A DNA stretch of 64,000 nucleotides from Candidatus Nomurabacteria bacterium (lineage in GTDB: Bacteria > Patescibacteriota > Minisyncoccia > Phycocordibacterales > UBA9973). The DNA is taken from the NCBI GenBank assembly GCA_943350875.1, contig CALRAL010000001.1, positions 68,992 to 132,991 of the forward strand, read 5' to 3'. The translations under genes and the position numbers were made by a program. Under the pieces are notes generated by a model that had not been told where the DNA came from, made no database searches, and worked only from the letters and a program-made list of their open reading frames with translations. This document shows, piece after piece, positions 1-64,000 of this stretch; positions within the stretch are counted from its first letter, which is position 1, and each line of letters begins with the position of its first letter.

Positions 1-2266
1 CATTGGAGGTTTGGCGCTTCATGAAGGTAAAATTGCTGAGATGAAAACAGGTGAAGGAAAGACGAATGTTGCTACTTCGCCACTTTATTTAAATGCATTG
101 ACTGGACTCGGTACACACCTTATCACTGTAAATGATTATCTTGCACGTCGTGATGCGGTGCTGATGGGGCAAGTATACAATTTTCTCGGACTTTCTATCG
201 GTGTCATAAATTCGCAAAATGTTTCTTATTTGTACGATCCATCTCATAAAGAAGAAGACAAAGAGAGAGATACAGTGGGAGAATTCAAAATTGTCTACGA
301 TTTTTTGAAACCGTGTAGCAGAAGAGAGGCATATGGCGCGGATATTACTTATGGCACGAATCATGAATATGGTTTTGATTATTTGCGAGATAACTTAGCT
401 AATTCAAAGAATGATCTAGTACAGAGGGGGCATTATTTCGCTATAGTAGATGAAGTGGACTCTATTTTAATAGATGAAGCTCGTACTCCACTTATTATTT
501 CTTCTCAAGCAGGAGATTCTGAGGATTTTTATATTAAATTTTACCAAATTGCTAAACAATTGAAACGAGATGTTGATTATGAAGTAGATGAAAAATTAAA
601 AGCCATAACTCTGACAGATATAGGTATTACCAAAGCTGAAGGTTTACTCGGGGTGGACAATATTTATACGGAAAAAGGCATAAAATACGTGCATCATTTG
701 GAGACCGCGGTGAAAGCTCAGGCTATTTTCGAACGGGACAAGGATTATGTGGTTAAAGAAGGCGAAGTCATAATTGTGGACCCTTTTACAGGGCGACTTC
801 AGCCGGGACGACGTTGGTCTGAAGGAATACATCAGGCCATTGAAGCAAAAGAAGGAGTGAAGATAGAGAAAGAAACCCGCTCTTCTGGATCTATTACTTT
901 TCAGAATTATTTTAGATTTTATAAAAAACTCTCTGGTATGACGGGCACGGCAGAAACCTCTGCAGAAGAATTTTTAAAAGTGTATGGGCTAGATGTGATA
1001 GTGGTCCCTACGAATCGCCCTGTGATCCGTGTTGATCACAATGATCTTATTTTTCAGACAGAAAAAGGTAAATTCCAAGCCATTGCTAAAAAAGTAAAAG
1101 AATTAAATTCTAGAGGTCAACCAGTTTTGATCGGTACTATCTCAATTGAGAAAAATGAATTTCTCTCTATGTATTTAAAGCAAGAAGGTGTACAGCATAT
1201 TATTTTGAATGCTAAAAATCATGAAAAAGAAGGTGAGATAATTGCTCAAGCAGGCAAGAAAGGAGCTGTGACTATCGCTACAAACATGGCAGGGCGTGGA
1301 ATCGATATCAAACTCGGAGGGAATCCTATAGTTGAAGAAGAATATCAAGCGGTGAAAAATGCAGGTGGGCTTTTTGTCCTCGGCACTGAACGTCATGAAG
1401 CTCGCAGAATAGACAATCAGCTCCGAGGGCGTTCTGGCAGACAAGGGGATCCAGGAGCGACACAGTTCTATGTGTCTCTTGAAGATGATTTGATGCGAGT
1501 GTTTGGTTCAGACAAAATGAAGACAATGATGGGCAGATTTGGTATTCCGGAGGATATGCCTATCGAGAACAGGTTTATTGGGAAGTCTCTTGAAAGTGCC
1601 CAAGCAAAGATTGAGGGATTTAACTTTGATGCCCGCAAGCATACTCTTGAGTATGATGATGTGATGAATCATCAGAGAAAAGTCACTTATGAAAGACGTC
1701 AAAAAATGATGTTGGGAGAAAAAGAAGTCATAGAGAATCTTCTAAATGAAATTTCACTTGGCAACGAGGAGTCAGAGAAAATTATTGCAGACAAGAAGGC
1801 AGAATTAGGAGAAAGTGCATTTTATGACACTGTACGTAGGATTGCTCTTTATACCAACGATACTTTGTGGATAGAACACTTGGAAGCTATGGATTATTTG
1901 CGTTCATCGGTAAATTTGCGAGCCTATGGACAACATGAGCCAATTGTGGAATATAAAAAAGAAGGTTTGAAAATGTTTAAAGAAATGGAAGAAGTATTCA
2001 AAGAACAAGTTTTTGCTCTCGTAAAAACTATCAATAAACCAGCCAAGATGGAAGATGAACCAGTTCCGAAAGAGATATTGATAACTAGTCATAATGAACC
2101 TGAAGAATTTAGTGACACTGGGAAAAAAGTGGGTCTGCCTGCGCAGGTAGGTCGTAATGACCCTTGTCCTTGCGGGGCAATTAATCCAGCCACGGGTGAA
2201 GTTTATAAGTATAAAAAATGTGGACTCATAGACGCTCCACAACATAGGAAATCTTTAGTTAACTAA
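1..2266 (+). CDS. secA: Preprotein translocase SecA, 5'-truncated by the window edge. The reading frame is already open at position 2. It has a C-terminal CPCG...C zinc-binding tail.
   Basis: Translation carries SecA motor motifs (ALHEGKIAEMKTGEGKT; TNMAGRGIDIKLGG) and the C-terminal CPCGAIN...KCG SecA zinc finger. Confidence 0.95.
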   Translation, partial: IGGLALHEGKIAEMKTGEGKTNVATSPLYLNALTGLGTHLITVNDYLARRDAVLMGQVYNFLGLSIGVINSQNVSYLYDPSHKEEDKERDTVGEFKIVYDFLKPCSRREAYGADITYGTNHEYGFDYLRDNLANSKNDLVQRGHYFAIVDEVDSILIDEARTPLIISSQAGDSEDFYIKFYQIAKQLKRDVDYEVDEKLKAITLTDIGITKAEGLLGVDNIYTEKGIKYVHHLETAVKAQAIFERDKDYVVKEGEVIIVDPFTGRLQPGRRWSEGIHQAIEAKEGVKIEKETRSSGSITFQNYFRFYKKLSGMTGTAETSAEEFLKVYGLDVIVVPTNRPVIRVDHNDLIFQTEKGKFQAIAKKVKELNSRGQPVLIGTISIEKNEFLSMYLKQEGVQHIILNAKNHEKEGEIIAQAGKKGAVTIATNMAGRGIDIKLGGNPIVEEEYQAVKNAGGLFVLGTERHEARRIDNQLRGRSGRQGDPGATQFYVSLEDDLMRVFGSDKMKTMMGRFGIPEDMPIENRFIGKSLESAQAKIEGFNFDARKHTLEYDDVMNHQRKVTYERRQKMMLGEKEVIENLLNEISLGNEESEKIIADKKAELGESAFYDTVRRIALYTNDTLWIEHLEAMDYLRSSVNLRAYGQHEPIVEYKKEGLKMFKEMEEVFKEQVFALVKTINKPAKMEDEPVPKEILITSHNEPEEFSDTGKKVGLPAQVGRNDPCPCGAINPATGEVYKYKKCGLIDAPQHRKSLVN

Positions 2267-2267
2267 T

Positions 2268-2510
2268 ATGAAAAAATTAGAAATTGGAGCAGTATATAAG
2301 CATTATAAAGGGACAAAGGTAAAGGTTTTAGGTCAGGCACTTCATAGTGAGACTTCAGAACCGATGGTTATTTATGTTCATTTAGAAGATGGAGTCCTTT
2401 GGGCTAGGCCAACAAAGATTTTCTTGGAAGATGTCGTGCTTAATGGCAAGAAAATAGAAAGATTTAAAAAAATCAAGCAAAAGATTTTAATAAAGCCGAA
2501 GAAAAACTAA
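2268..2510 (+). CDS. DUF1653-like small protein
   Basis: 80 aa with YKHYKG...HSETSEPMVIYV...WARP, as I remember for DUF1653; assignment from memory. Confidence 0.5.
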   Translation: MKKLEIGAVYKHYKGTKVKVLGQALHSETSEPMVIYVHLEDGVLWARPTKIFLEDVVLNGKKIERFKKIKQKILIKPKKN

Positions 2511-2511
2511 T

Positions 2512-2897
2512 ATGGAAAATAACTTAAAAACAAAAACTAGAATTGCTGGGATAATTATTCAAAATAGGAAACTTTTACTTTTAAAGGGTAAAGGATATGA
2601 AGAACTTTGGACTCCAGGAGGAAAATTAGAGGATGGTGAAAGTGATGAAAAATGTTTAGAGAGAGTTTCATGAGGAAATCGGGGTTCAATTAGTTGAGTC
2701 AAAGTTTTTATCATCCAGAAAAAGAAATGATTGAACGAGTATATATTTGTAAAATAGAAGGAGAATTAAAACCAGCCATGGAGATTGAAAGTGTTATCTG
2801 GTTTACAAAAGAAGATTTTAAAAATCACACATTTCCAATGATTACTCATACAGAAAAAGAACTCATTCCAGATTTAATAAAAGAGGGAATTTGGTAA
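2512..2897 (+). pseudogene. NUDIX hydrolase split over three reading frames (two frameshifts)
   Basis: Frame 1 (ATG 2512) reads MENNLKTKTRIAGIIIQNRKLLLLKGKGYEELWTPGGKLEDGESDEKCLERVS* and stops at 2671-2673. The rest of the Nudix box (REFHEEIGVQLVESKF) continues in the +1 frame across a GAGAGAG tract at 2659-2665. The C-terminal part (2694-2897) is in the third frame after an A-run at ~2722-2731. Confidence 0.55.
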
Positions 2898-2940
2898 GTA
2901 TCTCTTATTGATTATTAATTAACTGATTTGTACTATAAAA

Positions 2941-2972
2941 CTATGCGGTCGTCTTGTTTTATAGTATAATAG
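2941..2972 (+). promoter_or_regulatory. Promoter-like element with conserved TGCGnTCGTCTT box and TAGTATAAT -10
   Basis: ctatgcggtcgtcttgttttatagtataatag immediately upstream of the 2977 start; a near copy lies at 3563-3594. Confidence 0.45.
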
Positions 2973-2976
2973 AATT

Positions 2977-3522
2977 ATGCATTCTAAAATAGATTTTAAA
3001 AAAATTATTTTAATGACACTAGCAACGGCTGGAATTTTAGCTATTGCAGTTCTTGCTCCGAATGTGCTTCAGGTGTTAAAACCATTCTTAAAAAATAAGA
3101 AAAAATACAACCTTAAATATTATTTGAGTCAAAAAACACAAAAACTTATAAAAGAAGGTTTAATTAAAATAGATATAGAAAACGGTAAGCAATATATTTC
3201 ATTAACCAAGATGGGTGAGAGAAAATTACTATATTACCAAATCACAGAAAAAAAGAAAAACGTGCAATGGGATGGTAAATGGAGAGCAGTTGTTTTCGAT
3301 GTGTGGGAAAATACAAGAAACAAAAGAAATACTTTACGGAACGAAATAAAAAATTTTGGTTTTATTCAACTCCAACGTAGTGTCTGGATTTATCCTTATG
3401 AATGTGCAAGTTTTATTGAGCTTCTTAAAATTGATCTGTCTTTCGGGAAAAACATAAGATATATGATAGTAGAAAAATTGGATTACGATGAAAATTTGAG
3501 AAAGTTTTTTAAACTAAAGTAG
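2977..3522 (+). CDS. PaaX-like winged-helix transcriptional regulator (paralog of 55334-55870)
   Basis: Shares WDGxWRxVxxDxxExxRxxRxxLRxxLKxxGFxxLQxSVWIxPY with the other copy; this resembles the PaaX C-terminal domain. Confidence 0.55.
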   Translation: MHSKIDFKKIILMTLATAGILAIAVLAPNVLQVLKPFLKNKKKYNLKYYLSQKTQKLIKEGLIKIDIENGKQYISLTKMGERKLLYYQITEKKKNVQWDGKWRAVVFDVWENTRNKRNTLRNEIKNFGFIQLQRSVWIYPYECASFIELLKIDLSFGKNIRYMIVEKLDYDENLRKFFKLK

Positions 3523-3562
3523 TTTATAAAATATAAAGCATATTACATGTGCTATAAAGTAA

Positions 3563-3594
3563 TGCGTTCGTCTTATTTTGTAGTATGTGTGGTT
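3563..3594 (+). promoter_or_regulatory. Second copy of the TGCGnTCGTCTT-TTTGTAGTAT promoter/operator motif
   Basis: aatgcgttcgtcttattttgtagtatgtgtgg, upstream of the 3625 CDS. Confidence 0.4.
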
Positions 3595-3624
3595 TTGTGG
3601 TAATATATAGAGTATAAAAATGAT

Positions 3625-4149
3625 ATGGAAAATGGGGATAAAAAAATTATTCTTTTTGTATGTAAGGGCAATATTCATCGTTCTGCTATAGCAGAACAAG
3701 TTTTCAAAAAAATTTTAAAGGAGAATCAATTGGATGACAAAATCGAAGTTATTTCGAGGGGCATTCAAGGTTCTGTTTATTCAAAACCAACATTATTTAA
3801 AAATATTACACAATACGATAAAGTATGGGAAACGGTAGAACCGTCATTGAAGGAATTTAATATTGATATTACTAAACATAAAGCGAAATCTATTACTAAA
3901 GAAATTGCAGATAAAGCTAGTATTATTATTACTTTTGATAAAGTGATTTTTTCAGATCATGAAGATGCACTTATTAGGCAATTTTCACACTTACAATCTA
4001 AAATACATTTTTTGTCAGAATTTGAAGGGTCAAAAGAAGAAATTTCAGACTGTGAAGGAATGAATTTGGAGCAACACAGAAAAATTACAAAAAAGATTTT
4101 TGATATTTTAAATCAACACTGGGAAAAAATAGTTGAATATGTTACTTAA
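3625..4149 (+). CDS. Low-molecular-weight protein tyrosine phosphatase / ArsC-like (LMWPc)
   Basis: N-terminal CX5R P-loop: ILFVCKGNIHRSAIAE. Confidence 0.75.
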   Translation: MENGDKKIILFVCKGNIHRSAIAEQVFKKILKENQLDDKIEVISRGIQGSVYSKPTLFKNITQYDKVWETVEPSLKEFNIDITKHKAKSITKEIADKASIIITFDKVIFSDHEDALIRQFSHLQSKIHFLSEFEGSKEEISDCEGMNLEQHRKITKKIFDILNQHWEKIVEYVT

Positions 4150-4158
4150 AAAACTTTT

Positions 4159-5445
4159 ATGAAACTAAAAGAAATAATTAAAAAATTAAAGATAAAGAGG
4201 AGAATGATTGCGAGATTGGCAGCGATGCATTTTTATGGCAATCCTTCTTTAAAATTAAAGATTGTTGGCGTGACGGGGACAAATGGTAAAACTACAACTG
4301 CTACACTTTTGTACAAGATAGCCACAGCTTTGGGCTATAGGGCAGGGCTTATTGGCACTGTTGAGAATATAATTGCGGGAGAAAAGATATTGTCAGATGA
4401 CAATGCTCCGCAGACCACTCCCGACCCAATTTTCTTAAATAAATTACTTTCAAAGATGGTTGAGAAAGGATGTGAATATGTCTTTATGGAAGTCTCAAGT
4501 CATGCTATGGATCAAAACAGGGTGGCAGGGATAAACTTTACTGGAGGGATTTTTACAAATCTAACTCATGATCATTTGGATTATCATAAAAGTCTAGAGA
4601 ATTACTTTTTAGCAAAAAAGAAATTCTTCCAGATGTTGCCAAGTAGTGCTTTTGCTTTATCAAATGTTGATGATGAACATGGAGAGATGATGTTAGAAGG
4701 AATAAAGGCAAAGAAATTCCTTTATGGATTTAAGAAGGATGCTGATTTTAAGGGGGAAATTTTGAAACTTGATTTTAATGGGTTGGAAATGAATTTTAAT
4801 GGGGAAGTAATAAAAACTAAACTATTGGGTAAATTTAATGCCTATAATTTACTTTCAGTCTGGAGTGCTTGTAAACTACTTGGTTTTGATATGCCTGCCC
4901 GCAATGCTTTCAGTATAGCTGATGCAGGTGGGGAAAAAGTAAATAAAATTTTAGAAAATATAGAACCTCCAAGAGGCCGCTTCGACCATTTTCTTTCAAA
5001 AAGTGGAGTATTGGTAATTGTGGATTATGCTCACACTCCAGATGCGTTAGAGAAAATACTTTTGACTATAAAAGATATAAAAACAGAAAATGGATTATTG
5101 ATTTCTCTATTTGGTTGCGGAGGGGACAGAGATCCATTAAAAAGGAGGATTATGGGTAAAATTGGAGCAAATTTATCAGATATCGCTATTTTTACATCTG
5201 ACAATCCTCGTAGCGAGAACCCAGAGGACATCATTGCCGAGATGAAAACTGATTTATCTATGAATGATTCTAGAAAAGTTAAAATAATTGTGGATAGGCA
5301 TGAAGCTATAAAAGAGGCAGTAAAGGTAGCAAAACCTGGAGATATTATATTATGTGCTGGCAAAGGTCATGAGACCTATCAAGAGATAAAAGGCGCGAAG
5401 TATCATTTTAACGATATGGAAGAATTTAAGAAAGCGTATAATTAA
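4159..5445 (+). CDS. murE: UDP-MurNAc-tripeptide synthetase MurE (compact). It carries an in-frame palindromic insert.
   Basis: GVTGTNGKTTT Mur ligase P-loop, DYAHTPDAL and DNPRSENP (MurE signature). Confidence 0.85.
   Translation: MKLKEIIKKLKIKRRMIARLAAMHFYGNPSLKLKIVGVTGTNGKTTTATLLYKIATALGYRAGLIGTVENIIAGEKILSDDNAPQTTPDPIFLNKLLSKMVEKGCEYVFMEVSSHAMDQNRVAGINFTGGIFTNLTHDHLDYHKSLENYFLAKKKFFQMLPSSAFALSNVDDEHGEMMLEGIKAKKFLYGFKKDADFKGEILKLDFNGLEMNFNGEVIKTKLLGKFNAYNLLSVWSACKLLGFDMPARNAFSIADAGGEKVNKILENIEPPRGRFDHFLSKSGVLVIVDYAHTPDALEKILLTIKDIKTENGLLISLFGCGGDRDPLKRRIMGKIGANLSDIAIFTSDNPRSENPEDIIAEMKTDLSMNDSRKVKIIVDRHEAIKEAVKVAKPGDIILCAGKGHETYQEIKGAKYHFNDMEEFKKAYN
4894..4934 (+). repeat. GC-rich imperfect-palindrome element, family A, in frame inside murE. 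It encodes PARNAFSIADAGGE.
   Basis: cctgcccgcaatgctttcagtatagctgatgcaggtgggg; near-identical copies at 8477, 52615 and 63471. Confidence 0.8.
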
Positions 5446-5448
5446 ACT

Positions 5449-7122
5449 ATGCAAACAGAAACCAGGCAATGCAAAAAATGCAATCGAAGTTTTGTTCTAG
5501 AGCAAGACGATTTTTCTTTTTACGAAAAGATGAAAGTTCCTGTACCGAATATCTGCCCAGACTGTCGTTTTAAAATGAGGGCCATTTTTAGAAATGAACG
5601 TACTTTATATAATAGGACCTGTAATTTATGCAATCGCTCTATTATTACAATGTATAATCCGAATTCTCCTTACACTGTCTATTGTAATGACTGTTGGATT
5701 TCTGATAAATGGGATCCATATTCTTACGCTATGGATTATGATTCATCTAAATCTTTTTTTGAACAATTAAAAGAACTTATTATAAAAGTTCCAAAATCTG
5801 CCACTTATAGTAGTATTTCTGTTGGGGTGAATATCAACAGTGAATATGCTAATTTTGCAGGAGGTAATAAAGATGGGTATTTGATTTTTAATTGTGGACC
5901 AAATAATGAAAACATAGCTTATTCCCGCGGTGTAATAAAAAGTCGAGATGTTTTTGATGTTTATTATGCAGATGAAATAGAAAATACTTATGAAGGAGTT
6001 AGTGTTCATAAAAGTAATGGAATAGCTTGGGGTCAAAATGTATCCGATTGTATAGATTCACGTTTTATTTTGAATTGTTCAGGATGTCAGAATTGTTTTG
6101 GTTGTGTAAACTTAAGGCATAAATCTTATCATTTTTTTAATGAACCTCTTGAAAGAAATGAATGGTTAAAACGTGTATCAGAAATTTCTGGTAGTTTTAA
6201 AAAGACAGAAGAAATGAAAAAAAAGTTTACAGAATTCTCTCTTAAATTTCCATATCGAAGTAGTAATAACCTAAAAGTCACTAATTGTGAGGGAGATTAT
6301 ATTTTTGAATCAAAGAATTGTTATAAATGTTTTGAACTTTCTTTTTGTGAAGACATACGACATTCTTTTTCAGTAAAACGTGGTAAAGATTGTACTGATA
6401 TGATAGGTCATTGTCGCAGTTCAGAACTTCTATATAATGGAGTTGGAGTTGGGGCTGGCTCAAGGAATGTTATATGTTCATGGTGGGTTGAAAGTTCCCA
6501 AGATGTTCAATATTCATTTGCCACTCGTCAAAGTAATGATTGTGTAGGATGTGATGGTATAAAAAATGGTTCTTTTGTAATTCTAAATAAAAAATATACC
6601 AAAGAAGAATATCAAAAAATAAAAAATAATATTACAAAGGAGTTAAAAGATAAAAATATCTACGGTGATTTTTTCCCTACTGAACTTTCTTTCTTTGCTT
6701 ACAATGAAACAATTGGGCAAGATAATATGCCTATGACTAAAGAAGAAACAATCAAACAAGGTTTTCGTTGGGAAGATAATATTCAAAAAACAAAAAGAAA
6801 AGAAACCTTAAAGCCAGAGGAAATTCCAGATAATATAAGAGATGTATCAGATAATATTTTAAATGAAGTATTAGTTTGCATTAAATGTTCTAGAAATTAT
6901 CGGTTAATTAAACGCGAACTTGAATTTTACAAAAAAATGCTTATTCCTATCCCTAGAGAATGTTGGAATTGCCGTTTTACAAATCGCATAATTCGACGCG
7001 GGTCTTATAAATTCTTTGATCGTAAATGTTCAAATTGTAATAAGGATATACATACTAATTTGACGGAAAAGGTGGCACCAATAGTATATTGCGAGAAATG
7101 TTATCAGCAGGAAGTGATATAA
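5449..7122 (+). CDS. Large Cys-rich protein with tandem zinc-ribbon pairs at both termini (paralog 1 of 3)
   Basis: N-terminus CKKC...FYEKMKVPVPNICPDCR...LYNRTCNLC...VYCNDCW. C-terminus CIKC...FYKKMLIPIPRECWNCR...CSNC...IVYCEKCYQQEV. Central Cys-rich pseudo-repeats (NCSGCQNCFGCVNL...). Paralogs at 53207 and 59745. Confidence 0.8.
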   Translation: MQTETRQCKKCNRSFVLEQDDFSFYEKMKVPVPNICPDCRFKMRAIFRNERTLYNRTCNLCNRSIITMYNPNSPYTVYCNDCWISDKWDPYSYAMDYDSSKSFFEQLKELIIKVPKSATYSSISVGVNINSEYANFAGGNKDGYLIFNCGPNNENIAYSRGVIKSRDVFDVYYADEIENTYEGVSVHKSNGIAWGQNVSDCIDSRFILNCSGCQNCFGCVNLRHKSYHFFNEPLERNEWLKRVSEISGSFKKTEEMKKKFTEFSLKFPYRSSNNLKVTNCEGDYIFESKNCYKCFELSFCEDIRHSFSVKRGKDCTDMIGHCRSSELLYNGVGVGAGSRNVICSWWVESSQDVQYSFATRQSNDCVGCDGIKNGSFVILNKKYTKEEYQKIKNNITKELKDKNIYGDFFPTELSFFAYNETIGQDNMPMTKEETIKQGFRWEDNIQKTKRKETLKPEEIPDNIRDVSDNILNEVLVCIKCSRNYRLIKRELEFYKKMLIPIPRECWNCRFTNRIIRRGSYKFFDRKCSNCNKDIHTNLTEKVAPIVYCEKCYQQEVI

Positions 7123-7123
7123 A

Positions 7124-8521
7124 ATGAAAAATTATAAAGAATTTTTTAAGAGTAAAAAGATAACAGTTATGGGGCTAGGGATTTTAGGACGGGGGCTTGG
7201 ATATACGAGATTCTTAGCAGAATGCGGGGCTGATTTAATTGTGACGGATTTAAAAACAAAAGAACAACTCAAAACTTCAGTACAAGTATTAAAAAAATAT
7301 AAAAATATTAAATTTGTACTTGGGGAGCATCGATTAGAGGATTTTAGAGGTAGAGATATGATTATCAAATCCGCAGGGGTACCTCTTGATTCTATTTATA
7401 TCGCTGAAGCTAAAAAAAATCGAATTCCGATTAAGATGGATGTTTCTTTGTTTGTAAAATGTGCACCGAAAGTGATGTTGATAGGAGCAACAGGCACAAG
7501 GGGGAAATCAATGACAACTGCACTTATTTACGAAATTCTCAAAAAGAATGAGAAATTCTTAAAAAGAAAAATCTATATTGGAGGCAATGTTAGAGGCATA
7601 GCTACTTTGCCCTTATTAAAAAAGGTAAAAAAGAATGATATTTTGGTTTGTGAATTAGATTCTTGGCAATTACAAGGGTTTGGCGATGCGAAAATTTCTC
7701 CGCACATTTCTGTATTTACCAGTTTTATGCCGGATCATATGAATTATTATAAAGGTAGTATGAAAGATTATTTCAACGATAAAGCTAATATTTTCAAATA
7801 CCAAAATGAAAATGATTTTTTAATTGTTCGTCCAGATGTTCAGAAATTAATTCCTAAAAATATAAAGTCAAAGTTAATCGTAGTAAGCAAAAAAGAAGTT
7901 GAAAACTGGAATTTCATAGTACCCGGAGAGCATCAGAAGGAGAATCTGGCTTGTACAGTGGAAATGGCTAAAATCCTTGGTATTCCAATGCAATCTATCA
8001 AAAAAGCGATGGAGAAATTCAAAGGTTTAGAAGGGCGCTTACAACTTTTAAAAATATACAAGGGTATAAAGATTTATAATGACAACAATGCAACTACCCC
8101 AGAAGCAACAGTTGCAGGTATAGAAGCATTAATAACCGCTAGGAAGGACCTAGCGGTAGACCTAGCGGTAAAAAATATTATTTTGATTTGTGGGGGGGCA
8201 GATAAAAATCTTGATTTAGATAATTTTGTAAAAGTTGTGAATAAACGTTGTAAGGCTGTAATAATGATTCCAGGGACAGGGACAGAGAAGCTTATGAGTG
8301 AAAAGTTGAAAGTAGAAAGTTATAAAGTTGAAAGTTTAGAAGAAGCAATTAAAAAATCGTTAGGCCTTGCCTCACGACAGGATACCGTTCTTTTCTCCCC
8401 AGCGTTTGCTTCTTTTGGAATGTTTAATAATGAATATGAAAGGAATGATTTGTTTGTAAAATTAGTGAAGAAATTGCCTGCCCGCAATGCTTACAGCATA
8501 GCTGTTGCAGGCGGGAAATAA
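7124..8521 (+). CDS. murD: UDP-N-acetylmuramoylalanine--D-glutamate ligase MurD
   Basis: N-terminal GLGILGRGLGYTRFLAECGA Rossmann region, GATGTRGKS P-loop, Mur ligase C-domain. The C-terminal tail LPARNAYSIAVAGGK is encoded by a family A repeat. Confidence 0.8.
   Translation: MKNYKEFFKSKKITVMGLGILGRGLGYTRFLAECGADLIVTDLKTKEQLKTSVQVLKKYKNIKFVLGEHRLEDFRGRDMIIKSAGVPLDSIYIAEAKKNRIPIKMDVSLFVKCAPKVMLIGATGTRGKSMTTALIYEILKKNEKFLKRKIYIGGNVRGIATLPLLKKVKKNDILVCELDSWQLQGFGDAKISPHISVFTSFMPDHMNYYKGSMKDYFNDKANIFKYQNENDFLIVRPDVQKLIPKNIKSKLIVVSKKEVENWNFIVPGEHQKENLACTVEMAKILGIPMQSIKKAMEKFKGLEGRLQLLKIYKGIKIYNDNNATTPEATVAGIEALITARKDLAVDLAVKNIILICGGADKNLDLDNFVKVVNKRCKAVIMIPGTGTEKLMSEKLKVESYKVESLEEAIKKSLGLASRQDTVLFSPAFASFGMFNNEYERNDLFVKLVKKLPARNAYSIAVAGGK
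8477..8516 (+). repeat. Family A GC-rich palindromic element forming the C-terminal tail of murD
   Basis: cctgcccgcaatgcttacagcatagctgttgcaggcggga. Confidence 0.8.
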
Positions 8522-9872
8522 AATGCAAAATCTAGATTTATCAAAAATTAAAAAAATATTTTTTGTGGGAATAGGGGGGATAGGTATCTCGGCTATTGCT
8601 AGAATGATGGTATTAGAAGGTAAAGAAGTCATAGGTTCTGATATTACAGAGAATGAAATGACAGATGAACTGAGGGAACTTGGAATAAAAATATTTTTAG
8701 GTCAGAAAATTGAATTGATTCCAAAGGATGCAGATTTGATTGTTTACTCGATAGCTATTCCTAGATATGATCCGAACTTTTTTGAAAAATTGAAGAATTT
8801 AGGTGTGTCAATGTTAACGTATCCACAAATGCTTGGATTGGTGACAAAGGACAAACACACTATTGCAGTATCTGGTACTCATGGGAAGACTACAGTGACA
8901 GCGATGATAGCTAAAATTTTGATTGATACTAGAAAAGATCCATCAGTGATAGTGGGGAGTCTTTTAAAAGATTCAAAATCTAATTTAATTGTCGGTAAGA
9001 GTGAATATTTTGTCGTGGAAGCTTGTGAATATGAGAGATCATTTTTAAATGTAAAACCAAAAATTGCAGTTATTACAAATATTGAGACAGATCATTTGGA
9101 TTATTATAAAGACCTAGCAGATATACAAAATGCTTTTAGTGAATTTATTTCACAGACAAAAGATATGGTTATTTATAATAGTAAAAATATAAACATCAGC
9201 CTACTAGTAGGCGAGTTTAAGGGTAAGCTAGTGGACTATTCAAAATATTTAAACAAAGTGCCAAAGTTATCTGTGCCAGGGGAGCATAACAGGATGAATG
9301 GGGCGGCGGCTTTGGCTGTGGCAGATGTTTTAGGCATAGATGAGGATGATGCCCAAAAATCCCTGGCTGGATTTTTGGGCACTTGGCGCCGTCTGGAGAA
9401 AAAAGGAGAAACAAAAGATGGGACCATTATTTATGACGACTATGCCCATCATCCAACAGAGATAAGGGCAAGTTTACAAGCTTTATGTGAGCTTTACCCT
9501 AAAAATAGTAAAAAGATCACAGTTATCTTTCAGCCACATCTCTACAGCAGGACAAAAGCTCTATTTGATGGTTTCTCAAAAGCTTTCAAAGAGGCAGATC
9601 TTGTTATCCTTTTGCCTATATACTTTGCCAGAGAAAAACTGGATGAAACGGTTTCTAGTGGCAAATTAGCTGAGGTAATATGTAAAAATGGAGACAAAGC
9701 CATAGCTTTTACTGATTTTGAACTAGCTACGGAATACCTAAGGAGTCAGGTTTGGGGTGGAAATGATATTTTTGTGACTATGGGGGCAGGGGAAGCGTAC
9801 AAAATTGCTGATTTATTATTCAAATACAAGCTAGACAAGACAATTTCTGAAACTGCGCCCTCGGGGACATAA
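8505..9872 (+). CDS. murC: UDP-N-acetylmuramate--L-alanine ligase MurC. The start is possibly ATG 8523.
   Basis: FFVGIGGIGISAIARMM...GSD, GTHGKTT, DYAHHPTEI. Confidence 0.85.
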   Translation: MQAGNKMQNLDLSKIKKIFFVGIGGIGISAIARMMVLEGKEVIGSDITENEMTDELRELGIKIFLGQKIELIPKDADLIVYSIAIPRYDPNFFEKLKNLGVSMLTYPQMLGLVTKDKHTIAVSGTHGKTTVTAMIAKILIDTRKDPSVIVGSLLKDSKSNLIVGKSEYFVVEACEYERSFLNVKPKIAVITNIETDHLDYYKDLADIQNAFSEFISQTKDMVIYNSKNINISLLVGEFKGKLVDYSKYLNKVPKLSVPGEHNRMNGAAALAVADVLGIDEDDAQKSLAGFLGTWRRLEKKGETKDGTIIYDDYAHHPTEIRASLQALCELYPKNSKKITVIFQPHLYSRTKALFDGFSKAFKEADLVILLPIYFAREKLDETVSSGKLAEVICKNGDKAIAFTDFELATEYLRSQVWGGNDIFVTMGAGEAYKIADLLFKYKLDKTISETAPSGT

Positions 9873-10039
9873 GGACAGGGGACCCACACGTTTCTTAAAA
9901 TTGTCTTGTCTAGCTTTTCTTACCAACACTCACTAAATTGCTCATATTTATACTATTTTTGTCAATGTTCATATCTTAGAATATCCTTATTTTACAAGCT
10001 ATTTTGTATTTGACAAGGGGTAAAAATGTTGTCTAACTA

Positions 10040-10068
10040 TTGACTTTTAAATCAGAATATGCTAGTAT
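10040..10068 (+). promoter_or_regulatory. Sigma-70-like promoter (TTGACT-17-TAGTAT)
   Basis: ttgacttttaaatcagaatatgctagtat in the 270-bp intergenic region after murC. Confidence 0.45.
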
Positions 10069-10145
10069 GTACTATGACCTTGTTATAGGCGTAAAATCCT
10101 AAAAACAAGGTCGTTTCAGTAAACACTGAAATAACAGTTACGAAG

Positions 10146-10805
10146 TTGGTGGAGCTAAACCACCATAATATGCAAAACAAAAAATTAATACGGTTTGTGG
10201 AATCTTTTATCCTTTTGCCGTTTATGAGTGTATCAATGCTTGTTTCGAGCTTGCCTCAAAATAACGTTGATATTACGAACTCACCACAAGTTGTATTGTC
10301 GCAAAAATTAAATACAAAAGCCTCAAATCTATTTGCTTTTAACCAAGCAGTAGATGAAAAGGCTAAAACCGAAGTTTTGAGGGCGGAAGCCATTGATGCT
10401 TATTTCAGGGCGAAAGAAATGCCACTTCTAGGGACAGGTATGAAGATGGTCCTTGAAGCTGAGAAGAACGATCTTGATTGGAGGCTCTTGCCGGCTGTCG
10501 CTATTCGTGAGTCTACGGGTGGTAAATTTGACTGTCAGAATGTTGATAACAACCCTTTTGGTTGGGGTTCTTGTAAGATTGGTTTTAAATCCCTCGATGA
10601 GGCTATTGAGACTGTTGCTCGTAACCTAGGTGGTAACAATCCAAGCACAGCTCGACGCTATGATAATAAAACTACCAAACAAATTCTTCGTGCGTATAAT
10701 CCGCCTTCTATCGTGCCTCGTTATGCCGAGCAAGTGATGTCTATTATGAAAGATATTGGAGACGCTGATTTAGGTGTTCCACAAGTTCCAAACATTTATA
10801 GCTAA
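10146..10805 (+). CDS. Secreted/membrane-anchored protein, possibly lytic-transglycosylase-like
   Basis: N-terminal hydrophobic segment; AVAIRESTGGK...NPFGWG weakly resembles an SLT domain. The call is weak. Confidence 0.35.
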   Translation: MVELNHHNMQNKKLIRFVESFILLPFMSVSMLVSSLPQNNVDITNSPQVVLSQKLNTKASNLFAFNQAVDEKAKTEVLRAEAIDAYFRAKEMPLLGTGMKMVLEAEKNDLDWRLLPAVAIRESTGGKFDCQNVDNNPFGWGSCKIGFKSLDEAIETVARNLGGNNPSTARRYDNKTTKQILRAYNPPSIVPRYAEQVMSIMKDIGDADLGVPQVPNIYS

Positions 10806-12008
10806 ATTGATAGGTGTGCCTTCTAGAGCGAAATAATGCAGATCAATGAAGGGTAGGGAATTACATTCTATGATACCCCATTTTTGGAGGTCTGGATCTT
10901 TGGTTGGATCTTCTATAATCAAATCAAATCCGGCTACTGGTACACTTACTATCCCGCCCGCTTTTTTAAAAATCTGATGCATTTTAGGATGTACTTCAGG
11001 CAACATTTCTTTTGTATATCCGCCGTACATCCGGCCTGTTTTCCCAGTCAGGTTTATAGTTTTATCTTTAGATAAAATACTTTCTAGTGTATAGCCCTCT
11101 CTTTTTATAAAATTAATTAATTCATCATTTATTGAGATGTCGGATAGTCTTTCATTATGATTTTTATTTTTCTCTTGTATTAGTTCCTTTATATTTTTTG
11201 TCCCATCTCCTGTGACTTTTGGTGGATCACCACGAAAGAACCCTACTAATTTATTTTCTATAACCGTTGCCCTATATACAGATCCATATAAATGTTCTTG
11301 GATGACCACAGAGTTTGTAATTAATCGAGCTGAATTAAATGCATACTCCAATTCCTCCTTGGTATTTATATTGGTGGTGGTATGTCTTTGCCTTGAACCT
11401 AGTTTTGGTTTTATGATTACTGGTTTTTCTAATTCTTTAAATGCTTTTAGTGTTTCTTTGAAATTTTTAGCTTCTCTGGTTTTTGGAGCTGGTATACCTT
11501 TGTCAGTTAATGCTTTCGCTAGGATTAATTTGTCATCAAGCCAGCCATATCCTTTTTGTGAAAACCATGGGGGAATGGGCAAGCTTTGAAAATAGAAAAA
11601 TTTATCATTTATTTTTGCTCGGTAATGATCGATACATTTCCCGAATACCTTTACTTGTTGCATCAATATTCCACGCCTTTGTGCTTCTTCCCAGATCATT
11701 TTTGATCTTCCAGTGGAAGCCTTTTCTATATCGTCGTTGTATTTTACTATGCCAATAATATGCAGAAAGTTATGTAAAATTTTTTCAATTGAGCTCGCGA
11801 TATTATTCCATTTATTATTTTTTAATATTTTAGAAAATACTTCGTCTATCTTACCCATAGTATCATCTAGAATACTGGAAACAAGTAAAAAACGGTGATT
11901 GACAACACTTGTCCCGCAGGCATCGCATATTTTTTTATTTGTTTCTGCCCTGTTCATTTTTTCTGAACTTAAAAACAAAAAACCAAAGAAATCATTTAGG
12001 TTTCCCAA
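10770..12008 (-). CDS. ATP-grasp domain protein (cyanophycin-synthetase/RimK-like)
   Basis: PVIIKPKLGSRQRHTT...YRATVIENKLVGFF...GFDLIIED...IIECNSLP, an ATP-grasp fold pattern; N-terminal CxxC. Confidence 0.55.
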   Translation of the reverse strand: MGNLNDFFGFLFLSSEKMNRAETNKKICDACGTSVVNHRFLLVSSILDDTMGKIDEVFSKILKNNKWNNIASSIEKILHNFLHIIGIVKYNDDIEKASTGRSKMIWEEAQRRGILMQQVKVFGKCIDHYRAKINDKFFYFQSLPIPPWFSQKGYGWLDDKLILAKALTDKGIPAPKTREAKNFKETLKAFKELEKPVIIKPKLGSRQRHTTTNINTKEELEYAFNSARLITNSVVIQEHLYGSVYRATVIENKLVGFFRGDPPKVTGDGTKNIKELIQEKNKNHNERLSDISINDELINFIKREGYTLESILSKDKTINLTGKTGRMYGGYTKEMLPEVHPKMHQIFKKAGGIVSVPVAGFDLIIEDPTKDPDLQKWGIIECNSLPFIDLHYFALEGTPINLAINVWNLWNT

Positions 12009-12115
12009 AATAACTTCCCTGGTTTTTGTCTAAGATTAATGTCCTCCAAGCATAGTATTTTTCTGCAAAAATAACATTAATAAACCGACGTGTACATTAT
12101 ATCACCCTCTATTTT

Positions 12116-13195
12116 TTATTCCAAGTATACTAGAGTCATTTTGTGTTCTTTTGGTTCAAACAAAGTTATTTGGAAGTTGTAATTCTTACCTAATTCGAGT
12201 TTTTCGCGAAGTTTAGCTTCAGAGCCAAAGGTGGAGTTATGCACTAGTCCAGCTACTCCTTCTTTAATAGAAACTAACGCTCCATGTTTGTTGTATTTTA
12301 TAACCACACCTTTGATTATTTCTCCTTTTTTTAATTTACCCTCGTATTCTTTCCATGGATTTTCTTTGAGTGCCTTGATGGAAAGAGAAACTTTGCCATC
12401 TTTTATCTCAATAACTTTTGCTTTTACCATCTCTCCAACTTTAAACATATTACGAGGATCATCCACGAGGCCCCAATCAAGTTCAGAGATGTGTACTAGG
12501 CCTTCTAATTTGTCTTCCAATTTTAAGAATATACCGAAGTCCACTATTCCTGCGACAGCGCATTCTAGTTCATCCCCGACGTTATATTTGCTCAAAATTT
12601 CCTTTTTCTGTTCCGGATTGTTGTCTTTTTCAGAAAAGATTAGTTTGCCTTCTTTTGGCAGGGTAGAAATAATCATCACGGGAATCTTCTGACCAACAAG
12701 CTTCTTTAATTCTTTTAATATTTTATCTTTATCTGAATCAAGTACCCGAGGATAGTGTTCAGCTTTGAGTTGAGAAGCAGGTAGGAAGCCTTGGATTCCT
12801 TGCCATTCTAAAATAAGTCCGCCTTTGTTGGCATCTTTTATTTCGAGCTCCATCACAGTCTTTGCTTTGATGGCTTTTTCCGCTTCGCTCCAGGTGAGGG
12901 CTTGTTTGGCTTCTTTTAGGGAAAGTTCTATGTAGCCGTTTTCGTTTTCCTTTTCTACAACCTTTGCTTTGATGATATCACCGAGACTTATTTTCTTGAT
13001 GATGTCTTTAGCGTTGATAAATTCTTTTCCGTAAATAATGCCGATACCGATAGGTGAAAGATCCACATACACTGAGGACTTTTTTACCATGATAACTGGA
13101 CCCTCAACTAATGAATCAACTTCTGGTCTGTTTACACTTCTATCCAAGACTGATTTTAATAACAAGTTCTCTACAATTATTTCTTCTTTTTCCAT
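12116..13195 (-). CDS. S1 RNA-binding repeat protein (ribosomal protein S1-like)
   Basis: Four repeated S1-like modules (GDIIKAKVVEKE..., GDELECAVAGIVDFGIFL..., GEMVKAKVIEIKDGKVSLS...). Confidence 0.7.
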   Translation of the reverse strand: MEKEEIIVENLLLKSVLDRSVNRPEVDSLVEGPVIMVKKSSVYVDLSPIGIGIIYGKEFINAKDIIKKISLGDIIKAKVVEKENENGYIELSLKEAKQALTWSEAEKAIKAKTVMELEIKDANKGGLILEWQGIQGFLPASQLKAEHYPRVLDSDKDKILKELKKLVGQKIPVMIISTLPKEGKLIFSEKDNNPEQKKEILSKYNVGDELECAVAGIVDFGIFLKLEDKLEGLVHISELDWGLVDDPRNMFKVGEMVKAKVIEIKDGKVSLSIKALKENPWKEYEGKLKKGEIIKGVVIKYNKHGALVSIKEGVAGLVHNSTFGSEAKLREKLELGKNYNFQITLFEPKEHKMTLVYLE

Positions 13196-13475
13196 AAATG
13201 ATTTTTAAACAAAAATTCCGCCAAAATGGCGGACTATAGGTCTGGGTGTTGCTTTGACTTACGTCTCCACAGTGTTATCCCAAATCCGCTGATAAATATA
13301 AACTTATTTTTATACTACTACATATTGGTAGAGATTGCAAGGGAATTTAGAGAAGGAAAAACCAAAGGCAGCGGTGAGGATTTAAACTCTTTACTTTTTA
13401 TGTAAATAAGGTATTATTAGAACAAACAAATAAACCTACATTTTGTAGGAGTCTGTTTTTTGAAAGGATAATATT

Positions 13476-13721
13476 ATGCAAGACAAAGAATTACATAGAT
13501 TGTTCAAGAATCAAATGGAAGAAAACCGCAAGAAAAAAGAAGGCACGTATGTCGAAAAAGTAGACACAAAAAAGATTACCCAAAACAATGGAAACAAAGA
13601 AGAGCAAAAAGAAATCGAAACACCTATCACGCATATAAGAAAAGCCATTGGATCTAATACTGTTGCTAATGCGCTCGGCATTGTTGATCCCGCAAATCCA
13701 TTTGGTATTGGTACTTGGTAA
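13476..13721 (+). CDS. Hypothetical small charged protein
   Basis: ORF only; Lys/Glu-rich. Confidence 0.3.
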   Translation: MQDKELHRLFKNQMEENRKKKEGTYVEKVDTKKITQNNGNKEEQKEIETPITHIRKAIGSNTVANALGIVDPANPFGIGTW

Positions 13722-13759
13722 GCCAAAAATAGAGTTTCTTGTAAAAGATCTCTATTTTT

Positions 13760-14425
13760 TTGTTCCTTTTTTCCAAAAAATTTGCTATACTATATACAAT
13801 GATAATCACATATTTTGGCAAACAATTTTTCAAGATTGGGCAAGGGGATATGACTATCGCTTTTAACCCTGTCAGTAAAGCTTCAAAAACAGGCGTGTCA
13901 ACCCATTTCGGGGCAGATATAGCCCTCGTGACCACAAACCATCCTGACTATAACGGCGTAGAACAGCTCTCGCATGGAGACAGAGAGCCTTTTTGTGTGA
14001 CGGGCCCAGGGGATTACGAGATTAAAGAAATTTTCATTAAAGGTTTGGCGTCTGGCGGGGTGATTGATGGTAAAAAATACATCAATACGATTTACTCGCT
14101 GGCTATCGACGGGATAAATATCGTTTTTCTAGGAGCCTTGTCTGATCCTGAATTTACCAAAGAAGCAGGCGAGGCCATAGATAGCGTAGATATACTTTTT
14201 GTGCCGGTGGGTGATAAGGGCTTACTGGACGCGAAATCTTCTGCTAAACTAGTATCATCTATCGAGCCAAAAATAATTATCCCGATGGATTATGATAGCG
14301 CATCTCTCAAAGCGTTCTTGAAAGAGATGGGGGAAGAAGGGGCCGAAGTAGTGGATAAATTAACATTGAAAAGGAAAGATTTAGAAGGTAAAGAAGGGGA
14401 AATAATAGTTTTATCAGCGATTTAA
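13760..14425 (+). CDS. Putative MBL-fold (UPF0173-like) metal-dependent hydrolase; the start is probably internal (~13850)
   Basis: DIALVTTNHPDYNG resembles a degenerate HxHxDH motif; the call is weak. Confidence 0.35.
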   Translation: MFLFSKKFAILYTMIITYFGKQFFKIGQGDMTIAFNPVSKASKTGVSTHFGADIALVTTNHPDYNGVEQLSHGDREPFCVTGPGDYEIKEIFIKGLASGGVIDGKKYINTIYSLAIDGINIVFLGALSDPEFTKEAGEAIDSVDILFVPVGDKGLLDAKSSAKLVSSIEPKIIIPMDYDSASLKAFLKEMGEEGAEVVDKLTLKRKDLEGKEGEIIVLSAI

Positions 14426-14429
14426 TTAT

Positions 14430-14678
14430 ATGAAAAAAGTAATTCATTATTTAAGGAAGCAACCAGAGCAAACAAGAAAGCATATTTTGCATATTTCGAT
14501 CGGGGCTATCACGGTCATTATGGTGGTGCTTTGGGGGTACAGTTTAGCTAAGAGCTTCAGTGGTCCGGAAGTAAAAGCAAAACTACAAAATGATCTGAAG
14601 CCATTTTCTGTATTAAAAGATAATATCACAAATGGTTATAATAATATTTCTGGATCAGTCAATCGATCAACCCAATAA
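14430..14678 (+). CDS. Small membrane protein
   Basis: One TM (ISIGAITVIMVVLWGY) after a basic N-terminus. Confidence 0.4.
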   Translation: MKKVIHYLRKQPEQTRKHILHISIGAITVIMVVLWGYSLAKSFSGPEVKAKLQNDLKPFSVLKDNITNGYNNISGSVNRSTQ

Positions 14679-14681
14679 TTT

Positions 14682-17141
14682 ATGGCAAAAAAGAATGAAG
14701 ACATAATAGAAAATGTGCCTACTGGAAGCATTATTCCTGTCGATGTGATTTCTGAAATGAAAGAGTCATATTTGGCGTATGCTATGTCCGTCATCACTTC
14801 TCGTGCCTTGCCAGATGTCAGAGACGGATTAAAGCCAGTGCATAGGAGAATTTTATTTTCTATGAATGAACTTGGACTCACTGCTTCAGCGCGTTTCAGA
14901 AAGTCTGCCTTGGTAGTCGGAGATGTGCTCGGAAAATACCATCCGCATGGCGATACGGCAGTGTACGACTCGATGGTGGGTATGGCGCAGGATTTCTCAT
15001 ATCGTTACCCACTCGTTTTGGGTCAAGGGAACTTTGGTTCTATAGATGGCGACAATGCAGCAGCGATGCGTTATACCGAAGCGAAAATGTCCAAAATTTC
15101 TTCTGAACTTTTGCGTGATTTAGAAAAAGAAACAATTGATTTTCGTCCAAACTATGATCAGACTCGCCGAGAGCCGATAGTTTTCCCTTCGGCTGTGCCT
15201 TCGCTTTTATTAAATGGCACACTTGGTATCGCTGTTGGCATGGCTACAAATATTCCCTCGCACAATCTAGCCGAGGTGATAGACGCTACCAATTATTTAA
15301 TTGAAAATAGTGATGCAACGACTGAAGACCTAATGCAATTCATTAAAGGTCCTGATTTCCCGACTGGAGGAGTGGCATATGGATATAAAGACATGCTTCA
15401 TGCGTATTCTACTGGCCGTGGAGGAGTGGTGTGTCGGGGGGAAGCGGAAATAGTGGAAGAAAAAAACAGTAGTTTCCAAATTATTATTACTTCGATTCCT
15501 TTTCGGGTAAACAAAGCGAATTTGATAATGTCTATCGCAGAATTGGTACAGGAAAAAAAGCTCGAAGGTATCAAAGGTCTGCGAGATGAATCCACAAAAG
15601 ATATTCGTATAGTTATCGACTTGAAAAACGGCGCTTTTCCTGAAAAAGTTTTAAACTATATTTATAAAAATACTCAACTTGAATCCAATTTTAATTTTAA
15701 TATCGTGGCCTTGGTGGATGGGGTGCCACAGACTCTTTCTTTAAAATCCATCCTTTCAGAATTTATTTCTCACCGCAAAGAAGTGGTCCGTCGTAGGTCA
15801 GAATATGATTTAAGAAAAGCAGAGGAACGTGAACATATTTTACTTGGGCTTAAGAAAGCGCTTGATAAGATTGATCGTGTTATCACTGTCATTCGTGCTT
15901 CCAAAGATGCACAATTGGCTAAAGCTAACTTAATGAAAGAATTTAAGTTTTCAGATTTGCAGGCATCTGCTATTTTAGAGATGAAGTTACAAAAGCTCGC
16001 AGGTCTCGAAAGGAAACAAGTGGAAAATGAACTTGAAGAAAGACAAAATTTTATCAAAGAAATAAAAGAACTTTTAGCTAGTCCTAAAAAGATGCTTGGA
16101 GTTATATCTGCTGAACTAAAAGAAATTAGAGAAAAGTACAAAGACGATAGAAGGACCAAGATAGTCAAAGGTGGAGTAAAAGAAATTTCTGACGAAGATT
16201 TAATTCCAGAAAAGGAAGCGATGCTCGTATTCACCGCCGGCGGATATGTGAAGCTCACTGATCCATCAGAATATCATGCGCAAAAGCGTGGTGGGGTGGG
16301 GGTAGTGGATCTAGAAACAAAAGAAGAGGATTTTGTAACGATGCTAGTAGCTGGATCTACGCATGATGATGTGCTTTTCTTTACGAATCTGGGTAAAGCG
16401 TACCAGATAAAAATGTTTGATATACCAGAGGGTAGGCGTGCTACAAAAGGAAAATCTATTATGAACTTTTTGTCTCTGGCCGGAGACGAAAAGGTGACTT
16501 CTATTTTGCCAATACCAAAAGAATTTAAGAAAGCTCCTGTGTCGCTGATGTTGGTGACTAAAAATGGTACAGCAAAAAAGATGTCCAGTGTTAGTTTTGA
16601 AGATGTACGTAGGAGCGGAATCATCGCTATAAAGCTCGATAAAGGAGATGAGCTCATTTCAGCCCTTTTGACCGACAAAGGTGATGAGGTCATGTTAGCG
16701 ACTGCAGGGGGGCAATCCATACGCTTTAAAGAGTCAGATATTAGGGAAATGGGTAGAACAGCTGGTGGAGTGAGGGGTATAAAACTGGCTAAAAGTGATG
16801 AAGTTATCAGTGTAGATGTTGTTCGAAAAGATAAAAAAGACGGATCATTCTTAACCATGAGTGCGAATGGATTTGGTAAGAAAACACCCTTAAAAGAGTA
16901 TAAAGTGCAGAAAAGAGGTGGTTCTGGAATCAAAACTGCCAAAGTGACCCCTAAAACAGGCAAATTAATCGTGGCCAAAGTGCTTACCGGCGAGGAAGAA
17001 GAATTGATTGCTATGTCTAAAAAGGGACAAGTCATCCGCACCGCTTTGAAAGAAATATCTTCTCTCGGCCGTCAAACTCAAGGTGTGACAGTCATGCGTC
17101 TCCGTGCTGGCGACGGCATAGCATCTATCGCCTGCGCGTAG
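14682..17141 (+). CDS. gyrA: DNA gyrase subunit A
   Basis: [26 protein letters not shown], catalytic Tyr region, and C-terminal beta-pinwheel repeats. Confidence 0.93.
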
Positions 17142-17147
17142 TATAAA

Positions 17148-17170
17148 ATGTCAAAGACCGTCTTTGACAT
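17148..17170. repeat. Left terminal hairpin palindrome of the IS200-like unit
   Basis: 11-bp arms with a 1-nt centre; the tnpA stop codon lies inside it. Confidence 0.8.
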
Positions 17171-17798
17171 CAAAAATTAGTGTTTCTTTTATGAAACTTT
17201 CTTGATCTCCAAAAGTCGATAATAATAGTTCTTTATTTATTATCGATAAATTTCTGTTATTAGCGAAATCATCATAACTATTCCACAAATGATCTGATGG
17301 ATGTTTTACAATTTTATCTTTTACTGGATTCATGTGTATATAAGTCGATGTCCACATTAATTGTGGATTATTTTCTATTAATACAGATTTGAATTTATCT
17401 TGGAATATGTGCCCAACTCGTTTGTATTTTTTATTTATATATTTTACATAACTTGTGCAAAGTTTTGAAATCAATTTTGAAACGGATATATCTCCAACTT
17501 GTTCAATAAGTAGATGAAAGTGATTAGGCATGAGACAGAAAGCATGCAGTTTAAAATTGTTTTTATTTGTTTCAGTAATCCTAATTCTAGAGTAGGGCAT
17601 TGAAGTTATTTTTTCTTTATTTAGTTCTTCTTCTGTAAATCCTAGACATAATCCAAGTCTAAAGAGAAAAGCTTTGTAATCTTGCTCGTCAAGAAATATT
17701 TTTTCCTTATTATTGCCTCTATTATAAACATGAAAAATATGTCCGGAGGCAAATTTTTTGTAATCTCTGTTATTTATAGATACAGTATAGCATGTCAA
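17151..17798 (-). CDS. IS200/IS605-family Y1 (HUH) transposase TnpA / REP-associated tyrosine transposase-like
   Basis: SGHIFHVYNRGNNKEKIF N-terminal motif, HUH motif LMPNHFHLL, and C-terminal catalytic-Tyr block YIHMNPVKDKIV...W.SY. Confidence 0.8.
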   Translation of the reverse strand: MTCYTVSINNRDYKKFASGHIFHVYNRGNNKEKIFLDEQDYKAFLFRLGLCLGFTEEELNKEKITSMPYSRIRITETNKNNFKLHAFCLMPNHFHLLIEQVGDISVSKLISKLCTSYVKYINKKYKRVGHIFQDKFKSVLIENNPQLMWTSTYIHMNPVKDKIVKHPSDHLWNSYDDFANNRNLSIINKELLLSTFGDQESFIKETLIFDVKDGL

Positions 17799-17814
17799 AG
17801 ACGGTCTTTGACAT
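17792..17814. repeat. Right terminal hairpin palindrome of the IS200-like unit
   Basis: Reverse complement of the left copy; it overlaps the tnpA start codon. Confidence 0.8.
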
Positions 17815-17822
17815 GAGGTTTG

Positions 17823-17865
17823 TTGATAACTTTTATGAGGAAATACTACTTTGTAGTATAATTAC
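17823..17865 (+). promoter_or_regulatory. Promoter (TTGATA ... TTTGTAGTATAAT) for the methyltransferase gene
   Basis: ttgataacttttatgaggaaatactactttgtagtataat; the TTGTAGTATAAT -10 type also recurs at 2957 and 3580. Confidence 0.45.
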
Positions 17866-17868
17866 TGC

Positions 17869-18393
17869 ATGTTTACCGAGCCAGTAAAAAATCTAAAAGC
17901 TTTTGGTCTGCGTGACGATATGGTCGTGGCGGATTTGGGAGCAGGGACTGGATTTTATACTATTCCGGCTGGGTTTATGGTGCCTCGAGGCAAAGTCTAT
18001 GCTGTCGAAATACAGAAAGATTATTTAGTGACTCTAAAGAATAAAGTGGTGGAGGCAAATTTACATAATGTGGAGATTTTTTGGGGCAATATTGAAAAAC
18101 TCGGGGGCACAAAAATAAGGGACAAAGTAGTAGATGCAGTCATCGCTTCTAACATACTTTTTCAAGTCGTAGATAAAGAAAAATTTATCGAAGAAATAAA
18201 TAGAATTTTAAAACCAGGTGGCAGAGTTCTACTTATAGATTGGTCTTCTTGGATATCTATAGTGAGTGCTGGTTCTAAAAAAAGTGTTTCAAAAGACGAA
18301 GCTAGAAAAATGTTTGAAGAAAAGGGTTTTATTTTTGAGCGAGAAATTAACACTGGGGCGCATCACTATGGTATAATATTTAGTAAGTTGTAA
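17869..18393 (+). CDS. Class I SAM-dependent methyltransferase
   Basis: Motif I VADLGAGTGFYT; ILKPGGRVLLID. Confidence 0.75.
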   Translation: MFTEPVKNLKAFGLRDDMVVADLGAGTGFYTIPAGFMVPRGKVYAVEIQKDYLVTLKNKVVEANLHNVEIFWGNIEKLGGTKIRDKVVDAVIASNILFQVVDKEKFIEEINRILKPGGRVLLIDWSSWISIVSAGSKKSVSKDEARKMFEEKGFIFEREINTGAHHYGIIFSKL

Positions 18394-18399
18394 AGTAAA

Positions 18400-19689
18400 A
18401 TGCGAGCAAATTTTCAAATAATCGTCGTTGTAGTCTTTGTTGCTTTAGCCGGTTTTGGCTTGATGGTTTTTTCTGGGCTGATAAAGATAGGTGGTGATAG
18501 TAAGACTAGCGCTTCAGGTACTGTGGTGTTGTGGGGAACTATCAAAAATGAAGCCATTGCACCGATACTGGAAACTTTTAATCAAGTGAATCAAACTTTC
18601 GTGGTGAAATACGTGCAGAAATATCCAGAGACTTTTGACCAAGATTTATTAGAAGCTTTGGCTTCAGGAGTGGGCCCGGATATGTTTTTCTTGCCGGATA
18701 ATCTAGTATTAAAATACTCCAACAAAATATACGCTATACCATATGCTAGCTATCCGCTTGCTTCTTTTAAGAATGTATTTGCCGGAGCAGGGGAGGTGTT
18801 TCTGACTTCCAAAGGTATCTTAGCCCTTCCTATGGCTATCGATCCGTTGGTGATGTATTACAACAGGAGCATGCTTGATGCCAACAACATCATTTATCCA
18901 CCTACGACTTGGAGTGATTTTGTGTCTTTAGTGCCGACTTTGACTAAAAAGGATGAGGGAAATAAAATCATAAAAAGTGGCGCTGCTTTAGGACAATTTA
19001 CTAATGTCACTCATGCCAAAGATATTATCTCTACTTTATTTATGCAAGGAGGGAATAGCATCGTAGCTGAAAAAAGTGGCGCTTTTTATTCTACTCTAGC
19101 AGATTCTCTCACTTCTAATTTAGGCTCTATTTTGAAATTCTATACTGACTTCACTGACCCGACGAAGAACGTGTATTCCTGGAACAGGTCTTTCCCTAGT
19201 TCCACTGATGCATTTTCATCTTCTGACTTGGCGTTTTACTTTGGGTTTGCAAGTGAGCTTTCATCTCTGATAAATAAGAATCCGAATCAAAATTTCTTAG
19301 CTTCGCCTTTCCCTCAGATCAAGAACGCATCCTTCAAATTAACTGGGGCCCATGTGCTGGGGCTAGTAATCTCTGCTTTTTCCAAGAATCCTAGTACTGC
19401 TCTCACAGCGGCAGGGCTCATGTCGAATGGAGATTTTGCTTCCAAACTTACTAATGCGCTCTTTGTGCCTCCAGCTAGGCGTGATTTACTTGGAGCCAAG
19501 CTTACAGATTCATTTTTCCCTGTTTTTTATAATTCTGCCTTGTATGCCAAGAGTTGGCTTGATCCATCACCAAAAGATTCAGATGATATATTCCGTAGTA
19601 TGATCGACAAAGTATTATCAAATAGCTTTTCGCCTGATGATGCTGTCAAAGATGCCAGTTCTAAGCTTGGGCTTTTATTAATTAAATAA
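18400..19689 (+). CDS. Membrane-anchored extracellular solute-binding-protein-like (family 1 SBP-like)
   Basis: N-terminal TM, then VVLWGTIKNE...ALASGVGPDMFFLPDN, the sort of pattern seen in MalE-type SBPs. Confidence 0.4.
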   Translation: MRANFQIIVVVVFVALAGFGLMVFSGLIKIGGDSKTSASGTVVLWGTIKNEAIAPILETFNQVNQTFVVKYVQKYPETFDQDLLEALASGVGPDMFFLPDNLVLKYSNKIYAIPYASYPLASFKNVFAGAGEVFLTSKGILALPMAIDPLVMYYNRSMLDANNIIYPPTTWSDFVSLVPTLTKKDEGNKIIKSGAALGQFTNVTHAKDIISTLFMQGGNSIVAEKSGAFYSTLADSLTSNLGSILKFYTDFTDPTKNVYSWNRSFPSSTDAFSSSDLAFYFGFASELSSLINKNPNQNFLASPFPQIKNASFKLTGAHVLGLVISAFSKNPSTALTAAGLMSNGDFASKLTNALFVPPARRDLLGAKLTDSFFPVFYNSALYAKSWLDPSPKDSDDIFRSMIDKVLSNSFSPDDAVKDASSKLGLLLIK

Positions 19690-19693
19690 AATT

Positions 19694-20704
19694 ATGCAAA
19701 AAAAACTGCCAAAATTATTTATTTTTGTTCTAATATTACAAACTATTTTTTTTACCAGGGTTTTTGCGATTCAAACTGAGAATCCTGCCACTCCAGCTTT
19801 GATTGTAAATACTTTTGGCTATTCGGTATTGGGCACGAATTCTTTTAGGCTCGAAGGTACTTATGATGGCAATGTAAATAAAAGAGAGCTCACATATTAT
19901 TTTGAATATGAGACACAAAAGCAAGGATTGCGTGGAGATGGTCTGCATACATACATAGAGAATTCAAAAACGATTCCCATAGTTCAACATCTTTGTTCTA
20001 TAAGTGTGATATGTGACAAGGGACATATTACAGATCATTTTGAGACCACTATCAATCTACTTGATGGCAAGACTTATCGTTTTAGAGCAGTAGCGTATTT
20101 TAATGGTCACGGAGCAGAGCAAAAGTTCTACGGGCAGTGGCTGATATTGACCACTAACCAAGCATTTTTCGGTGGCAATGGCGTCTTATTAACTCCTCCC
20201 TATACTGTAAACAGCAATAACACAGCTGTGCCTTTTACAGGTATAAATTCAACAAATAATAATCCTACTTATAATCCCCTAAATACTGGTCGTTTAAATC
20301 CTACGATTGAATTTAATCCATATCTAGGCGGTACAGGAAATACAAATTCAGATACACCAGTCAAAGGTAATGGTTTGGTGCATTGTGGCAAATCTAATGT
20401 CGACAGTGCGGGTAATCCTGTCACTGCAGATACAGCAGAATGTGGCTTTAATGACATATTTGTGCTCATCAATAACATCTTACATTTTATACTTTTTATC
20501 ATAGCTATACCCATCTCTGCTATTATGTTTGCTTATGCAGGATTTCTGTATCTGACCTCGGGCGGAGGAGAGCAAGTCAGCAAAGCCAAGGGGATATTTA
20601 GCGGGGTGGCGACAGGGCTTGCTATAGCGGCGGGAGCTTGGCTCATAATACATAGCATATTATTACTTTTAGGATATCAAGGTGAATGGTTTGGCTTACA
20701 GTAA
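19694..20704 (+). CDS. Secreted protein with a C-terminal VirB2/TrbC-like two-helix pilin-type domain
   Basis: Signal peptide. The C-terminus (IPISAIMFAYAGFLYLTSGGGEQVSKAKGIFSGVATGLAIAAGAWLII) has the same two-TM plus charged-loop plan as the four small genes downstream. Confidence 0.45.
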   Translation: MQKKLPKLFIFVLILQTIFFTRVFAIQTENPATPALIVNTFGYSVLGTNSFRLEGTYDGNVNKRELTYYFEYETQKQGLRGDGLHTYIENSKTIPIVQHLCSISVICDKGHITDHFETTINLLDGKTYRFRAVAYFNGHGAEQKFYGQWLILTTNQAFFGGNGVLLTPPYTVNSNNTAVPFTGINSTNNNPTYNPLNTGRLNPTIEFNPYLGGTGNTNSDTPVKGNGLVHCGKSNVDSAGNPVTADTAECGFNDIFVLINNILHFILFIIAIPISAIMFAYAGFLYLTSGGGEQVSKAKGIFSGVATGLAIAAGAWLIIHSILLLLGYQGEWFGLQ

Positions 20705-20782
20705 ACCCCACCTGGCCTCCCCTTGTCAGGGGAGGAAAAATAGGTAGTCCCCCTGACAAGGGGGATTTAGGGGGTTAGATTT
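20705..20782. repeat. GC-rich nested-hairpin element, family C, intergenic
   Basis: ctccccttgtcaggggag ... tccccctgacaaggggga ... ttagggggttag; a second copy at 36786-36858 is ~85% identical. Confidence 0.8.
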
Positions 20783-20816
20783 TGCTAAAAATTTTAGTTA
20801 GTATTATAATTAAAGT

Positions 20817-21179
20817 ATGAATTTTATCAAAAATCTTTTCAAAAGAATAAACATAATCGCCCTCATCCTTTTTTTGCCGCTTTTTTCTGTTTCTGCAGAA
20901 TGTGCTGATAAAACAAAAGTTTGTAATCCAATAGGAGCTACTGATATAAATGGATTGATCAAAGACATCTTGATCGGAGTGATAAAGATCAGCATCCCTG
21001 TCATAGCGCTGGCTGTCATATATTCTGGCTTTCTCTTTGTGTCTGCCAGAGGTAGTACGGAAACTTTAGATAAAGCGAAAAAGACTTTGCTTTATACCCT
21101 CATCGGCTCGGCTTTACTACTAGGATCTTGGGCCATAGCGCAACTTATATCTAACACAGTATTAGCGTTACAAATATGA
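20817..21179 (+). CDS. VirB2/TrbC-like pilin-type small membrane protein 1
   Basis: 120 aa: signal peptide, Cys pair, TM1, charged loop (SARGSTETLDKAKK), TM2. Confidence 0.45.
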   Translation: MNFIKNLFKRINIIALILFLPLFSVSAECADKTKVCNPIGATDINGLIKDILIGVIKISIPVIALAVIYSGFLFVSARGSTETLDKAKKTLLYTLIGSALLLGSWAIAQLISNTVLALQI

Positions 21180-21610
21180 AAAAACTAATAAAAACAAAAT
21201 ATCTAGGTTTGACTGCAGGGTTACTTTTAATAATGCCAAATGTTTCCTTTGCAGCTGGTTGCACTCTTCCAGATAATAGTCAGACGAAGATAGCTGATGT
21301 TTTAGATTATGGCACTTGCTTGATCAGTAGCTCTGTTATACCGCTCATTATGTCTTTGGCTACAGCTTCATTTATCTGGGGAGTGGTGCAATTTGTTATA
21401 AATGGCGCTGAGGATACAGAAAAGCGGGAAAAGGGTAAGATGTTTATGATCTGGGGAATATTAGCCTTGACGGTGATGGTGGGCGTGTGGGGGCTGGTGT
21501 CTATCGTAGGGCATACTTTTGGGATAACAAATGTGATCCCGCAAACTGTAAATAATAGTAATTCCGGAACACCTCCACATGTATTGTATGGAGGCGATAA
21601 TGGTGCATAG
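21176..21610 (+). CDS. VirB2/TrbC-like pilin-type small membrane protein 2
   Basis: 144 aa with the same plan; shared KxxMIWGIxxLTVMVGVWGLVSIVGHTFGI block. Confidence 0.45.
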   Translation: MKKLIKTKYLGLTAGLLLIMPNVSFAAGCTLPDNSQTKIADVLDYGTCLISSSVIPLIMSLATASFIWGVVQFVINGAEDTEKREKGKMFMIWGILALTVMVGVWGLVSIVGHTFGITNVIPQTVNNSNSGTPPHVLYGGDNGA

Positions 21611-21673
21611 ATAATTAACACTGTCTATACACTTGCTTTGTTATTTGTGATATAATAGATTATTATTATAAAT

Positions 21674-21706
21674 TTCCGCCAGAGGCGGATCAGCCTTTGG
21701 CTGAAT
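21674..21706 (+). repeat. Two-hairpin GC-rich motif, family D (CCGCC-AGA-GGCGG / CAGCC-TTT-GGCTG)
   Basis: ttccgccagaggcggatcagcctttggctgaa. The copy at 51961-51992 differs only in its loop nucleotides. Confidence 0.7.
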
Positions 21707-21755
21707 TATTAAAATAAAGAGCGTAGCGATTATATTTAAATAAATTTTTTATACT

Positions 21756-21788
21756 CACTTCGTTCGTTAAAAATCAATTATGAAAAAG
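21756..21788 (+). promoter_or_regulatory. Conserved leader/translation-initiation motif TTCGTTCGTTAAAAATCAATT-ATG
   Basis: cacttcgttcgttaaaaatcaattatgaaaaag. A near-identical 24/26 copy precedes typA at 33850-33880. Confidence 0.5.
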
Positions 21789-22175
21789 AAATTAATGTTT
21801 TTGTCGGGAGCTGGTCTAGCATTGGCTCCAATGCTTGCTTTTGCTCAAGCCAATCAGCCACAATGTGGTACACCAGGTTCAGATATAGGTTATATTATTT
21901 GTAAAATTGGTGCTTTACTAAATACAGTTATTCCTATATTGATAACTCTTGGAGTAATTTATTTCATTTGGGGAGTTATTAGCTATGTGGTAGCAGGAGA
22001 TGAAGAGGCTAAAACAGCTGGTAGAGATAAAATGATTTTTGGTATCATTGGTCTAGTAGTGATCATTGGTATGTGGGGCCTTGTAGGTATAGTTTCTAGA
22101 ACTTTTGGGATAGGTCAAGGTGGTGGTAATAATATTATCATTCCTTGTGTTCCTTATGAAGGTCATTCTTGTTAA
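21780..22175 (+). CDS. VirB2/TrbC-like pilin-type small membrane protein 3
   Basis: 131 aa; same SP / Cys / TM-loop-TM plan (DEEAKTAGRDKMIFGIIGLVVIIGMWGLVGIVSRTFGI). Confidence 0.45.
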   Translation: MKKKLMFLSGAGLALAPMLAFAQANQPQCGTPGSDIGYIICKIGALLNTVIPILITLGVIYFIWGVISYVVAGDEEAKTAGRDKMIFGIIGLVVIIGMWGLVGIVSRTFGIGQGGGNNIIIPCVPYEGHSC

Positions 22176-22193
22176 TTAATTCAATCATATAGG

Positions 22194-22538
22194 ATGAATT
22201 TATTCTCTACAAATATAGCTTATGCGAGCGTGGATTCTTTTGTGGCGAATGTTGATCGACTGATCATAAATCCACTTATCATCTTTCTCTTTGCTTTGGC
22301 TTTAGCTTTCTTCCTCTACGGAGTATTTGAATTTATCTTAAATCAAGACAATGACGAGAAGAAAACGCAAGGCAAAAGCCATATGATCTGGGGGATAATA
22401 GGACTGACTATCATGTTTGGAGTGTGGACTATTCTGAATATACTTTTAAGGACTTTTAATATAACAGACATAAATCCAAAGAAAGGAGAAGTAAAATTGA
22501 ATGATTATAGTCCAACTTTAAATGAACTAAAGAATTAA
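22194..22538 (+). CDS. VirB2/TrbC-like pilin-type small membrane protein 4 (no signal peptide)
   Basis: 114 aa; TM-loop-TM with KSHMIWGIIGLTIMFGVWTILNILLRTFNI. Confidence 0.4.
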   Translation: MNLFSTNIAYASVDSFVANVDRLIINPLIIFLFALALAFFLYGVFEFILNQDNDEKKTQGKSHMIWGIIGLTIMFGVWTILNILLRTFNITDINPKKGEVKLNDYSPTLNELKN

Positions 22539-22544
22539 AAAATA

Positions 22545-22577
22545 AAAACCCGAGTATCTCGGGTTTTTATTTTTTGT
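22545..22577. terminator. Bidirectional rho-independent terminator
   Basis: aaaaacccgagtatctcgggtttttatttttt between convergent genes. Confidence 0.85.
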
Positions 22578-22587
22578 AGTATTTATT

Positions 22588-23394
22588 TTAAGCGTGTTTG
22601 AGAGGCGTATGTTTATTTTCTTCTCTTACGAGTAATTTTCTAATTAGAATTACGAACAATAGGATCAAGATAAACAATAGTAACCATTGAATCAAACTCG
22701 AAGGCATAAAGCTATTTGTACCAAATATGGCGTTCGCAGCTAAGCTCCCAAAAGTGTTTGGGGTAGTTGTTTTAGCCACAGCCTTTGTTGTAGTTGTTTT
22801 TTTGACAGAAGCAGTATATACAGGCGGAGTCTTGGTGATACTTCCATTTGCTATAACATTATGGCTAACATTGAAATAAGCTGCATTTGACAAACCATTA
22901 CTCTGATACAAATTCCCATTATAAACTGTGATGAGGTAATCTCCCGAGACAGAAAAGTCGTTTGAATTTAATTGCATAAGTAGGGTAGCAGAGTTTATGT
23001 AAGTTGTCATACGGCTAGAGCTATTCCAACGAGCAACAGATGAAGCAGTGAAATTGTTCCCGTAGATTGTGACAGTTAGCCCAGTATTGCCTGAAGCCGT
23101 AGCATTGGGAGTGATAGAATATATCACTGGAGTAGGGATATTTTGATTGTTGTAATAGCCGTTATTATAATAACCGTTATTGTAGTTATAATTACTATTA
23201 TTATATCCATCACAAGGTTCATTAGTATCTCCGAAATAATAGTGCCAAGCACCATAAGTTTGACAAGCACTAGCCTTTGCAGGCATTAAGAATAACACGG
23301 CTAAAGCCAAAATAGCTGATAATATAAGGGTATTTATGACTATATTTCTTTTTGTTTTATTGTTTATTTTACTCATATAAGGATAGTATAGCAT
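22588..23394 (-). CDS. Asn/Tyr-rich cell-surface protein with a TIG/IPT-like domain and a C-terminal TM anchor
   Basis: N-terminal signal/TM, low-complexity NYNNGYYNNGYYNN, VIYSITPNATASG...TVYNGN, and a C-terminal hydrophobic anchor with basic tail. Confidence 0.5.
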   Translation of the reverse strand: MLYYPYMSKINNKTKRNIVINTLILSAILALAVLFLMPAKASACQTYGAWHYYFGDTNEPCDGYNNSNYNYNNGYYNNGYYNNQNIPTPVIYSITPNATASGNTGLTVTIYGNNFTASSVARWNSSSRMTTYINSATLLMQLNSNDFSVSGDYLITVYNGNLYQSNGLSNAAYFNVSHNVIANGSITKTPPVYTASVKKTTTTKAVAKTTTPNTFGSLAANAIFGTNSFMPSSLIQWLLLFILILLFVILIRKLLVREENKHTPLKHA

Positions 23395-23416
23395 AATCCA
23401 ATATAAAAGTCAAGTG

Positions 23417-23498
23417 TGCCGTGGGAGGGACTCGAACCCTCAAGTCTTGCGACACTAGTTCCTAAGACTAGCGCGTGTACCAGTTTCGCCACCACGGC
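23417..23498 (-). tRNA. tRNA-Leu (anticodon TAG), long variable arm, no encoded CCA
   Basis: Reverse complement GCCGTGGTGGCGAAACTGGTA...CTAGTCTTAGGAACTAG...GGTTCGAGTCCCTCCCACGGCA; acceptor GCCGTGG/CCACGGC. Confidence 0.8.
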
Positions 23499-23599
23499 AT
23501 ATTTTTTTTGTGGTCAGGAATAGTTTTTTACTAAAAACTTCCCCGACCAAGGCTCGTGCCGTCGCACTCCGCCTCGCAAAAAGTACTTATGTACTTTTG

Positions 23600-23672
23600 T
23601 GCGCCCTGAAGGGATCGAACCTTCGACCTTATCCTTAAGAGGGATCTGCTCTACCAGCTGAGCTAAGGGCGC
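23600..23672 (-). tRNA. tRNA-Lys (anticodon CTT)
   Basis: Reverse complement GCGCCCTTAGCTCAGCTGGTAGAGCAGATCCCTCTTAAGGATAAGGTCGAAGGTTCGATCCCTTCAGGGCGCA. Confidence 0.8.
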
Positions 23673-23740
23673 ATGCTATTCAATTTATCATAAAAATTAA
23701 AATTTTGAAAGTTTTATAAAAAATGTTAGATTATAGGTTA

Positions 23741-23815
23741 TGGCCTGGTAGCCAAGTAGTAAGGCATTCCTCTGCAAAAGGAATATACGTGGGTGCGATT
23801 CCCACCCAGGCCTCC
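23741..23815 (+). tRNA. tRNA-Cys (anticodon GCA), encoded CCA
   Basis: GGCCTGGTAGCCAAGTAGTAAGGCATTCCTCTGCAAAAGGAATATACGTGGGTGCGATTCCCACCCAGGCCTCCA. Confidence 0.8.
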
Positions 23816-23830
23816 AGGTAGTAAATAATT

Positions 23831-23912
23831 GCCCGGATGGCGGAACTGGTATACGCGCACGACTTAAAATCGTGTCTCGCAAGGGATGTGGGTTCGATTC
23901 CCACTCCGGGCA
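23831..23912 (+). tRNA. tRNA-Leu (anticodon TAA), long variable arm
   Basis: GCCCGGATGGCGGAACTGGTA...CACGACTTAAAATCGTG...GGTTCGATTCCCACTCCGGGCA. Confidence 0.8.
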
Positions 23913-23917
23913 CAAAT

Positions 23918-24241
23918 TTACTTTGTACGGAGCAATTCGTCAATCTTTTGGCGGTTCTTTTCTCCGAGGTCTATTTCTATATCTATGAACGGAATAACTT
24001 TTGTTCTCAAATTCTTTTTGATAAATTCCCGTAACTCCCCACGTTTCCTTTTAGCAAAGTCCAACATATCATGTTCTTTCTCTTCTGGAAACACTGTCAT
24101 AAACACCGTGGCACGTTTTAAGTCAGGAGAAGTGGTACAAGAGGTGACAGTGACGAGAGAAGTTTTATTGTTTTCTCTACCTAAGAATTGGGCCGACAGC
24201 TCTTTGATTAGATTTTCTGCTTTTTGTTGTCTCTGATTCAT
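23918..24241 (-). CDS. rbfA: Ribosome-binding factor A
   Basis: LVTVTSCTTSPDLKRATVFMTVF (RbfA KH-like core); located immediately downstream of infB. Confidence 0.8.
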   Translation of the reverse strand: MNQRQQKAENLIKELSAQFLGRENNKTSLVTVTSCTTSPDLKRATVFMTVFPEEKEHDMLDFAKRKRGELREFIKKNLRTKVIPFIDIEIDLGEKNRQKIDELLRTK

Positions 24242-24244
24242 TTT

Positions 24245-25771
24245 TTATTTTTGAATAATAGCAAAAGATTCTAATACGTCTCCTGGCACTATCTCTATCT
24301 TTGATTCAATCATCATGCCGAATTCTGTACCTTCCTCGACGGTGCTTGTTTTAGTTTTGCCTTTCTCCAAATTCACTATTTTAGCTCTACCTATTTCAAA
24401 TTCTCTACGCATTATTTTTACTGTTTCCATAACGCTGATTTTTCCTTCAGTGACCTTCCCCCCGACTATCTGTCTTTCTTTTGTTTTACTAAAAGCTTTC
24501 AAAACTTTTGCTCTACCTGTCACCTCAGTGCTTTCTATCCTTGGCCTTCTGCCTTCCATCTCGAGAGTGAGCCACTCAGTCATTTTATATATTATGTCAA
24601 AAAGAGAAATCGGGATGTTTCTTTTTTGAGCGAGTTCAGATGCATTTTTATCTACTTTTACATTAAATCCTATAACAATGATGTTTTCACTGGAAGAAAT
24701 ATTTTTTATATCTGTTTCAGATACTGGGCCTGTGCCTTTGCTTACTATTTTAAATTCTGCACTCTCACTTTTTATTTTTTCGATTTCTTTCTCAATTGCC
24801 TCTATGGACCCAAATGCATCAGCTTTTAGAATCACTGGGATTATCTTTTTATCACTCCCAGTTTCTTCTTTATTTTTCCCTAGACTAACCCTAGGGGATT
24901 TTGCTAGCTGGTTGTTTTTAAAATCCTCGATACATTTTAATGCTTCATCTTTTTTCAAAAAAGATTGAAATTCTCCACCTATCTTTGGCATTTTATCGAA
25001 TCCAACCAATCTGACAGGGGAGGAGAAACTAGATTCTTTTATTGTTTTACCGTGAAAGTCTTCCATTATGCGAGTTCCACATATTGCATCTTCTACTATC
25101 ACCGTCATTCCATTTTTTAAAGTACCATTCTTTATTATCAATGTCGCTTCTGTCCCGCGTTTTCTATCTAGATTTGTTTCTAATACAAAACCAGATGCAT
25201 TCTCATTCTCATCTCCTGTAAAATTCTCCATTTCAGCTAAAATTAAGATTAAAGATAGCAGATTGTCTATACCTACGCCTGTTTTAGAAGAGATCTCAGC
25301 AACAGGAGTTTTACCGCCATAATTCTCAAGATATATTTCATTCTCGGCGAGTTCCATTTTTGTTTTCTCAATATTGGACCCTGGTTTATCTATTTTATTT
25401 ATTGCTACTATGACCGGAGTTTTACTTCCAATTATTGTTTTCCATGCTTCAATAGTCTGGGGTTTTACTCCATCTTCGGCAGACACTACTAATATGGCGA
25501 TATCCGCAATCTTGGCTCCGCGTTCACGCATTTTAGAAAATGCTTCGTGGCCGGGTGTGTCTAGGAAAGTTATCTTGCTGTTCTTTCCGTGTTCGTCTTT
25601 ATGAATCACTTCATAAGCAGAAATACGCTGAGTGATACCTCCTACTTCTTTTTCGGTGATGTTTGTTTTTCTTATATAATCTAAAAGCGTCGATTTACCA
25701 TGATCCACATGGCCCATCACTACGACGACCGGAGGTCTCTCTATTATTTTTTCTTTTGTATTTGTTGTCAT
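24245..25771 (-). CDS. infB: Translation initiation factor IF-2 (compact, lacks the long N-terminal region)
   Basis: [33 protein letters not shown]-domain motifs plus beta-barrel domains. Confidence 0.93.
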
Positions 25772-25775
25772 TTTA

Positions 25776-26231
25776 TTAAACCTTAGCTTTTTCCAGGATG
25801 TCTTTTTCTTCTTTAGTCAATTCATATTCTGATTTACCGTTCTTTACAGGCTTAGCGAAAACACTCATTCTATCTCTAGAATACAAACTAGATATAACCA
25901 CTCCATCTCCTTCTTCATTTAACATTCCAATAGCAAAGCTCTGATTGCTACCTTGATCAGTGAATGGATTAAAACGAATAGTTTCAACACCTCTAATACT
26001 TTTCTTCAATTTTTGATTTACAACGGTGAGTTCTTTCTCAGTTTTTTCTTTTGCATTTTTTAATTTAGAAATATCTTCTTCGAGAGTTGAAATTGTGTCT
26101 TCTAAATCTTTTGCTTTCTTACCAAGAAAGAACTTTTTTAGGCGCTTTTCTGTTTTGACAATCCAAAGAGCTTCCACTAGAATGACAATTCCGGCTAAAA
26201 TCAAAAAAAGGCTTTCGAGCTTTATATTCAT
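25776..26231 (-). CDS. Membrane-anchored coiled-coil protein (hypothetical)
   Basis: N-terminal TM followed by heptad-like KELTVVNQKLKK region. Confidence 0.45.
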   Translation of the reverse strand: MNIKLESLFLILAGIVILVEALWIVKTEKRLKKFFLGKKAKDLEDTISTLEEDISKLKNAKEKTEKELTVVNQKLKKSIRGVETIRFNPFTDQGSNQSFAIGMLNEEGDGVVISSLYSRDRMSVFAKPVKNGKSEYELTKEEKDILEKAKV

Positions 26232-26255
26232 ATCATTTCAATATATACTATTTTT

Positions 26256-27449
26256 ATGGAAAAATCAAAGAAAATATACTTAGATTATGCCTCTGGAGTA
26301 TCTCCTAATCCGAGTTCTATACATACCTTGGGTGTTAGTTCAAAAAGCAAGTTAGAGAATGCGCGCAAAATTGTGGCCAATTCTTTAGAGGCTAGACCAT
26401 TGGAAATAATCTTTACCAGCGGAGGGACTGAAAGCAACAACTTGGCCATACAAGGAATTGTCGGGGAAAGGACAGACCTTAAGAATTCAAAAAGGTCTGT
26501 CCTTAAGGAGACAATTCCACATATCATAACTACAAACATAGAACATGCTTCTGTTTTAGAAACATTTAAGATGTTAGAAAAAAGAAAATTAGCTCAAATG
26601 ACGATAGTACCAGTCGAGCAAAATGGGATAGTAGATCCAAAAAAAATCAAAAAAGCTATCAAGAAAAATACCATTTTAATTTCTGTCATGTATGCGAACA
26701 ATGAAATAGGTACAATCCAGCCAATAAAAGAAATTGCAAAAGAAATCAGGCATTTTAAAAAAATGAACAGGCAAGACCTGTTAAATTTTCCATTTTTCCA
26801 TACTGATGCAGTGCAGGCTGTAAATTATTTAGATATAAATGTAGAAAAGCTAGGAGTGGATTTGTTATCTATCTCTGGTTCAAAAATAGAAGGAGCCGCG
26901 CCAAAGGACGGGCAAGCTGGTAGAGTAGGGGTGCTTTATAAAAGAAAAAATGTGCCACTTGCACCTATTTTCTATGGAGGAGATCAAGAAAGTGGGTTAC
27001 GTCCTGGAACAGAGCATTTATCAGAGATTATTAAATTTGTTCAAGCTTTTGAATTCTCACAAAAAATAAAAGAAAAAGAAAACAAAAGATTAACAAAATT
27101 GCGAGATTATTTTATTGAAAAATTATTAAGTTTAAATTTTAAAATTAAATTAAATGGTAATTTAGGAAAAAGATTGCCAAATAACATAAATATTACAATT
27201 CCAAATATACCAAGTGATTTGTTAGTGATAGAACTTTCAGCTAGGGGTGTTATGGCTAGCGCAAAAAGTGCTTGTAAGTCTGGTGATGGGAAAGGTTCTC
27301 ATGTTATAAAAGCTATTGATAATAGTATAAAAGAAACAGACGGTTCCCTAAGGTTTTCATTTGGTAGAGCTACAAGTAAAGCCGATATTGACTACACTCT
27401 AAGGACTTTATCTAAAATTTTGACTAAACTGAAAAGGTGGTATAATTAG
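26256..27449 (+). CDS. Class V aminotransferase / cysteine-desulfurase-like (IscS/NifS family), with insertion near the PLP-lysine loop
   Basis: IYLDYASG...FTSGGTESNNLAIQGI...LLSISGSKIEG. Confidence 0.6.
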   Translation: MEKSKKIYLDYASGVSPNPSSIHTLGVSSKSKLENARKIVANSLEARPLEIIFTSGGTESNNLAIQGIVGERTDLKNSKRSVLKETIPHIITTNIEHASVLETFKMLEKRKLAQMTIVPVEQNGIVDPKKIKKAIKKNTILISVMYANNEIGTIQPIKEIAKEIRHFKKMNRQDLLNFPFFHTDAVQAVNYLDINVEKLGVDLLSISGSKIEGAAPKDGQAGRVGVLYKRKNVPLAPIFYGGDQESGLRPGTEHLSEIIKFVQAFEFSQKIKEKENKRLTKLRDYFIEKLLSLNFKIKLNGNLGKRLPNNINITIPNIPSDLLVIELSARGVMASAKSACKSGDGKGSHVIKAIDNSIKETDGSLRFSFGRATSKADIDYTLRTLSKILTKLKRWYN

Positions 27450-27452
27450 ATT

Positions 27453-28232
27453 ATGGATGTAAAAGATTTAAATAAATCACAACTTATATTATTGGCTATA
27501 CTTTTGAGCTTTGTGGTGTCTATAGCTACAGGTATCACGACTGTCACTTTGATGGAGCGCGCTCCAACCTCTATCACTGTACCATTAAACAGGATTGTCA
27601 AACAAACAGTGGAGAAAATACAACAAGTTGAGGGAAAAACTATTACTCAGACTGTCGTGGTGAAAGAAGAAGACTTGGTTGTGGATGCTATTGCGAAAAA
27701 TCAATCAGCGATGTTTGCAATAACTAAAGAATCTGTGGATGCCGACGGTAAGACAATTGAGGTAAATGCTGGGCGGGGCTTTGTAGTTTCAGATGATGGT
27801 GTGGTTGTAGCTGATGCTCTTTTAGTACCAGGGAAGGAAGTATATTATGTGAAGAATGACAGTGGTAAATTTAAAGCGGATTTTGTTTCTCTTGATGACA
27901 AGAATGGATTTTCATTTTTGAAGATAGGTGTGCCGCTAGATGAGAAAAATAAAGTTACCTTTACGGTACCGGCTTTTGGAGATTTGAGTAAAATGAAAGC
28001 CGGACAAAAGATATTAGTTTTAGGGAGTACCATTTTTTCTTTTATATTTGAGGGTAATAAAGATCTTAAAATAAATACTACAAAATCAAATACTGGAGCT
28101 CTTGTTTTGAATTTAGATGGAGAAGCACTCGGCATAGCGTTGTCTAGCGATACTAATTCTTTTGTACCTATAAATGTTATTACTGATGCATTGAAACCAG
28201 CAAGTAAACCGGTGGAAACTCCAAAAGTTTAA
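27453..28232 (+). CDS. Membrane-anchored HtrA/trypsin-fold-like protein with degenerate catalytic triad
   Basis: GRGFVVSDDGVVVADALLV (no His), GFSFLKIG (Asp position), SNTGALVLNLDGEALGIAL (Ser to Thr). Confidence 0.4.
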   Translation: MDVKDLNKSQLILLAILLSFVVSIATGITTVTLMERAPTSITVPLNRIVKQTVEKIQQVEGKTITQTVVVKEEDLVVDAIAKNQSAMFAITKESVDADGKTIEVNAGRGFVVSDDGVVVADALLVPGKEVYYVKNDSGKFKADFVSLDDKNGFSFLKIGVPLDEKNKVTFTVPAFGDLSKMKAGQKILVLGSTIFSFIFEGNKDLKINTTKSNTGALVLNLDGEALGIALSSDTNSFVPINVITDALKPASKPVETPKV

Positions 28233-28250
28233 TAAACTTTCTAAAAATAT

Positions 28251-30941
28251 ATGCCACCGCTAAACAAATTCACAACTAAATCAAAGGATGCGATAAAAAA
28301 GGCCCATGAGCTTGCTATTGAGCGTGGGGTAAATCATGTTTCATCTGTGCATTTGCTTGCAGCGTTACTGCTACAAGATGAAAGTATGGTGAATTCAATA
28401 CTAGACAAGATGGAGATAGACACAATGCTTCTAACTGATTCTGTATTAGAAGATATCGAATTACCTGAGTCTAGAAGTACTTTGTCTCCAGCGTATCAGA
28501 TATATCTTAATCCTGACCTGGCACAAGTGATAGAGCATTCTGTAAAATTGGCTGAATATATGAAAGATGATTTTGTCTCTACTGAACATCTTTTTATCGC
28601 TATTTTAGAGATAGCCAGTGAAGCACGAGATTTACTTATTCGTTTTAAAATTAATAAAGATATTGTAATTAAAATCTTAGAAGAGCTTCGTAGCCAAAAT
28701 ATTACAGATGTTTCAGAACCAAAAAAGTTCAAACTTCTTTTGAAGTATACTCGTAATCTTACAAAACTGGCTCGAGAAGATAAATTAGATCCTGTGATTG
28801 GGCGTGATATTGAGATAATGCGTATAATGCAGATACTCTCTCGTCGTACTAAAAATAATCCTATTTTGATAGGGGAAGCGGGTACTGGGAAAACTGCAGT
28901 AGTAGAAGGTTTAGCTCTGCGTATTGCTAAAAATAATGTGCCTGAATCTTTAAAAGAAAAAGAGCTTGTTTCCCTAGATTTAGGTTCTCTAATTGCTGGT
29001 ACAAAATATCGCGGAGAATTTGAAGAAAGATTGAAAGGTATAATGAAAGAGATCGAAAGAGGAGATGGAAAAATTATTTTATTTATCGATGAGATACATA
29101 CAATAGTAGGAGCTGGTGGGGCGGAAGGCACTCTCGATGCTTCAAATATGTTAAAGCCTGCACTTTCCAGAGGAGAACTTCGTGCGATAGGGGCTACAAC
29201 TTTGCGAGAATATCAAAAACATATCGAGAAAGATCCTGCTCTTGCAAGACGTTTCCAGCCAGTTTATATTGATGAACCTAATATAGATGATGCTGTAGCT
29301 ATTCTTCGCGGATTAAAAGAAAAATACGAGCTTTTCCATGGAGTACGCATTACCGATGATGCGATAGTTTCTGCGGTAAATTTATCTGCTAGATATATTA
29401 CCAATAGGTTTTTGCCGGACAAGGCTGTGGACTTAATAGATGAAGCTTCTTCGTCTTTAAAAATAATGCTAGAGAATAAACCACAAGTTTTAGAAGAGGC
29501 ACATATAAAAATAATGCGTTTGGAGATCGAGAAAGAAGCTTTAAAAAAAGAAATTTCTGTGCCAGATGTAGATAAGGAAAAAGAGAAAGAAATAAAAAAT
29601 CGTATTAAAGACATAGAAAAAGAGATAGGAAATTTGCATGAGAAAACAAAAGAATTAGAACTCAAATGGCAAAATGAAAAGACTACTGTGGCTGAAATTA
29701 GAGTTATTAAAAAAGAGTTAGAAACTATGCGTCTAGAAGCAGAAAATGCTGAGATGCGGGCGGATTTGACTAAAGCAGCAGAAATTCGTTATGGAAAAAT
29801 CCCAGAATTTAAAAAAGAACTAGAAATAAAGCTTTTACGTTTAAAGAAATTGCAAAAATCACGAAGAATCTTAAAAGAAGAAATCACCGCTGAAGATATA
29901 GCCGAAGTGGTGGCTCGTTGGACTGGTATACCGCTCGTAAAAATGCTGGAAGAAGAGCGTGCAAAATTAGAAAGGATGGAGAAAGAATTAAATAAAAGAG
30001 TCATAGGTCAAGATGAGGCCGTGAAAAGAGTCGCAGATGTAATTCGTCGTTCTCGAGCTGGTATTTCTGATCCAAACAGGCCCATCGGTTCTTTTATATT
30101 TTTGGGTCCGACTGGAGTAGGTAAGACAGAGCTCACAAAAGCCTTGGGGCAGTTCATGTTTAACGACGATAAAGCAGTTATCAGGGTAGATATGTCTGAA
30201 TATATGGAAAGACATTCTGTGTCTAAATTAATTGGTTCTCCACCGGGGTATGTGGGATATGATGAAGCAGGACAATTAACTGAGCTTGTTCGACATAGAC
30301 CATATGCGGTAGTACTTTTTGACGAGATAGAAAAAGCGCACCCAGAAATTTTCAATATGCTTCTCCAAGTGATAGATGAAGGTAGATTGACTGATGGGAA
30401 GGGTAGAGTGGTGAACTTTAAAAATACTATCATTATTTTAACTTCAAATATTGGTTCGCAATTTATTGAAAAGATGGAATCTATCGGATTCTCTAATAGT
30501 TCTGAAAAAGAAGATTATAGTAATATGAAAGCAAAAGTTTTGGATTCCTTGAAAGATCATTTTAGTCCAGAATTCTTAAATCGTTTAGATGAAACCATTG
30601 TATTTGATATTTTGTCTCCGGAAGCAATAATGGAAATAGTAAAATTAAGAATAAAAGTAGTGGAAGACAGACTCATGGCTAAAGGTATTAATTTTGAGAT
30701 TTCAAATGATGCTATTTCTTATTTGGCAAAAGAAGGATATAACCCGCATTATGGTGCAAGGCCTTTGAACAGATTAATCCAGACTAAAATCTTGAATCCT
30801 GTGGCCTCATATATTATTTCAAATGATGTAAAAAAAGGTGATAAGATTTCCGTGTCTGTAAAAAATAACGAATTGATTATTGAAAAACAAAAATTGAAAA
30901 TCAAAAGCCCTATCCACATCCGCCAACATTCTGAGGTGTAA
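28251..30941 (+). CDS. clpB: AAA+ chaperone ClpB
   Basis: Two AAA modules ([15 protein letters not shown]; [14 protein letters not shown]), long middle coiled coil, Clp N-domain. Confidence 0.93.
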
Positions 30942-30992
30942 ATTTCTGTACAAAAGTGCAAAAAAGCTATTTTTGTGGTATTTTATGCTAAT

Positions 30993-31079
30993 GCGTCGGT
31001 GGCGGAGTGGTCAATCGCAACAGACTGTAAATCTGTCGCCCTATGGGCTACGAAGGTTCGAATCCTTCCCGGCGCACCA
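30993..31079 (+). tRNA. tRNA-Tyr (anticodon GTA), long variable arm, encoded CCA
   Basis: GCGTCGGTGGCGGAGTGGTCAATCGCAACAGACTGTAAATCTGTCGCCCTATGGGCTACGAAGGTTCGAATCCTTCCCGGCGCACCA. Confidence 0.8.
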
Positions 31080-31245
31080 AATGAACAGGAAGACTTTAAT
31101 TTGGATTGGGACATTGGTTGGATCTACTATCGGTGGATTTATTCCTGGGCTTTGGGGAGCTGGGGCTTTCTCTTTTTCCTCCATTATCTTTAGTTCTCTG
31201 GGTGCAATAGCGGGTATTTATGTTGGGTTTAAAATGGGTGATTGA
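31080..31245 (+). CDS. Small glycine-zipper membrane protein
   Basis: MNRKTLIWIGTLVGSTIGGFIPGLWGAGAFSF... from ATG 31080. The longer track ORF (30973-) overlaps tRNA-Tyr and is rejected. Confidence 0.4.
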
Positions 31246-32237
31246 ATGATATATTTAAAATGAAAAATTTATTTTTGTCTTTTATTTTTTTAGGTGTAGC
31301 TGTTTTTGCCTTATTATTTTTTACTTTTCAAAATTTAAATCAATTTGTTACCACTCAAGTAGCATCTATCATTGGTATTGATATCAATCAAGTTTTGGAT
31401 TGGTCTTCCCAAAGAGGTTTAAATAAGAATTTAACTATTGGTAATTCTGGTAGAGATGTGCGTTTATTGCAATATGCGATGAACAAAGTTTCGCCAAACT
31501 TTGGCAGTAAAAATATAACTGGTTCTTTTGATGCAAAAACTGCGAAAGCTGTTTCAGATTTTCAAAAAAGTAATAATTTGAACGTAAATGGCACTTTGGA
31601 TTCTAATACTAGAACTTTACTAAATGATCTTTATTTCAAAGAATTATGTCCAGATGGACGAGGTAATATATTTCCTGACGAAATGACTATTCATCTAAAT
31701 AAAAGTAAATCTTTGCCGGAGGATTATATACCTAGTGACCTCATAGATATTTCAGATTCTGTAAAAACTTTTAAAATTATCTGTTTAAAACAAGATGTTG
31801 CTCCATTTTTAAAAAAGATGTTTGATGATGCTGAAGATGAAGGTATAAACTTTGCTGTGACTTCTGGTTTTAGACGTCCTGAAGTTCAATCTTTGCTTTA
31901 CAAAGCATTATTATTTCTTAAAGGAGAAAAAGCAAAATACAGAGTGGCTGAACCTTTACATTCAGAGCATCAGCTGGGCACTACCATTGATTTAACAGAA
32001 AAATCAATCAATTATCTTGGCGCAGATAGTAAATTTGATGGTACTGTGGGAGATTTATGGCTTAAGCAAAATGCTTATAAATACGGTTTTGTTTTAAGCT
32101 ATCCAAGAGACAAAATGTTTATCACTGGCTATGATTATGAGCCTTGGCATTATCGATTTTTAGGACTTGAAATTACTAAGGAAATTTTTGATAGAGATAT
32201 AAGCGTTGAAGAGTATTTTGGTTCTAGCGAAAATTAG
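31242..32237 (+). CDS. Peptidoglycan-binding domain protein with VanY/M15-type D-Ala-D-Ala carboxypeptidase domain
   Basis: PG_binding_1-like (GNSGRDVRLLQYAMN...DFQKSNNLNVNGTLD) and M15 motifs (VTSGFRRPEVQ, SEHQLGTTIDL, EPWHYRF). Confidence 0.75.
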   Translation: MNDIFKMKNLFLSFIFLGVAVFALLFFTFQNLNQFVTTQVASIIGIDINQVLDWSSQRGLNKNLTIGNSGRDVRLLQYAMNKVSPNFGSKNITGSFDAKTAKAVSDFQKSNNLNVNGTLDSNTRTLLNDLYFKELCPDGRGNIFPDEMTIHLNKSKSLPEDYIPSDLIDISDSVKTFKIICLKQDVAPFLKKMFDDAEDEGINFAVTSGFRRPEVQSLLYKALLFLKGEKAKYRVAEPLHSEHQLGTTIDLTEKSINYLGADSKFDGTVGDLWLKQNAYKYGFVLSYPRDKMFITGYDYEPWHYRFLGLEITKEIFDRDISVEEYFGSSEN

Positions 32238-32316
32238 TTTCTTGCGATATATATATATATGATATACTTGAAGAGTCGAGTTTTTAGATTATAAATTAAG
32301 ATTTTATTTAATAATT

Positions 32317-32979
32317 ATGAAAAAAATAGCTTTGTTTACAGTTTTGTTTCTCGTTTTGGGTTTTGGAGTTTTTGCATTAAATACTAATGCTCAAATACCA
32401 ATTGGTGATCCTGTTGGTAATGGAGAAGAAACATCTTGTCCTATGCCATCAACTATTCAAAATCTAGAACTTATTACTATTACTTGCATGATGCGAAGGA
32501 TTTCTAATTTAGAAAGACATGTACAAAAACTTGACTACCGTGTTTCATTACTTGAAAGGGGTGTTAGTCCTAGTGGGACCAATAGGAACAAAGATATAAG
32601 TGAAAATAGTACAGATAAATCTTGGGATGATAATAATACAAAAACAATAAGTCTCCCAACAACAGAAACGAAACCAGTAGTAACTGGTTCTGGGATTATT
32701 TTAGATAAATCTGATATAAAATTAATCCAGAGATTTTTGAAAGAAGAAGGTTCGTTTGCTTATCCTGTAGCGACAGGGAATTTTGGTAGATTGACTAAAG
32801 AAGCTTTGAAGAAGTATCAGGAAAAAGAAGGCTTAGAAGCTACAGGTAAAATTGATGATGATACATTAGAGAAAATGAAAGCTCAGATTCCTACAATTGC
32901 TCCATCTATGACTTCAGCTTGGATGCAAGCGATTCCTATGCCAGCACTTCCAAATACTTCAACAGGCACGAATAGGTAA
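32317..32979 (+). CDS. Secreted protein with C-terminal peptidoglycan-binding-like domain
   Basis: Signal peptide; LIQRFLKEEGSFAYPVATGNFGRLTKEALKKYQEKEGLEATGKIDDDTL. Confidence 0.5.
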   Translation: MKKIALFTVLFLVLGFGVFALNTNAQIPIGDPVGNGEETSCPMPSTIQNLELITITCMMRRISNLERHVQKLDYRVSLLERGVSPSGTNRNKDISENSTDKSWDDNNTKTISLPTTETKPVVTGSGIILDKSDIKLIQRFLKEEGSFAYPVATGNFGRLTKEALKKYQEKEGLEATGKIDDDTLEKMKAQIPTIAPSMTSAWMQAIPMPALPNTSTGTNR

Positions 32980-33000
32980 ATAATCTTTTAAAGATTTTAA

Positions 33001-33030
33001 AAAAACGGAAGCAAAGCTTCCGTTTTTTTA
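33001..33030. terminator. Bidirectional rho-independent terminator
   Basis: aaaaacggaagcaaagcttccgttttttta between convergent genes. Confidence 0.85.
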
Positions 33031-33624
33031 GTTTTGATCCTTTATTTTTTCCAAAACTTTTGGAAGCTTTTTAAAGTCTTGCATGAGAGTTTCTCGCATG
33101 GAGCCGTTATAAAGTGCCGCAGCTGGGTGATATAAGGCAAAAAAATGATTACAAGAAATATTTACAAATTTCTTGATTAATAATTTCCCATGGATTTCTG
33201 AAATTCTTTCGGTTGGGAAAAAGTCATTCATAGAGTGTCTGCCAAGGAACACTATGAGTTTTGGATTTATTAAATTCAATTCTTCATGGAGCCACTCCCT
33301 GCAATCATCTTTTTCTTTTGGTTCAGGGTCTCTGTTGTTTGGCGGTCTGTATTTTACTATGTTTGTGATATAAACATCTTCTCTTTTCATTTTTATTTCC
33401 TCTAACATTTCATTTAGGAATTTACCGGCTGCTCCGACAAATGGGATACCTTGTTCGTCTTCATTTTTCCCCGGCGCTTCGCCTATAAAGACTATCTCTG
33501 CGTCAGGATTACCATTTCCAAAGACCGCTTGCGTAGCTGTTTTCTTTAGCTCACACTTGCATCTGTCTTTCCATTTTTTGTTTATTTCTGCAATAATTTT
33601 CTCTTTATTTGTCTTGTTATTCAT
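33028..33624 (-). CDS. Family 4 uracil-DNA glycosylase
   Basis: [26 protein letters not shown]; Cys residues for a 4Fe-4S cluster; HPAAAL. Confidence 0.8.
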
Positions 33625-33791
33625 AGTTTTTATTATACTACCAAATCATTTTTATATATTTATTGTACATTATTTGTATTTTATTATTTTATATGTTATT
33701 ATGTATTGAAGCCTTTGGGATTGATAGGGCTTTTTTGTTTAGAAAATTAATGAACAAAGTGAATGTAATTTTCTTGACCCCAGTTAAATAA

Positions 33792-33880
33792 CTTTTGCTA
33801 GAGCAAAAGTTGCCCGAAGGGCATTTAACAGGGTAAAGATTTTTATTCTCATTTCATTCGTTAAAAATCATTTATGAAAA
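33792..33880 (+). promoter_or_regulatory. typA leader: two small GC hairpins (AGAG loop) plus the TTCATTCGTTAAAAATCATTT-ATG motif
   Basis: cttttgctagagcaaaag, gcccgaagggc, then atttcattcgttaaaaatcatttatg. The architecture parallels 21674-21788. Confidence 0.45.
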
Positions 33881-35682
33881 TCAGAAATATAGCCATAATA
33901 GCTCACGTGGACCACGGTAAGACTACTCTTACGGATGGGTTGATGAAGCAGAATGGTGGTCTTCAGGACGAAGGGGTGACGATGGATTCAAACGCCATAG
34001 AAAAAGAGCGAGGTATTACTATTTACTCTAAAAATACTTCCATCACATATAAGGGTACAAAGATAAACATCGTGGATACTCCTGGACACGCAGATTTCGG
34101 TTCTGAAGTAGAACGTGTTTTACGCGCTATTGACTGTGTGCTTTTGCTTGTGGATGCTGTAGAAGGTCCTATGCCTCAGACAAGGTTTGTTTTAAAGAAG
34201 TCTCTAGAGCTTGGTTTAAAGCCAATAGTTGTTATAAATAAAATAGACAAAAAGGCAGCAGATCCACATAGAGTGCATGAAGAAATTTTGGATTTATTTT
34301 TTGAATTGGGGGCGACTGAAGAACAAGCGAATTTTGAAACTGTCTATGCGATAGGACGAGAGGGTATAGCTAAAAGGCATTTAGATGATGAATCGAAGGA
34401 TTTATCTCCTTTACTTGATGTTATTTTAGAAAAAGTGCCAGAAGCAGATGTGGATGAAGATAAGAAAATGTCTGCTCAGGTTTTTAATCTGGGTTATGAT
34501 AACTTTTTAGGCCGTATGGCAGTGATCCGTATTTATTCAGGTAAGATTTCTTCTGGTAGTACTGTATTTGTGAAGGGTGAACATGGTACAAGAAGCGGTA
34601 AAATAACTAAGTTATTTTCCTTTGAAGGAATTAATAGAAAGGAAGCACAATTTGCGACTTCAGGAGATATTGCATTGGTGGCAGGAATTCCAGACATATA
34701 CATAGGTGAGACTATTTGTGAGGATGAAAGTATAGAACAATTGCCACATATCGCTATTGATGAACCGACCCTCTCGCTTAATTTTTTAGTGAACGATTCT
34801 CCCTTTGCTGGCAAGGAAGGAAAATTTGTCACTTCCAGACAAATAAAAGAAAGATTAGAAAAAGAATTAGAAATAAATGTTGGGCTCAAAGTTGATTTCT
34901 CTCCAGATCAAGGAACAATAAAATCAGGACCCAGTTTCTTCAAAGTTTATGGACGAGGGGAACTTCACATTGCGATTCTTTTAGAAAATATGCGCCGAGA
35001 AGGATTCGAAATGCAAGTTTCTCAGCCGGAAGTAATCATCAAAGAAGAGAATGGGAATAAAACAGAACCATACGAAGAATTAGTGATAGATGTGCCGACA
35101 GAATCCTCAGGTAGTGTGATAGAAAAAATAAATAAAAGACGAGGGTTAATGAAAGATATGATGGAAAAAGATGGAATAGTCAGAATCACTTTTGACATAC
35201 CGACTCGCGGATTACTTGGCTATCGTGGAGAATTTATTATAGATACAAAAGGTGAAGGTATAATGTCTTCACGCGTGACTGGATTTAAAGAATATGTGGG
35301 CGAAATAAAAAAGAGAGAATATGGTTCAATGGTGTCTATGGTCTCTGGTAAAGCTGTTGCATTCTCTATTGCAAATTTACAGGAAAGGGGTCTAATGTAT
35401 ATAGAACACGGGGCAGAAGTATACGAAGGAATGGTAGTAGGGAATGTATTGAAAGGGGACGATATGTCAGTAAATCCTACCAAAGGTAAACAGCTTACAA
35501 ATATGCGGGCGTCCGGTACAGATGAAGCAATATTCTTAAAACCCCCATTTATATTGAGTATTGAGAGGGGATTAGAGGTAATGAATAATGATGAATATCT
35601 TGAAATCACCCCAAAATCGGTCCGATTAAGGAAAAAATATTTAACTGAGATAGACAGGATAAAAGCTACCAGAGTCAGTTAA
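33874..35682 (+). CDS. typA: Translational GTPase TypA/BipA
   Basis: [30 protein letters not shown]; EF-G-like domains. Confidence 0.92.
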
Positions 35683-35756
35683 TAACACATATCATTTGAC
35701 ATAAAATCAACAATATGTATAATTAGAAGGTAATATATTAAATTTTAAAAAACGTC

Positions 35757-36785
35757 ATGTCAACAATATCATTTAAACCAAAACAAGTAACTAAAAAAAT
35801 AACGTCTCATCTGCAGGATCGCTCACGCGATGTGATCATGAGCCGTTTTGGGCTTAATGCTGATTCAGAGAAAAAAACTCTCGAAGATATCGGTAAGAAA
35901 TACAGCATCACTAGAGAGCGTGTACGTCAGATAGAGGAAGCAGCTCTGAATTCTATAAAGAAGTCCGAAGCTTATAAGTTTGAACAAATTGCTTTTAATG
36001 AATTAAAGCAATTTATAAATTCTCTTGGTTCTATTATTGCTGAACATGAATTACTACCAAACATTTCAAAAGATAAAAATACTCAGAACCATGTTCATTT
36101 CCATTTAGTATTGGGGGACTCTTTCAAAAGACATCACGAAGATGAACATTTTCATACTCGTTGGAGTGTAGATGATGAAATGGCAGAAAAAGTGCATGAA
36201 TCATTGAAGAAACTTTATGCATCTTTGAAAGATGAAGACCTTGTTCCTGAAACTGAAATGATAAAGAAATTCTTTGATCAAATGAAAGATGTTTCTGAGC
36301 AGTTTAAAAATGAAGAGATAGCTCGAAGGTGGCTCTCTATGTCGAAGACTATCTCCAAGAATCCTCTTGGAGAATGGGGTAAGGCAAGCTCTCCAAATAT
36401 AAATACTCGTGGAGTTAAAGACTATGCTTTCTTGGTAATGAGGAAACACGGTTCACCTATGCATTTCCGAGAAGTAGCGGATGCCATTTCCAAAACTTTT
36501 GGTAAGAAAACTCATTATGCTACTTGCCATAACGAGCTCATAAAAGATCCTCGTTTTGTGTTGGTTGGTAGGGGGCTTTATGCATTAGCAGAATGGGGCT
36601 ATAAAACCGGTATCGCTCGTGAAGTCATCCGTGATATTTTAAAGCGCGAAGGACCGCTTTCCAAAGAAGATGTAATAGAAAAAGTGATGAAAGAAAGATA
36701 TTTCAAGAAGAACACTATTTTGGTAAACCTTGTAAATCCTAAATTCTTCAAAAAGAACAAAAACGGACTTTATACTACTATTTAA
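35757..36785 (+). CDS. Protein with N-terminal sigma-70 region-4-like HTH; the remainder is uncharacterised
   Basis: LEDIGKKYSITRERVRQIEEAALNSIK. Confidence 0.45.
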   Translation: MSTISFKPKQVTKKITSHLQDRSRDVIMSRFGLNADSEKKTLEDIGKKYSITRERVRQIEEAALNSIKKSEAYKFEQIAFNELKQFINSLGSIIAEHELLPNISKDKNTQNHVHFHLVLGDSFKRHHEDEHFHTRWSVDDEMAEKVHESLKKLYASLKDEDLVPETEMIKKFFDQMKDVSEQFKNEEIARRWLSMSKTISKNPLGEWGKASSPNINTRGVKDYAFLVMRKHGSPMHFREVADAISKTFGKKTHYATCHNELIKDPRFVLVGRGLYALAEWGYKTGIAREVIRDILKREGPLSKEDVIEKVMKERYFKKNTILVNLVNPKFFKKNKNGLYTTI

Positions 36786-36858
36786 TAACCCCTCCAAACC
36801 TCCCCTTGTCAGGGGAGACAAAAAAGTCCCCCTGATAAGGGGGATTAGGGGGTTGGAG
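36786..36858. repeat. GC-rich nested-hairpin element, family C, second copy
   Basis: cctccccttgtcaggggag...gtccccctgataaggggga...ttagggggttggag. Confidence 0.8.
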
Positions 36859-36887
36859 TTTTGTATTTTTTGTATTAAAATGTAAGT

Positions 36888-38249
36888 ATGGGTAAAATTG
36901 TGGAGCATATTGAGAATGCTATAAAAGACTATTGGTTGTGGCTTTTTATCATTTTTCCTCTTGGATATTTTGTTTACCAATATAATCTAGAAAAAGATGT
37001 TTTATCTGTATTGGGAGTTTTCTTATTAGGATATATTACTTGGAAGCTTTGGGTGCATTATGTACAACAGAGTTTTATTGCTGGGATTGATTGGGTTTTA
37101 CTCGAAGTTGTGCCTCCGAGGGATGTTTTGCGTTCTCCAAAGGCTATGGAGCTATTTATAACAAATGCCCTTTACCACTGGAGTAACAAAGGAGGGTTGG
37201 AAGAATATTGGCAAGGAGCAGTATGGTTTTGGTTTTCTCTTGAAATAGCTTCTATTGAAGGGCAGGTGCATTTTTATATTCGCACTCCGACAAGATTACG
37301 AAGTTTGATTGAAACTCAAATGTATGCGCAATATCCACAAGCGCAAGTGAAAGTAGCAGAGGATTATACACTTGCTGTGGATGAGATAAGCCCAAAGAGT
37401 GCTTGGATGGGTTGGGGGTGTGAATTTGTATTAGAAAAACATGAGGCTTATCCCATCAAGACGTATGTTGATTATGGACTTGATAAAGATCCAAAAGAAG
37501 AAGTAAAAGTTGATCCTATTTCTCCGGTGATAGAATTTTTCGGTTCTATTAGTAAAGGAGAGCAAGCATGGTTACAGATTATTATTACACCTTCCAAAAA
37601 AGAATATCATACTCATGGGACTATGTTTGGGCATCATGATTGGGTGAAAGAAGCGCAAAATAAATTAGAAAAAATTTTATTACCTTATTCATCTACTCGT
37701 GAATGGGCAGATCAGAAAGGGAGATTTGGAACAGAAGTTCGTGTGCCAGGACCACTTGATGGAGTTGTAAAAGCTATTAGTTCAAAAATTTCTAAAATAG
37801 GTTTTGATACTGGGATTAGAGTATATTATGTCGCCAAAAAAGAAACTTGGAGTATGAACAACAGGCGTAATATCCGTCTGATTTTTAGACAGTATGCTAA
37901 TCCGCAACTAAATAGTCTTTCTCGTACCAATAGTACTCAAGGAGATGCATACAGTGGATGGTTCCCAGCTTCTCCAAAGACAGTGATGCGTTTGGCAGAT
38001 AGGATGCTCACAGAATACAAAGAACGAGCATTTTTCCATCATCCATTAAGGCAACAACTTTTTAATAAAAATAGAGTCAAATGGCCTTTTTCTGCTTTGT
38101 TTCTAGCTTATTTTCACCCACATACATTTGTATTGAATGTAGAAGAATTAGCGACGTTATGGCATTTCCCTGGCCAGATCTTGAAAGTTCCTACATTAGA
38201 ACGTATCGAATCAAAAGAAGCTTCTCCTCCTACGAATTTGCCAACATAG
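36888..38249 (+). CDS. Hypothetical membrane protein (two N-terminal TM helices)
   Basis: ORF with coding-like composition; no family recognised. Confidence 0.45.
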   Translation: MGKIVEHIENAIKDYWLWLFIIFPLGYFVYQYNLEKDVLSVLGVFLLGYITWKLWVHYVQQSFIAGIDWVLLEVVPPRDVLRSPKAMELFITNALYHWSNKGGLEEYWQGAVWFWFSLEIASIEGQVHFYIRTPTRLRSLIETQMYAQYPQAQVKVAEDYTLAVDEISPKSAWMGWGCEFVLEKHEAYPIKTYVDYGLDKDPKEEVKVDPISPVIEFFGSISKGEQAWLQIIITPSKKEYHTHGTMFGHHDWVKEAQNKLEKILLPYSSTREWADQKGRFGTEVRVPGPLDGVVKAISSKISKIGFDTGIRVYYVAKKETWSMNNRRNIRLIFRQYANPQLNSLSRTNSTQGDAYSGWFPASPKTVMRLADRMLTEYKERAFFHHPLRQQLFNKNRVKWPFSALFLAYFHPHTFVLNVEELATLWHFPGQILKVPTLERIESKEASPPTNLPT

Positions 38250-38252
38250 TTT

Positions 38253-39146
38253 ATGGAAGGATTTTTCTCATCTAAAAACAGTTTCTTGTATATACTTGGT
38301 ATTTTGTTTTTCTTGTTGATTTTTAACTCTTTATTTTTTAATGCTCCAAGATATTTCCCAATAGGGGATATTGTAAATATACAAGAAGGTTCAAGTCTCC
38401 ACCGTATTTCTAAATATCTAAAAGACGAGAAGATAATTGGTTCTAGAATGGCTTTTGAAGCTTTTGTGATTATGTTTGGGGGGGAGAAACATATAGTTCT
38501 AGGAGACTATTTATTTGAAAAGAAAATGCCTGTTTTTGATATAGCTTCGCGTCTTACACATGGATATCACAACTTAGCACCAGTCAAAGTGACTATCCCT
38601 GAGGGTTCAAATAACAAAGAAATAGCTGATATTTTTGGCACTAAATTGTTAAAATTCAATAAAATTAAATTTTTGACTGAGATAAAAGATAAAGAGGGCT
38701 ATCTTTTTCCCGATACTTACTTTTTTTCTACTACAGACACAGAAAAAGAAGTTATAAAAGTTATGAAGGATAATTTTAATAAAAAAGTTCCTCTTGTTTT
38801 TTCTACAATAAACATTAGTGATGTAAAGAAAAAAGATATCATAATAATGGCCTCGATAATAGAACGTGAAGCGGAAGGCGATAATGACAGAGCTATAATT
38901 TCTGGAATTCTTTGGAAAAGATTTAAAAAAGGGATGTTGTTACAAGTAGATGCTGTACCCGAGACATATAAAACAAAAGGATTACCAAAAAATCCTATAT
39001 CTAACCCTGGGCTCGAAGCCATAGAAGCGTCTATTCATCCAAAAGTCTCATCTTATTTTTTCTACTTACATGATAAAGCTGGTGTAGCTCATTATGCTGT
39101 CACTTTTAATGAACATGTTTCAAATAAATTAAAATACTTAAAATGA
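38253..39146 (+). CDS. mltG: Endolytic murein transglycosylase MltG (YceG-like)
   Basis: N-terminal TM; LLQVDAVPETYKTKGLPKNPISNPGLEAIEASIHP. Confidence 0.75.
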   Translation: MEGFFSSKNSFLYILGILFFLLIFNSLFFNAPRYFPIGDIVNIQEGSSLHRISKYLKDEKIIGSRMAFEAFVIMFGGEKHIVLGDYLFEKKMPVFDIASRLTHGYHNLAPVKVTIPEGSNNKEIADIFGTKLLKFNKIKFLTEIKDKEGYLFPDTYFFSTTDTEKEVIKVMKDNFNKKVPLVFSTINISDVKKKDIIIMASIIEREAEGDNDRAIISGILWKRFKKGMLLQVDAVPETYKTKGLPKNPISNPGLEAIEASIHPKVSSYFFYLHDKAGVAHYAVTFNEHVSNKLKYLK

Positions 39147-40342
39147 AAATAAAAAAAACTGTTTTTGTGGGGATGTCAGGGGGAGTAGATAGTGCTGTGT
39201 CAGCAACTTTACTTAAAGAACAAGGGTATGATGTAGTGGGTGTTTTCATCCGTACTTGGCATCCAGAATTTTTAAAATGCAATGAAGAAGAGGAGAGGCT
39301 AGATGCTATGCGTGTGGCAGCATTTTTAGATATTCCTTTTTTGACTTTTGATTTTGAGAAAGTGTACAAGAAAGAAGTGGCTGATTATATGATTTCTGAA
39401 TATAAGGCTGGTAGGACTCCGAATCCAGATGTGATGTGCAACAAAGAAGTGAAATTCGGCGCATTTCTCAAAAAAGTTGTTTCGATGGGTGCGGATTATG
39501 TGGCGACTGGGCATTATGCACAAACCAATAAATACACAGGGTTCCCCTGTGTTACACAGGGGAACCCTGTGTATTTAAACCTCGGGAAGCTCAAAATAGA
39601 AAGGGAAAACTTTGGTTTGTTAAAAGGAAATGATGTTACAAAAGATCAGAGTTATTTTCTTTGGATTTTAAAACAAGAACAATTAAAAAAGATTTTGTTT
39701 CCAGTTGGACATTTAAAGAAAACAGAAGTTCGTAAATTAGCCAAGAAATTAAATTTACCTGTGGCAGAGAAAAAGGATAGTCAAGGGATTTGTTTTTTGG
39801 GAGCTATTGATTTGAAAGAATTTTTAAAACATTACATAAAAGAAAAAAAAGGTGAGGTATCTAATACAGAAGGTGAGAAGATTGGATTTCATGACGGGGT
39901 AGTTTTTAATACTTTAGGAGAAAGACATGGTTTTACTATTACCAAGAAAAGTCCTAATGATGGGCCTTATTATGTAGTAGGTAAAGACTTAAAGAAGAAT
40001 ATTTTATACGTGAGTCAAGACAAAAACCATCTTGCAAAGAGTACGGATATTTTTTTACTAAAAAATTCCTCGTGCTCACGCCAGTCGCTCTCGCAAGTCT
40101 CTTTGCAAGATGGTTTTTGTCTTTGTTTAAGAGGCACTAATTGGATTTCAAAGATCCCAGAATTAAATAAAGATTACACTGCACAGATTCGTTATCATGG
40201 TAGTTTCTTACCTTGTAGAATAAAAGTTCTAAAAGGCGACAAAGCTGAGATTCACTTTAAAGAAAATGTGTTAGTTGCCCCTGGTCAGTCTTGTGTAGTT
40301 TATGATAAAGATGTTGTTCTTGGGGGAGGAATAGTTGTATAA
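39143..40342 (+). CDS. mnmA: tRNA 2-thiouridylase MnmA (contains an in-frame palindromic insert)
   Basis: VFVGMSGGVDSAVSA PP-loop, GHYAQ, KDQSYFL. Confidence 0.88.
   Translation: MKIKKTVFVGMSGGVDSAVSATLLKEQGYDVVGVFIRTWHPEFLKCNEEEERLDAMRVAAFLDIPFLTFDFEKVYKKEVADYMISEYKAGRTPNPDVMCNKEVKFGAFLKKVVSMGADYVATGHYAQTNKYTGFPCVTQGNPVYLNLGKLKIERENFGLLKGNDVTKDQSYFLWILKQEQLKKILFPVGHLKKTEVRKLAKKLNLPVAEKKDSQGICFLGAIDLKEFLKHYIKEKKGEVSNTEGEKIGFHDGVVFNTLGERHGFTITKKSPNDGPYYVVGKDLKKNILYVSQDKNHLAKSTDIFLLKNSSCSRQSLSQVSLQDGFCLCLRGTNWISKIPELNKDYTAQIRYHGSFLPCRIKVLKGDKAEIHFKENVLVAPGQSCVVYDKDVVLGGGIVV
39533..39575 (+). repeat. 43-nt near-perfect palindrome, family B, in frame inside mnmA. It encodes YTGFPCVTQGNPVY.
   Basis: ATACACAGGGTTCCCCTGTGT-T-ACACAGGGGAACCCTGTGTAT. 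Confidence 0.85.
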
Positions 40343-40823
40343 TATGCCCATGTCTACATTTTTTATTGAAAATAGTGAGCTTATTACTAGGTTAGCAGTA
40401 GCATTATTACTTGGTGCATTAATAGGGGCTGAAAGGCTTTTTGTGCACAAAGAAGCGGGAATGAAAACCCATGCATTAGTGTCACTTGGGGCGGCTGTTT
40501 TTGTTATCATCTCTGAACAAATGGCACAGAAATACATTGGTCTAGTCGGCTTTAATCCTACGATGATGGCCTCACAGGTGATAGTGGGTATTGGTTTTAT
40601 TGGTGCAGGAGTGATAATTTTCCGAGAGCAAGAGTCGAGACTTATGGGGCTCACTACTGCCTCAGGGCTTTGGGTAGCAGCTGGTATAGGTATGGCTTCA
40701 GGACTTGGATTTTTTAATTTGGCTGTAATCACTACTGTTTTGGTGTTGATTATTTTAGTAGCGATGAATTTATTGGAAAAGCCTATTAGGAAAATTTCTG
40801 AAAATGGAGATAAAAAATATTAA
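40335..40823 (+). CDS. MgtC/SapB-family membrane protein
   Basis: LAVALLLGALIGAERLFVHKEAGMKTHALVSLGAAVFVIIS. Confidence 0.7.
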   Translation: MYNMPMSTFFIENSELITRLAVALLLGALIGAERLFVHKEAGMKTHALVSLGAAVFVIISEQMAQKYIGLVGFNPTMMASQVIVGIGFIGAGVIIFREQESRLMGLTTASGLWVAAGIGMASGLGFFNLAVITTVLVLIILVAMNLLEKPIRKISENGDKKY

Positions 40824-40831
40824 TTCTTTTT

Positions 40832-42478
40832 ATGAAGTCAGATGAAGTCAGATCAAGATTCTTAAAATTCTTTGAAGGAAGAGGACATAAAATAATCCCT
40901 TCATCTTCACTTATCCCAGCAGGTGATCCGTCTGTGCTTTTTACTACTGCTGGGATGCAACAATTCAAACCATATTATACTGCGGGAGATAATGCGGAAA
41001 GGGATTTTGGTTCTAGAAATGTAGTCACAGTGCAGAAATGCATTCGTACTGGGGATATAGATGAAGTAGGGGATTCTACGCACCTGACATTTTTTGAAAT
41101 GCTGGGCAACTTTTCTTTTGGTGGTTATGGCAGACGTGAGGCTATAACTTATGCTTATGATTTTATAACGAAAGAATTGGGATTAAGTATTTCTTATGTG
41201 ACTATTTATAAAGGTGAGGGAATAGTTCCAAAAGACGAAGAATCAAAAAAGATCTGGAGTGAACTCGATAATAATTTGGAAATAAGAGAGGATGGCAGTG
41301 ATGTGTTTTGGGGTCCGACAGGGGACAGTGGTCCTTGTGGACCGACGACAGAGATATATTGCAAGAATGCTCTAGGTAAAGATGTAGAGATTTGGAACAT
41401 TGTTTTTAATGAATATTTTTGTGATGGTTCTCGTGAAAAATTAGATAAAGGAGAAGCAACACTTAAAAAACTTTCTATTTTGGGTATTGATACTGGGATG
41501 GGCTTGGAACGCTTGCTTGCTACTGTTCAAAACAAGAAAAATGTTTATGAGACTGATCTTTTTAACAACGAAGAAACTAGAGAAGAGCGAATAGTTGCTG
41601 ATCATGTGAAAGCTTCTCTATTTATGATTTCGGATGGAGCTAGGCCTTCAAATACCGGGGCGGGATATGTTTTGAGGAGGTTGATTAGACGAGCAGTTAA
41701 ATTTTCTAAAAATCCTTTAATTCAAGAAATTGAGAAAATAAAAGGTATATATAACAGTATTTATATTTTAGATGATAAAGGAGAAATTGAAAAAGAAGAG
41801 AAAAAATTCAGGGAAACTTTAGAGAATGGTATAAAAGAATTTGAGAAGGGGATTGATCCATTTATTTTGGCTACTACTTATGGTTTTCCCATAGAGCTCA
41901 CTTTAGAGTTAGCAAAAGAGAAGGGGATAAAAATAGATGTAGAAGATTTTAATAAAAAAATGGCAGAACATCAGAAACTCTCTCAGACTTCTTCAGCTGG
42001 GATGTTTAAAGGGGGACTCGCAAATCATAACGAGAAGACTGTTAAGCTACACACCGCGCATCATTTGTTGTTAGCAGGGCTCCAGAATGTAGTTGATAAA
42101 AATATAAAACAACGTGGAAGTAATATTACAGAAGAACGTTTGCGTATTGACTTCCTTTGTGATCATAAGTTAACAGATGAAGAAAAGAAAAAAGTTGAAG
42201 ACTGGGTAAATGATAAAATTCACCAAGGCCTAAATGTAGTGCATAAAGAAATGCCTTTAACTGAAGCAGAGAAGTTAGGGGCAGAAATGGAATTTGGAGC
42301 AAAATATCCTGAAACAGTTTCTGTTTATTTTATTGAAGACGGAAGTGGCAATGCTATATCAAAAGAATTTTGCGGTGGACCGCACGTGAAGAATACAGCG
42401 GAGCTAGGAGAATTTAAAATTCAAAAAGAAGAAGCAGTAGCACAAGGTATTAGACGCATAAAAGCTGTACTGCTCTGA
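40832..42478 (+). CDS. alaS: Alanyl-tRNA synthetase, compact form (catalytic plus editing domains, no C-Ala extension)
   Basis: FTTAGMQQFKPYY, HLTFFEMLGNFSFGGY, GMGLERL; editing motifs HTAHHLLLAGL and CGGPHV. Confidence 0.85.
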   Translation: MKSDEVRSRFLKFFEGRGHKIIPSSSLIPAGDPSVLFTTAGMQQFKPYYTAGDNAERDFGSRNVVTVQKCIRTGDIDEVGDSTHLTFFEMLGNFSFGGYGRREAITYAYDFITKELGLSISYVTIYKGEGIVPKDEESKKIWSELDNNLEIREDGSDVFWGPTGDSGPCGPTTEIYCKNALGKDVEIWNIVFNEYFCDGSREKLDKGEATLKKLSILGIDTGMGLERLLATVQNKKNVYETDLFNNEETREERIVADHVKASLFMISDGARPSNTGAGYVLRRLIRRAVKFSKNPLIQEIEKIKGIYNSIYILDDKGEIEKEEKKFRETLENGIKEFEKGIDPFILATTYGFPIELTLELAKEKGIKIDVEDFNKKMAEHQKLSQTSSAGMFKGGLANHNEKTVKLHTAHHLLLAGLQNVVDKNIKQRGSNITEERLRIDFLCDHKLTDEEKKKVEDWVNDKIHQGLNVVHKEMPLTEAEKLGAEMEFGAKYPETVSVYFIEDGSGNAISKEFCGGPHVKNTAELGEFKIQKEEAVAQGIRRIKAVLL

Positions 42479-42505
42479 TGTGTTTATGCTATAATAAATT
42501 ACAAT

Positions 42506-42847
42506 ATGCCTAAGTTTATTTATATTATTTTTGTAGTTATTTCAGCTACAGCTGTGGCTGTTGGCGATGTCCTTCTAAAAAAAGCTTCCAACTACACTAA
42601 TTTTTACATTTTTTTAAAAAGTCCATGGGTAATAATTGCAATTTTACTTTATATTCTTAGTACACTTATTTTTTCTTATCTTTTCTTTATAGGTACAAAA
42701 TTAGTGGATGTAGGAATAGTTCAAATCATTCTTTATGCGATTATAGTTGTTGGTTCTGGTGTCTTATTTTTCAATGAAACATTATCTTTAGTGAAAATTA
42801 TTGGTATTTTATTAGGGATCACTGGTGTTATTTTAATAAATTTATAA
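42506..42847 (+). CDS. Small four-TM membrane protein (SMR/EamA-like)
   Basis: 113 aa, four hydrophobic helices. Confidence 0.45.
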   Translation: MPKFIYIIFVVISATAVAVGDVLLKKASNYTNFYIFLKSPWVIIAILLYILSTLIFSYLFFIGTKLVDVGIVQIILYAIIVVGSGVLFFNETLSLVKIIGILLGITGVILINL

Positions 42848-42885
42848 TTTGCCTTCTTTTTTACTTAATAATATAATATATCGAT

Positions 42886-43269
42886 ATGAATGAAACAAAA
42901 CCACATTTAGGATACAAAGGAAATTATGGTCTAGAATTAATAATGGATCTTAAGGGGTGTGATCTTTCTGATTTAAGTCGAGAGAAACTAAAGCGTTTTT
43001 TTGTGGAATTATGTGACCTTATTAAAATGGTAAGGCATGGAGACCCTTTTTATTGGGAAGACACATCTGATATCCCTCATTTACAAGGCATCTCTGGTTT
43101 CCAGTTTATTGAAACAAGCAATGTCGTTTGTCATCCTCTTCCTATACTAAAAGCTGTGTACCTTAATATATTTTCCTGTAAAGAATTTGACACTGACGAA
43201 GCATTAAAATTTTGTAAAGACTTTTGGGGTGCAACTTCAGAGAATCATACTGTTATTACTCGTGTGTAG
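42886..43269 (+). CDS. S-adenosylmethionine decarboxylase-like (SpeH/AdoMetDC family)
   Basis: LIMDLKGCD...ISGFQFIETSNVVCHPLP...VYLNIFSCKEF parallels the ESH(I)SIHTWPE / DIFTCG pattern. Confidence 0.5.
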   Translation: MNETKPHLGYKGNYGLELIMDLKGCDLSDLSREKLKRFFVELCDLIKMVRHGDPFYWEDTSDIPHLQGISGFQFIETSNVVCHPLPILKAVYLNIFSCKEFDTDEALKFCKDFWGATSENHTVITRV

Positions 43270-43279
43270 GTAAATATTT

Positions 43280-44107
43280 ATGAAATTAGAAAAATCATCA
43301 AAAACAATCATTACACTGTATGCAATTATATGTGCATTTTGGATTTTTCTCTTTATTGTAAGTAAATATGCTCTTATAGATAGCCAGTTGTTGGAGACCA
43401 TACAACACTTTACTCAAATACCGCTAGTAATTTTACCATTAGTTGGTGGTATTATAGGTCTTAAAAACTCTCTTCTCTGGAGTGGTGTTAAAAGCGTTGT
43501 TGGACGCAGTTCTATGGCTTTGAGCCTTGGATTGATTGCATGGGCTGGAGGAATGATTATTTGGAATTACTATCTTTTCTTTACTAACAACGAAGTTCCT
43601 TATCCATCATTGGCAGATATTGTGTTCATCTTAAGTTGGCCACTTTGGACCTATGGTATTTGGAAACTATCTGAAGCTATTGGTGTTAAGTTCGCTTTTC
43701 GTAAAATAAGCAATATATTTTTTGTAGTACCGTCACTTATTATTTTTATTTCTGTTTATCTTTTAATGTATGTTGCTCGTAGTGGAATTACTTATGAAAA
43801 TCCATTTAAATTATTTTTTGATTTATTCTACCCCCTAGGAGACATTGTCATATTGACAGTTACAGCATCAGTTTATTTGCTTCTAAGGAAATTTTTAGGT
43901 GGTATATATAAGGTTCCAGTGTTGATACTATTTTTTGGATTTCTATTAAACTACTTTTCAGACTTCTTGTTCTCGTACACAACCACTCAGGGTACGTATT
44001 TCAATGGTCATATTGTGGACTTTTTGTTTACCACAACAATGTTTGTTTTATCATTAGGTTTATCAATGTTAAGTCCAAGTATTCTAGATTCTAGGATAGA
44101 AGACTAA
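43280..44107 (+). CDS. Polytopic membrane protein (hypothetical)
   Basis: At least seven hydrophobic helices. Confidence 0.5.
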   Translation: MKLEKSSKTIITLYAIICAFWIFLFIVSKYALIDSQLLETIQHFTQIPLVILPLVGGIIGLKNSLLWSGVKSVVGRSSMALSLGLIAWAGGMIIWNYYLFFTNNEVPYPSLADIVFILSWPLWTYGIWKLSEAIGVKFAFRKISNIFFVVPSLIIFISVYLLMYVARSGITYENPFKLFFDLFYPLGDIVILTVTASVYLLLRKFLGGIYKVPVLILFFGFLLNYFSDFLFSYTTTQGTYFNGHIVDFLFTTTMFVLSLGLSMLSPSILDSRIED

Positions 44108-44118
44108 ATATAAATTTT

Positions 44119-44406
44119 ATGGATACAACAATTAAATTGCCACAAATAGCTTTGAGAATAATCCAAGCACAAGCAATGATTATAGGAGTTTCAGCTTGGA
44201 AAGAAGCTGGCAGAGTAAGTGGACTTGTTGTTGATGAGGCACACACTTCAGTTTCTTTTAATGGAGACGCAAAAGACATTTTAAACAAACTGGTTCTTAG
44301 ATATGAGCAAGTTTTTGGCAAGCTTTCTGATGAAGTGTGTAAAGAAGCTGCGAGAGATTTAATTTCAGAATTACCAGCTGAAGAAATACCTTCAAGTCTT
44401 AAATAA
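44119..44406 (+). CDS. Hypothetical protein
   Basis: ORF only. Confidence 0.35.
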   Translation: MDTTIKLPQIALRIIQAQAMIIGVSAWKEAGRVSGLVVDEAHTSVSFNGDAKDILNKLVLRYEQVFGKLSDEVCKEAARDLISELPAEEIPSSLK

Positions 44407-44409
44407 TAC

Positions 44410-45810
44410 ATGCCTGATACAGACATCAAAAATACAGAGGCACAAACTCTCTATAATCAAGAAATATATAAATATGGACGAGAGCTTGCTTCTGTCAACA
44501 AGACACTTACTCTTTTACGAGAGTTGTACAAAATAACTCTGCTTTCACTTGATCCTGTTGCGGTAGCGACACAAGTTTCAATATTAATGCGCGATAGCCT
44601 ACATCTTGAAATGGTGGGACTTTTTCTTTTTACTCACAAAGAAGACACATTTTTGCCGCTTGCTTTCGCAAAATCTGATCGTTTAATTTCAGTTTTACGT
44701 AAACTTGATTTTTTGTTTAGTGATATAACAATTACAGGGGTTACAAAACGTTCTTTTTTCAACAGTCTTTTTGAAGGAGAGTTTGTGGTCACAAGAAATA
44801 TTTCTGATATTTGGGGCGGGCTTGTAAATGATAATGATTTAAAAACTATTACAGAATCAGCCAATTTAAAAACAACTATATTATATCCATTACTTACAGA
44901 AGAAAAAATTATTGGTGTGATCCTTTTGAACTATAATTCGTCTTATGATCAGATTTCCGCATCTGAAAAGGATTCTTTAAAATCCTTTTCAGATGCTATA
45001 GCTGTTTCACTTGATAAGTCATATATGTACAAAGAGCTTACGATGGCCAATAAAAATCTGATGGCTGTCAACAAAGAAATGGAATTAGCCAATAAACAAT
45101 TAAAAACAGTTGACGAAACAAAATCTAGTATTTTGTCTTTCGCTCAACATTATTTACAGAATCCAATAGAAAATATTGTTATGGCATCTTCTATGCTTGC
45201 TGATGGATCATTTGGAGATAAAATTGAAGATATAAAAAAGGCTTCGGTACGAATGTTTGAATCTGCCAGGCATTTATCTCTGACAGTAAAAATGTGGTTG
45301 AAAGCCCTTGATTTCGAAGAAAATAGAGTCGAATACAAAATAGCAGATTTAGATTTATATAACCTAATATCTCAAATAGTAAAAGATTGGACTTTAATTG
45401 CGAATGATAGAGGTATTGCTTTTTCCTTTGAGACTGATAATCATCCACCATATACTATCAAAGCAGATCAAACATGGATACATGATGTAATAATAAACTT
45501 AATAGATAATGCTTTTAAAATGACTGAAAAAGGATTTATTAAGTTAAAATTAGAGAAAATTGGTATTGAAAAAGTAAGGTTTTCAATTACTGATTCAGGA
45601 GTGGGTATCGATATGGAAACATTATCAAAACTATTCCAGAAATTTGAACGTGGACATGAGGGTTGGCGAAACAATGTTGAAGGCACAGGATTAGGATTAT
45701 ATATTTCTAAGAAGATTGTGGAAGAAGGCCATCATGGCAAAATCTGGGCAGAATCTGAGGGGCATGGCAAAGGAGCCACTTTTTATGTTGAGCTTCCAAT
45801 TGTGTTATAA
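44410..45810 (+). CDS. Cytoplasmic GAF-domain sensor histidine kinase; no response regulator adjacent
   Basis: HATPase_c: GTGLGLYISKKIVEEGHHGKIWAESEGHGKGATFYVELP. Confidence 0.8.
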   Translation: MPDTDIKNTEAQTLYNQEIYKYGRELASVNKTLTLLRELYKITLLSLDPVAVATQVSILMRDSLHLEMVGLFLFTHKEDTFLPLAFAKSDRLISVLRKLDFLFSDITITGVTKRSFFNSLFEGEFVVTRNISDIWGGLVNDNDLKTITESANLKTTILYPLLTEEKIIGVILLNYNSSYDQISASEKDSLKSFSDAIAVSLDKSYMYKELTMANKNLMAVNKEMELANKQLKTVDETKSSILSFAQHYLQNPIENIVMASSMLADGSFGDKIEDIKKASVRMFESARHLSLTVKMWLKALDFEENRVEYKIADLDLYNLISQIVKDWTLIANDRGIAFSFETDNHPPYTIKADQTWIHDVIINLIDNAFKMTEKGFIKLKLEKIGIEKVRFSITDSGVGIDMETLSKLFQKFERGHEGWRNNVEGTGLGLYISKKIVEEGHHGKIWAESEGHGKGATFYVELPIVL

Positions 45811-45817
45811 TTAAGTT

Positions 45818-46990
45818 ATGAATTTTTTTGGAAAGTCTAAAGAAAAAGATAAATTAATGGCTGTTTTTGACATAGGGTCTTTTTCTGTTGGTGGTGCTCT
45901 TTTTTATAAGACAAAATCTGGTGTACCAAGGATAGTTTTTTCAGTTCGTGAATTTATAAATCTTGAGAAGGAATTTATCCCTGATAATTTTTTTAATCTT
46001 ACTCTAAAATCGCTCAGCATTGTAGCTAGCAAATTGCACAAATCCGGGTTAGGAGCTCCAGACAAGTTCTTTTGTGTGCTTTCTTCACCTTGGTATGAGT
46101 CTGAAATTAGAACCATAAATCTAAAGAAAAATGTTCCTTTTGTTTTCAATATGAAATTAGCTAACAGTATGATAGAAAAAGGAATAACTTTATTTAAGGA
46201 AGAGTGTGCCAAAAAGAATGAAAAAGAAAACAGCAATATGATTCCAATAGAGCTAAAGAGTATGAAAACGACGCTCAATGGCTACACAGTCTCTAATTTA
46301 TTTGATCAAAAGGCAAAAGAAGTTGAAATGAGTGTTTTCGTTTCCTTAAGTCATGAGCAAATTTTAAAAAGGATAGAAGACACCCTAAAGAAACACTTTC
46401 TCTTTGAGAATCTAAAGTTTTCTTCTTTCACAATGGCTTCTTTTACTGTAGCACGTGACATGTTTATGAGTCATGAGGACTTTTTCTTGATTAATTTAGG
46501 AGGAGAGATAACTGACATTTCAATGGTTAAAAAAGATATTTTAAAAGAATCCATTTCTTTCCCTGTTGGTCATAATTTTATTATTCGTGGTGTCGCAAAG
46601 ACTTTGAATTGTAGTTTAAGCGAAGCAGAATCACTTATATCACTTTACAAAGAAGGACATATGGCGGAGTCTGCTTTAAAGGAATTTGATCCTGTTATAG
46701 ATAAATTTAAAAAAGAATGGTTGCAACATTTTCAGAATTCTCTAGCAAATATTTCAAATGATATATCTATACCAGCAACCATTTTCATAACGGCAGATTT
46801 GAATTTTTCAGAATTTTTCTGTCAAATTATAAAATCAGAAGAATTTAGTCAGCACACAATGACTGAATCAGAATTCAAGGTTGTGTTTTTAGGCACTCAA
46901 GCTCTTCATGGCATAGCCATAGAAGAAAATATTGCTCGTGATCCATTTATTACCATAGAATCTGTTTACATTAATCGTTTTCTCAACTAA
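45818..46990 (+). CDS. Actin-fold ATPase-like protein (PilM/FtsA-like), tentative
   Basis: MAVFDIGSFSVGGALF (phosphate-1-like) and INLGGEITDISMV (phosphate-2-like). Confidence 0.4.
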   Translation: MNFFGKSKEKDKLMAVFDIGSFSVGGALFYKTKSGVPRIVFSVREFINLEKEFIPDNFFNLTLKSLSIVASKLHKSGLGAPDKFFCVLSSPWYESEIRTINLKKNVPFVFNMKLANSMIEKGITLFKEECAKKNEKENSNMIPIELKSMKTTLNGYTVSNLFDQKAKEVEMSVFVSLSHEQILKRIEDTLKKHFLFENLKFSSFTMASFTVARDMFMSHEDFFLINLGGEITDISMVKKDILKESISFPVGHNFIIRGVAKTLNCSLSEAESLISLYKEGHMAESALKEFDPVIDKFKKEWLQHFQNSLANISNDISIPATIFITADLNFSEFFCQIIKSEEFSQHTMTESEFKVVFLGTQALHGIAIEENIARDPFITIESVYINRFLN

Positions 46991-47001
46991 AATATAAAGA
47001 G

Positions 47002-48246
47002 ATGTCAAAAAACTTACTTCAAGACGTTATAAAAATAAAAAGAATTACTAGAAAACCAATCAAAGAAGAAGAGATTGAAGAAATTAAAGTGGCTTACAAA
47101 GAACCCAAAAAGGGTGGCTTTAAATATAGACTTTGGATTTTAGCTTTTATTTCAACTGGAGTTTTACTTTTTGCGCTTTCTTTTTTATTTTCTCAAGCAA
47201 AAATAATTATAAACCCCAAAATACAAAATCTGCCCCTAAATCAGAATATTTCTGCTGTTAAGGATTCTACTGCTGATAATTTGTCTTTTGACTTGGTTGC
47301 AATCTCTGGAGATGAATCTAAAAATATAGAAGGTAGCAAAGAAAAAAATGTATCAGAAAAGGCAAAAGGCACCATACTTTTCTACAATGCTTTTAGTTAT
47401 ACTCCGCAAGTATTGGCTGTAGATAGCAGGATTGAAGGTTCTAATGGCAAAATTTACAAAATCGCAAAAAAAATAAGCATCCCTGGCATGACAAAAGGAG
47501 GCACTCCTGGGAAGTTCGAAGTGGGTGTGTATGCATCTCTTGCAGGTGAATCTTACAATAGCGCTCCACTTGATTTCAAAGTTTTAGGTTTTAAAGGTAC
47601 TGCAAAATATAGTAAAATCTATGCCAGATCAGAAAGCAGTATAACAGGCGGGATCAAAGGTGTTTTCCATCAGGTCTCTGATACTGACAAAATATTCGCG
47701 GTGAATGATTTGAAAAATATTTTAAAAGCAAAACTTCTGAAAAAAGTCACAGAGCAGATACCCGAAGGCTTCATTCTCTTTAAGGATGCAGTTTTTCTGG
47801 ATATAAACAATGATGATGTTAAATCTTTTTCTAAAGATACTTTGATCCCTGTATCTGTGAAAGGGACTTTGTATGGCTTTCTTTTTGATGAAAAAAAGCT
47901 TACAAAGAATATAGCTCAAGCGATTGTAGATAAATATGACGGGAGCGATGTATATGTACAAAATATAAAAGATCTAAAGTTTTCTCTTCTAGATCAAGAA
48001 AGTACTTCATTTAAAGATGTAAAGAATATAGATTTTAATTTATCGGGTACTCCTAAGATAGTTTGGAAAATAGATGAAAATAAGTTTATAAATGATATAT
48101 TAGGTAAGAGTAAAAAAGATTTTGATACGATACTCTCTTCTTATGTGAGTATAGACTCTGCGTCCTTATCTATTAGCCCTTTTTGGAAGAATTATTTTCC
48201 CGAAAAAGCACAAAGTATAAAAGTGACCATAAATTACCCACAATAA
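47002..48246 (+). CDS. Bitopic membrane protein (hypothetical)
   Basis: Cytoplasmic N-terminus, single TM, large extracytoplasmic domain. Confidence 0.45.
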   Translation: MSKNLLQDVIKIKRITRKPIKEEEIEEIKVAYKEPKKGGFKYRLWILAFISTGVLLFALSFLFSQAKIIINPKIQNLPLNQNISAVKDSTADNLSFDLVAISGDESKNIEGSKEKNVSEKAKGTILFYNAFSYTPQVLAVDSRIEGSNGKIYKIAKKISIPGMTKGGTPGKFEVGVYASLAGESYNSAPLDFKVLGFKGTAKYSKIYARSESSITGGIKGVFHQVSDTDKIFAVNDLKNILKAKLLKKVTEQIPEGFILFKDAVFLDINNDDVKSFSKDTLIPVSVKGTLYGFLFDEKKLTKNIAQAIVDKYDGSDVYVQNIKDLKFSLLDQESTSFKDVKNIDFNLSGTPKIVWKIDENKFINDILGKSKKDFDTILSSYVSIDSASLSISPFWKNYFPEKAQSIKVTINYPQ

Positions 48247-48307
48247 CTTTAAAATAGAAGGTGTATTTGACACCGATCTTTAATTTTGTTATATTTAATC
48301 TGTATAA

Positions 48308-48529
48308 ATGATAGATAAAAAGGAAGATAAAAATTTGGTAGTTAAAGGGCAGATCACTGAAGCTCTGCCTAGCACTTTGTTTAGGGTGAAGATAGACGAC
48401 GGAGATGAGATTTTAGCTTATCTCTCAGGTAAAATGAGAATGCATAGAATCAAAGTTTTGATAGGTGATACTGTCGAGGTAGTGCTTGACCAATATGGTG
48501 GAAAAGGGAGAATTTCTAAAAGGTTGTAA
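48308..48529 (+). CDS. infA: Translation initiation factor IF-1
   Basis: S1-like OB fold. Confidence 0.9.
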   Translation: MIDKKEDKNLVVKGQITEALPSTLFRVKIDDGDEILAYLSGKMRMHRIKVLIGDTVEVVLDQYGGKGRISKRL

Positions 48530-48631
48530 TTTTTTATAAAATAGTGTATTATGATTATTAAGTTTTAAAAGGAATTATATTATTATGAAATAAGGGTATT
48601 TATCCTTGTTTTTGTTTGTTTTTGCGAATTT

Positions 48632-48742
48632 ATGAAGATAAAGGCAACAGTTAAGAAAATTTGTGATAATTGTAAAATGGTAAAACGCAAAAGACATTTG
48701 CATGTTGTTTGCTCTAACCCAAAGCACAAACAGAAACAATAA
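48632..48742 (+). CDS. rpmJ: 50S ribosomal protein L36
   Basis: [36 protein letters not shown]; below the ORF-track length cutoff, found by reading. Confidence 0.85.
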
Positions 48743-48745
48743 TTT

Positions 48746-49126
48746 ATGAGAATTCTAGGAATTACAGTACCAAATGAAAAGAGATTAGAAATAGGACTCA
48801 CTTGTCTATATGGTATTGGTATTTCTTCTGCTAGGAGGATTTTGAAACAAGTTGGAATGGACAATGGTAAAAAGGCTAAAGACCTGACCCCAGATGAGGA
48901 GAACAAAATCAGAGCTATTATTGAAAGTATGAAAATAGAAGGTAATTTAAAAAGAGAAGTTTCTGCCAATATTAAAAGATTGAAAGATATAAAGACATAC
49001 AGAGGTACAAGACATATGAAGAGATTACCTTCACGTGGTCAGAGAACAAAAACGAACTCTCGCACAGTGAGGGGTAATGTCAGAAATACAATGGCATCTG
49101 GTAAGAGAAAAGAGAGTAAGACATAA
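48746..49126 (+). CDS. rpsM: 30S ribosomal protein S13
   Basis: MRILGITVPNEKRLEIGLTCLYGIG. Confidence 0.93.
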   Translation: MRILGITVPNEKRLEIGLTCLYGIGISSARRILKQVGMDNGKKAKDLTPDEENKIRAIIESMKIEGNLKREVSANIKRLKDIKTYRGTRHMKRLPSRGQRTKTNSRTVRGNVRNTMASGKRKESKT

Positions 49127-49137
49127 AAATAATTAAA

Positions 49138-49575
49138 ATGCCAAAAGCAAAAATTACAAATGAAAAAAAGGAAGTAGTTGAGGGAGAAAAGGATGTAAAA
49201 GCAACTACTACAAAAACACCAAAGAAAAAAGTGACTGCTGGTATTTTGTATATTGATGCAACCTTTAATAACACTAAAGTTCTTTTTGCGGACAAACTAG
49301 GTAATACATTATTTTGGTCTAGTGCTGGGTCTTTAGGATTCAAAGGTGCTAAAAAGGGTACACCATTTGCCGCTTCAAAAGTGGGAGATGTTATTGGAGA
49401 TAAAGCAGCCTCACTCGGGGTAAAAGAATCAGATGTTGTTGTTTGTGGTGTTGGTTCTGGCCGTGAGCCAGCAATTCGTGCATTTATGGCATATGGTATA
49501 GATATAACTTCAATCAAGGATTCTACCCCAGTACCTCACAATGGTCCAAAACCAAAGAAACCAAGGAGAGTATAA
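49138..49575 (+). CDS. rpsK: 30S ribosomal protein S11
   Basis: GILYIDATFNNTKVLFADKLGNTLFWSSAGSLGFKGAKKGTPFAA. Confidence 0.93.
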   Translation: MPKAKITNEKKEVVEGEKDVKATTTKTPKKKVTAGILYIDATFNNTKVLFADKLGNTLFWSSAGSLGFKGAKKGTPFAASKVGDVIGDKAASLGVKESDVVVCGVGSGREPAIRAFMAYGIDITSIKDSTPVPHNGPKPKKPRRV

Positions 49576-49587
49576 TTTTAAAAATAT

Positions 49588-50193
49588 ATGTTAACAAAAC
49601 CAAAATTTAAAATTTGTAGGAGATTGGGCCCTGGAGTATATGATAAATGTCAAACTCCAAAGTTTTCTGCTACTTCAGGTAAAAACGCAGGCCCTGGAGC
49701 TAGCCGCCCAAAAGCATTGTCTGAATACGGAACCCAACTTATTGAGAAACAAAAGATTCGTTTTTCTTATGGTATTACTGAACGTCAACTTTCAAATTAT
49801 GTTAAAAAAGCTTCTATTGTCAAAGGTGCTGGTACAGCAGAGAGGTTTTATGAAGAGTTAGAGTCTCGTCTTGATAATGTTGTTTACCGTATGGGTCTCG
49901 CCCCAAGTCGACGTGCATCTCGTCAGATGGTTTCTCATGGACATTTTATAGTGAACGACCATAAAATAACAGTGCCTTCTTATGAAGTAAAAGTTGGTGA
50001 TATTGTAAAAATACGTGAAGGTTCAAAGATAAAGAAAATATTTGCAGGTTTGGCAGAGCGATTAAAAGATTATAATTCTCCAGCTTTTGTTTCGTTTGAT
50101 GTGACAAAAATGGAAGGTAAAATTTTAGATAAACCAAAGAACATAGAAACTTTCCTTGATTTAAATTTAGTGCTTGAATTTTATAGTCGTTAA
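49588..50193 (+). CDS. rpsD: 30S ribosomal protein S4
   Basis: RLDNVVYRMGLAPSRRASRQMVSHGHFIVN. Confidence 0.93.
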   Translation: MLTKPKFKICRRLGPGVYDKCQTPKFSATSGKNAGPGASRPKALSEYGTQLIEKQKIRFSYGITERQLSNYVKKASIVKGAGTAERFYEELESRLDNVVYRMGLAPSRRASRQMVSHGHFIVNDHKITVPSYEVKVGDIVKIREGSKIKKIFAGLAERLKDYNSPAFVSFDVTKMEGKILDKPKNIETFLDLNLVLEFYSR

Positions 50194-50239
50194 TTTTTGA
50201 AATTTTTATTATTAAAGTTTTATTTTTATAAAAAAACAT

Positions 50240-51214
50240 ATGCTTGAATATAAAATAATTATGCCTTCAAAGCCTCGTATTGTTAGCGAAGAAGGTAATA
50301 AAGGAGTATTTGAGATAGACGGGCTATATCCTGGTTATGGACATACGTTAGGAAATAGTTTAAGGAGGATAATCCTTTCTTCTTTGCCTGGTGCCAGCAT
50401 TACCTCTGTAAAGATAGATGGTGTGTCTCATGAATTTCAGACTATGGACGGTATAAAAGAAGATGTCATAACTGTCATCTTAAATCTTAAGAGGGCTCGT
50501 TTTAAAATGATCTCAGATGAACCTCAGACTTTGACACTCTCTGTAAAAGGTCCAAAAGAAGTTTTAGCTTCTGACATCAAAACAGGTGGGCAAGTAGAGA
50601 TATTGAATCCCGAGACATACATAGCTGAAGTCACAGGTAAGGTCAATTTAAATATTGAGTTAAAAATCGAAAAGGGTTTGGGTTTTGTTCCAAAAGAAAT
50701 TATGCAGAAAGAAAAAGTTGATATTGGGACTATTGCCGTCGATGCTATATTTACACCCATTCGTCGTGTGTCTTATGAAGTAGAAAATATGCGTGTTGGT
50801 GATAATACTAACCACAATCGCCTTCGTATATCTATTGAAACCGATGGCACAATGACTGCTAAAGATGCGCTTTCTCAATCTATTGTTATAATGATAAATC
50901 AATTGAAAGCCATTGTTGATTTTAAGGAACCAGAAGAAGTAAAGATTGAAAAGAAGTCCACAAAAGGTGGAGAGAAAGAGACAGAAGAAGATAAAAAAGG
51001 AGAAGATTTTACAGATGTACTAAAGACTCGTACTGACAGTTTAGATCTCTCTACTAGAACTTTAAATGCTCTTACAGCTGCAAATATTCGTACTTTAGGA
51101 GGTTTGGCTCGCAAGAGGAGAGAGGATTTGCTTGAAATAGAAGGCATTGGAGAAAAGGGTATTACAGAGATTAAAAAAGTTTTGAGTAAATCAGGTTTAA
51201 ATTTGAAAGAATAA
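50240..51214 (+). CDS. rpoA: DNA-directed RNA polymerase alpha subunit (start possibly ATG 50258)
   Basis: GHTLGNSLRRILLSSLPGA; C-terminal domain with LDLSTRTLNAL. Confidence 0.92.
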   Translation: MLEYKIIMPSKPRIVSEEGNKGVFEIDGLYPGYGHTLGNSLRRIILSSLPGASITSVKIDGVSHEFQTMDGIKEDVITVILNLKRARFKMISDEPQTLTLSVKGPKEVLASDIKTGGQVEILNPETYIAEVTGKVNLNIELKIEKGLGFVPKEIMQKEKVDIGTIAVDAIFTPIRRVSYEVENMRVGDNTNHNRLRISIETDGTMTAKDALSQSIVIMINQLKAIVDFKEPEEVKIEKKSTKGGEKETEEDKKGEDFTDVLKTRTDSLDLSTRTLNALTAANIRTLGGLARKRREDLLEIEGIGEKGITEIKKVLSKSGLNLKE

Positions 51215-51218
51215 TTAT

Positions 51219-51572
51219 ATGAGACATCATAATTCCAAAAGAAAATTCGGTAGAGTAAAGAATCTTAGAAATGCATTGGTGAATTCACTGGCACTCAATT
51301 TGATAGTGCGTGAAAAGATAAAGACTACATTACCAAAAGCTAAAGAACTTCGTCCTTTTATTGAGAAGTTAGTGACTTATGCAAAGAAGAACACTTTAGC
51401 TAGTCGTAGAGTTTTGATTTCTAAACTTTCAAATAGAGACAAAGAAACGAAAAAGCTTATGGAAGTCATAACTCCAAAATACATGGATAAAAAGGGTGGC
51501 TATACGAGGATATTAAAATTGGGTGCTAGGAAATCAGATGGCGCAGAGATGGCAGTTATAGAATTTGTATAA
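51219..51572 (+). CDS. rplQ: 50S ribosomal protein L17
   Basis: MRHHNSKRKFGR... Confidence 0.92.
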   Translation: MRHHNSKRKFGRVKNLRNALVNSLALNLIVREKIKTTLPKAKELRPFIEKLVTYAKKNTLASRRVLISKLSNRDKETKKLMEVITPKYMDKKGGYTRILKLGARKSDGAEMAVIEFV

Positions 51573-51599
51573 TTTTTAAAAATAATTTAGTATAACAGA

Positions 51600-51956
51600 A
51601 TGAAAACAATTGAACCCAAAATAATAGACGCAAAAGGAAAAACTCTCGGTAGGGTGGCTAGTGCTACAGCTGTGTCTTTGATGGGTAAGGACAAGGCTTC
51701 ATATGAGCGTCACACTTATACTTTTTCTCCAGTTAAAGTTTTAAATGTTTCAAAGATAAGCATCACACCAAAGAAGCTAGGAAGTATTTATCACACCAGA
51801 TATTCAGGTATTCCAGGCGGACTACGTGTGACCAAAGGTGCCGAGACAGCTCTCAAAAAAGGATTAAAAGAATTGTTAAGACTTTCAGTTTACAATATGC
51901 TTCCAGGAAATAAATTACGAAGAGAGATGATGAAACACTTAATAATAAATGATTAA
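51600..51956 (+). CDS. rplM: 50S ribosomal protein L13
   Basis: L13-family pattern; positioned immediately upstream of rpsI. Confidence 0.8.
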   Translation: MKTIEPKIIDAKGKTLGRVASATAVSLMGKDKASYERHTYTFSPVKVLNVSKISITPKKLGSIYHTRYSGIPGGLRVTKGAETALKKGLKELLRLSVYNMLPGNKLRREMMKHLIIND

Positions 51957-51960
51957 AATT

Positions 51961-51992
51961 TTCCGCCCAAGGCGGATCAGCCTAGGGCTGAA
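51961..51992 (+). repeat. Two-hairpin GC-rich motif, family D, second copy (CCGCC-CAA-GGCGG / CAGCC-TAG-GGCTG)
   Basis: ttccgcccaaggcggatcagcctagggctgaa between rplM and rpsI. Confidence 0.7.
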
Positions 51993-52014
51993 AAAATAGA
52001 AGATTAAAAATACT

Positions 52015-52443
52015 ATGGATAAAGAAAAAAAGACTATAAAAGAAAAATATGTTGAGGCAATAGGTAGAAGGAAAACTTCAACTGCTCGGGTGCGACTTTT
52101 TGAATCTACGAAGGCAAATTTCGTTGTTAATGGCATAGATGCGAAAGAGTATTTCAAGACCGAAGAAGAGAAACGTCTTATCCAAGATCCTATCATAAAG
52201 GGTCTGCCCACTAGTAAAGCAGGACTCAAGTGGAGTGTAGAAGTAAAGATCTCTGGTGGGGGGATTCACTCCCAAGCAGAAGCTGTCAGACACGGACTTT
52301 CTAGGGCTTTTGTATTATATGATGCAGAACTTCGTGGAAGTATGAAATCATTAGGCTATCTAAAACGTGACCCAAGATCAAAAGAACGAAGGAAATTCGG
52401 TCTCAAGAAAGCTCGCAAAGCGCCTAAATGGAGCAAACGCTAA
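52015..52443 (+). CDS. rpsI: 30S ribosomal protein S9
   Basis: GGGIHSQAEAVRHGLSRA ... KRDPRSKERRKFGLKKARKAPKWSKR. Confidence 0.93.
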   Translation: MDKEKKTIKEKYVEAIGRRKTSTARVRLFESTKANFVVNGIDAKEYFKTEEEKRLIQDPIIKGLPTSKAGLKWSVEVKISGGGIHSQAEAVRHGLSRAFVLYDAELRGSMKSLGYLKRDPRSKERRKFGLKKARKAPKWSKR

Positions 52444-52456
52444 TTGATTAGCGTTT
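52435..52456. terminator. Perfect 22-nt palindrome overlapping the rpsI stop (terminator or operator-like hairpin)
   Basis: AAACGCTAATTGATTAGCGTTT followed by gttgcggttt. Confidence 0.45.
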
Positions 52457-52599
52457 GTTGCGGTTTCGTGCAAGAGAAAATTTCCGGTGCGAACGTTTTT
52501 TTAACGTGAGCTGGGAATAGCGGGGGATGTGGTCTGACCACATAATCAACCTTTGCAAGTCTATTTTAGAAATTTTTTGTTTTATGTTATATTACTCAT

Positions 52600-53238
52600 A
52601 TGCAACAAGATGAACCTGCCCGCAATGCTTTCAGCACAGCTGATGCAGGCGGGGAAATTAAAAAAGAGGAACAATTACCCGAAGAAAGCCCAGATTCCGA
52701 GGTTGTAGAGTTTGAATTCAATGAAGACGGGGAAGAGGATCTGAAAAAGACTTTAAAGAAGCTTCGGGCTGATTTGAAGGCTTGTAAAGCTGAAAAGGCA
52801 GAGTATTTGACCGGCTGGCAGAAAGAGCGAGCTGATTTTGTTAATTATAAAAAAGAGGAAGACGACAGGAAAACCATGTTTTCAGAATCAGTACGAGAGC
52901 GAATGCTCACTCGCTTTTTAAATGTGATGGATAGCTTCAATATGGCATTCCAAAACAAAGAAGCTTGGGAAAAAGTAGATGAGAACTGGCGTAAAGGTGT
53001 AGAATATATTCACAGCCAGTTCAACACTGTTTTTGAAGAATATGGAGTAAAAGAGATAGGTGAAGTGGGGGAGAGTTTTGATCCAAATATTCACCAGCCG
53101 GTAGAAATGATAAAAACCGACCAGAAAGATTCTGATCACAAAGTGGCTGTAGTTATCCAGAAAGGGTATAAACTTGGCGAGCGTGTTATCCGTCCGGCGA
53201 GAGTGAATGTTTATGAATATCATGAACAAAGAGAATAA
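52600..53238 (+). CDS. grpE: Nucleotide exchange factor GrpE (the N-terminus is built from a family A repeat)
   Basis: GrpE coiled-coil plus C-terminal beta domain; N-terminus MQQDEPARNAFSTADAGGEI. Confidence 0.85.
   Translation: MQQDEPARNAFSTADAGGEIKKEEQLPEESPDSEVVEFEFNEDGEEDLKKTLKKLRADLKACKAEKAEYLTGWQKERADFVNYKKEEDDRKTMFSESVRERMLTRFLNVMDSFNMAFQNKEAWEKVDENWRKGVEYIHSQFNTVFEEYGVKEIGEVGESFDPNIHQPVEMIKTDQKDSDHKVAVVIQKGYKLGERVIRPARVNVYEYHEQRE
52615..52653 (+). repeat. Family A GC-rich palindromic element at the grpE 5' end
   Basis: cctgcccgcaatgctttcagcacagctgatgcaggcgggg. Confidence 0.8.
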
Positions 53239-54922
53239 AACTTGTCAAAACTGTAAAAAAGATTTCACAATAGAACCTGATGATTTTTCATTTTATGAAA
53301 AAATAAAAGTCCCTCCACCGACTTTTTGTCCAGAATGTAGATTTCAACGTAGGTATGCTTGGAGAAATGAAATTACACTCTATCGAAGACCATGTGATTT
53401 GTGTGGAAAAAGTTCTGTTACAATTTACTCTCCAAAAAAATCTTATAAAGTATATTGTCCTAATTGTTGGTGGGGGGATGGATGGGATGCGAAGGAATCT
53501 TTTCAAGATTTTGACTTTTCACGTCCGTTTTTTGAACAATTTCAAGAACTTCAATTTAAAATTCCAAGAATAGCTCTTTTAACCAAAAATAGTGTTAATT
53601 CAGAATACACTAATCATTCAGGGGATAATAAAAATTGTTATATGTGTGTTTCTACTTTTTATTCTGAAAATATAATGTACTCAAATAATATTTGGGAAAA
53701 AGGGCAGGATTTATGTGATTGTACAATGGTGATAAAAAATGGAGTTTTGTCTTACGAATGTATAGATTCTTCTGATATTTATAATTGTCAGTTTTGTATA
53801 CTTTTAAAAAATTGTACTGATTGTTTTTATTGCTATGACTTGCATAATTGTCAAAATTGTTTTTTATCTTTTAATTTAAGAAACAAAAATTATATGATTT
53901 TAAATCAACAATATTCTAAAGAAGAATATTTTAAGAAAATTAAAAATTTTAATCTAAATTCCAATAATTCAAGACAAAATCTTTATAAGCAATTTTTAGA
54001 TTTAATGAAAAATAAAGCATTGCATAAATTTGCTATTATTGAGAAATCGGTAAATTCTTTTGGAAATATGCTTTATAATTCAAAAAACGCTAATCAGGTT
54101 TTTGACTCAGACCATGTAGAAGATACCAAATACGGCATAATACTACCTGGTGTCCAAAATTCGATGGATGTTTGCCATGTTGGTTTTAATTGTGAACTTA
54201 CCTATGAAAGTCATGCTATTGTAAGATCATCTCGTGTTTTATTTTCTCATTTATCCTATGATAATAATGATATTCAGTATTGTGATTCGTGTCATTATAG
54301 TGATAATTTGTTTGGTTGTTGTGGAATAAAGAAAGGAAGTTATATGATTTTTAATAAAAAATATTCCAAAGAAGAATATCTAAAGTTAAAAGAAAAAATA
54401 ATTGAACACATGAAAAGAACAGGAGAGTATGGAAATTTCTTTCCACCCAAACTTTCACCATTTGGCTACAATGAAAGCCAAGCTCAAGTTTATTTACCAA
54501 TGGCAAAAGAAAAAGCTTTATCTTTTGGTTTTAATTGGGAAGATGATATGCCCGGAACCCACGGAAAAGAAACTACGGATTCAAAAAATATATCGGATAA
54601 TATTTTTGAAGTTTTAGATTCCATAACTAATGAAATATTAAAATGTGAAGATTGTGGTAAAAATTACAATATAATTCTAGCAGAATTACAATTTTATAAA
54701 AATGAAAATATTCCTATTCCACATTTTTGTTACAAATGTCGTTATAAAAAAAGAATAGCATTAAGATTACCAAGAAAACTTTGGCACAGGTCTTGTATGT
54801 GTGATAAAATTGGTCATTTTCATGGAGATGATAAATGCAATGTAGAATTTGAGACGAGTTATGCTCCAGAAAGGCCAGAAATAGTGTATTGTGAAAAATG
54901 TTATCAGCAAGAGATTTATTAA
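53207..54922 (+). CDS. Large Cys-rich protein with tandem zinc-ribbon pairs at both termini (paralog 2 of 3); the start probably lies at ATG 53213-53219 and overlaps the grpE stop
   Basis: CQNCKKDFTIEPDDFSFYEKIKVPPPTFCPECRFQRR...LYRRPCDLC...VYCPNCWWGDGWD. C-terminus CEDC...FYKNENIPIPHFCYKCR...YAPERPEIVYCEKCYQQEIY. Confidence 0.8.
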   Translation: MFMNIMNKENKTCQNCKKDFTIEPDDFSFYEKIKVPPPTFCPECRFQRRYAWRNEITLYRRPCDLCGKSSVTIYSPKKSYKVYCPNCWWGDGWDAKESFQDFDFSRPFFEQFQELQFKIPRIALLTKNSVNSEYTNHSGDNKNCYMCVSTFYSENIMYSNNIWEKGQDLCDCTMVIKNGVLSYECIDSSDIYNCQFCILLKNCTDCFYCYDLHNCQNCFLSFNLRNKNYMILNQQYSKEEYFKKIKNFNLNSNNSRQNLYKQFLDLMKNKALHKFAIIEKSVNSFGNMLYNSKNANQVFDSDHVEDTKYGIILPGVQNSMDVCHVGFNCELTYESHAIVRSSRVLFSHLSYDNNDIQYCDSCHYSDNLFGCCGIKKGSYMIFNKKYSKEEYLKLKEKIIEHMKRTGEYGNFFPPKLSPFGYNESQAQVYLPMAKEKALSFGFNWEDDMPGTHGKETTDSKNISDNIFEVLDSITNEILKCEDCGKNYNIILAELQFYKNENIPIPHFCYKCRYKKRIALRLPRKLWHRSCMCDKIGHFHGDDKCNVEFETSYAPERPEIVYCEKCYQQEIY

Positions 54923-55020
54923 CAACCTTGCAGAAGCAAGGCTTCTGCACAATGTTTACCACTTTTCTGAATAAGTGGTATAATAAATTTAAAGGTCGGG
55001 GTTAGTTCTACTCTAATTTT

Positions 55021-55326
55021 ATGGTATTTGTTTATACTACTTGTGTTGATAAAAACGAAGCAGAGACTCTAGGCAAGCTCATCATAGATAAAAAGTTGGG
55101 TGCGTGTGTTGATTATTGGCCAATTAACTCTATGTATAATTGGAAGGGGGCTTTGAGGCATTTGTCCCAAGTGATGCTTTCAATAGCTACTTTTGAGAAT
55201 CATTTGGAAGATGTAAATGATCTTATTTCCAAGCATCATAGTTATTCTGTGCCAATGATCGCTGGAGTGGATGTTCGCAGAATCAATCGCGCTTATCGGG
55301 AATGGATGATGGCTGAAGTTGTCTAG
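55021..55326 (+). CDS. cutA: Divalent-cation tolerance protein CutA
   Basis: MVFVYTTCVDKNEAETLGKLIIDKKLGACV... Confidence 0.7.
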   Translation: MVFVYTTCVDKNEAETLGKLIIDKKLGACVDYWPINSMYNWKGALRHLSQVMLSIATFENHLEDVNDLISKHHSYSVPMIAGVDVRRINRAYREWMMAEVV

Positions 55327-55333
55327 ATTATTT

Positions 55334-55870
55334 TTAATTTTTTATCGCTTCTAAAAAAGCGAGTCTAGTTTCTTCGTCTAATTTATCTGTAACTATTATC
55401 ATAAGTTCTGTAGTGAACCCCAAATCTTTTTTAATATTTATAAATAGATTTTCGTAAGGGTAAGGGGAGATCCAAGCAGAATTCTTTAAACATACAAAGC
55501 CAGCTTTTTTTAATAAATAACGAAGTGATTCACGTTCACTTTTTCTACTCTCTGGAATATCCAAAAGTATAATTCTCCAGAATCCGTCCCAGACAGTGTT
55601 CACTAGAGTAGTGTCATCTTCTAATTTCAAAGTATTTATTTTCTTTTTTCCTAGAGTTGTGAGGCGGGCATAGTTATTTTGCCCGGAATATGAGTTTTCC
55701 ACAAGTCCTGCCTCCCGGAGACTTTTTAAGGAGCGGGTAATAGCGTATCTAGCCCCCTCCTTGTTGAGGAGGGGGTTGGGGGTGGTGATTAGTTTTTCTT
55801 GCAATTCTGGCACAGAAACAGCTGTCTTTTCACCTAGTATTTTCAATATCTTTTTGGAATAGTTGCTCAT
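55334..55870 (-). CDS. PaaX-like winged-helix regulator (paralog of 2977-3522) carrying an in-frame GC hairpin insert
   Basis: WDGFWRIILLDIPESRKSERESLRYLLKKAGFVCLKNSAWISPYPY. Confidence 0.55.
   Translation of the reverse strand: MSNYSKKILKILGEKTAVSVPELQEKLITTPNPLLNKEGARYAITRSLKSLREAGLVENSYSGQNNYARLTTLGKKKINTLKLEDDTTLVNTVWDGFWRIILLDIPESRKSERESLRYLLKKAGFVCLKNSAWISPYPYENLFINIKKDLGFTTELMIIVTDKLDEETRLAFLEAIKN
55751..55786. repeat. Family C-like GC-rich hairpin inside the regulator CDS. It encodes TTPNPLLNKEG.
   Basis: CCCCCTCC-TTGTTGA-GGAGGGGG perfect hairpin followed by ttgggggtggtg. Confidence 0.7.
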
Positions 55871-55882
55871 TTGATTTGCTTG

Positions 55883-55937
55883 ACCCTATCGCTCGCGAGC
55901 GATAGGGTTGACATACTTACATCCTATCATATATACT
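55883..55937 (+). promoter_or_regulatory. dnaK promoter with a perfect 26-bp palindrome overlapping the -35 box
   Basis: ACCCTATCGCTCGCGAGCGATAGGGT then TTGACA-17-TATATA. Confidence 0.5.
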
Positions 55938-56042
55938 CTATTTGACAAGTATTTCGTGTTCGCGAAAAACTTGCAAAAGATTATAAGTAAGTATATACTA
56001 TGTAAAATTTAACAAAATTATAAGTTTAATAATTAAAAACAT

Positions 56043-57932
56043 ATGAAAATAATAGGTATAGATTTGGGTACAACAAATTCAGCTGTCGCTATCATAGAAG
56101 GAGGACAGCCAAAGATTATTGAGAATATAGAAGGGAACCGCACGACTCCTTCGGTTGTGGCTATCGCGAAAAATGGGGATAGATTAGTAGGGCTCCTTGC
56201 AAAAAGGCAAGCTGTGACGAATCCAGAAAATACTGTATATGGTATCAAGCGTTTTATGGGTCATAATTTTGATGATCCCGAAGTACAGAAAGATTTAAAG
56301 AATGCATCTTTCAAAGTTCAAAAATCAACTAATGGCGGAGTGGAAGTAAAAATAGGAGATAAGTGGATGCGTCCAGAAGAAATATCTGCGATGATTTTAG
56401 CGAAAATAAAAGCGGACGTAGAAGTTAAGACGGGAGAGAAGATCACTGAAGCAGTCATCACTGTGCCAGCGTATTTCAATGATGCTCAGAGAAAGGCTAC
56501 AAAAGACGCAGGACAAATAGCAGGACTCGATGTGAAGCGTATTATCAATGAGCCGACGGCTGCAGCACTTGCTTATGGTTTTAATAAAAAGAAAAATGAA
56601 AAGATAGTGGTGTATGACTTTGGAGGAGGCACATTTGACGTATCCGTGCTTGAAATAGGGGATGATGTTATAGAAGTAAAGTCCACAGATGGGGACAGTC
56701 ACCTCGGAGGTCGTGATATCGATCACAAGATCATAAATTGGATTGCGGAAGAATTCAAAAAGACTTCAGGAGTAGATGTACGTGGAGATAAACTTGCTCT
56801 TCAACGTCTTGATGAATCTGCAGAAAAAGCAAAAATAGAGCTTTCTACTGCCGTGGAAACTGAAATAAATATTCCATTTATTACTTCCACTCCACAAGGT
56901 CCTCAACACTTACTTTTGAAAATGACTCGAGCTCAACTTGAATCTCTTACTGATGAATATGTTTCTCGTTCCATAGAGATAACAAAGCGCGCGATGAGTG
57001 CTTCCGGTTTTAAAATGGAAGAAATGAATGAAATAATCATGGTTGGAGGTCAGACTAGAATGCCAAAGATCGTAGAAGAAGTGAAAAAGCTTTTTGGCAA
57101 GACTCCAAACCTTTCTATCAATCCCGATGAAGTCGTAGCTCTCGGTGCTGCGGTGCAAGCGGGAGTATTACAAGGAGATGTGCGCGACGTGCTTCTTCTT
57201 GATGTCATACCTCTTTCACTGGGGATAGAGACATTAGGAGGAGTGGCGACAAAGTTAGTTGAAAGAAATACAACTATTCCTTCTTCAAAATCCCAAGTAT
57301 TCTCAACTGCGGCTGACAATCAAACTTTGGTAGAAATACATATCGTCCAAGGTGAACGTCCTATGGCGTCTGACAACAAATCTCTCGGTAGATTTATTTT
57401 GGATGGAGTGCCACCTGCTCCTCGCGGTATTCCGCAAGTGGAAGTTTCTTTTGATGTGGATGCAAATGGTATCTTGAATGTGACTGCAAAGGATAAAGCT
57501 TCTGGTAAGACTCAATCTATTAAAATAGAGGCAAGTTCAGGATTAAAAGATGAGGATATTAAAAAGATGCAAGCAGATGCAGAAATACATGCTGAAGAAG
57601 ATAAAAAGAAAAGAGAAAATGTCGATATAAAAAACACTGCGGAGATGATCATGTACACAGCAGAAAAAGCTTTGAAAGATAATGATGCAAAAATTCCGGA
57701 AGATTTGAAGAAGACTGTAAATGATAAAATAACTGCTCTACGTGGTTTAAAAGATGGTTCAGACATAGAGGCTATTAAAAAGGCCACCGAAGAATTGTCT
57801 TCTGAAATGTCAAAAATCGGTGAAGCTATGGCAAAAGCTGGTGCTACTCCAGATGAAGGACCAGCTACTCCTCCTGAAGAACAACCAACTGAAGTCCGTG
57901 ATGCTGATTCCAAAGAAGAAGACAAGAAATAA
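56043..57932 (+). CDS. dnaK: Molecular chaperone DnaK (Hsp70)
   Basis: [36 protein letters not shown]... Confidence 0.95.
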
Positions 57933-57963
57933 AATATTAAAATATGATAAAATGTAAAGTAAT

Positions 57964-59721
57964 ATGTATCAAGAAATATTACCTTACATTTTAATTCTAG
58001 GATCTCTGCCACTTTTTTATAAAGTATTAAAAGTTGTTTTACAAGGTAAATTTGGTGTTGACCTCATAGCCATAGTCGCCATTCTTGCATCTATTTGGGC
58101 AGGGCAATATTTTGCAGGAGTGGTTATTTTACTTATGCTCTCAGGGGGAGAAGCGTTAGAGGACTATGCAGAAAAAAGGGCAAAGAGAGAATTGACTCAA
58201 CTTTTAAATAAGGCACCAAATGTTGCACACATAAAAGACGGGAATGATAAATTAAGAAATGTAAAAGTTGAAGAAGTAAAAATTGGAGATATTTTAATTA
58301 TAAAGCCCGGAGAAGTAGTACCAGTAGATGGAGTAGTGACTAGTGGCATATCTGATTTAAATGAAGCAGTGATCACAGGGGAGAGTTTACCCGTGGAGAA
58401 AAAAGCTGGGTCATTGATTTTTAGCGGTTCGGTAAATGGAGAACATATTTTAGAAATTAGGACGATAAAAAATAGTGCTGACAGTAAATATCAAATAATT
58501 GTAAAATTGGTAAAAGAAGCACAAGAATCCAAATCCCCGGTGGTCAGGTTGGCTGATCGTTATGCTGTATTTTTTAATATTGCCACTTTTACATTAGCAA
58601 TTTTGACTTGGTTTTTATTTAAAGATCCTATTCGTGTTCTAGCCGTACTCGTTGTGGCTTCTCCTTGTCCTCTTATTCTAGCGACACCGATAGCGATGAT
58701 TTCAGGTATCAGTAAAGGAGCCAGTCGTGGAATAGTTATAAAAAATGGAAGCGCGTTAGAGAAATTAGGAGGAGTTAAAGGTTTAATATTTGATAAAACG
58801 GGTACACTAACACTTGGTATCCCAGAAGTTTCAAATATTATTTCTACTTCAGAATTAAAAGAAAATGAGATACTAAATATTTCTGCTTCAATGAATCAGC
58901 TTTCCTTACATATATTTGCTAGATCATTAGTAGAATATGCTCAAAGCAAATCCCTTGATTTGGATTATCCAGAAGGTTTTAAAGAAATCATTGGTGAAGG
59001 TGTGGAGGCTAAAATAAAAGATCGTCAATATTTTTTGGGTAAATTAAGTTTTATTTCTGAGCAGGGAATTAATTTTAAAGGTGATATAAAAGATAAATTT
59101 GAAACTTTTGAAGACGAAGGTAAAACAGCAATATATTTGAGTGACACAAAGAACTTGCTGGGCTATATAATCTTTTCAGATATTATAAGGCCAGAAACAA
59201 AGGCGATGTTTGCTTCATTAAAAGATCATGATGTATCTAGGTTAGTGATGTTGACTGGAGATAAAGAAATAGTAGCAAAAAATATTGCCCAAAGTTTGGG
59301 AATCAAAGAATATTATTCTGAACTATTACCTGAACAAAAAGTGGAATGGATAAAAAAGAATCAAGAAAGTTATGGGCCGATGGCGATGATTGGAGATGGA
59401 GTAAATGATGCTCCTGCGTTAGCTACTTCCAGTGTGGGTATAGCCATGGCGAGTCATGGTGCGACTGTGGCGTCAGAGACGGGGGATGTAGTTATCTTAG
59501 TGAATAACATAGAACGTGTACATGATGCATTGCATATTGCCCAAAGTGCTGTGCATCTTGCAAAACAAGGTATTTTTATTGGCATGGGCATCAGTATTGG
59601 TCTCATGATTTTTTCACTTTTTGGATATATTACCCCAATATTTGGGGCAATATTACAAGAGATTTTGGATGTGGGAATTATCTTAAATGCTCTCCGCCTT
59701 AATTTTGAAAAGATAAAATAA
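57964..59721 (+). CDS. Compact P-type cation-transporting ATPase (no N-terminal metal-binding domain)
   Basis: TGES actuator-like TGESLPV, phosphorylation site FDKTGTLT, hinge GDGVNDAPAL. Confidence 0.85.
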   Translation: MYQEILPYILILGSLPLFYKVLKVVLQGKFGVDLIAIVAILASIWAGQYFAGVVILLMLSGGEALEDYAEKRAKRELTQLLNKAPNVAHIKDGNDKLRNVKVEEVKIGDILIIKPGEVVPVDGVVTSGISDLNEAVITGESLPVEKKAGSLIFSGSVNGEHILEIRTIKNSADSKYQIIVKLVKEAQESKSPVVRLADRYAVFFNIATFTLAILTWFLFKDPIRVLAVLVVASPCPLILATPIAMISGISKGASRGIVIKNGSALEKLGGVKGLIFDKTGTLTLGIPEVSNIISTSELKENEILNISASMNQLSLHIFARSLVEYAQSKSLDLDYPEGFKEIIGEGVEAKIKDRQYFLGKLSFISEQGINFKGDIKDKFETFEDEGKTAIYLSDTKNLLGYIIFSDIIRPETKAMFASLKDHDVSRLVMLTGDKEIVAKNIAQSLGIKEYYSELLPEQKVEWIKKNQESYGPMAMIGDGVNDAPALATSSVGIAMASHGATVASETGDVVILVNNIERVHDALHIAQSAVHLAKQGIFIGMGISIGLMIFSLFGYITPIFGAILQEILDVGIILNALRLNFEKIK

Positions 59722-59744
59722 GGTAATTTTGTTATAATAAACTT

Positions 59745-61469
59745 ATGCAATCTGAGCCTAGAGTTTGTCAAAATTGTAAAAAAGAATTCACAATCGAATC
59801 AGACGATTTTGGATTTTATGAGAAAATAAAAGTTCCTCCACCGACTTTTTGTCCAAATTGTAGAGCTCAACGTCGAAATGCTTGGAGGAATACTTTTACT
59901 TTATATTCTCGAAAATGTGATTTGTGTGCAAAATCAGTCATTTCTCTTTATGCTCCAGATTCTGAAATAATAGTTTATTGTAATAAATGTTGGTGGAGTG
60001 ATAAGTGGGATCCAAAATCTTATGCTCAAGATTATGACTTTTCTAAACCATTTTTTGCGCAATTTATAGATTTTGTTAAAAAAGTTCCACACATTTCAGT
60101 AGTCAATGATAACGGGATTGCTAGTTTGAACTGTGAATATACCCATGATTGGTGGTTTTCAAAGAACTGCTATATGGCATTTTCTGGCTGGTATGTGGAG
60201 AATGTTATGTATAGTTATTTTATAACTGCTGGTAGAAATATTATGGATACTATGATCAATATGGCTGAATCAGAATACTTATATGAATGTATAAATTGTT
60301 CGCATGGTTATAATGTTAAATATTCACAATATGCTGGAGCTTGTATTGATTCTCAATTTCTTTATGATTGTCGAGACTGCTCAAATTGTTTTATGTCTTT
60401 TGGACTTAGAAATAAAAAATATTTTTTTAAAAATCAGCAATATACGAAAGGAGAGTATGAAAAAATATTAAATAGTTATAAACTTGAAACTTTTTCTGGT
60501 GTAAAAAAAGCGCAAGAAGAATTTGATAAACTCATTTTAAATTATCCTCGTAGGTATGCTTGGCATAAACAAAATAAAGATTGTTCTGGTGATGTGATTT
60601 CTTATAGCAAAAATACTAAAAACTGTTTCATTGCTAAAAGATGTGAGAATTGTAGATATTCAGAATATCCCACTAAGGACAAGGATTGTTATGATATAAC
60701 GATGACTGGTGAAACATCTGAATGTTATGAAGGAGTTGTTGTGGATCATTCGCAGTTAAACTTTTTTGGAATTTTCTCTGTTAAAAGTCAGGATATAAGA
60801 TATACGCAACATTGTCACTTTTCAAAACATCTTTTTGGTTGTGTTGCGCTTCGTAGTAATAGTTATTGTATTTTCAATAAGCAATATACAAAAGAAGAAT
60901 ATGATACTTTAGTAAGAAAAATTATTGAGCAAATGAATGAAATGCCTTATGTGGATAAAAATGGTTGTGAATATCGTTATGGGGAATTTTATCCAATTGA
61001 ACTTTCTTTGTTTGGATATAATGAAACTCTTGCATGTGAACAGATTCTACTTTCAAAGGAAGAAGCTCTAAATAAAGGTTATAAGTGGCAAGACAATTTA
61101 CAACGAACAACTAAGAAAGAGACATTATTACCACAAAATATTCCAGATTCAATTAAAGATATTAGTGATAATGTCATACAAGAAATACTTAGTTGTGTTG
61201 AATGTAAAAGGAATTATAAAATTGTTCAAAATGAATTAATTTTTTATAAAAAAATGCAGATTTCTATTCCAAGGAAATGTTTTTATTGTCGTCATGCAAA
61301 TAGAATAAAACACACAAATCCTTTTAAACTTTGGCATCGATCTTGCATGTGCGACAAAACAAATCATGGGCATGAAGGAAATTGTCTAAACGAATTTGAA
61401 ACAAGCTATGCTCCAGAAAGACCTGAGATAGTTTATTGTGAAAAATGTTATCAGCAAGAGATTTATTAG
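59745..61469 (+). CDS. Large Cys-rich protein with tandem zinc-ribbon pairs at both termini (paralog 3 of 3)
   Basis: CQNCKKEFTIESDDFGFYEKIKVPPPTFCPNCRAQRR...LYSRKCDLC...VYCNKCWWSDKWDP. C-terminus CVECKRNYKIVQNELIFYKKMQISIPRKCFYCR...YAPERPEIVYCEKCYQQEIY. Confidence 0.8.
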   Translation: MQSEPRVCQNCKKEFTIESDDFGFYEKIKVPPPTFCPNCRAQRRNAWRNTFTLYSRKCDLCAKSVISLYAPDSEIIVYCNKCWWSDKWDPKSYAQDYDFSKPFFAQFIDFVKKVPHISVVNDNGIASLNCEYTHDWWFSKNCYMAFSGWYVENVMYSYFITAGRNIMDTMINMAESEYLYECINCSHGYNVKYSQYAGACIDSQFLYDCRDCSNCFMSFGLRNKKYFFKNQQYTKGEYEKILNSYKLETFSGVKKAQEEFDKLILNYPRRYAWHKQNKDCSGDVISYSKNTKNCFIAKRCENCRYSEYPTKDKDCYDITMTGETSECYEGVVVDHSQLNFFGIFSVKSQDIRYTQHCHFSKHLFGCVALRSNSYCIFNKQYTKEEYDTLVRKIIEQMNEMPYVDKNGCEYRYGEFYPIELSLFGYNETLACEQILLSKEEALNKGYKWQDNLQRTTKKETLLPQNIPDSIKDISDNVIQEILSCVECKRNYKIVQNELIFYKKMQISIPRKCFYCRHANRIKHTNPFKLWHRSCMCDKTNHGHEGNCLNEFETSYAPERPEIVYCEKCYQQEIY

Positions 61470-61520
61470 CATTTGGTTAGTTTATTAGCAAAATATTGGA
61501 TTTTATTGTAAAATATAGCT

Positions 61521-63581
61521 ATGGAACTTCCAGAATTACCCCCAAATAAAGACCTTACATATATTGGCCAAACGACTTTTAGGGATAAAAATACACTTTT
61601 TGGTATAAAGCGTAAAGACAGGCGTCAGCATGTGTATATCTTGGGTAAGTCAGGTACCGGTAAATCGGCGCTGATGTTTAATATGATTATCCAAAATATC
61701 CAGAATGGCGATGGTGTTTGTATGGTGGATCCGCACGGGGAGAATGTCGAAGCTATTTTATCTGCTATTCCTCCACACAGAATGAAAGATGTAGTTTATT
61801 TTAATCCAGCGGACACTGATTTTCATATTGGTTTCAATGTGCTCGAACTCATTGATCCAAAATATAAACATTTAGTGGCGTCAGGACTGATGGGAATATT
61901 TACCAAGATTTGGGCCAATGCATGGAGTGCTCGAATGGAATACATTTTAAATAATACTATCTTGGCACTACTAGATACTCCAGGGTCCACGCTTCTAGGT
62001 ATCCCTCGTATGTTAGTGGATAAAGATTATCGTCAGAAAATAATTTCAAATTTAAAAGACCCTGTTATTAAAGCTTTTTGGGTGCATGAATATGAAGCAT
62101 GGCAGGAGAAATTCAGGAATGAAGCTATCGCACCGATTCAAAATAAAGTCGGACAATTCCTTTCTACTTCTATCATCAGAAATATTGTCGGGCAAGCAAA
62201 AAGCACGATAGATATTTTTAATATTATGAATGAAGGGAAGATTTTCTTGGTAAACGTTTCTAAAGGACGTATCGGGGAGGACAATTCTTCTCTCTTAGGA
62301 GGAATGATTATTACTAAGATTCAGCTAGCTGCTATGGAGCGCGTGCGTATTTCAGAAGAGAATAGGAAAGATTTTTATCTATATGTCGATGAATTTCAAA
62401 ACTTTGTGACTGAAGCTTTTGCTGGGATTTTGTCTGAAGCTAGAAAATACAGGTTGAATTTAACTGTAGCGCATCAATACACGGCGCAACTGGTGGTGGA
62501 TAAAAACTCAAGTGTCAGGGATGCTATTTTCGGTAACGTGGGTACAATGATTGTTTTTAGAGTGGGTGCAGATGATGCTAAATTTTTAGAAAAAGAGTTT
62601 GAGCCGGAATTTATTCCTCAAGACATAGTGAACTTGCCAAATTTCCGTATTTATTTAAAGTTGATGATAGATGGTACTACTTCTAGACCATTTTCTGCCA
62701 AGACTTTGCCTCCAATGGTGAAATCTGGTAATAAACAAGTAGAAGACGAAGTGATCAGATCTTCTAGGAATTTATATTGCAAGCCAAAGGAAGTGGTAGA
62801 GAGAGAAATAAATAATTGGAGTGGCATGTCCTTGGGTAATGAAAATGATCCAGGTAGTATGGAAAAATTCGAAGCAGTTTGTTCTATTTGCAAGAAAAAC
62901 ACAACAGTTCCATTTAAACCAGAGCCAGGTAGACCTGTGTATTGTAGAGACTGTATAGCAAAGATGAAATCAGGAGAATTACAACCAGTAAAGGGTTCAA
63001 TGAATCAGATAAAATATGATGAATCAAAATTCTTCAAACCCTTGGCAGATTTAGGAATCGAATTTGAAAATAAAGAAGTGCAAAATAATTTGCAACCACA
63101 AAAACCTCAGAAAACCGGTATATTTTCTTCTATTAAAAAAGTTTTTCAAAAGCCATCTTTACACCCCCATAGTTCTTTTAAAGAAAAAACAGCTATTTTG
63201 GCTCAAACTAATCAGATAAAAGCTTCGCCCGTAGGTCTACAGCCGAGGGAAATTCCAAAAGAAAATCTAACTTTGAAAGAAATTTTAAATAAAACTTTAG
63301 CTGAAAAAGAGAAAGTTGTTCCAACTCCTATTTCTTTGAGTGAATTAAAACCCAAAATAGAACCAATAATACCAAATCATACTTCGAACGATCGCTCTGC
63401 GAGCCCAGAAGAGATGGATAAATTAAAAAATCTTATTTCTACTACAAAAGTAGAGGAAGTAAAGAAAGAACCTGCCCGCAATGCTTCGCAAAGCGATGCA
63501 GGCGGGGAAATCAAAGAAGAATCTCAAAAACAGTTGGTTAAAGAAGTGCCAGAAGATGTCTTAAAAAAGATTTTAGAGTAA
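61521..63581 (+). CDS. FtsK/HerA/TraD(VirD4)-superfamily P-loop ATPase (soluble) with C-terminal zinc ribbon
   Basis: Walker A ILGKSGTGKSALMFNMI, Walker B FYLYVDEFQNF, then ARKYRLNLTVAHQY. C-terminal CSICKK...PEPGRPVYCRDC. Family A repeat-encoded segment EPARNASQSDAGGEI near the C-terminus. Confidence 0.65.
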   Translation: MELPELPPNKDLTYIGQTTFRDKNTLFGIKRKDRRQHVYILGKSGTGKSALMFNMIIQNIQNGDGVCMVDPHGENVEAILSAIPPHRMKDVVYFNPADTDFHIGFNVLELIDPKYKHLVASGLMGIFTKIWANAWSARMEYILNNTILALLDTPGSTLLGIPRMLVDKDYRQKIISNLKDPVIKAFWVHEYEAWQEKFRNEAIAPIQNKVGQFLSTSIIRNIVGQAKSTIDIFNIMNEGKIFLVNVSKGRIGEDNSSLLGGMIITKIQLAAMERVRISEENRKDFYLYVDEFQNFVTEAFAGILSEARKYRLNLTVAHQYTAQLVVDKNSSVRDAIFGNVGTMIVFRVGADDAKFLEKEFEPEFIPQDIVNLPNFRIYLKLMIDGTTSRPFSAKTLPPMVKSGNKQVEDEVIRSSRNLYCKPKEVVEREINNWSGMSLGNENDPGSMEKFEAVCSICKKNTTVPFKPEPGRPVYCRDCIAKMKSGELQPVKGSMNQIKYDESKFFKPLADLGIEFENKEVQNNLQPQKPQKTGIFSSIKKVFQKPSLHPHSSFKEKTAILAQTNQIKASPVGLQPREIPKENLTLKEILNKTLAEKEKVVPTPISLSELKPKIEPIIPNHTSNDRSASPEEMDKLKNLISTTKVEEVKKEPARNASQSDAGGEIKEESQKQLVKEVPEDVLKKILE
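63471..63506 (+). repeat. Family A GC-rich palindromic element (shortened variant) inside the ATPase C-terminal region
   Basis: cctgcccgcaatgcttcgcaaagcgatgcaggcggg. Confidence 0.75.
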
Positions 63582-63584
63582 CCC

Positions 63585-63614
63585 ATACGGAGGGGTTGCC
63601 TCCGTATTTAAATT
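63585..63614 (+). terminator. Rho-independent terminator
   Basis: ATACGGAGG-ggttg-CCTCCGTAT followed by ttaaatt. Confidence 0.7.
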
Positions 63615-63750
63615 ATGGAATTAAAAATAAAAAAACTTAATAAAATAACAAAAATCAATGAAATCTCAAAAAGTTTTGATTTTTTAAATAATGAGCCAGA
63701 GATTTATTCAAATAAAGATATAAAAGTTAGATATATTCAAAGTAAAAAAT

Positions 63751-64000
63751 ATGACCAATAAGTCTTCAAATTCAAATTTACACAAAGCAAACAAGGCAAA
63801 GAAAGATGAGTTTTATACTCAACTTATTGATATTGAAAAAGAGCTAAAACATTACAAGGAACAATTTAGAGGTAAGGTTGTGTATTGTAATTGTGACGAT
63901 CCTTTTGAAAGTAATTTTTTCAAATATTTTGCCTCAAATTTTAATGCCTTAAAATTGAAAAGGCTTATCGCCACAAGTTACAAACCATCACCGATTGCCA
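63751..64000 (+). CDS. Putative adenine-specific DNA methyltransferase, N-terminal fragment (runs off the window)
   Basis: KKDEFYTQLIDIEKELKHY...VVYCNCDDPFESNFFKYF resembles EcoRI-methylase-like N-termini as I remember them; from memory only. Confidence 0.4.
   Translation, partial: MTNKSSNSNLHKANKAKKDEFYTQLIDIEKELKHYKEQFRGKVVYCNCDDPFESNFFKYFASNFNALKLKRLIATSYKPSPIA

Follow-up and report, generated by a model that had tools for sequence, protein, structure and literature searches.

The window, that is, the whole stretch of 64,000 nucleotides (64 kb) analysed here from a Candidatus Nomurabacteria bacterium, is about 35% GC and carries the Hsp70 gene dnaK on the forward strand at 56043-57932 (PF00012, E 2e-244). 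Back to back with it, on the reverse strand at 55334-55870, lies the gene of a putative regulator of 178 amino acids, and grpE (52600-53238) and clpB (28251-30941) are found elsewhere in the same window. Beyond dnaK, the genes neighbouring the regulator are cutA and a P-type ATPase gene, with no paa genes nearby. The divergent arrangement recurs in related genomes (the compared loci are designated by L-numbers): of 42 loci from species-representative reference genomes, about 36 show the regulator and dnaK diverging, most of the others are cut off upstream of the regulator, and in two that place is taken by other DNA. The same divergence holds in nearly all related loci with enough flanking DNA, and grpE is frequently convergent, directly downstream of the regulator.

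The regulator consists of an N-terminal winged helix followed by a Cas2-like PaaX_M domain and is without the C-terminal PaaX_C domain. Pfam assigns it PaaX_M (PF20803, E 3e-19, 69 bits against a cutoff of 24) and a weak HTH_20 match, and finds neither PaaX_C nor a MerR domain; the preliminary description, which had called the divergent gene at 55334-55870 a PaaX-like winged-helix regulator, thus holds, as does membership in the PaaX-like superfamily defined by a winged helix plus PaaX_M. The protein is nevertheless not a PaaX equivalog, since it reaches 31.9 bits against TIGR02277, whose cutoff is 264.55, over residues 47-141 only; nor, with PaaX_M and a weak HTH_20 as its only Pfam matches, does it belong to the HrcA family, and the missing MerR domain sets it apart from the HspR type. 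An AlphaFold2 model built with 40 homologues as input, of moderate confidence (mean pLDDT 77, pTM 0.43), places a winged helix before a beta-alpha-beta-beta-alpha-beta domain. Foldseek returns PaaX as the best match to this model (8a39, a structure of 305 residues against 178 here), with 8a39 and 3l09 at the top and 3kfw at rank 13, and the same list includes MarR- and ArsR-type winged helices. Searches of PDB sequences with the protein and with a profile gave nothing significant, and within the PDB the connection to PaaX comes from the fold search alone. Homologues at 57-75% identity number more than 2100, and all those whose source names give a taxon are patescibacterial (Nomurabacteria, Paceibacterota or Minisyncoccia); JGI labels such homologues 'PaaX'. 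A profile search of 1.84 billion cluster representatives yields 20 clusters at E <=1e-30 and 882 at E <=1e-10, which places the dnaK-linked proteins in a single tight subfamily within a broad family whose members have ~180-195 amino acids.

The most conspicuous feature between the two genes is a perfect palindrome of 26 bp, ACCCTATCGCTCGCGAGCGATAGGGT, at 55883-55908, with 13-nt arms that are 100% complementary and without a spacer (as a hairpin sequence, CCCYRTCGCTCGCGAGCGAYRGGG). Its final base is the first T of the TTGACA at 55908-55913, and the preliminary description, which reported it correctly, took it for an operator, possibly of the adjacent regulator. Perfection, statistical rarity and contact with TTGACA all speak for that idea: in the 64 kb, perfect inverted repeats whose arms reach 11 nt or more number only about seven, and the window contains no second copy of the palindrome at up to 3 mismatches, nor do 100 shuffles, so that the search for further copies suggested in the preliminary description comes back empty within the window. 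Several of the other inverted repeats resemble terminator hairpins by sequence; at the palindrome, which lies between two divergent gene starts, the scan predicts no intrinsic terminator.

Comparison with relatives gives this palindrome a different character, that of a GC-rich hairpin inserted in a particular lineage. The nearest relative to lack it, L045, has a regulator 85% identical to that of the window, and about 100 other species are likewise without it; of the ~110 loci compared, whose regulators are 57-75% identical, most do not have it. In most loci the regulator ATG directly adjoins the promoter block; the sequence of L045 at this point runs ...GCTTGACATacatatatcatatcatatatactttaTTTGACAAGTATTTCGTGGTCACGAAAAGCTTGCAAAA, in which TTGACAT, read on the other strand, gives the ATG TCA of the regulator, and this uninterrupted relative carries a single GCTTGACAT. 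The window instead reads GCTTGAC-CCTATCGCTCGCGAGCGATAGGG-TTGACAT, an insertion of 28 nt with TTGAC duplicated. The left direct repeat, at 55880-55884, and the right one, at 55908-55912, flank the insertion, and the right copy regenerates the -35 box of the first dnaK promoter (P1) and keeps the old start codon, the reverse complement of CAT at 55912-55914. A flanking repeat and presence or absence among close relatives are the marks of a mobile palindromic repeat, and both are found here. The position itself is recurrently occupied, as about 20 of the ~110 loci hold some insert there: a hairpin family other than the window's is common to L005, L041 and L133, a third is seen in L051, L068, L106 and L151, and in L068 an element of ~115 bp from that insertion site occurs twice in one contig. 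The same TTGAC duplication surrounds the hairpins of L157, L005 and L041. In L059, moreover, the window's own hairpin stands directly after the stop codon of an unrelated 574-amino-acid gene, flanked by CTAA on both sides. In favour of the palindrome as the operator there is also L157 (regulator 66% identical), where a near-identical hairpin occupies the same position and an A-T to G-C change keeps the pairing. A highly conserved DNA-binding protein should have a conserved site, and such a site exists 37 bp away. Set against the absence from L045 and most other loci, the flanking duplication, the copy behind an unrelated gene and the unrelated hairpins that other species carry at this position, the proposal that the 26-bp palindrome over the -35 box is the regulator's operator is highly improbable.

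The palindrome is instead best described, from these sequence comparisons, as one copy of a palindromic repeat that is short and mobile or recombinogenic, and not as an operator. No transposase or RAYT gene was identified for it. In common with REP-like and other miniature palindromic repeats, it forms a small, perfect hairpin rich in GC between genes, with short direct repeats on its flanks, at a recurrently occupied insertion site, and related copies exist at unrelated loci of other genomes (as in L059); on the side of the differences, the 64 kb contain one copy. By the same comparisons, the insertion appears to have fallen exactly where the regulator start codon overlapped the P1 -35 box, and the regulator to have moved to a new start behind a short upstream reading frame. 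The 28 nt shift the frame, and the old ATG (55914-55912) now opens an upstream ORF of 15 codons at 55867-55914 on the reverse strand (translation MSTLSLASDRVKQIK), whose TGA overlaps the present regulator ATG as ATGA. Within this ORF the hairpin RNA has a folding energy of -19.1 kcal/mol (z -3.9). That the most eye-catching palindrome of the locus should be a mobile hairpin and not an operator is a caution for the reading of single sequences.

What is conserved lies further on. Starting 37 bp past the palindrome, a dyad of 30 bp, ACAAGTATTTCGTG-TT-CGCGAAAAACTTGC, extends over 55945-55974, with its arms at 55946-55973 and its centre at 55959/55960; it is the proposed operator. Its consensus is ACAAGTATTTCGYG-RY-CRCGAAATACTTGY, a 13-2-13 arrangement, and a second block common to all loci is the promoter-like TTGACAT-N3-TATA-N3-TATCATATATACT. 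Across 40 aligned species seven dyad positions are invariant and mutually symmetric, with the invariant G/C positions falling at 55956, 55958, 55961 and 55963 of the window, and in L038 the two outer arms carry matched changes (CATCTAT...ATAGATG). The phylogenetic footprint comparison proposed in the preliminary description accordingly reveals this dyad at 55945-55974 and neither of the palindromes flagged there. A symmetrised position weight matrix of 30 columns finds a single match in the window, with a score of 42 against 7 for the best of 50 shuffles. It likewise finds one match per locus in 41 of the 42 reference-genome loci, between the regulator and dnaK where both are present and still beside the regulator in L004, where dnaK is not the neighbour, and it finds no weaker or secondary sites in 849 kb of related DNA. 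A scan of metagenomes with the pattern ACAAGTNTTTNGYGNNCRCNAAA picked out 120 stretches; 89 sites reached a matrix score of at least 20, and 79 of these adjoin the regulator gene and/or dnaK. The scan was also considered as evidence of a wider regulon, on account of 42 matches away from dnaK and the regulator, and this was rejected: almost all lie in ORFs of unrelated contigs, and such off-target matches are attributed to chance because they are inside ORFs and the second arm is missing. A conserved dyad beside a regulator gene, overlapping promoter elements, is expected of a repressor-operator pair in general, and the locus shows one.

The promoters predicted by the scan tool are arranged closely around this dyad. 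P1 of dnaK is predicted on the forward strand at 55908-55937 as TTGACA-18-TATACT (-10 box at 55932-55937), with 11 of 12 consensus matches; the TTGACA-17-TATATA given in the preliminary description, which the palindrome indeed overlaps, is an equivalent reading of the same promoter. Its predicted start, near 55944, coincides with the left edge of the operator, which would therefore occupy about +1 to +30 of the transcript. A second dnaK promoter, P2, is predicted at 55971-55999 on the same strand (TTGCAA-17-TATACT), its -35 box within the right operator arm and its predicted start near 56006. On the reverse strand, the predicted regulator promoter Preg (55921-55948) has TTGTCA at 55948-55943, inside the left operator arm, and TAGGAT at 55926-55921 with 16 nt between them. 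In 109 distinct contexts the P1 pattern occurs 91 times against 0.3 in flank shuffles, the Preg pattern (TTGTnn-15..18-TAnnnT-4..9-ATG) 81 times against 2.1, and the P2 pattern 67 times against 10.7. In relatives the regulator mRNA is apparently leaderless, because the ATG follows the Preg -10 box by 6 nt; in the window the transcript would accordingly start at that ancestral ATG (55914).

Given this layout, the regulator is probably an autoregulated repressor of dnaK that acts through the 30-bp dyad, a reading drawn from the comparison of loci. A dimer of the regulator would bind at 55945-55974, with the winged helix making the contacts to DNA and the Cas2-like domain serving for dimerisation. 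Since the two arms each hold a -35 box, on opposite strands, and the left edge coincides with the P1 start, one bound dimer would shut three promoters at once: Preg, which would amount to autorepression; P2, by covering its -35 box; and P1, by a block at +1 to +30. The three-promoter layout thus points to an autoregulated repressor, as PaaX itself is. Stress might then lift repression, through heat lability of the repressor or through a dependence on free DnaK like that of HspR; this signal is a guess by analogy with HspR, HrcA and RheA (thermolabile repressor or DnaK titration). What the comparisons show is the sequence features with their conservation, the synteny, the assignment of domains and fold, and the palindrome's lack of conservation; that the protein binds, in which direction it regulates, where transcription starts and what the stress signal is, we infer. 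The preliminary description had suggested a non-canonical operator system that uses the adjacent regulator, and this idea is well supported comparatively, by the synteny and the conserved dyad, whereas both of the palindromes it named were the wrong ones.

Whether the dyad acts as DNA at all deserves consideration, since transcription from a P1 start near 55944 would include the whole of it and it makes up the first helix of the folded leader. On such an account the dnaK mRNA would begin with the dyad as a hairpin at its 5' end, serving as a thermometer or as a stability element with no need of the regulator, and the CIRCE element has also been reported to affect mRNA stability, which counts in its favour. 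Base pairing in RNA should, however, leave a trace of covariation, and there is none: the dyad pairs vary independently, T-G and C-A are about equally common, and neither strand keeps its pairing. Among 93 distinct operators, pair 13/18 is C-G in 30, T-G in 24, T-A in 21 and C-A in 18, and pair 7/24 is A-T in 38, A-A in 23 and T-T in 21, with wobble-type combinations about equally frequent on both strands. Between 7 and 14 of the 14 pairs are complementary (mean 10.7), yet the primary sequence is invariant at symmetric positions; the folding energy of the leader is ordinary (z -1.3), and the dyad always accompanies the regulator gene. The independent variation of the arms thus argues for two equivalent protein half-sites on DNA and not for base-paired RNA, and the RNA-structure reading, rejected on the pair statistics, has very little probability left to it.

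Two further readings accept the dyad as a protein site and differ in what the protein does there. The regulator might activate dnaK from P2, or act both ways while repressing its own promoter; the operator centre is ~46 bp upstream of the predicted P2 start and the right arm lies over the -35 box, which would fit class II-type activators. Such activation is unlikely, in view of P2 boxes that are already near consensus with 17-nt spacing and of the ~40% of species that are without P2 and whose sole promoter, P1, fires into the site, the position of a repressor; PaaX, too, is a repressor (PMC9493321). Alternatively, the regulator might merely control itself or something else, its adjacency to dnaK being an accident of conserved gene order. 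The locus L004, where regulator and operator stay together though dnaK is not their neighbour and they face a membrane-protein gene instead, would agree with this, as would several loci in which another ORF intervenes between the operator and either dnaK or the regulator. Against it, the site overlaps dnaK promoter elements in more than 100 distinct contexts and recurs at the clpB promoter of a distant locus, and genes that diverge from an operator common to both are a classic sign of local regulation; an accident of this kind is accordingly quite unlikely, and autoregulated repression of dnaK through the dyad is preferred.

Neither of the two established heat-shock operators searched for, CIRCE and HAIR, was found here. 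The search covered the window and related loci, in all 1.26 Mb in 173 loci, with more than 110 dnaK, ~50 grpE and 8 clpB upstream regions. CIRCE (TTAGCACTC-N9-GAGTGCTAA) does not occur at up to 3 mismatches in the window or in the 1.26 Mb, in agreement with the preliminary description, which had noted its absence at dnaK and grpE. The system proposed here would nonetheless resemble HrcA/CIRCE, which is found in Bacillota and many other bacteria, in that a repressor would control dnaK negatively from a long inverted repeat at the promoter or immediately behind it, the gene of the regulator is part of the chaperone locus, and from one promoter the operator is transcribed within the leader. It differs in its protein, which belongs to an unrelated family (winged helix plus Cas2-like domain, 178 amino acids, not the HrcA fold), in its operator, a 13-2-13 dyad built on ACAAGTATTTCGYG in place of TTAGCACTC-N9-GAGTGCTAA, and in that the regulator gene is divergent and not the operon's first gene, with grpE not covered.

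A comparable mixture of likeness and difference holds for HspR, whose gene closes the dnaK operon; it is a protein of the MerR family with the operator HAIR, CTTGAGT-N7-ACTCAAG. HspR/HAIR, known from Actinomycetota, Helicobacter and Deinococcus, also provides a dedicated dnaK-operon repressor that is encoded in the dnaK locus and autoregulated, and by analogy its DnaK-dependent feedback would be the best available model for how repression is lifted here. At this dnaK there is, in contrast, neither a MerR-family protein nor HAIR: the 1.26 Mb contain only four scattered strings with 2 mismatches, so that the locus does not fall within HspR/HAIR, and one of the four, examined more closely (L005:603), lies ~3 kb from the dnaK start. 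PaaX, finally, is the phenylacetyl-CoA-responsive repressor of the paa genes in E. coli and Pseudomonas. It has the homologous winged helix and Cas2-like middle domain and is the best fold match, but the present regulator is ~130 residues shorter and without the C-terminal ligand-binding domain. PaaX represses its own gene too and acts at divergent promoters in competition with RNA polymerase, and its box is TGATTC-N27-GAATCA (PMC9493321), as against the contiguous 13-2-13 dyad of this locus. Neither TGATTC nor GAATCA is present in 55871-56042, and with no box and no paa genes the locus does not bear the marks of PaaX in the functional sense.

What is new here is the regulator family and its operator, whereas the regulatory logic is already known. 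In its full form the interpretation would be that Hsp70 of Paceibacteria and Nomurabacteria is under a repressor family not previously described, a truncated PaaX-like protein made from a leaderless mRNA that silences dnaK and its own gene by a single dimer on a new 30-bp operator and, in genomes that are reduced, takes the place of HrcA/CIRCE at dnaK; taken with all of its parts, this could as easily prove wrong as right. If it is true, a fourth protein family would join the known dnaK repressors (HrcA, HspR, CtsR-type), and a widespread database label would be corrected, since such proteins are annotated as the phenylacetate regulator PaaX. To our knowledge, almost nothing is known of transcription control in the ultra-small, mostly uncultured Patescibacteria, and a literature search turned up no paper that deals with this regulator family or with the control of heat shock in CPR/Patescibacteria. 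Comparative support for a regulator-operator pair is unusually clean at this locus, with more than 100 species, a single site in each locus and a motif at base resolution, and it is a central chaperone gene that the proposed pair would govern. The motif and the promoter layout are, moreover, open to direct testing in vitro or with E. coli reporters, without culture of the organism.

The extent of the regulon is best judged at grpE and clpB. The preliminary description had envisaged a joint dnaK/grpE system and had proposed a second palindrome, upstream of grpE, as an operator preceding a TTGCAA promoter. This palindrome, ATGTGGTC-T-GACCACAT, is real, although it occupies 52527-52543, one base to the right of the 52526-52542 first assigned to it, and it stands outside the dnaK/regulator system. 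Other loci do not preserve it as a palindrome: the right arm alone, TGACCAC, is found again, and only in L014 and L029, loci with a further conserved element behind rpsI; in the consensus structure of that rpsI-grpE element the palindrome has no place. Rfam finds nothing credible in the rpsI-grpE spacer. The TTGCAA upstream of grpE (52553-52558) is not a properly spaced -35 box, because it lies 29 nt from the sole good -10 box; the scan tool instead finds TTTAGA-17-TATATT with an upstream TG (52565-52593). The resulting extended -10 box, TGtTATATT, is followed 6 nt later by the ATG (52585-52602, forward strand), which predicts a leaderless grpE mRNA with no operator, and about 15 related loci repeat this layout of rpsI terminator, extended -10 box and ATG 6-7 nt on. 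The matrix detects no dyad at grpE in any compared locus, and the unit is therefore dnaK plus the regulator and not a dnaK/grpE regulon. Nor is there a dyad at clpB in the window or in 6 close species. A broad heat-shock regulon is thus not indicated, and what ties the system to heat is the identity of dnaK together with one case at clpB. Together these comparisons support a regulated unit that would comprise dnaK and the regulator, with the occasional recruitment of another chaperone gene. The clpB case is that of the distant locus L144, in which GAAGGTTTTTGCG-AC-CGCAAAAAACTTG is followed by TTGTCA-17-TATAAT, 85 nt upstream of clpB, with the -35 box embedded in the arm in the same layout as at P2 of dnaK.

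The inverted repeat flagged upstream of grpE in the preliminary description (window 52527-52543) is located on the 3' edge of a conserved element of ~110 nt in the rpsI-grpE spacer (window 52430-52545), which is also present in the related loci L014, L029, and L015. The 5' end of this element is the rpsI stop codon, its first hairpin carries three compensatory pairs, and its second domain is multi-stem (GCGGTTTCGTGCAAGAGAAAATTTCCG...GAGCnGGAAATAGCGG). An Rfam search with the element gave no match, and it may represent an undescribed structured RNA. Leaderless transcripts appear, judging by promoter layout, to be common among genes of this lineage: the ATG follows the -10 box after 6-7 nt, and this box frequently reads TATACT or TAATAT and is preceded by TG. 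Apparently leaderless genes of this kind include grpE (window 52585-52602) and, in relatives, the PaaX-like regulator divergent from dnaK (window 55912-55926), as well as a divergent DUF4446/aminotransferase pair (L166-L172, near 900-960) whose start codons lie ~24 nt from each other.

Between the proposed operator, a conserved 30-bp dyad, and dnaK, the dnaK leader of L003, L005, L006, and L029 contains a conserved GC-rich block of ~80-100 nt, absent from the window and present as a variant in L007 and L040. The block exhibits apparent compensatory changes (e.g., TATAAAGCAATCTATCTGAGCTTGCTAGCTCAGCGAACTGCTCGG...GCAAGGCTTTCTAAAAAG) and could represent a structured RNA of the leader. In L032 and L038 (also L002 and L023), a small ORF of ~100 aa (MIDPKKVDFNQLPKKFCDGALGAF...) is inserted 3' of the operator and 5' of dnaK, where it would share the regulation of dnaK.

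Besides dnaK, the sole chaperone gene found to carry an operator-like site is clpB of L144, with a dyad, an arm-embedded -35 box, and TATAAT 85 nt upstream (3316-3436). The MAG nzgw476 (L004, L002) holds two regulator copies within one assembly, one opposite dnaK and the other, accompanied by an identical-class operator and P2 (in the window, the second of two promoters predicted for dnaK), opposite a membrane-protein gene, which may reflect a paralogue or a strain mixture. The 14-kb contig L112 carries the whole grpE-regulator-operator-dnaK unit twice in inverted orientation (3157-5898 and 8359-11100), either through an inverted duplication or, possibly, through an error of assembly.

The dnaK locus, at which there is no dnaJ, is flanked by large Cys-rich paralogues of 571 and 574 aa (window 53207-54922 and 59745-61469) with many CxxC pairs and no solid Pfam family. 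A 32-nt overlap joins the gene for the first of them to the end of grpE, and the two genes probably share a transcript; in L042, two such paralogues follow grpE in tandem.

Other palindromes are present in the window. A perfect 49-bp palindrome with 24-nt arms (TAAATACACAGGGTTCCCCTGTGT-A-ACACAGGGGAACCCTGTGTATTTA, 39529-39577) lies within an mnmA-like ORF (39143-40342), and a repeated one, ATGTCAAAGAC-N-GTCTTTGACAT, occurs at each end of a 215-aa ORF (17151-17798, minus strand; copies at 17148-17170 and 17791-17815), both copies containing ATGTCAA/TTGACAT, which resembles the start/-35 overlap of the regulator. Finally, the single contig L068 contains two copies of a ~115-bp element (270-420 and 6505-6655), in which terminal inverted repeats of 26 nt (CCCGTTAGAAGCAGGTC.CGGTC) enclose a divergent, AT-rich core. 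Each copy immediately adjoins a CAT start codon, a position that points to a miniature mobile element with gene starts as its target.
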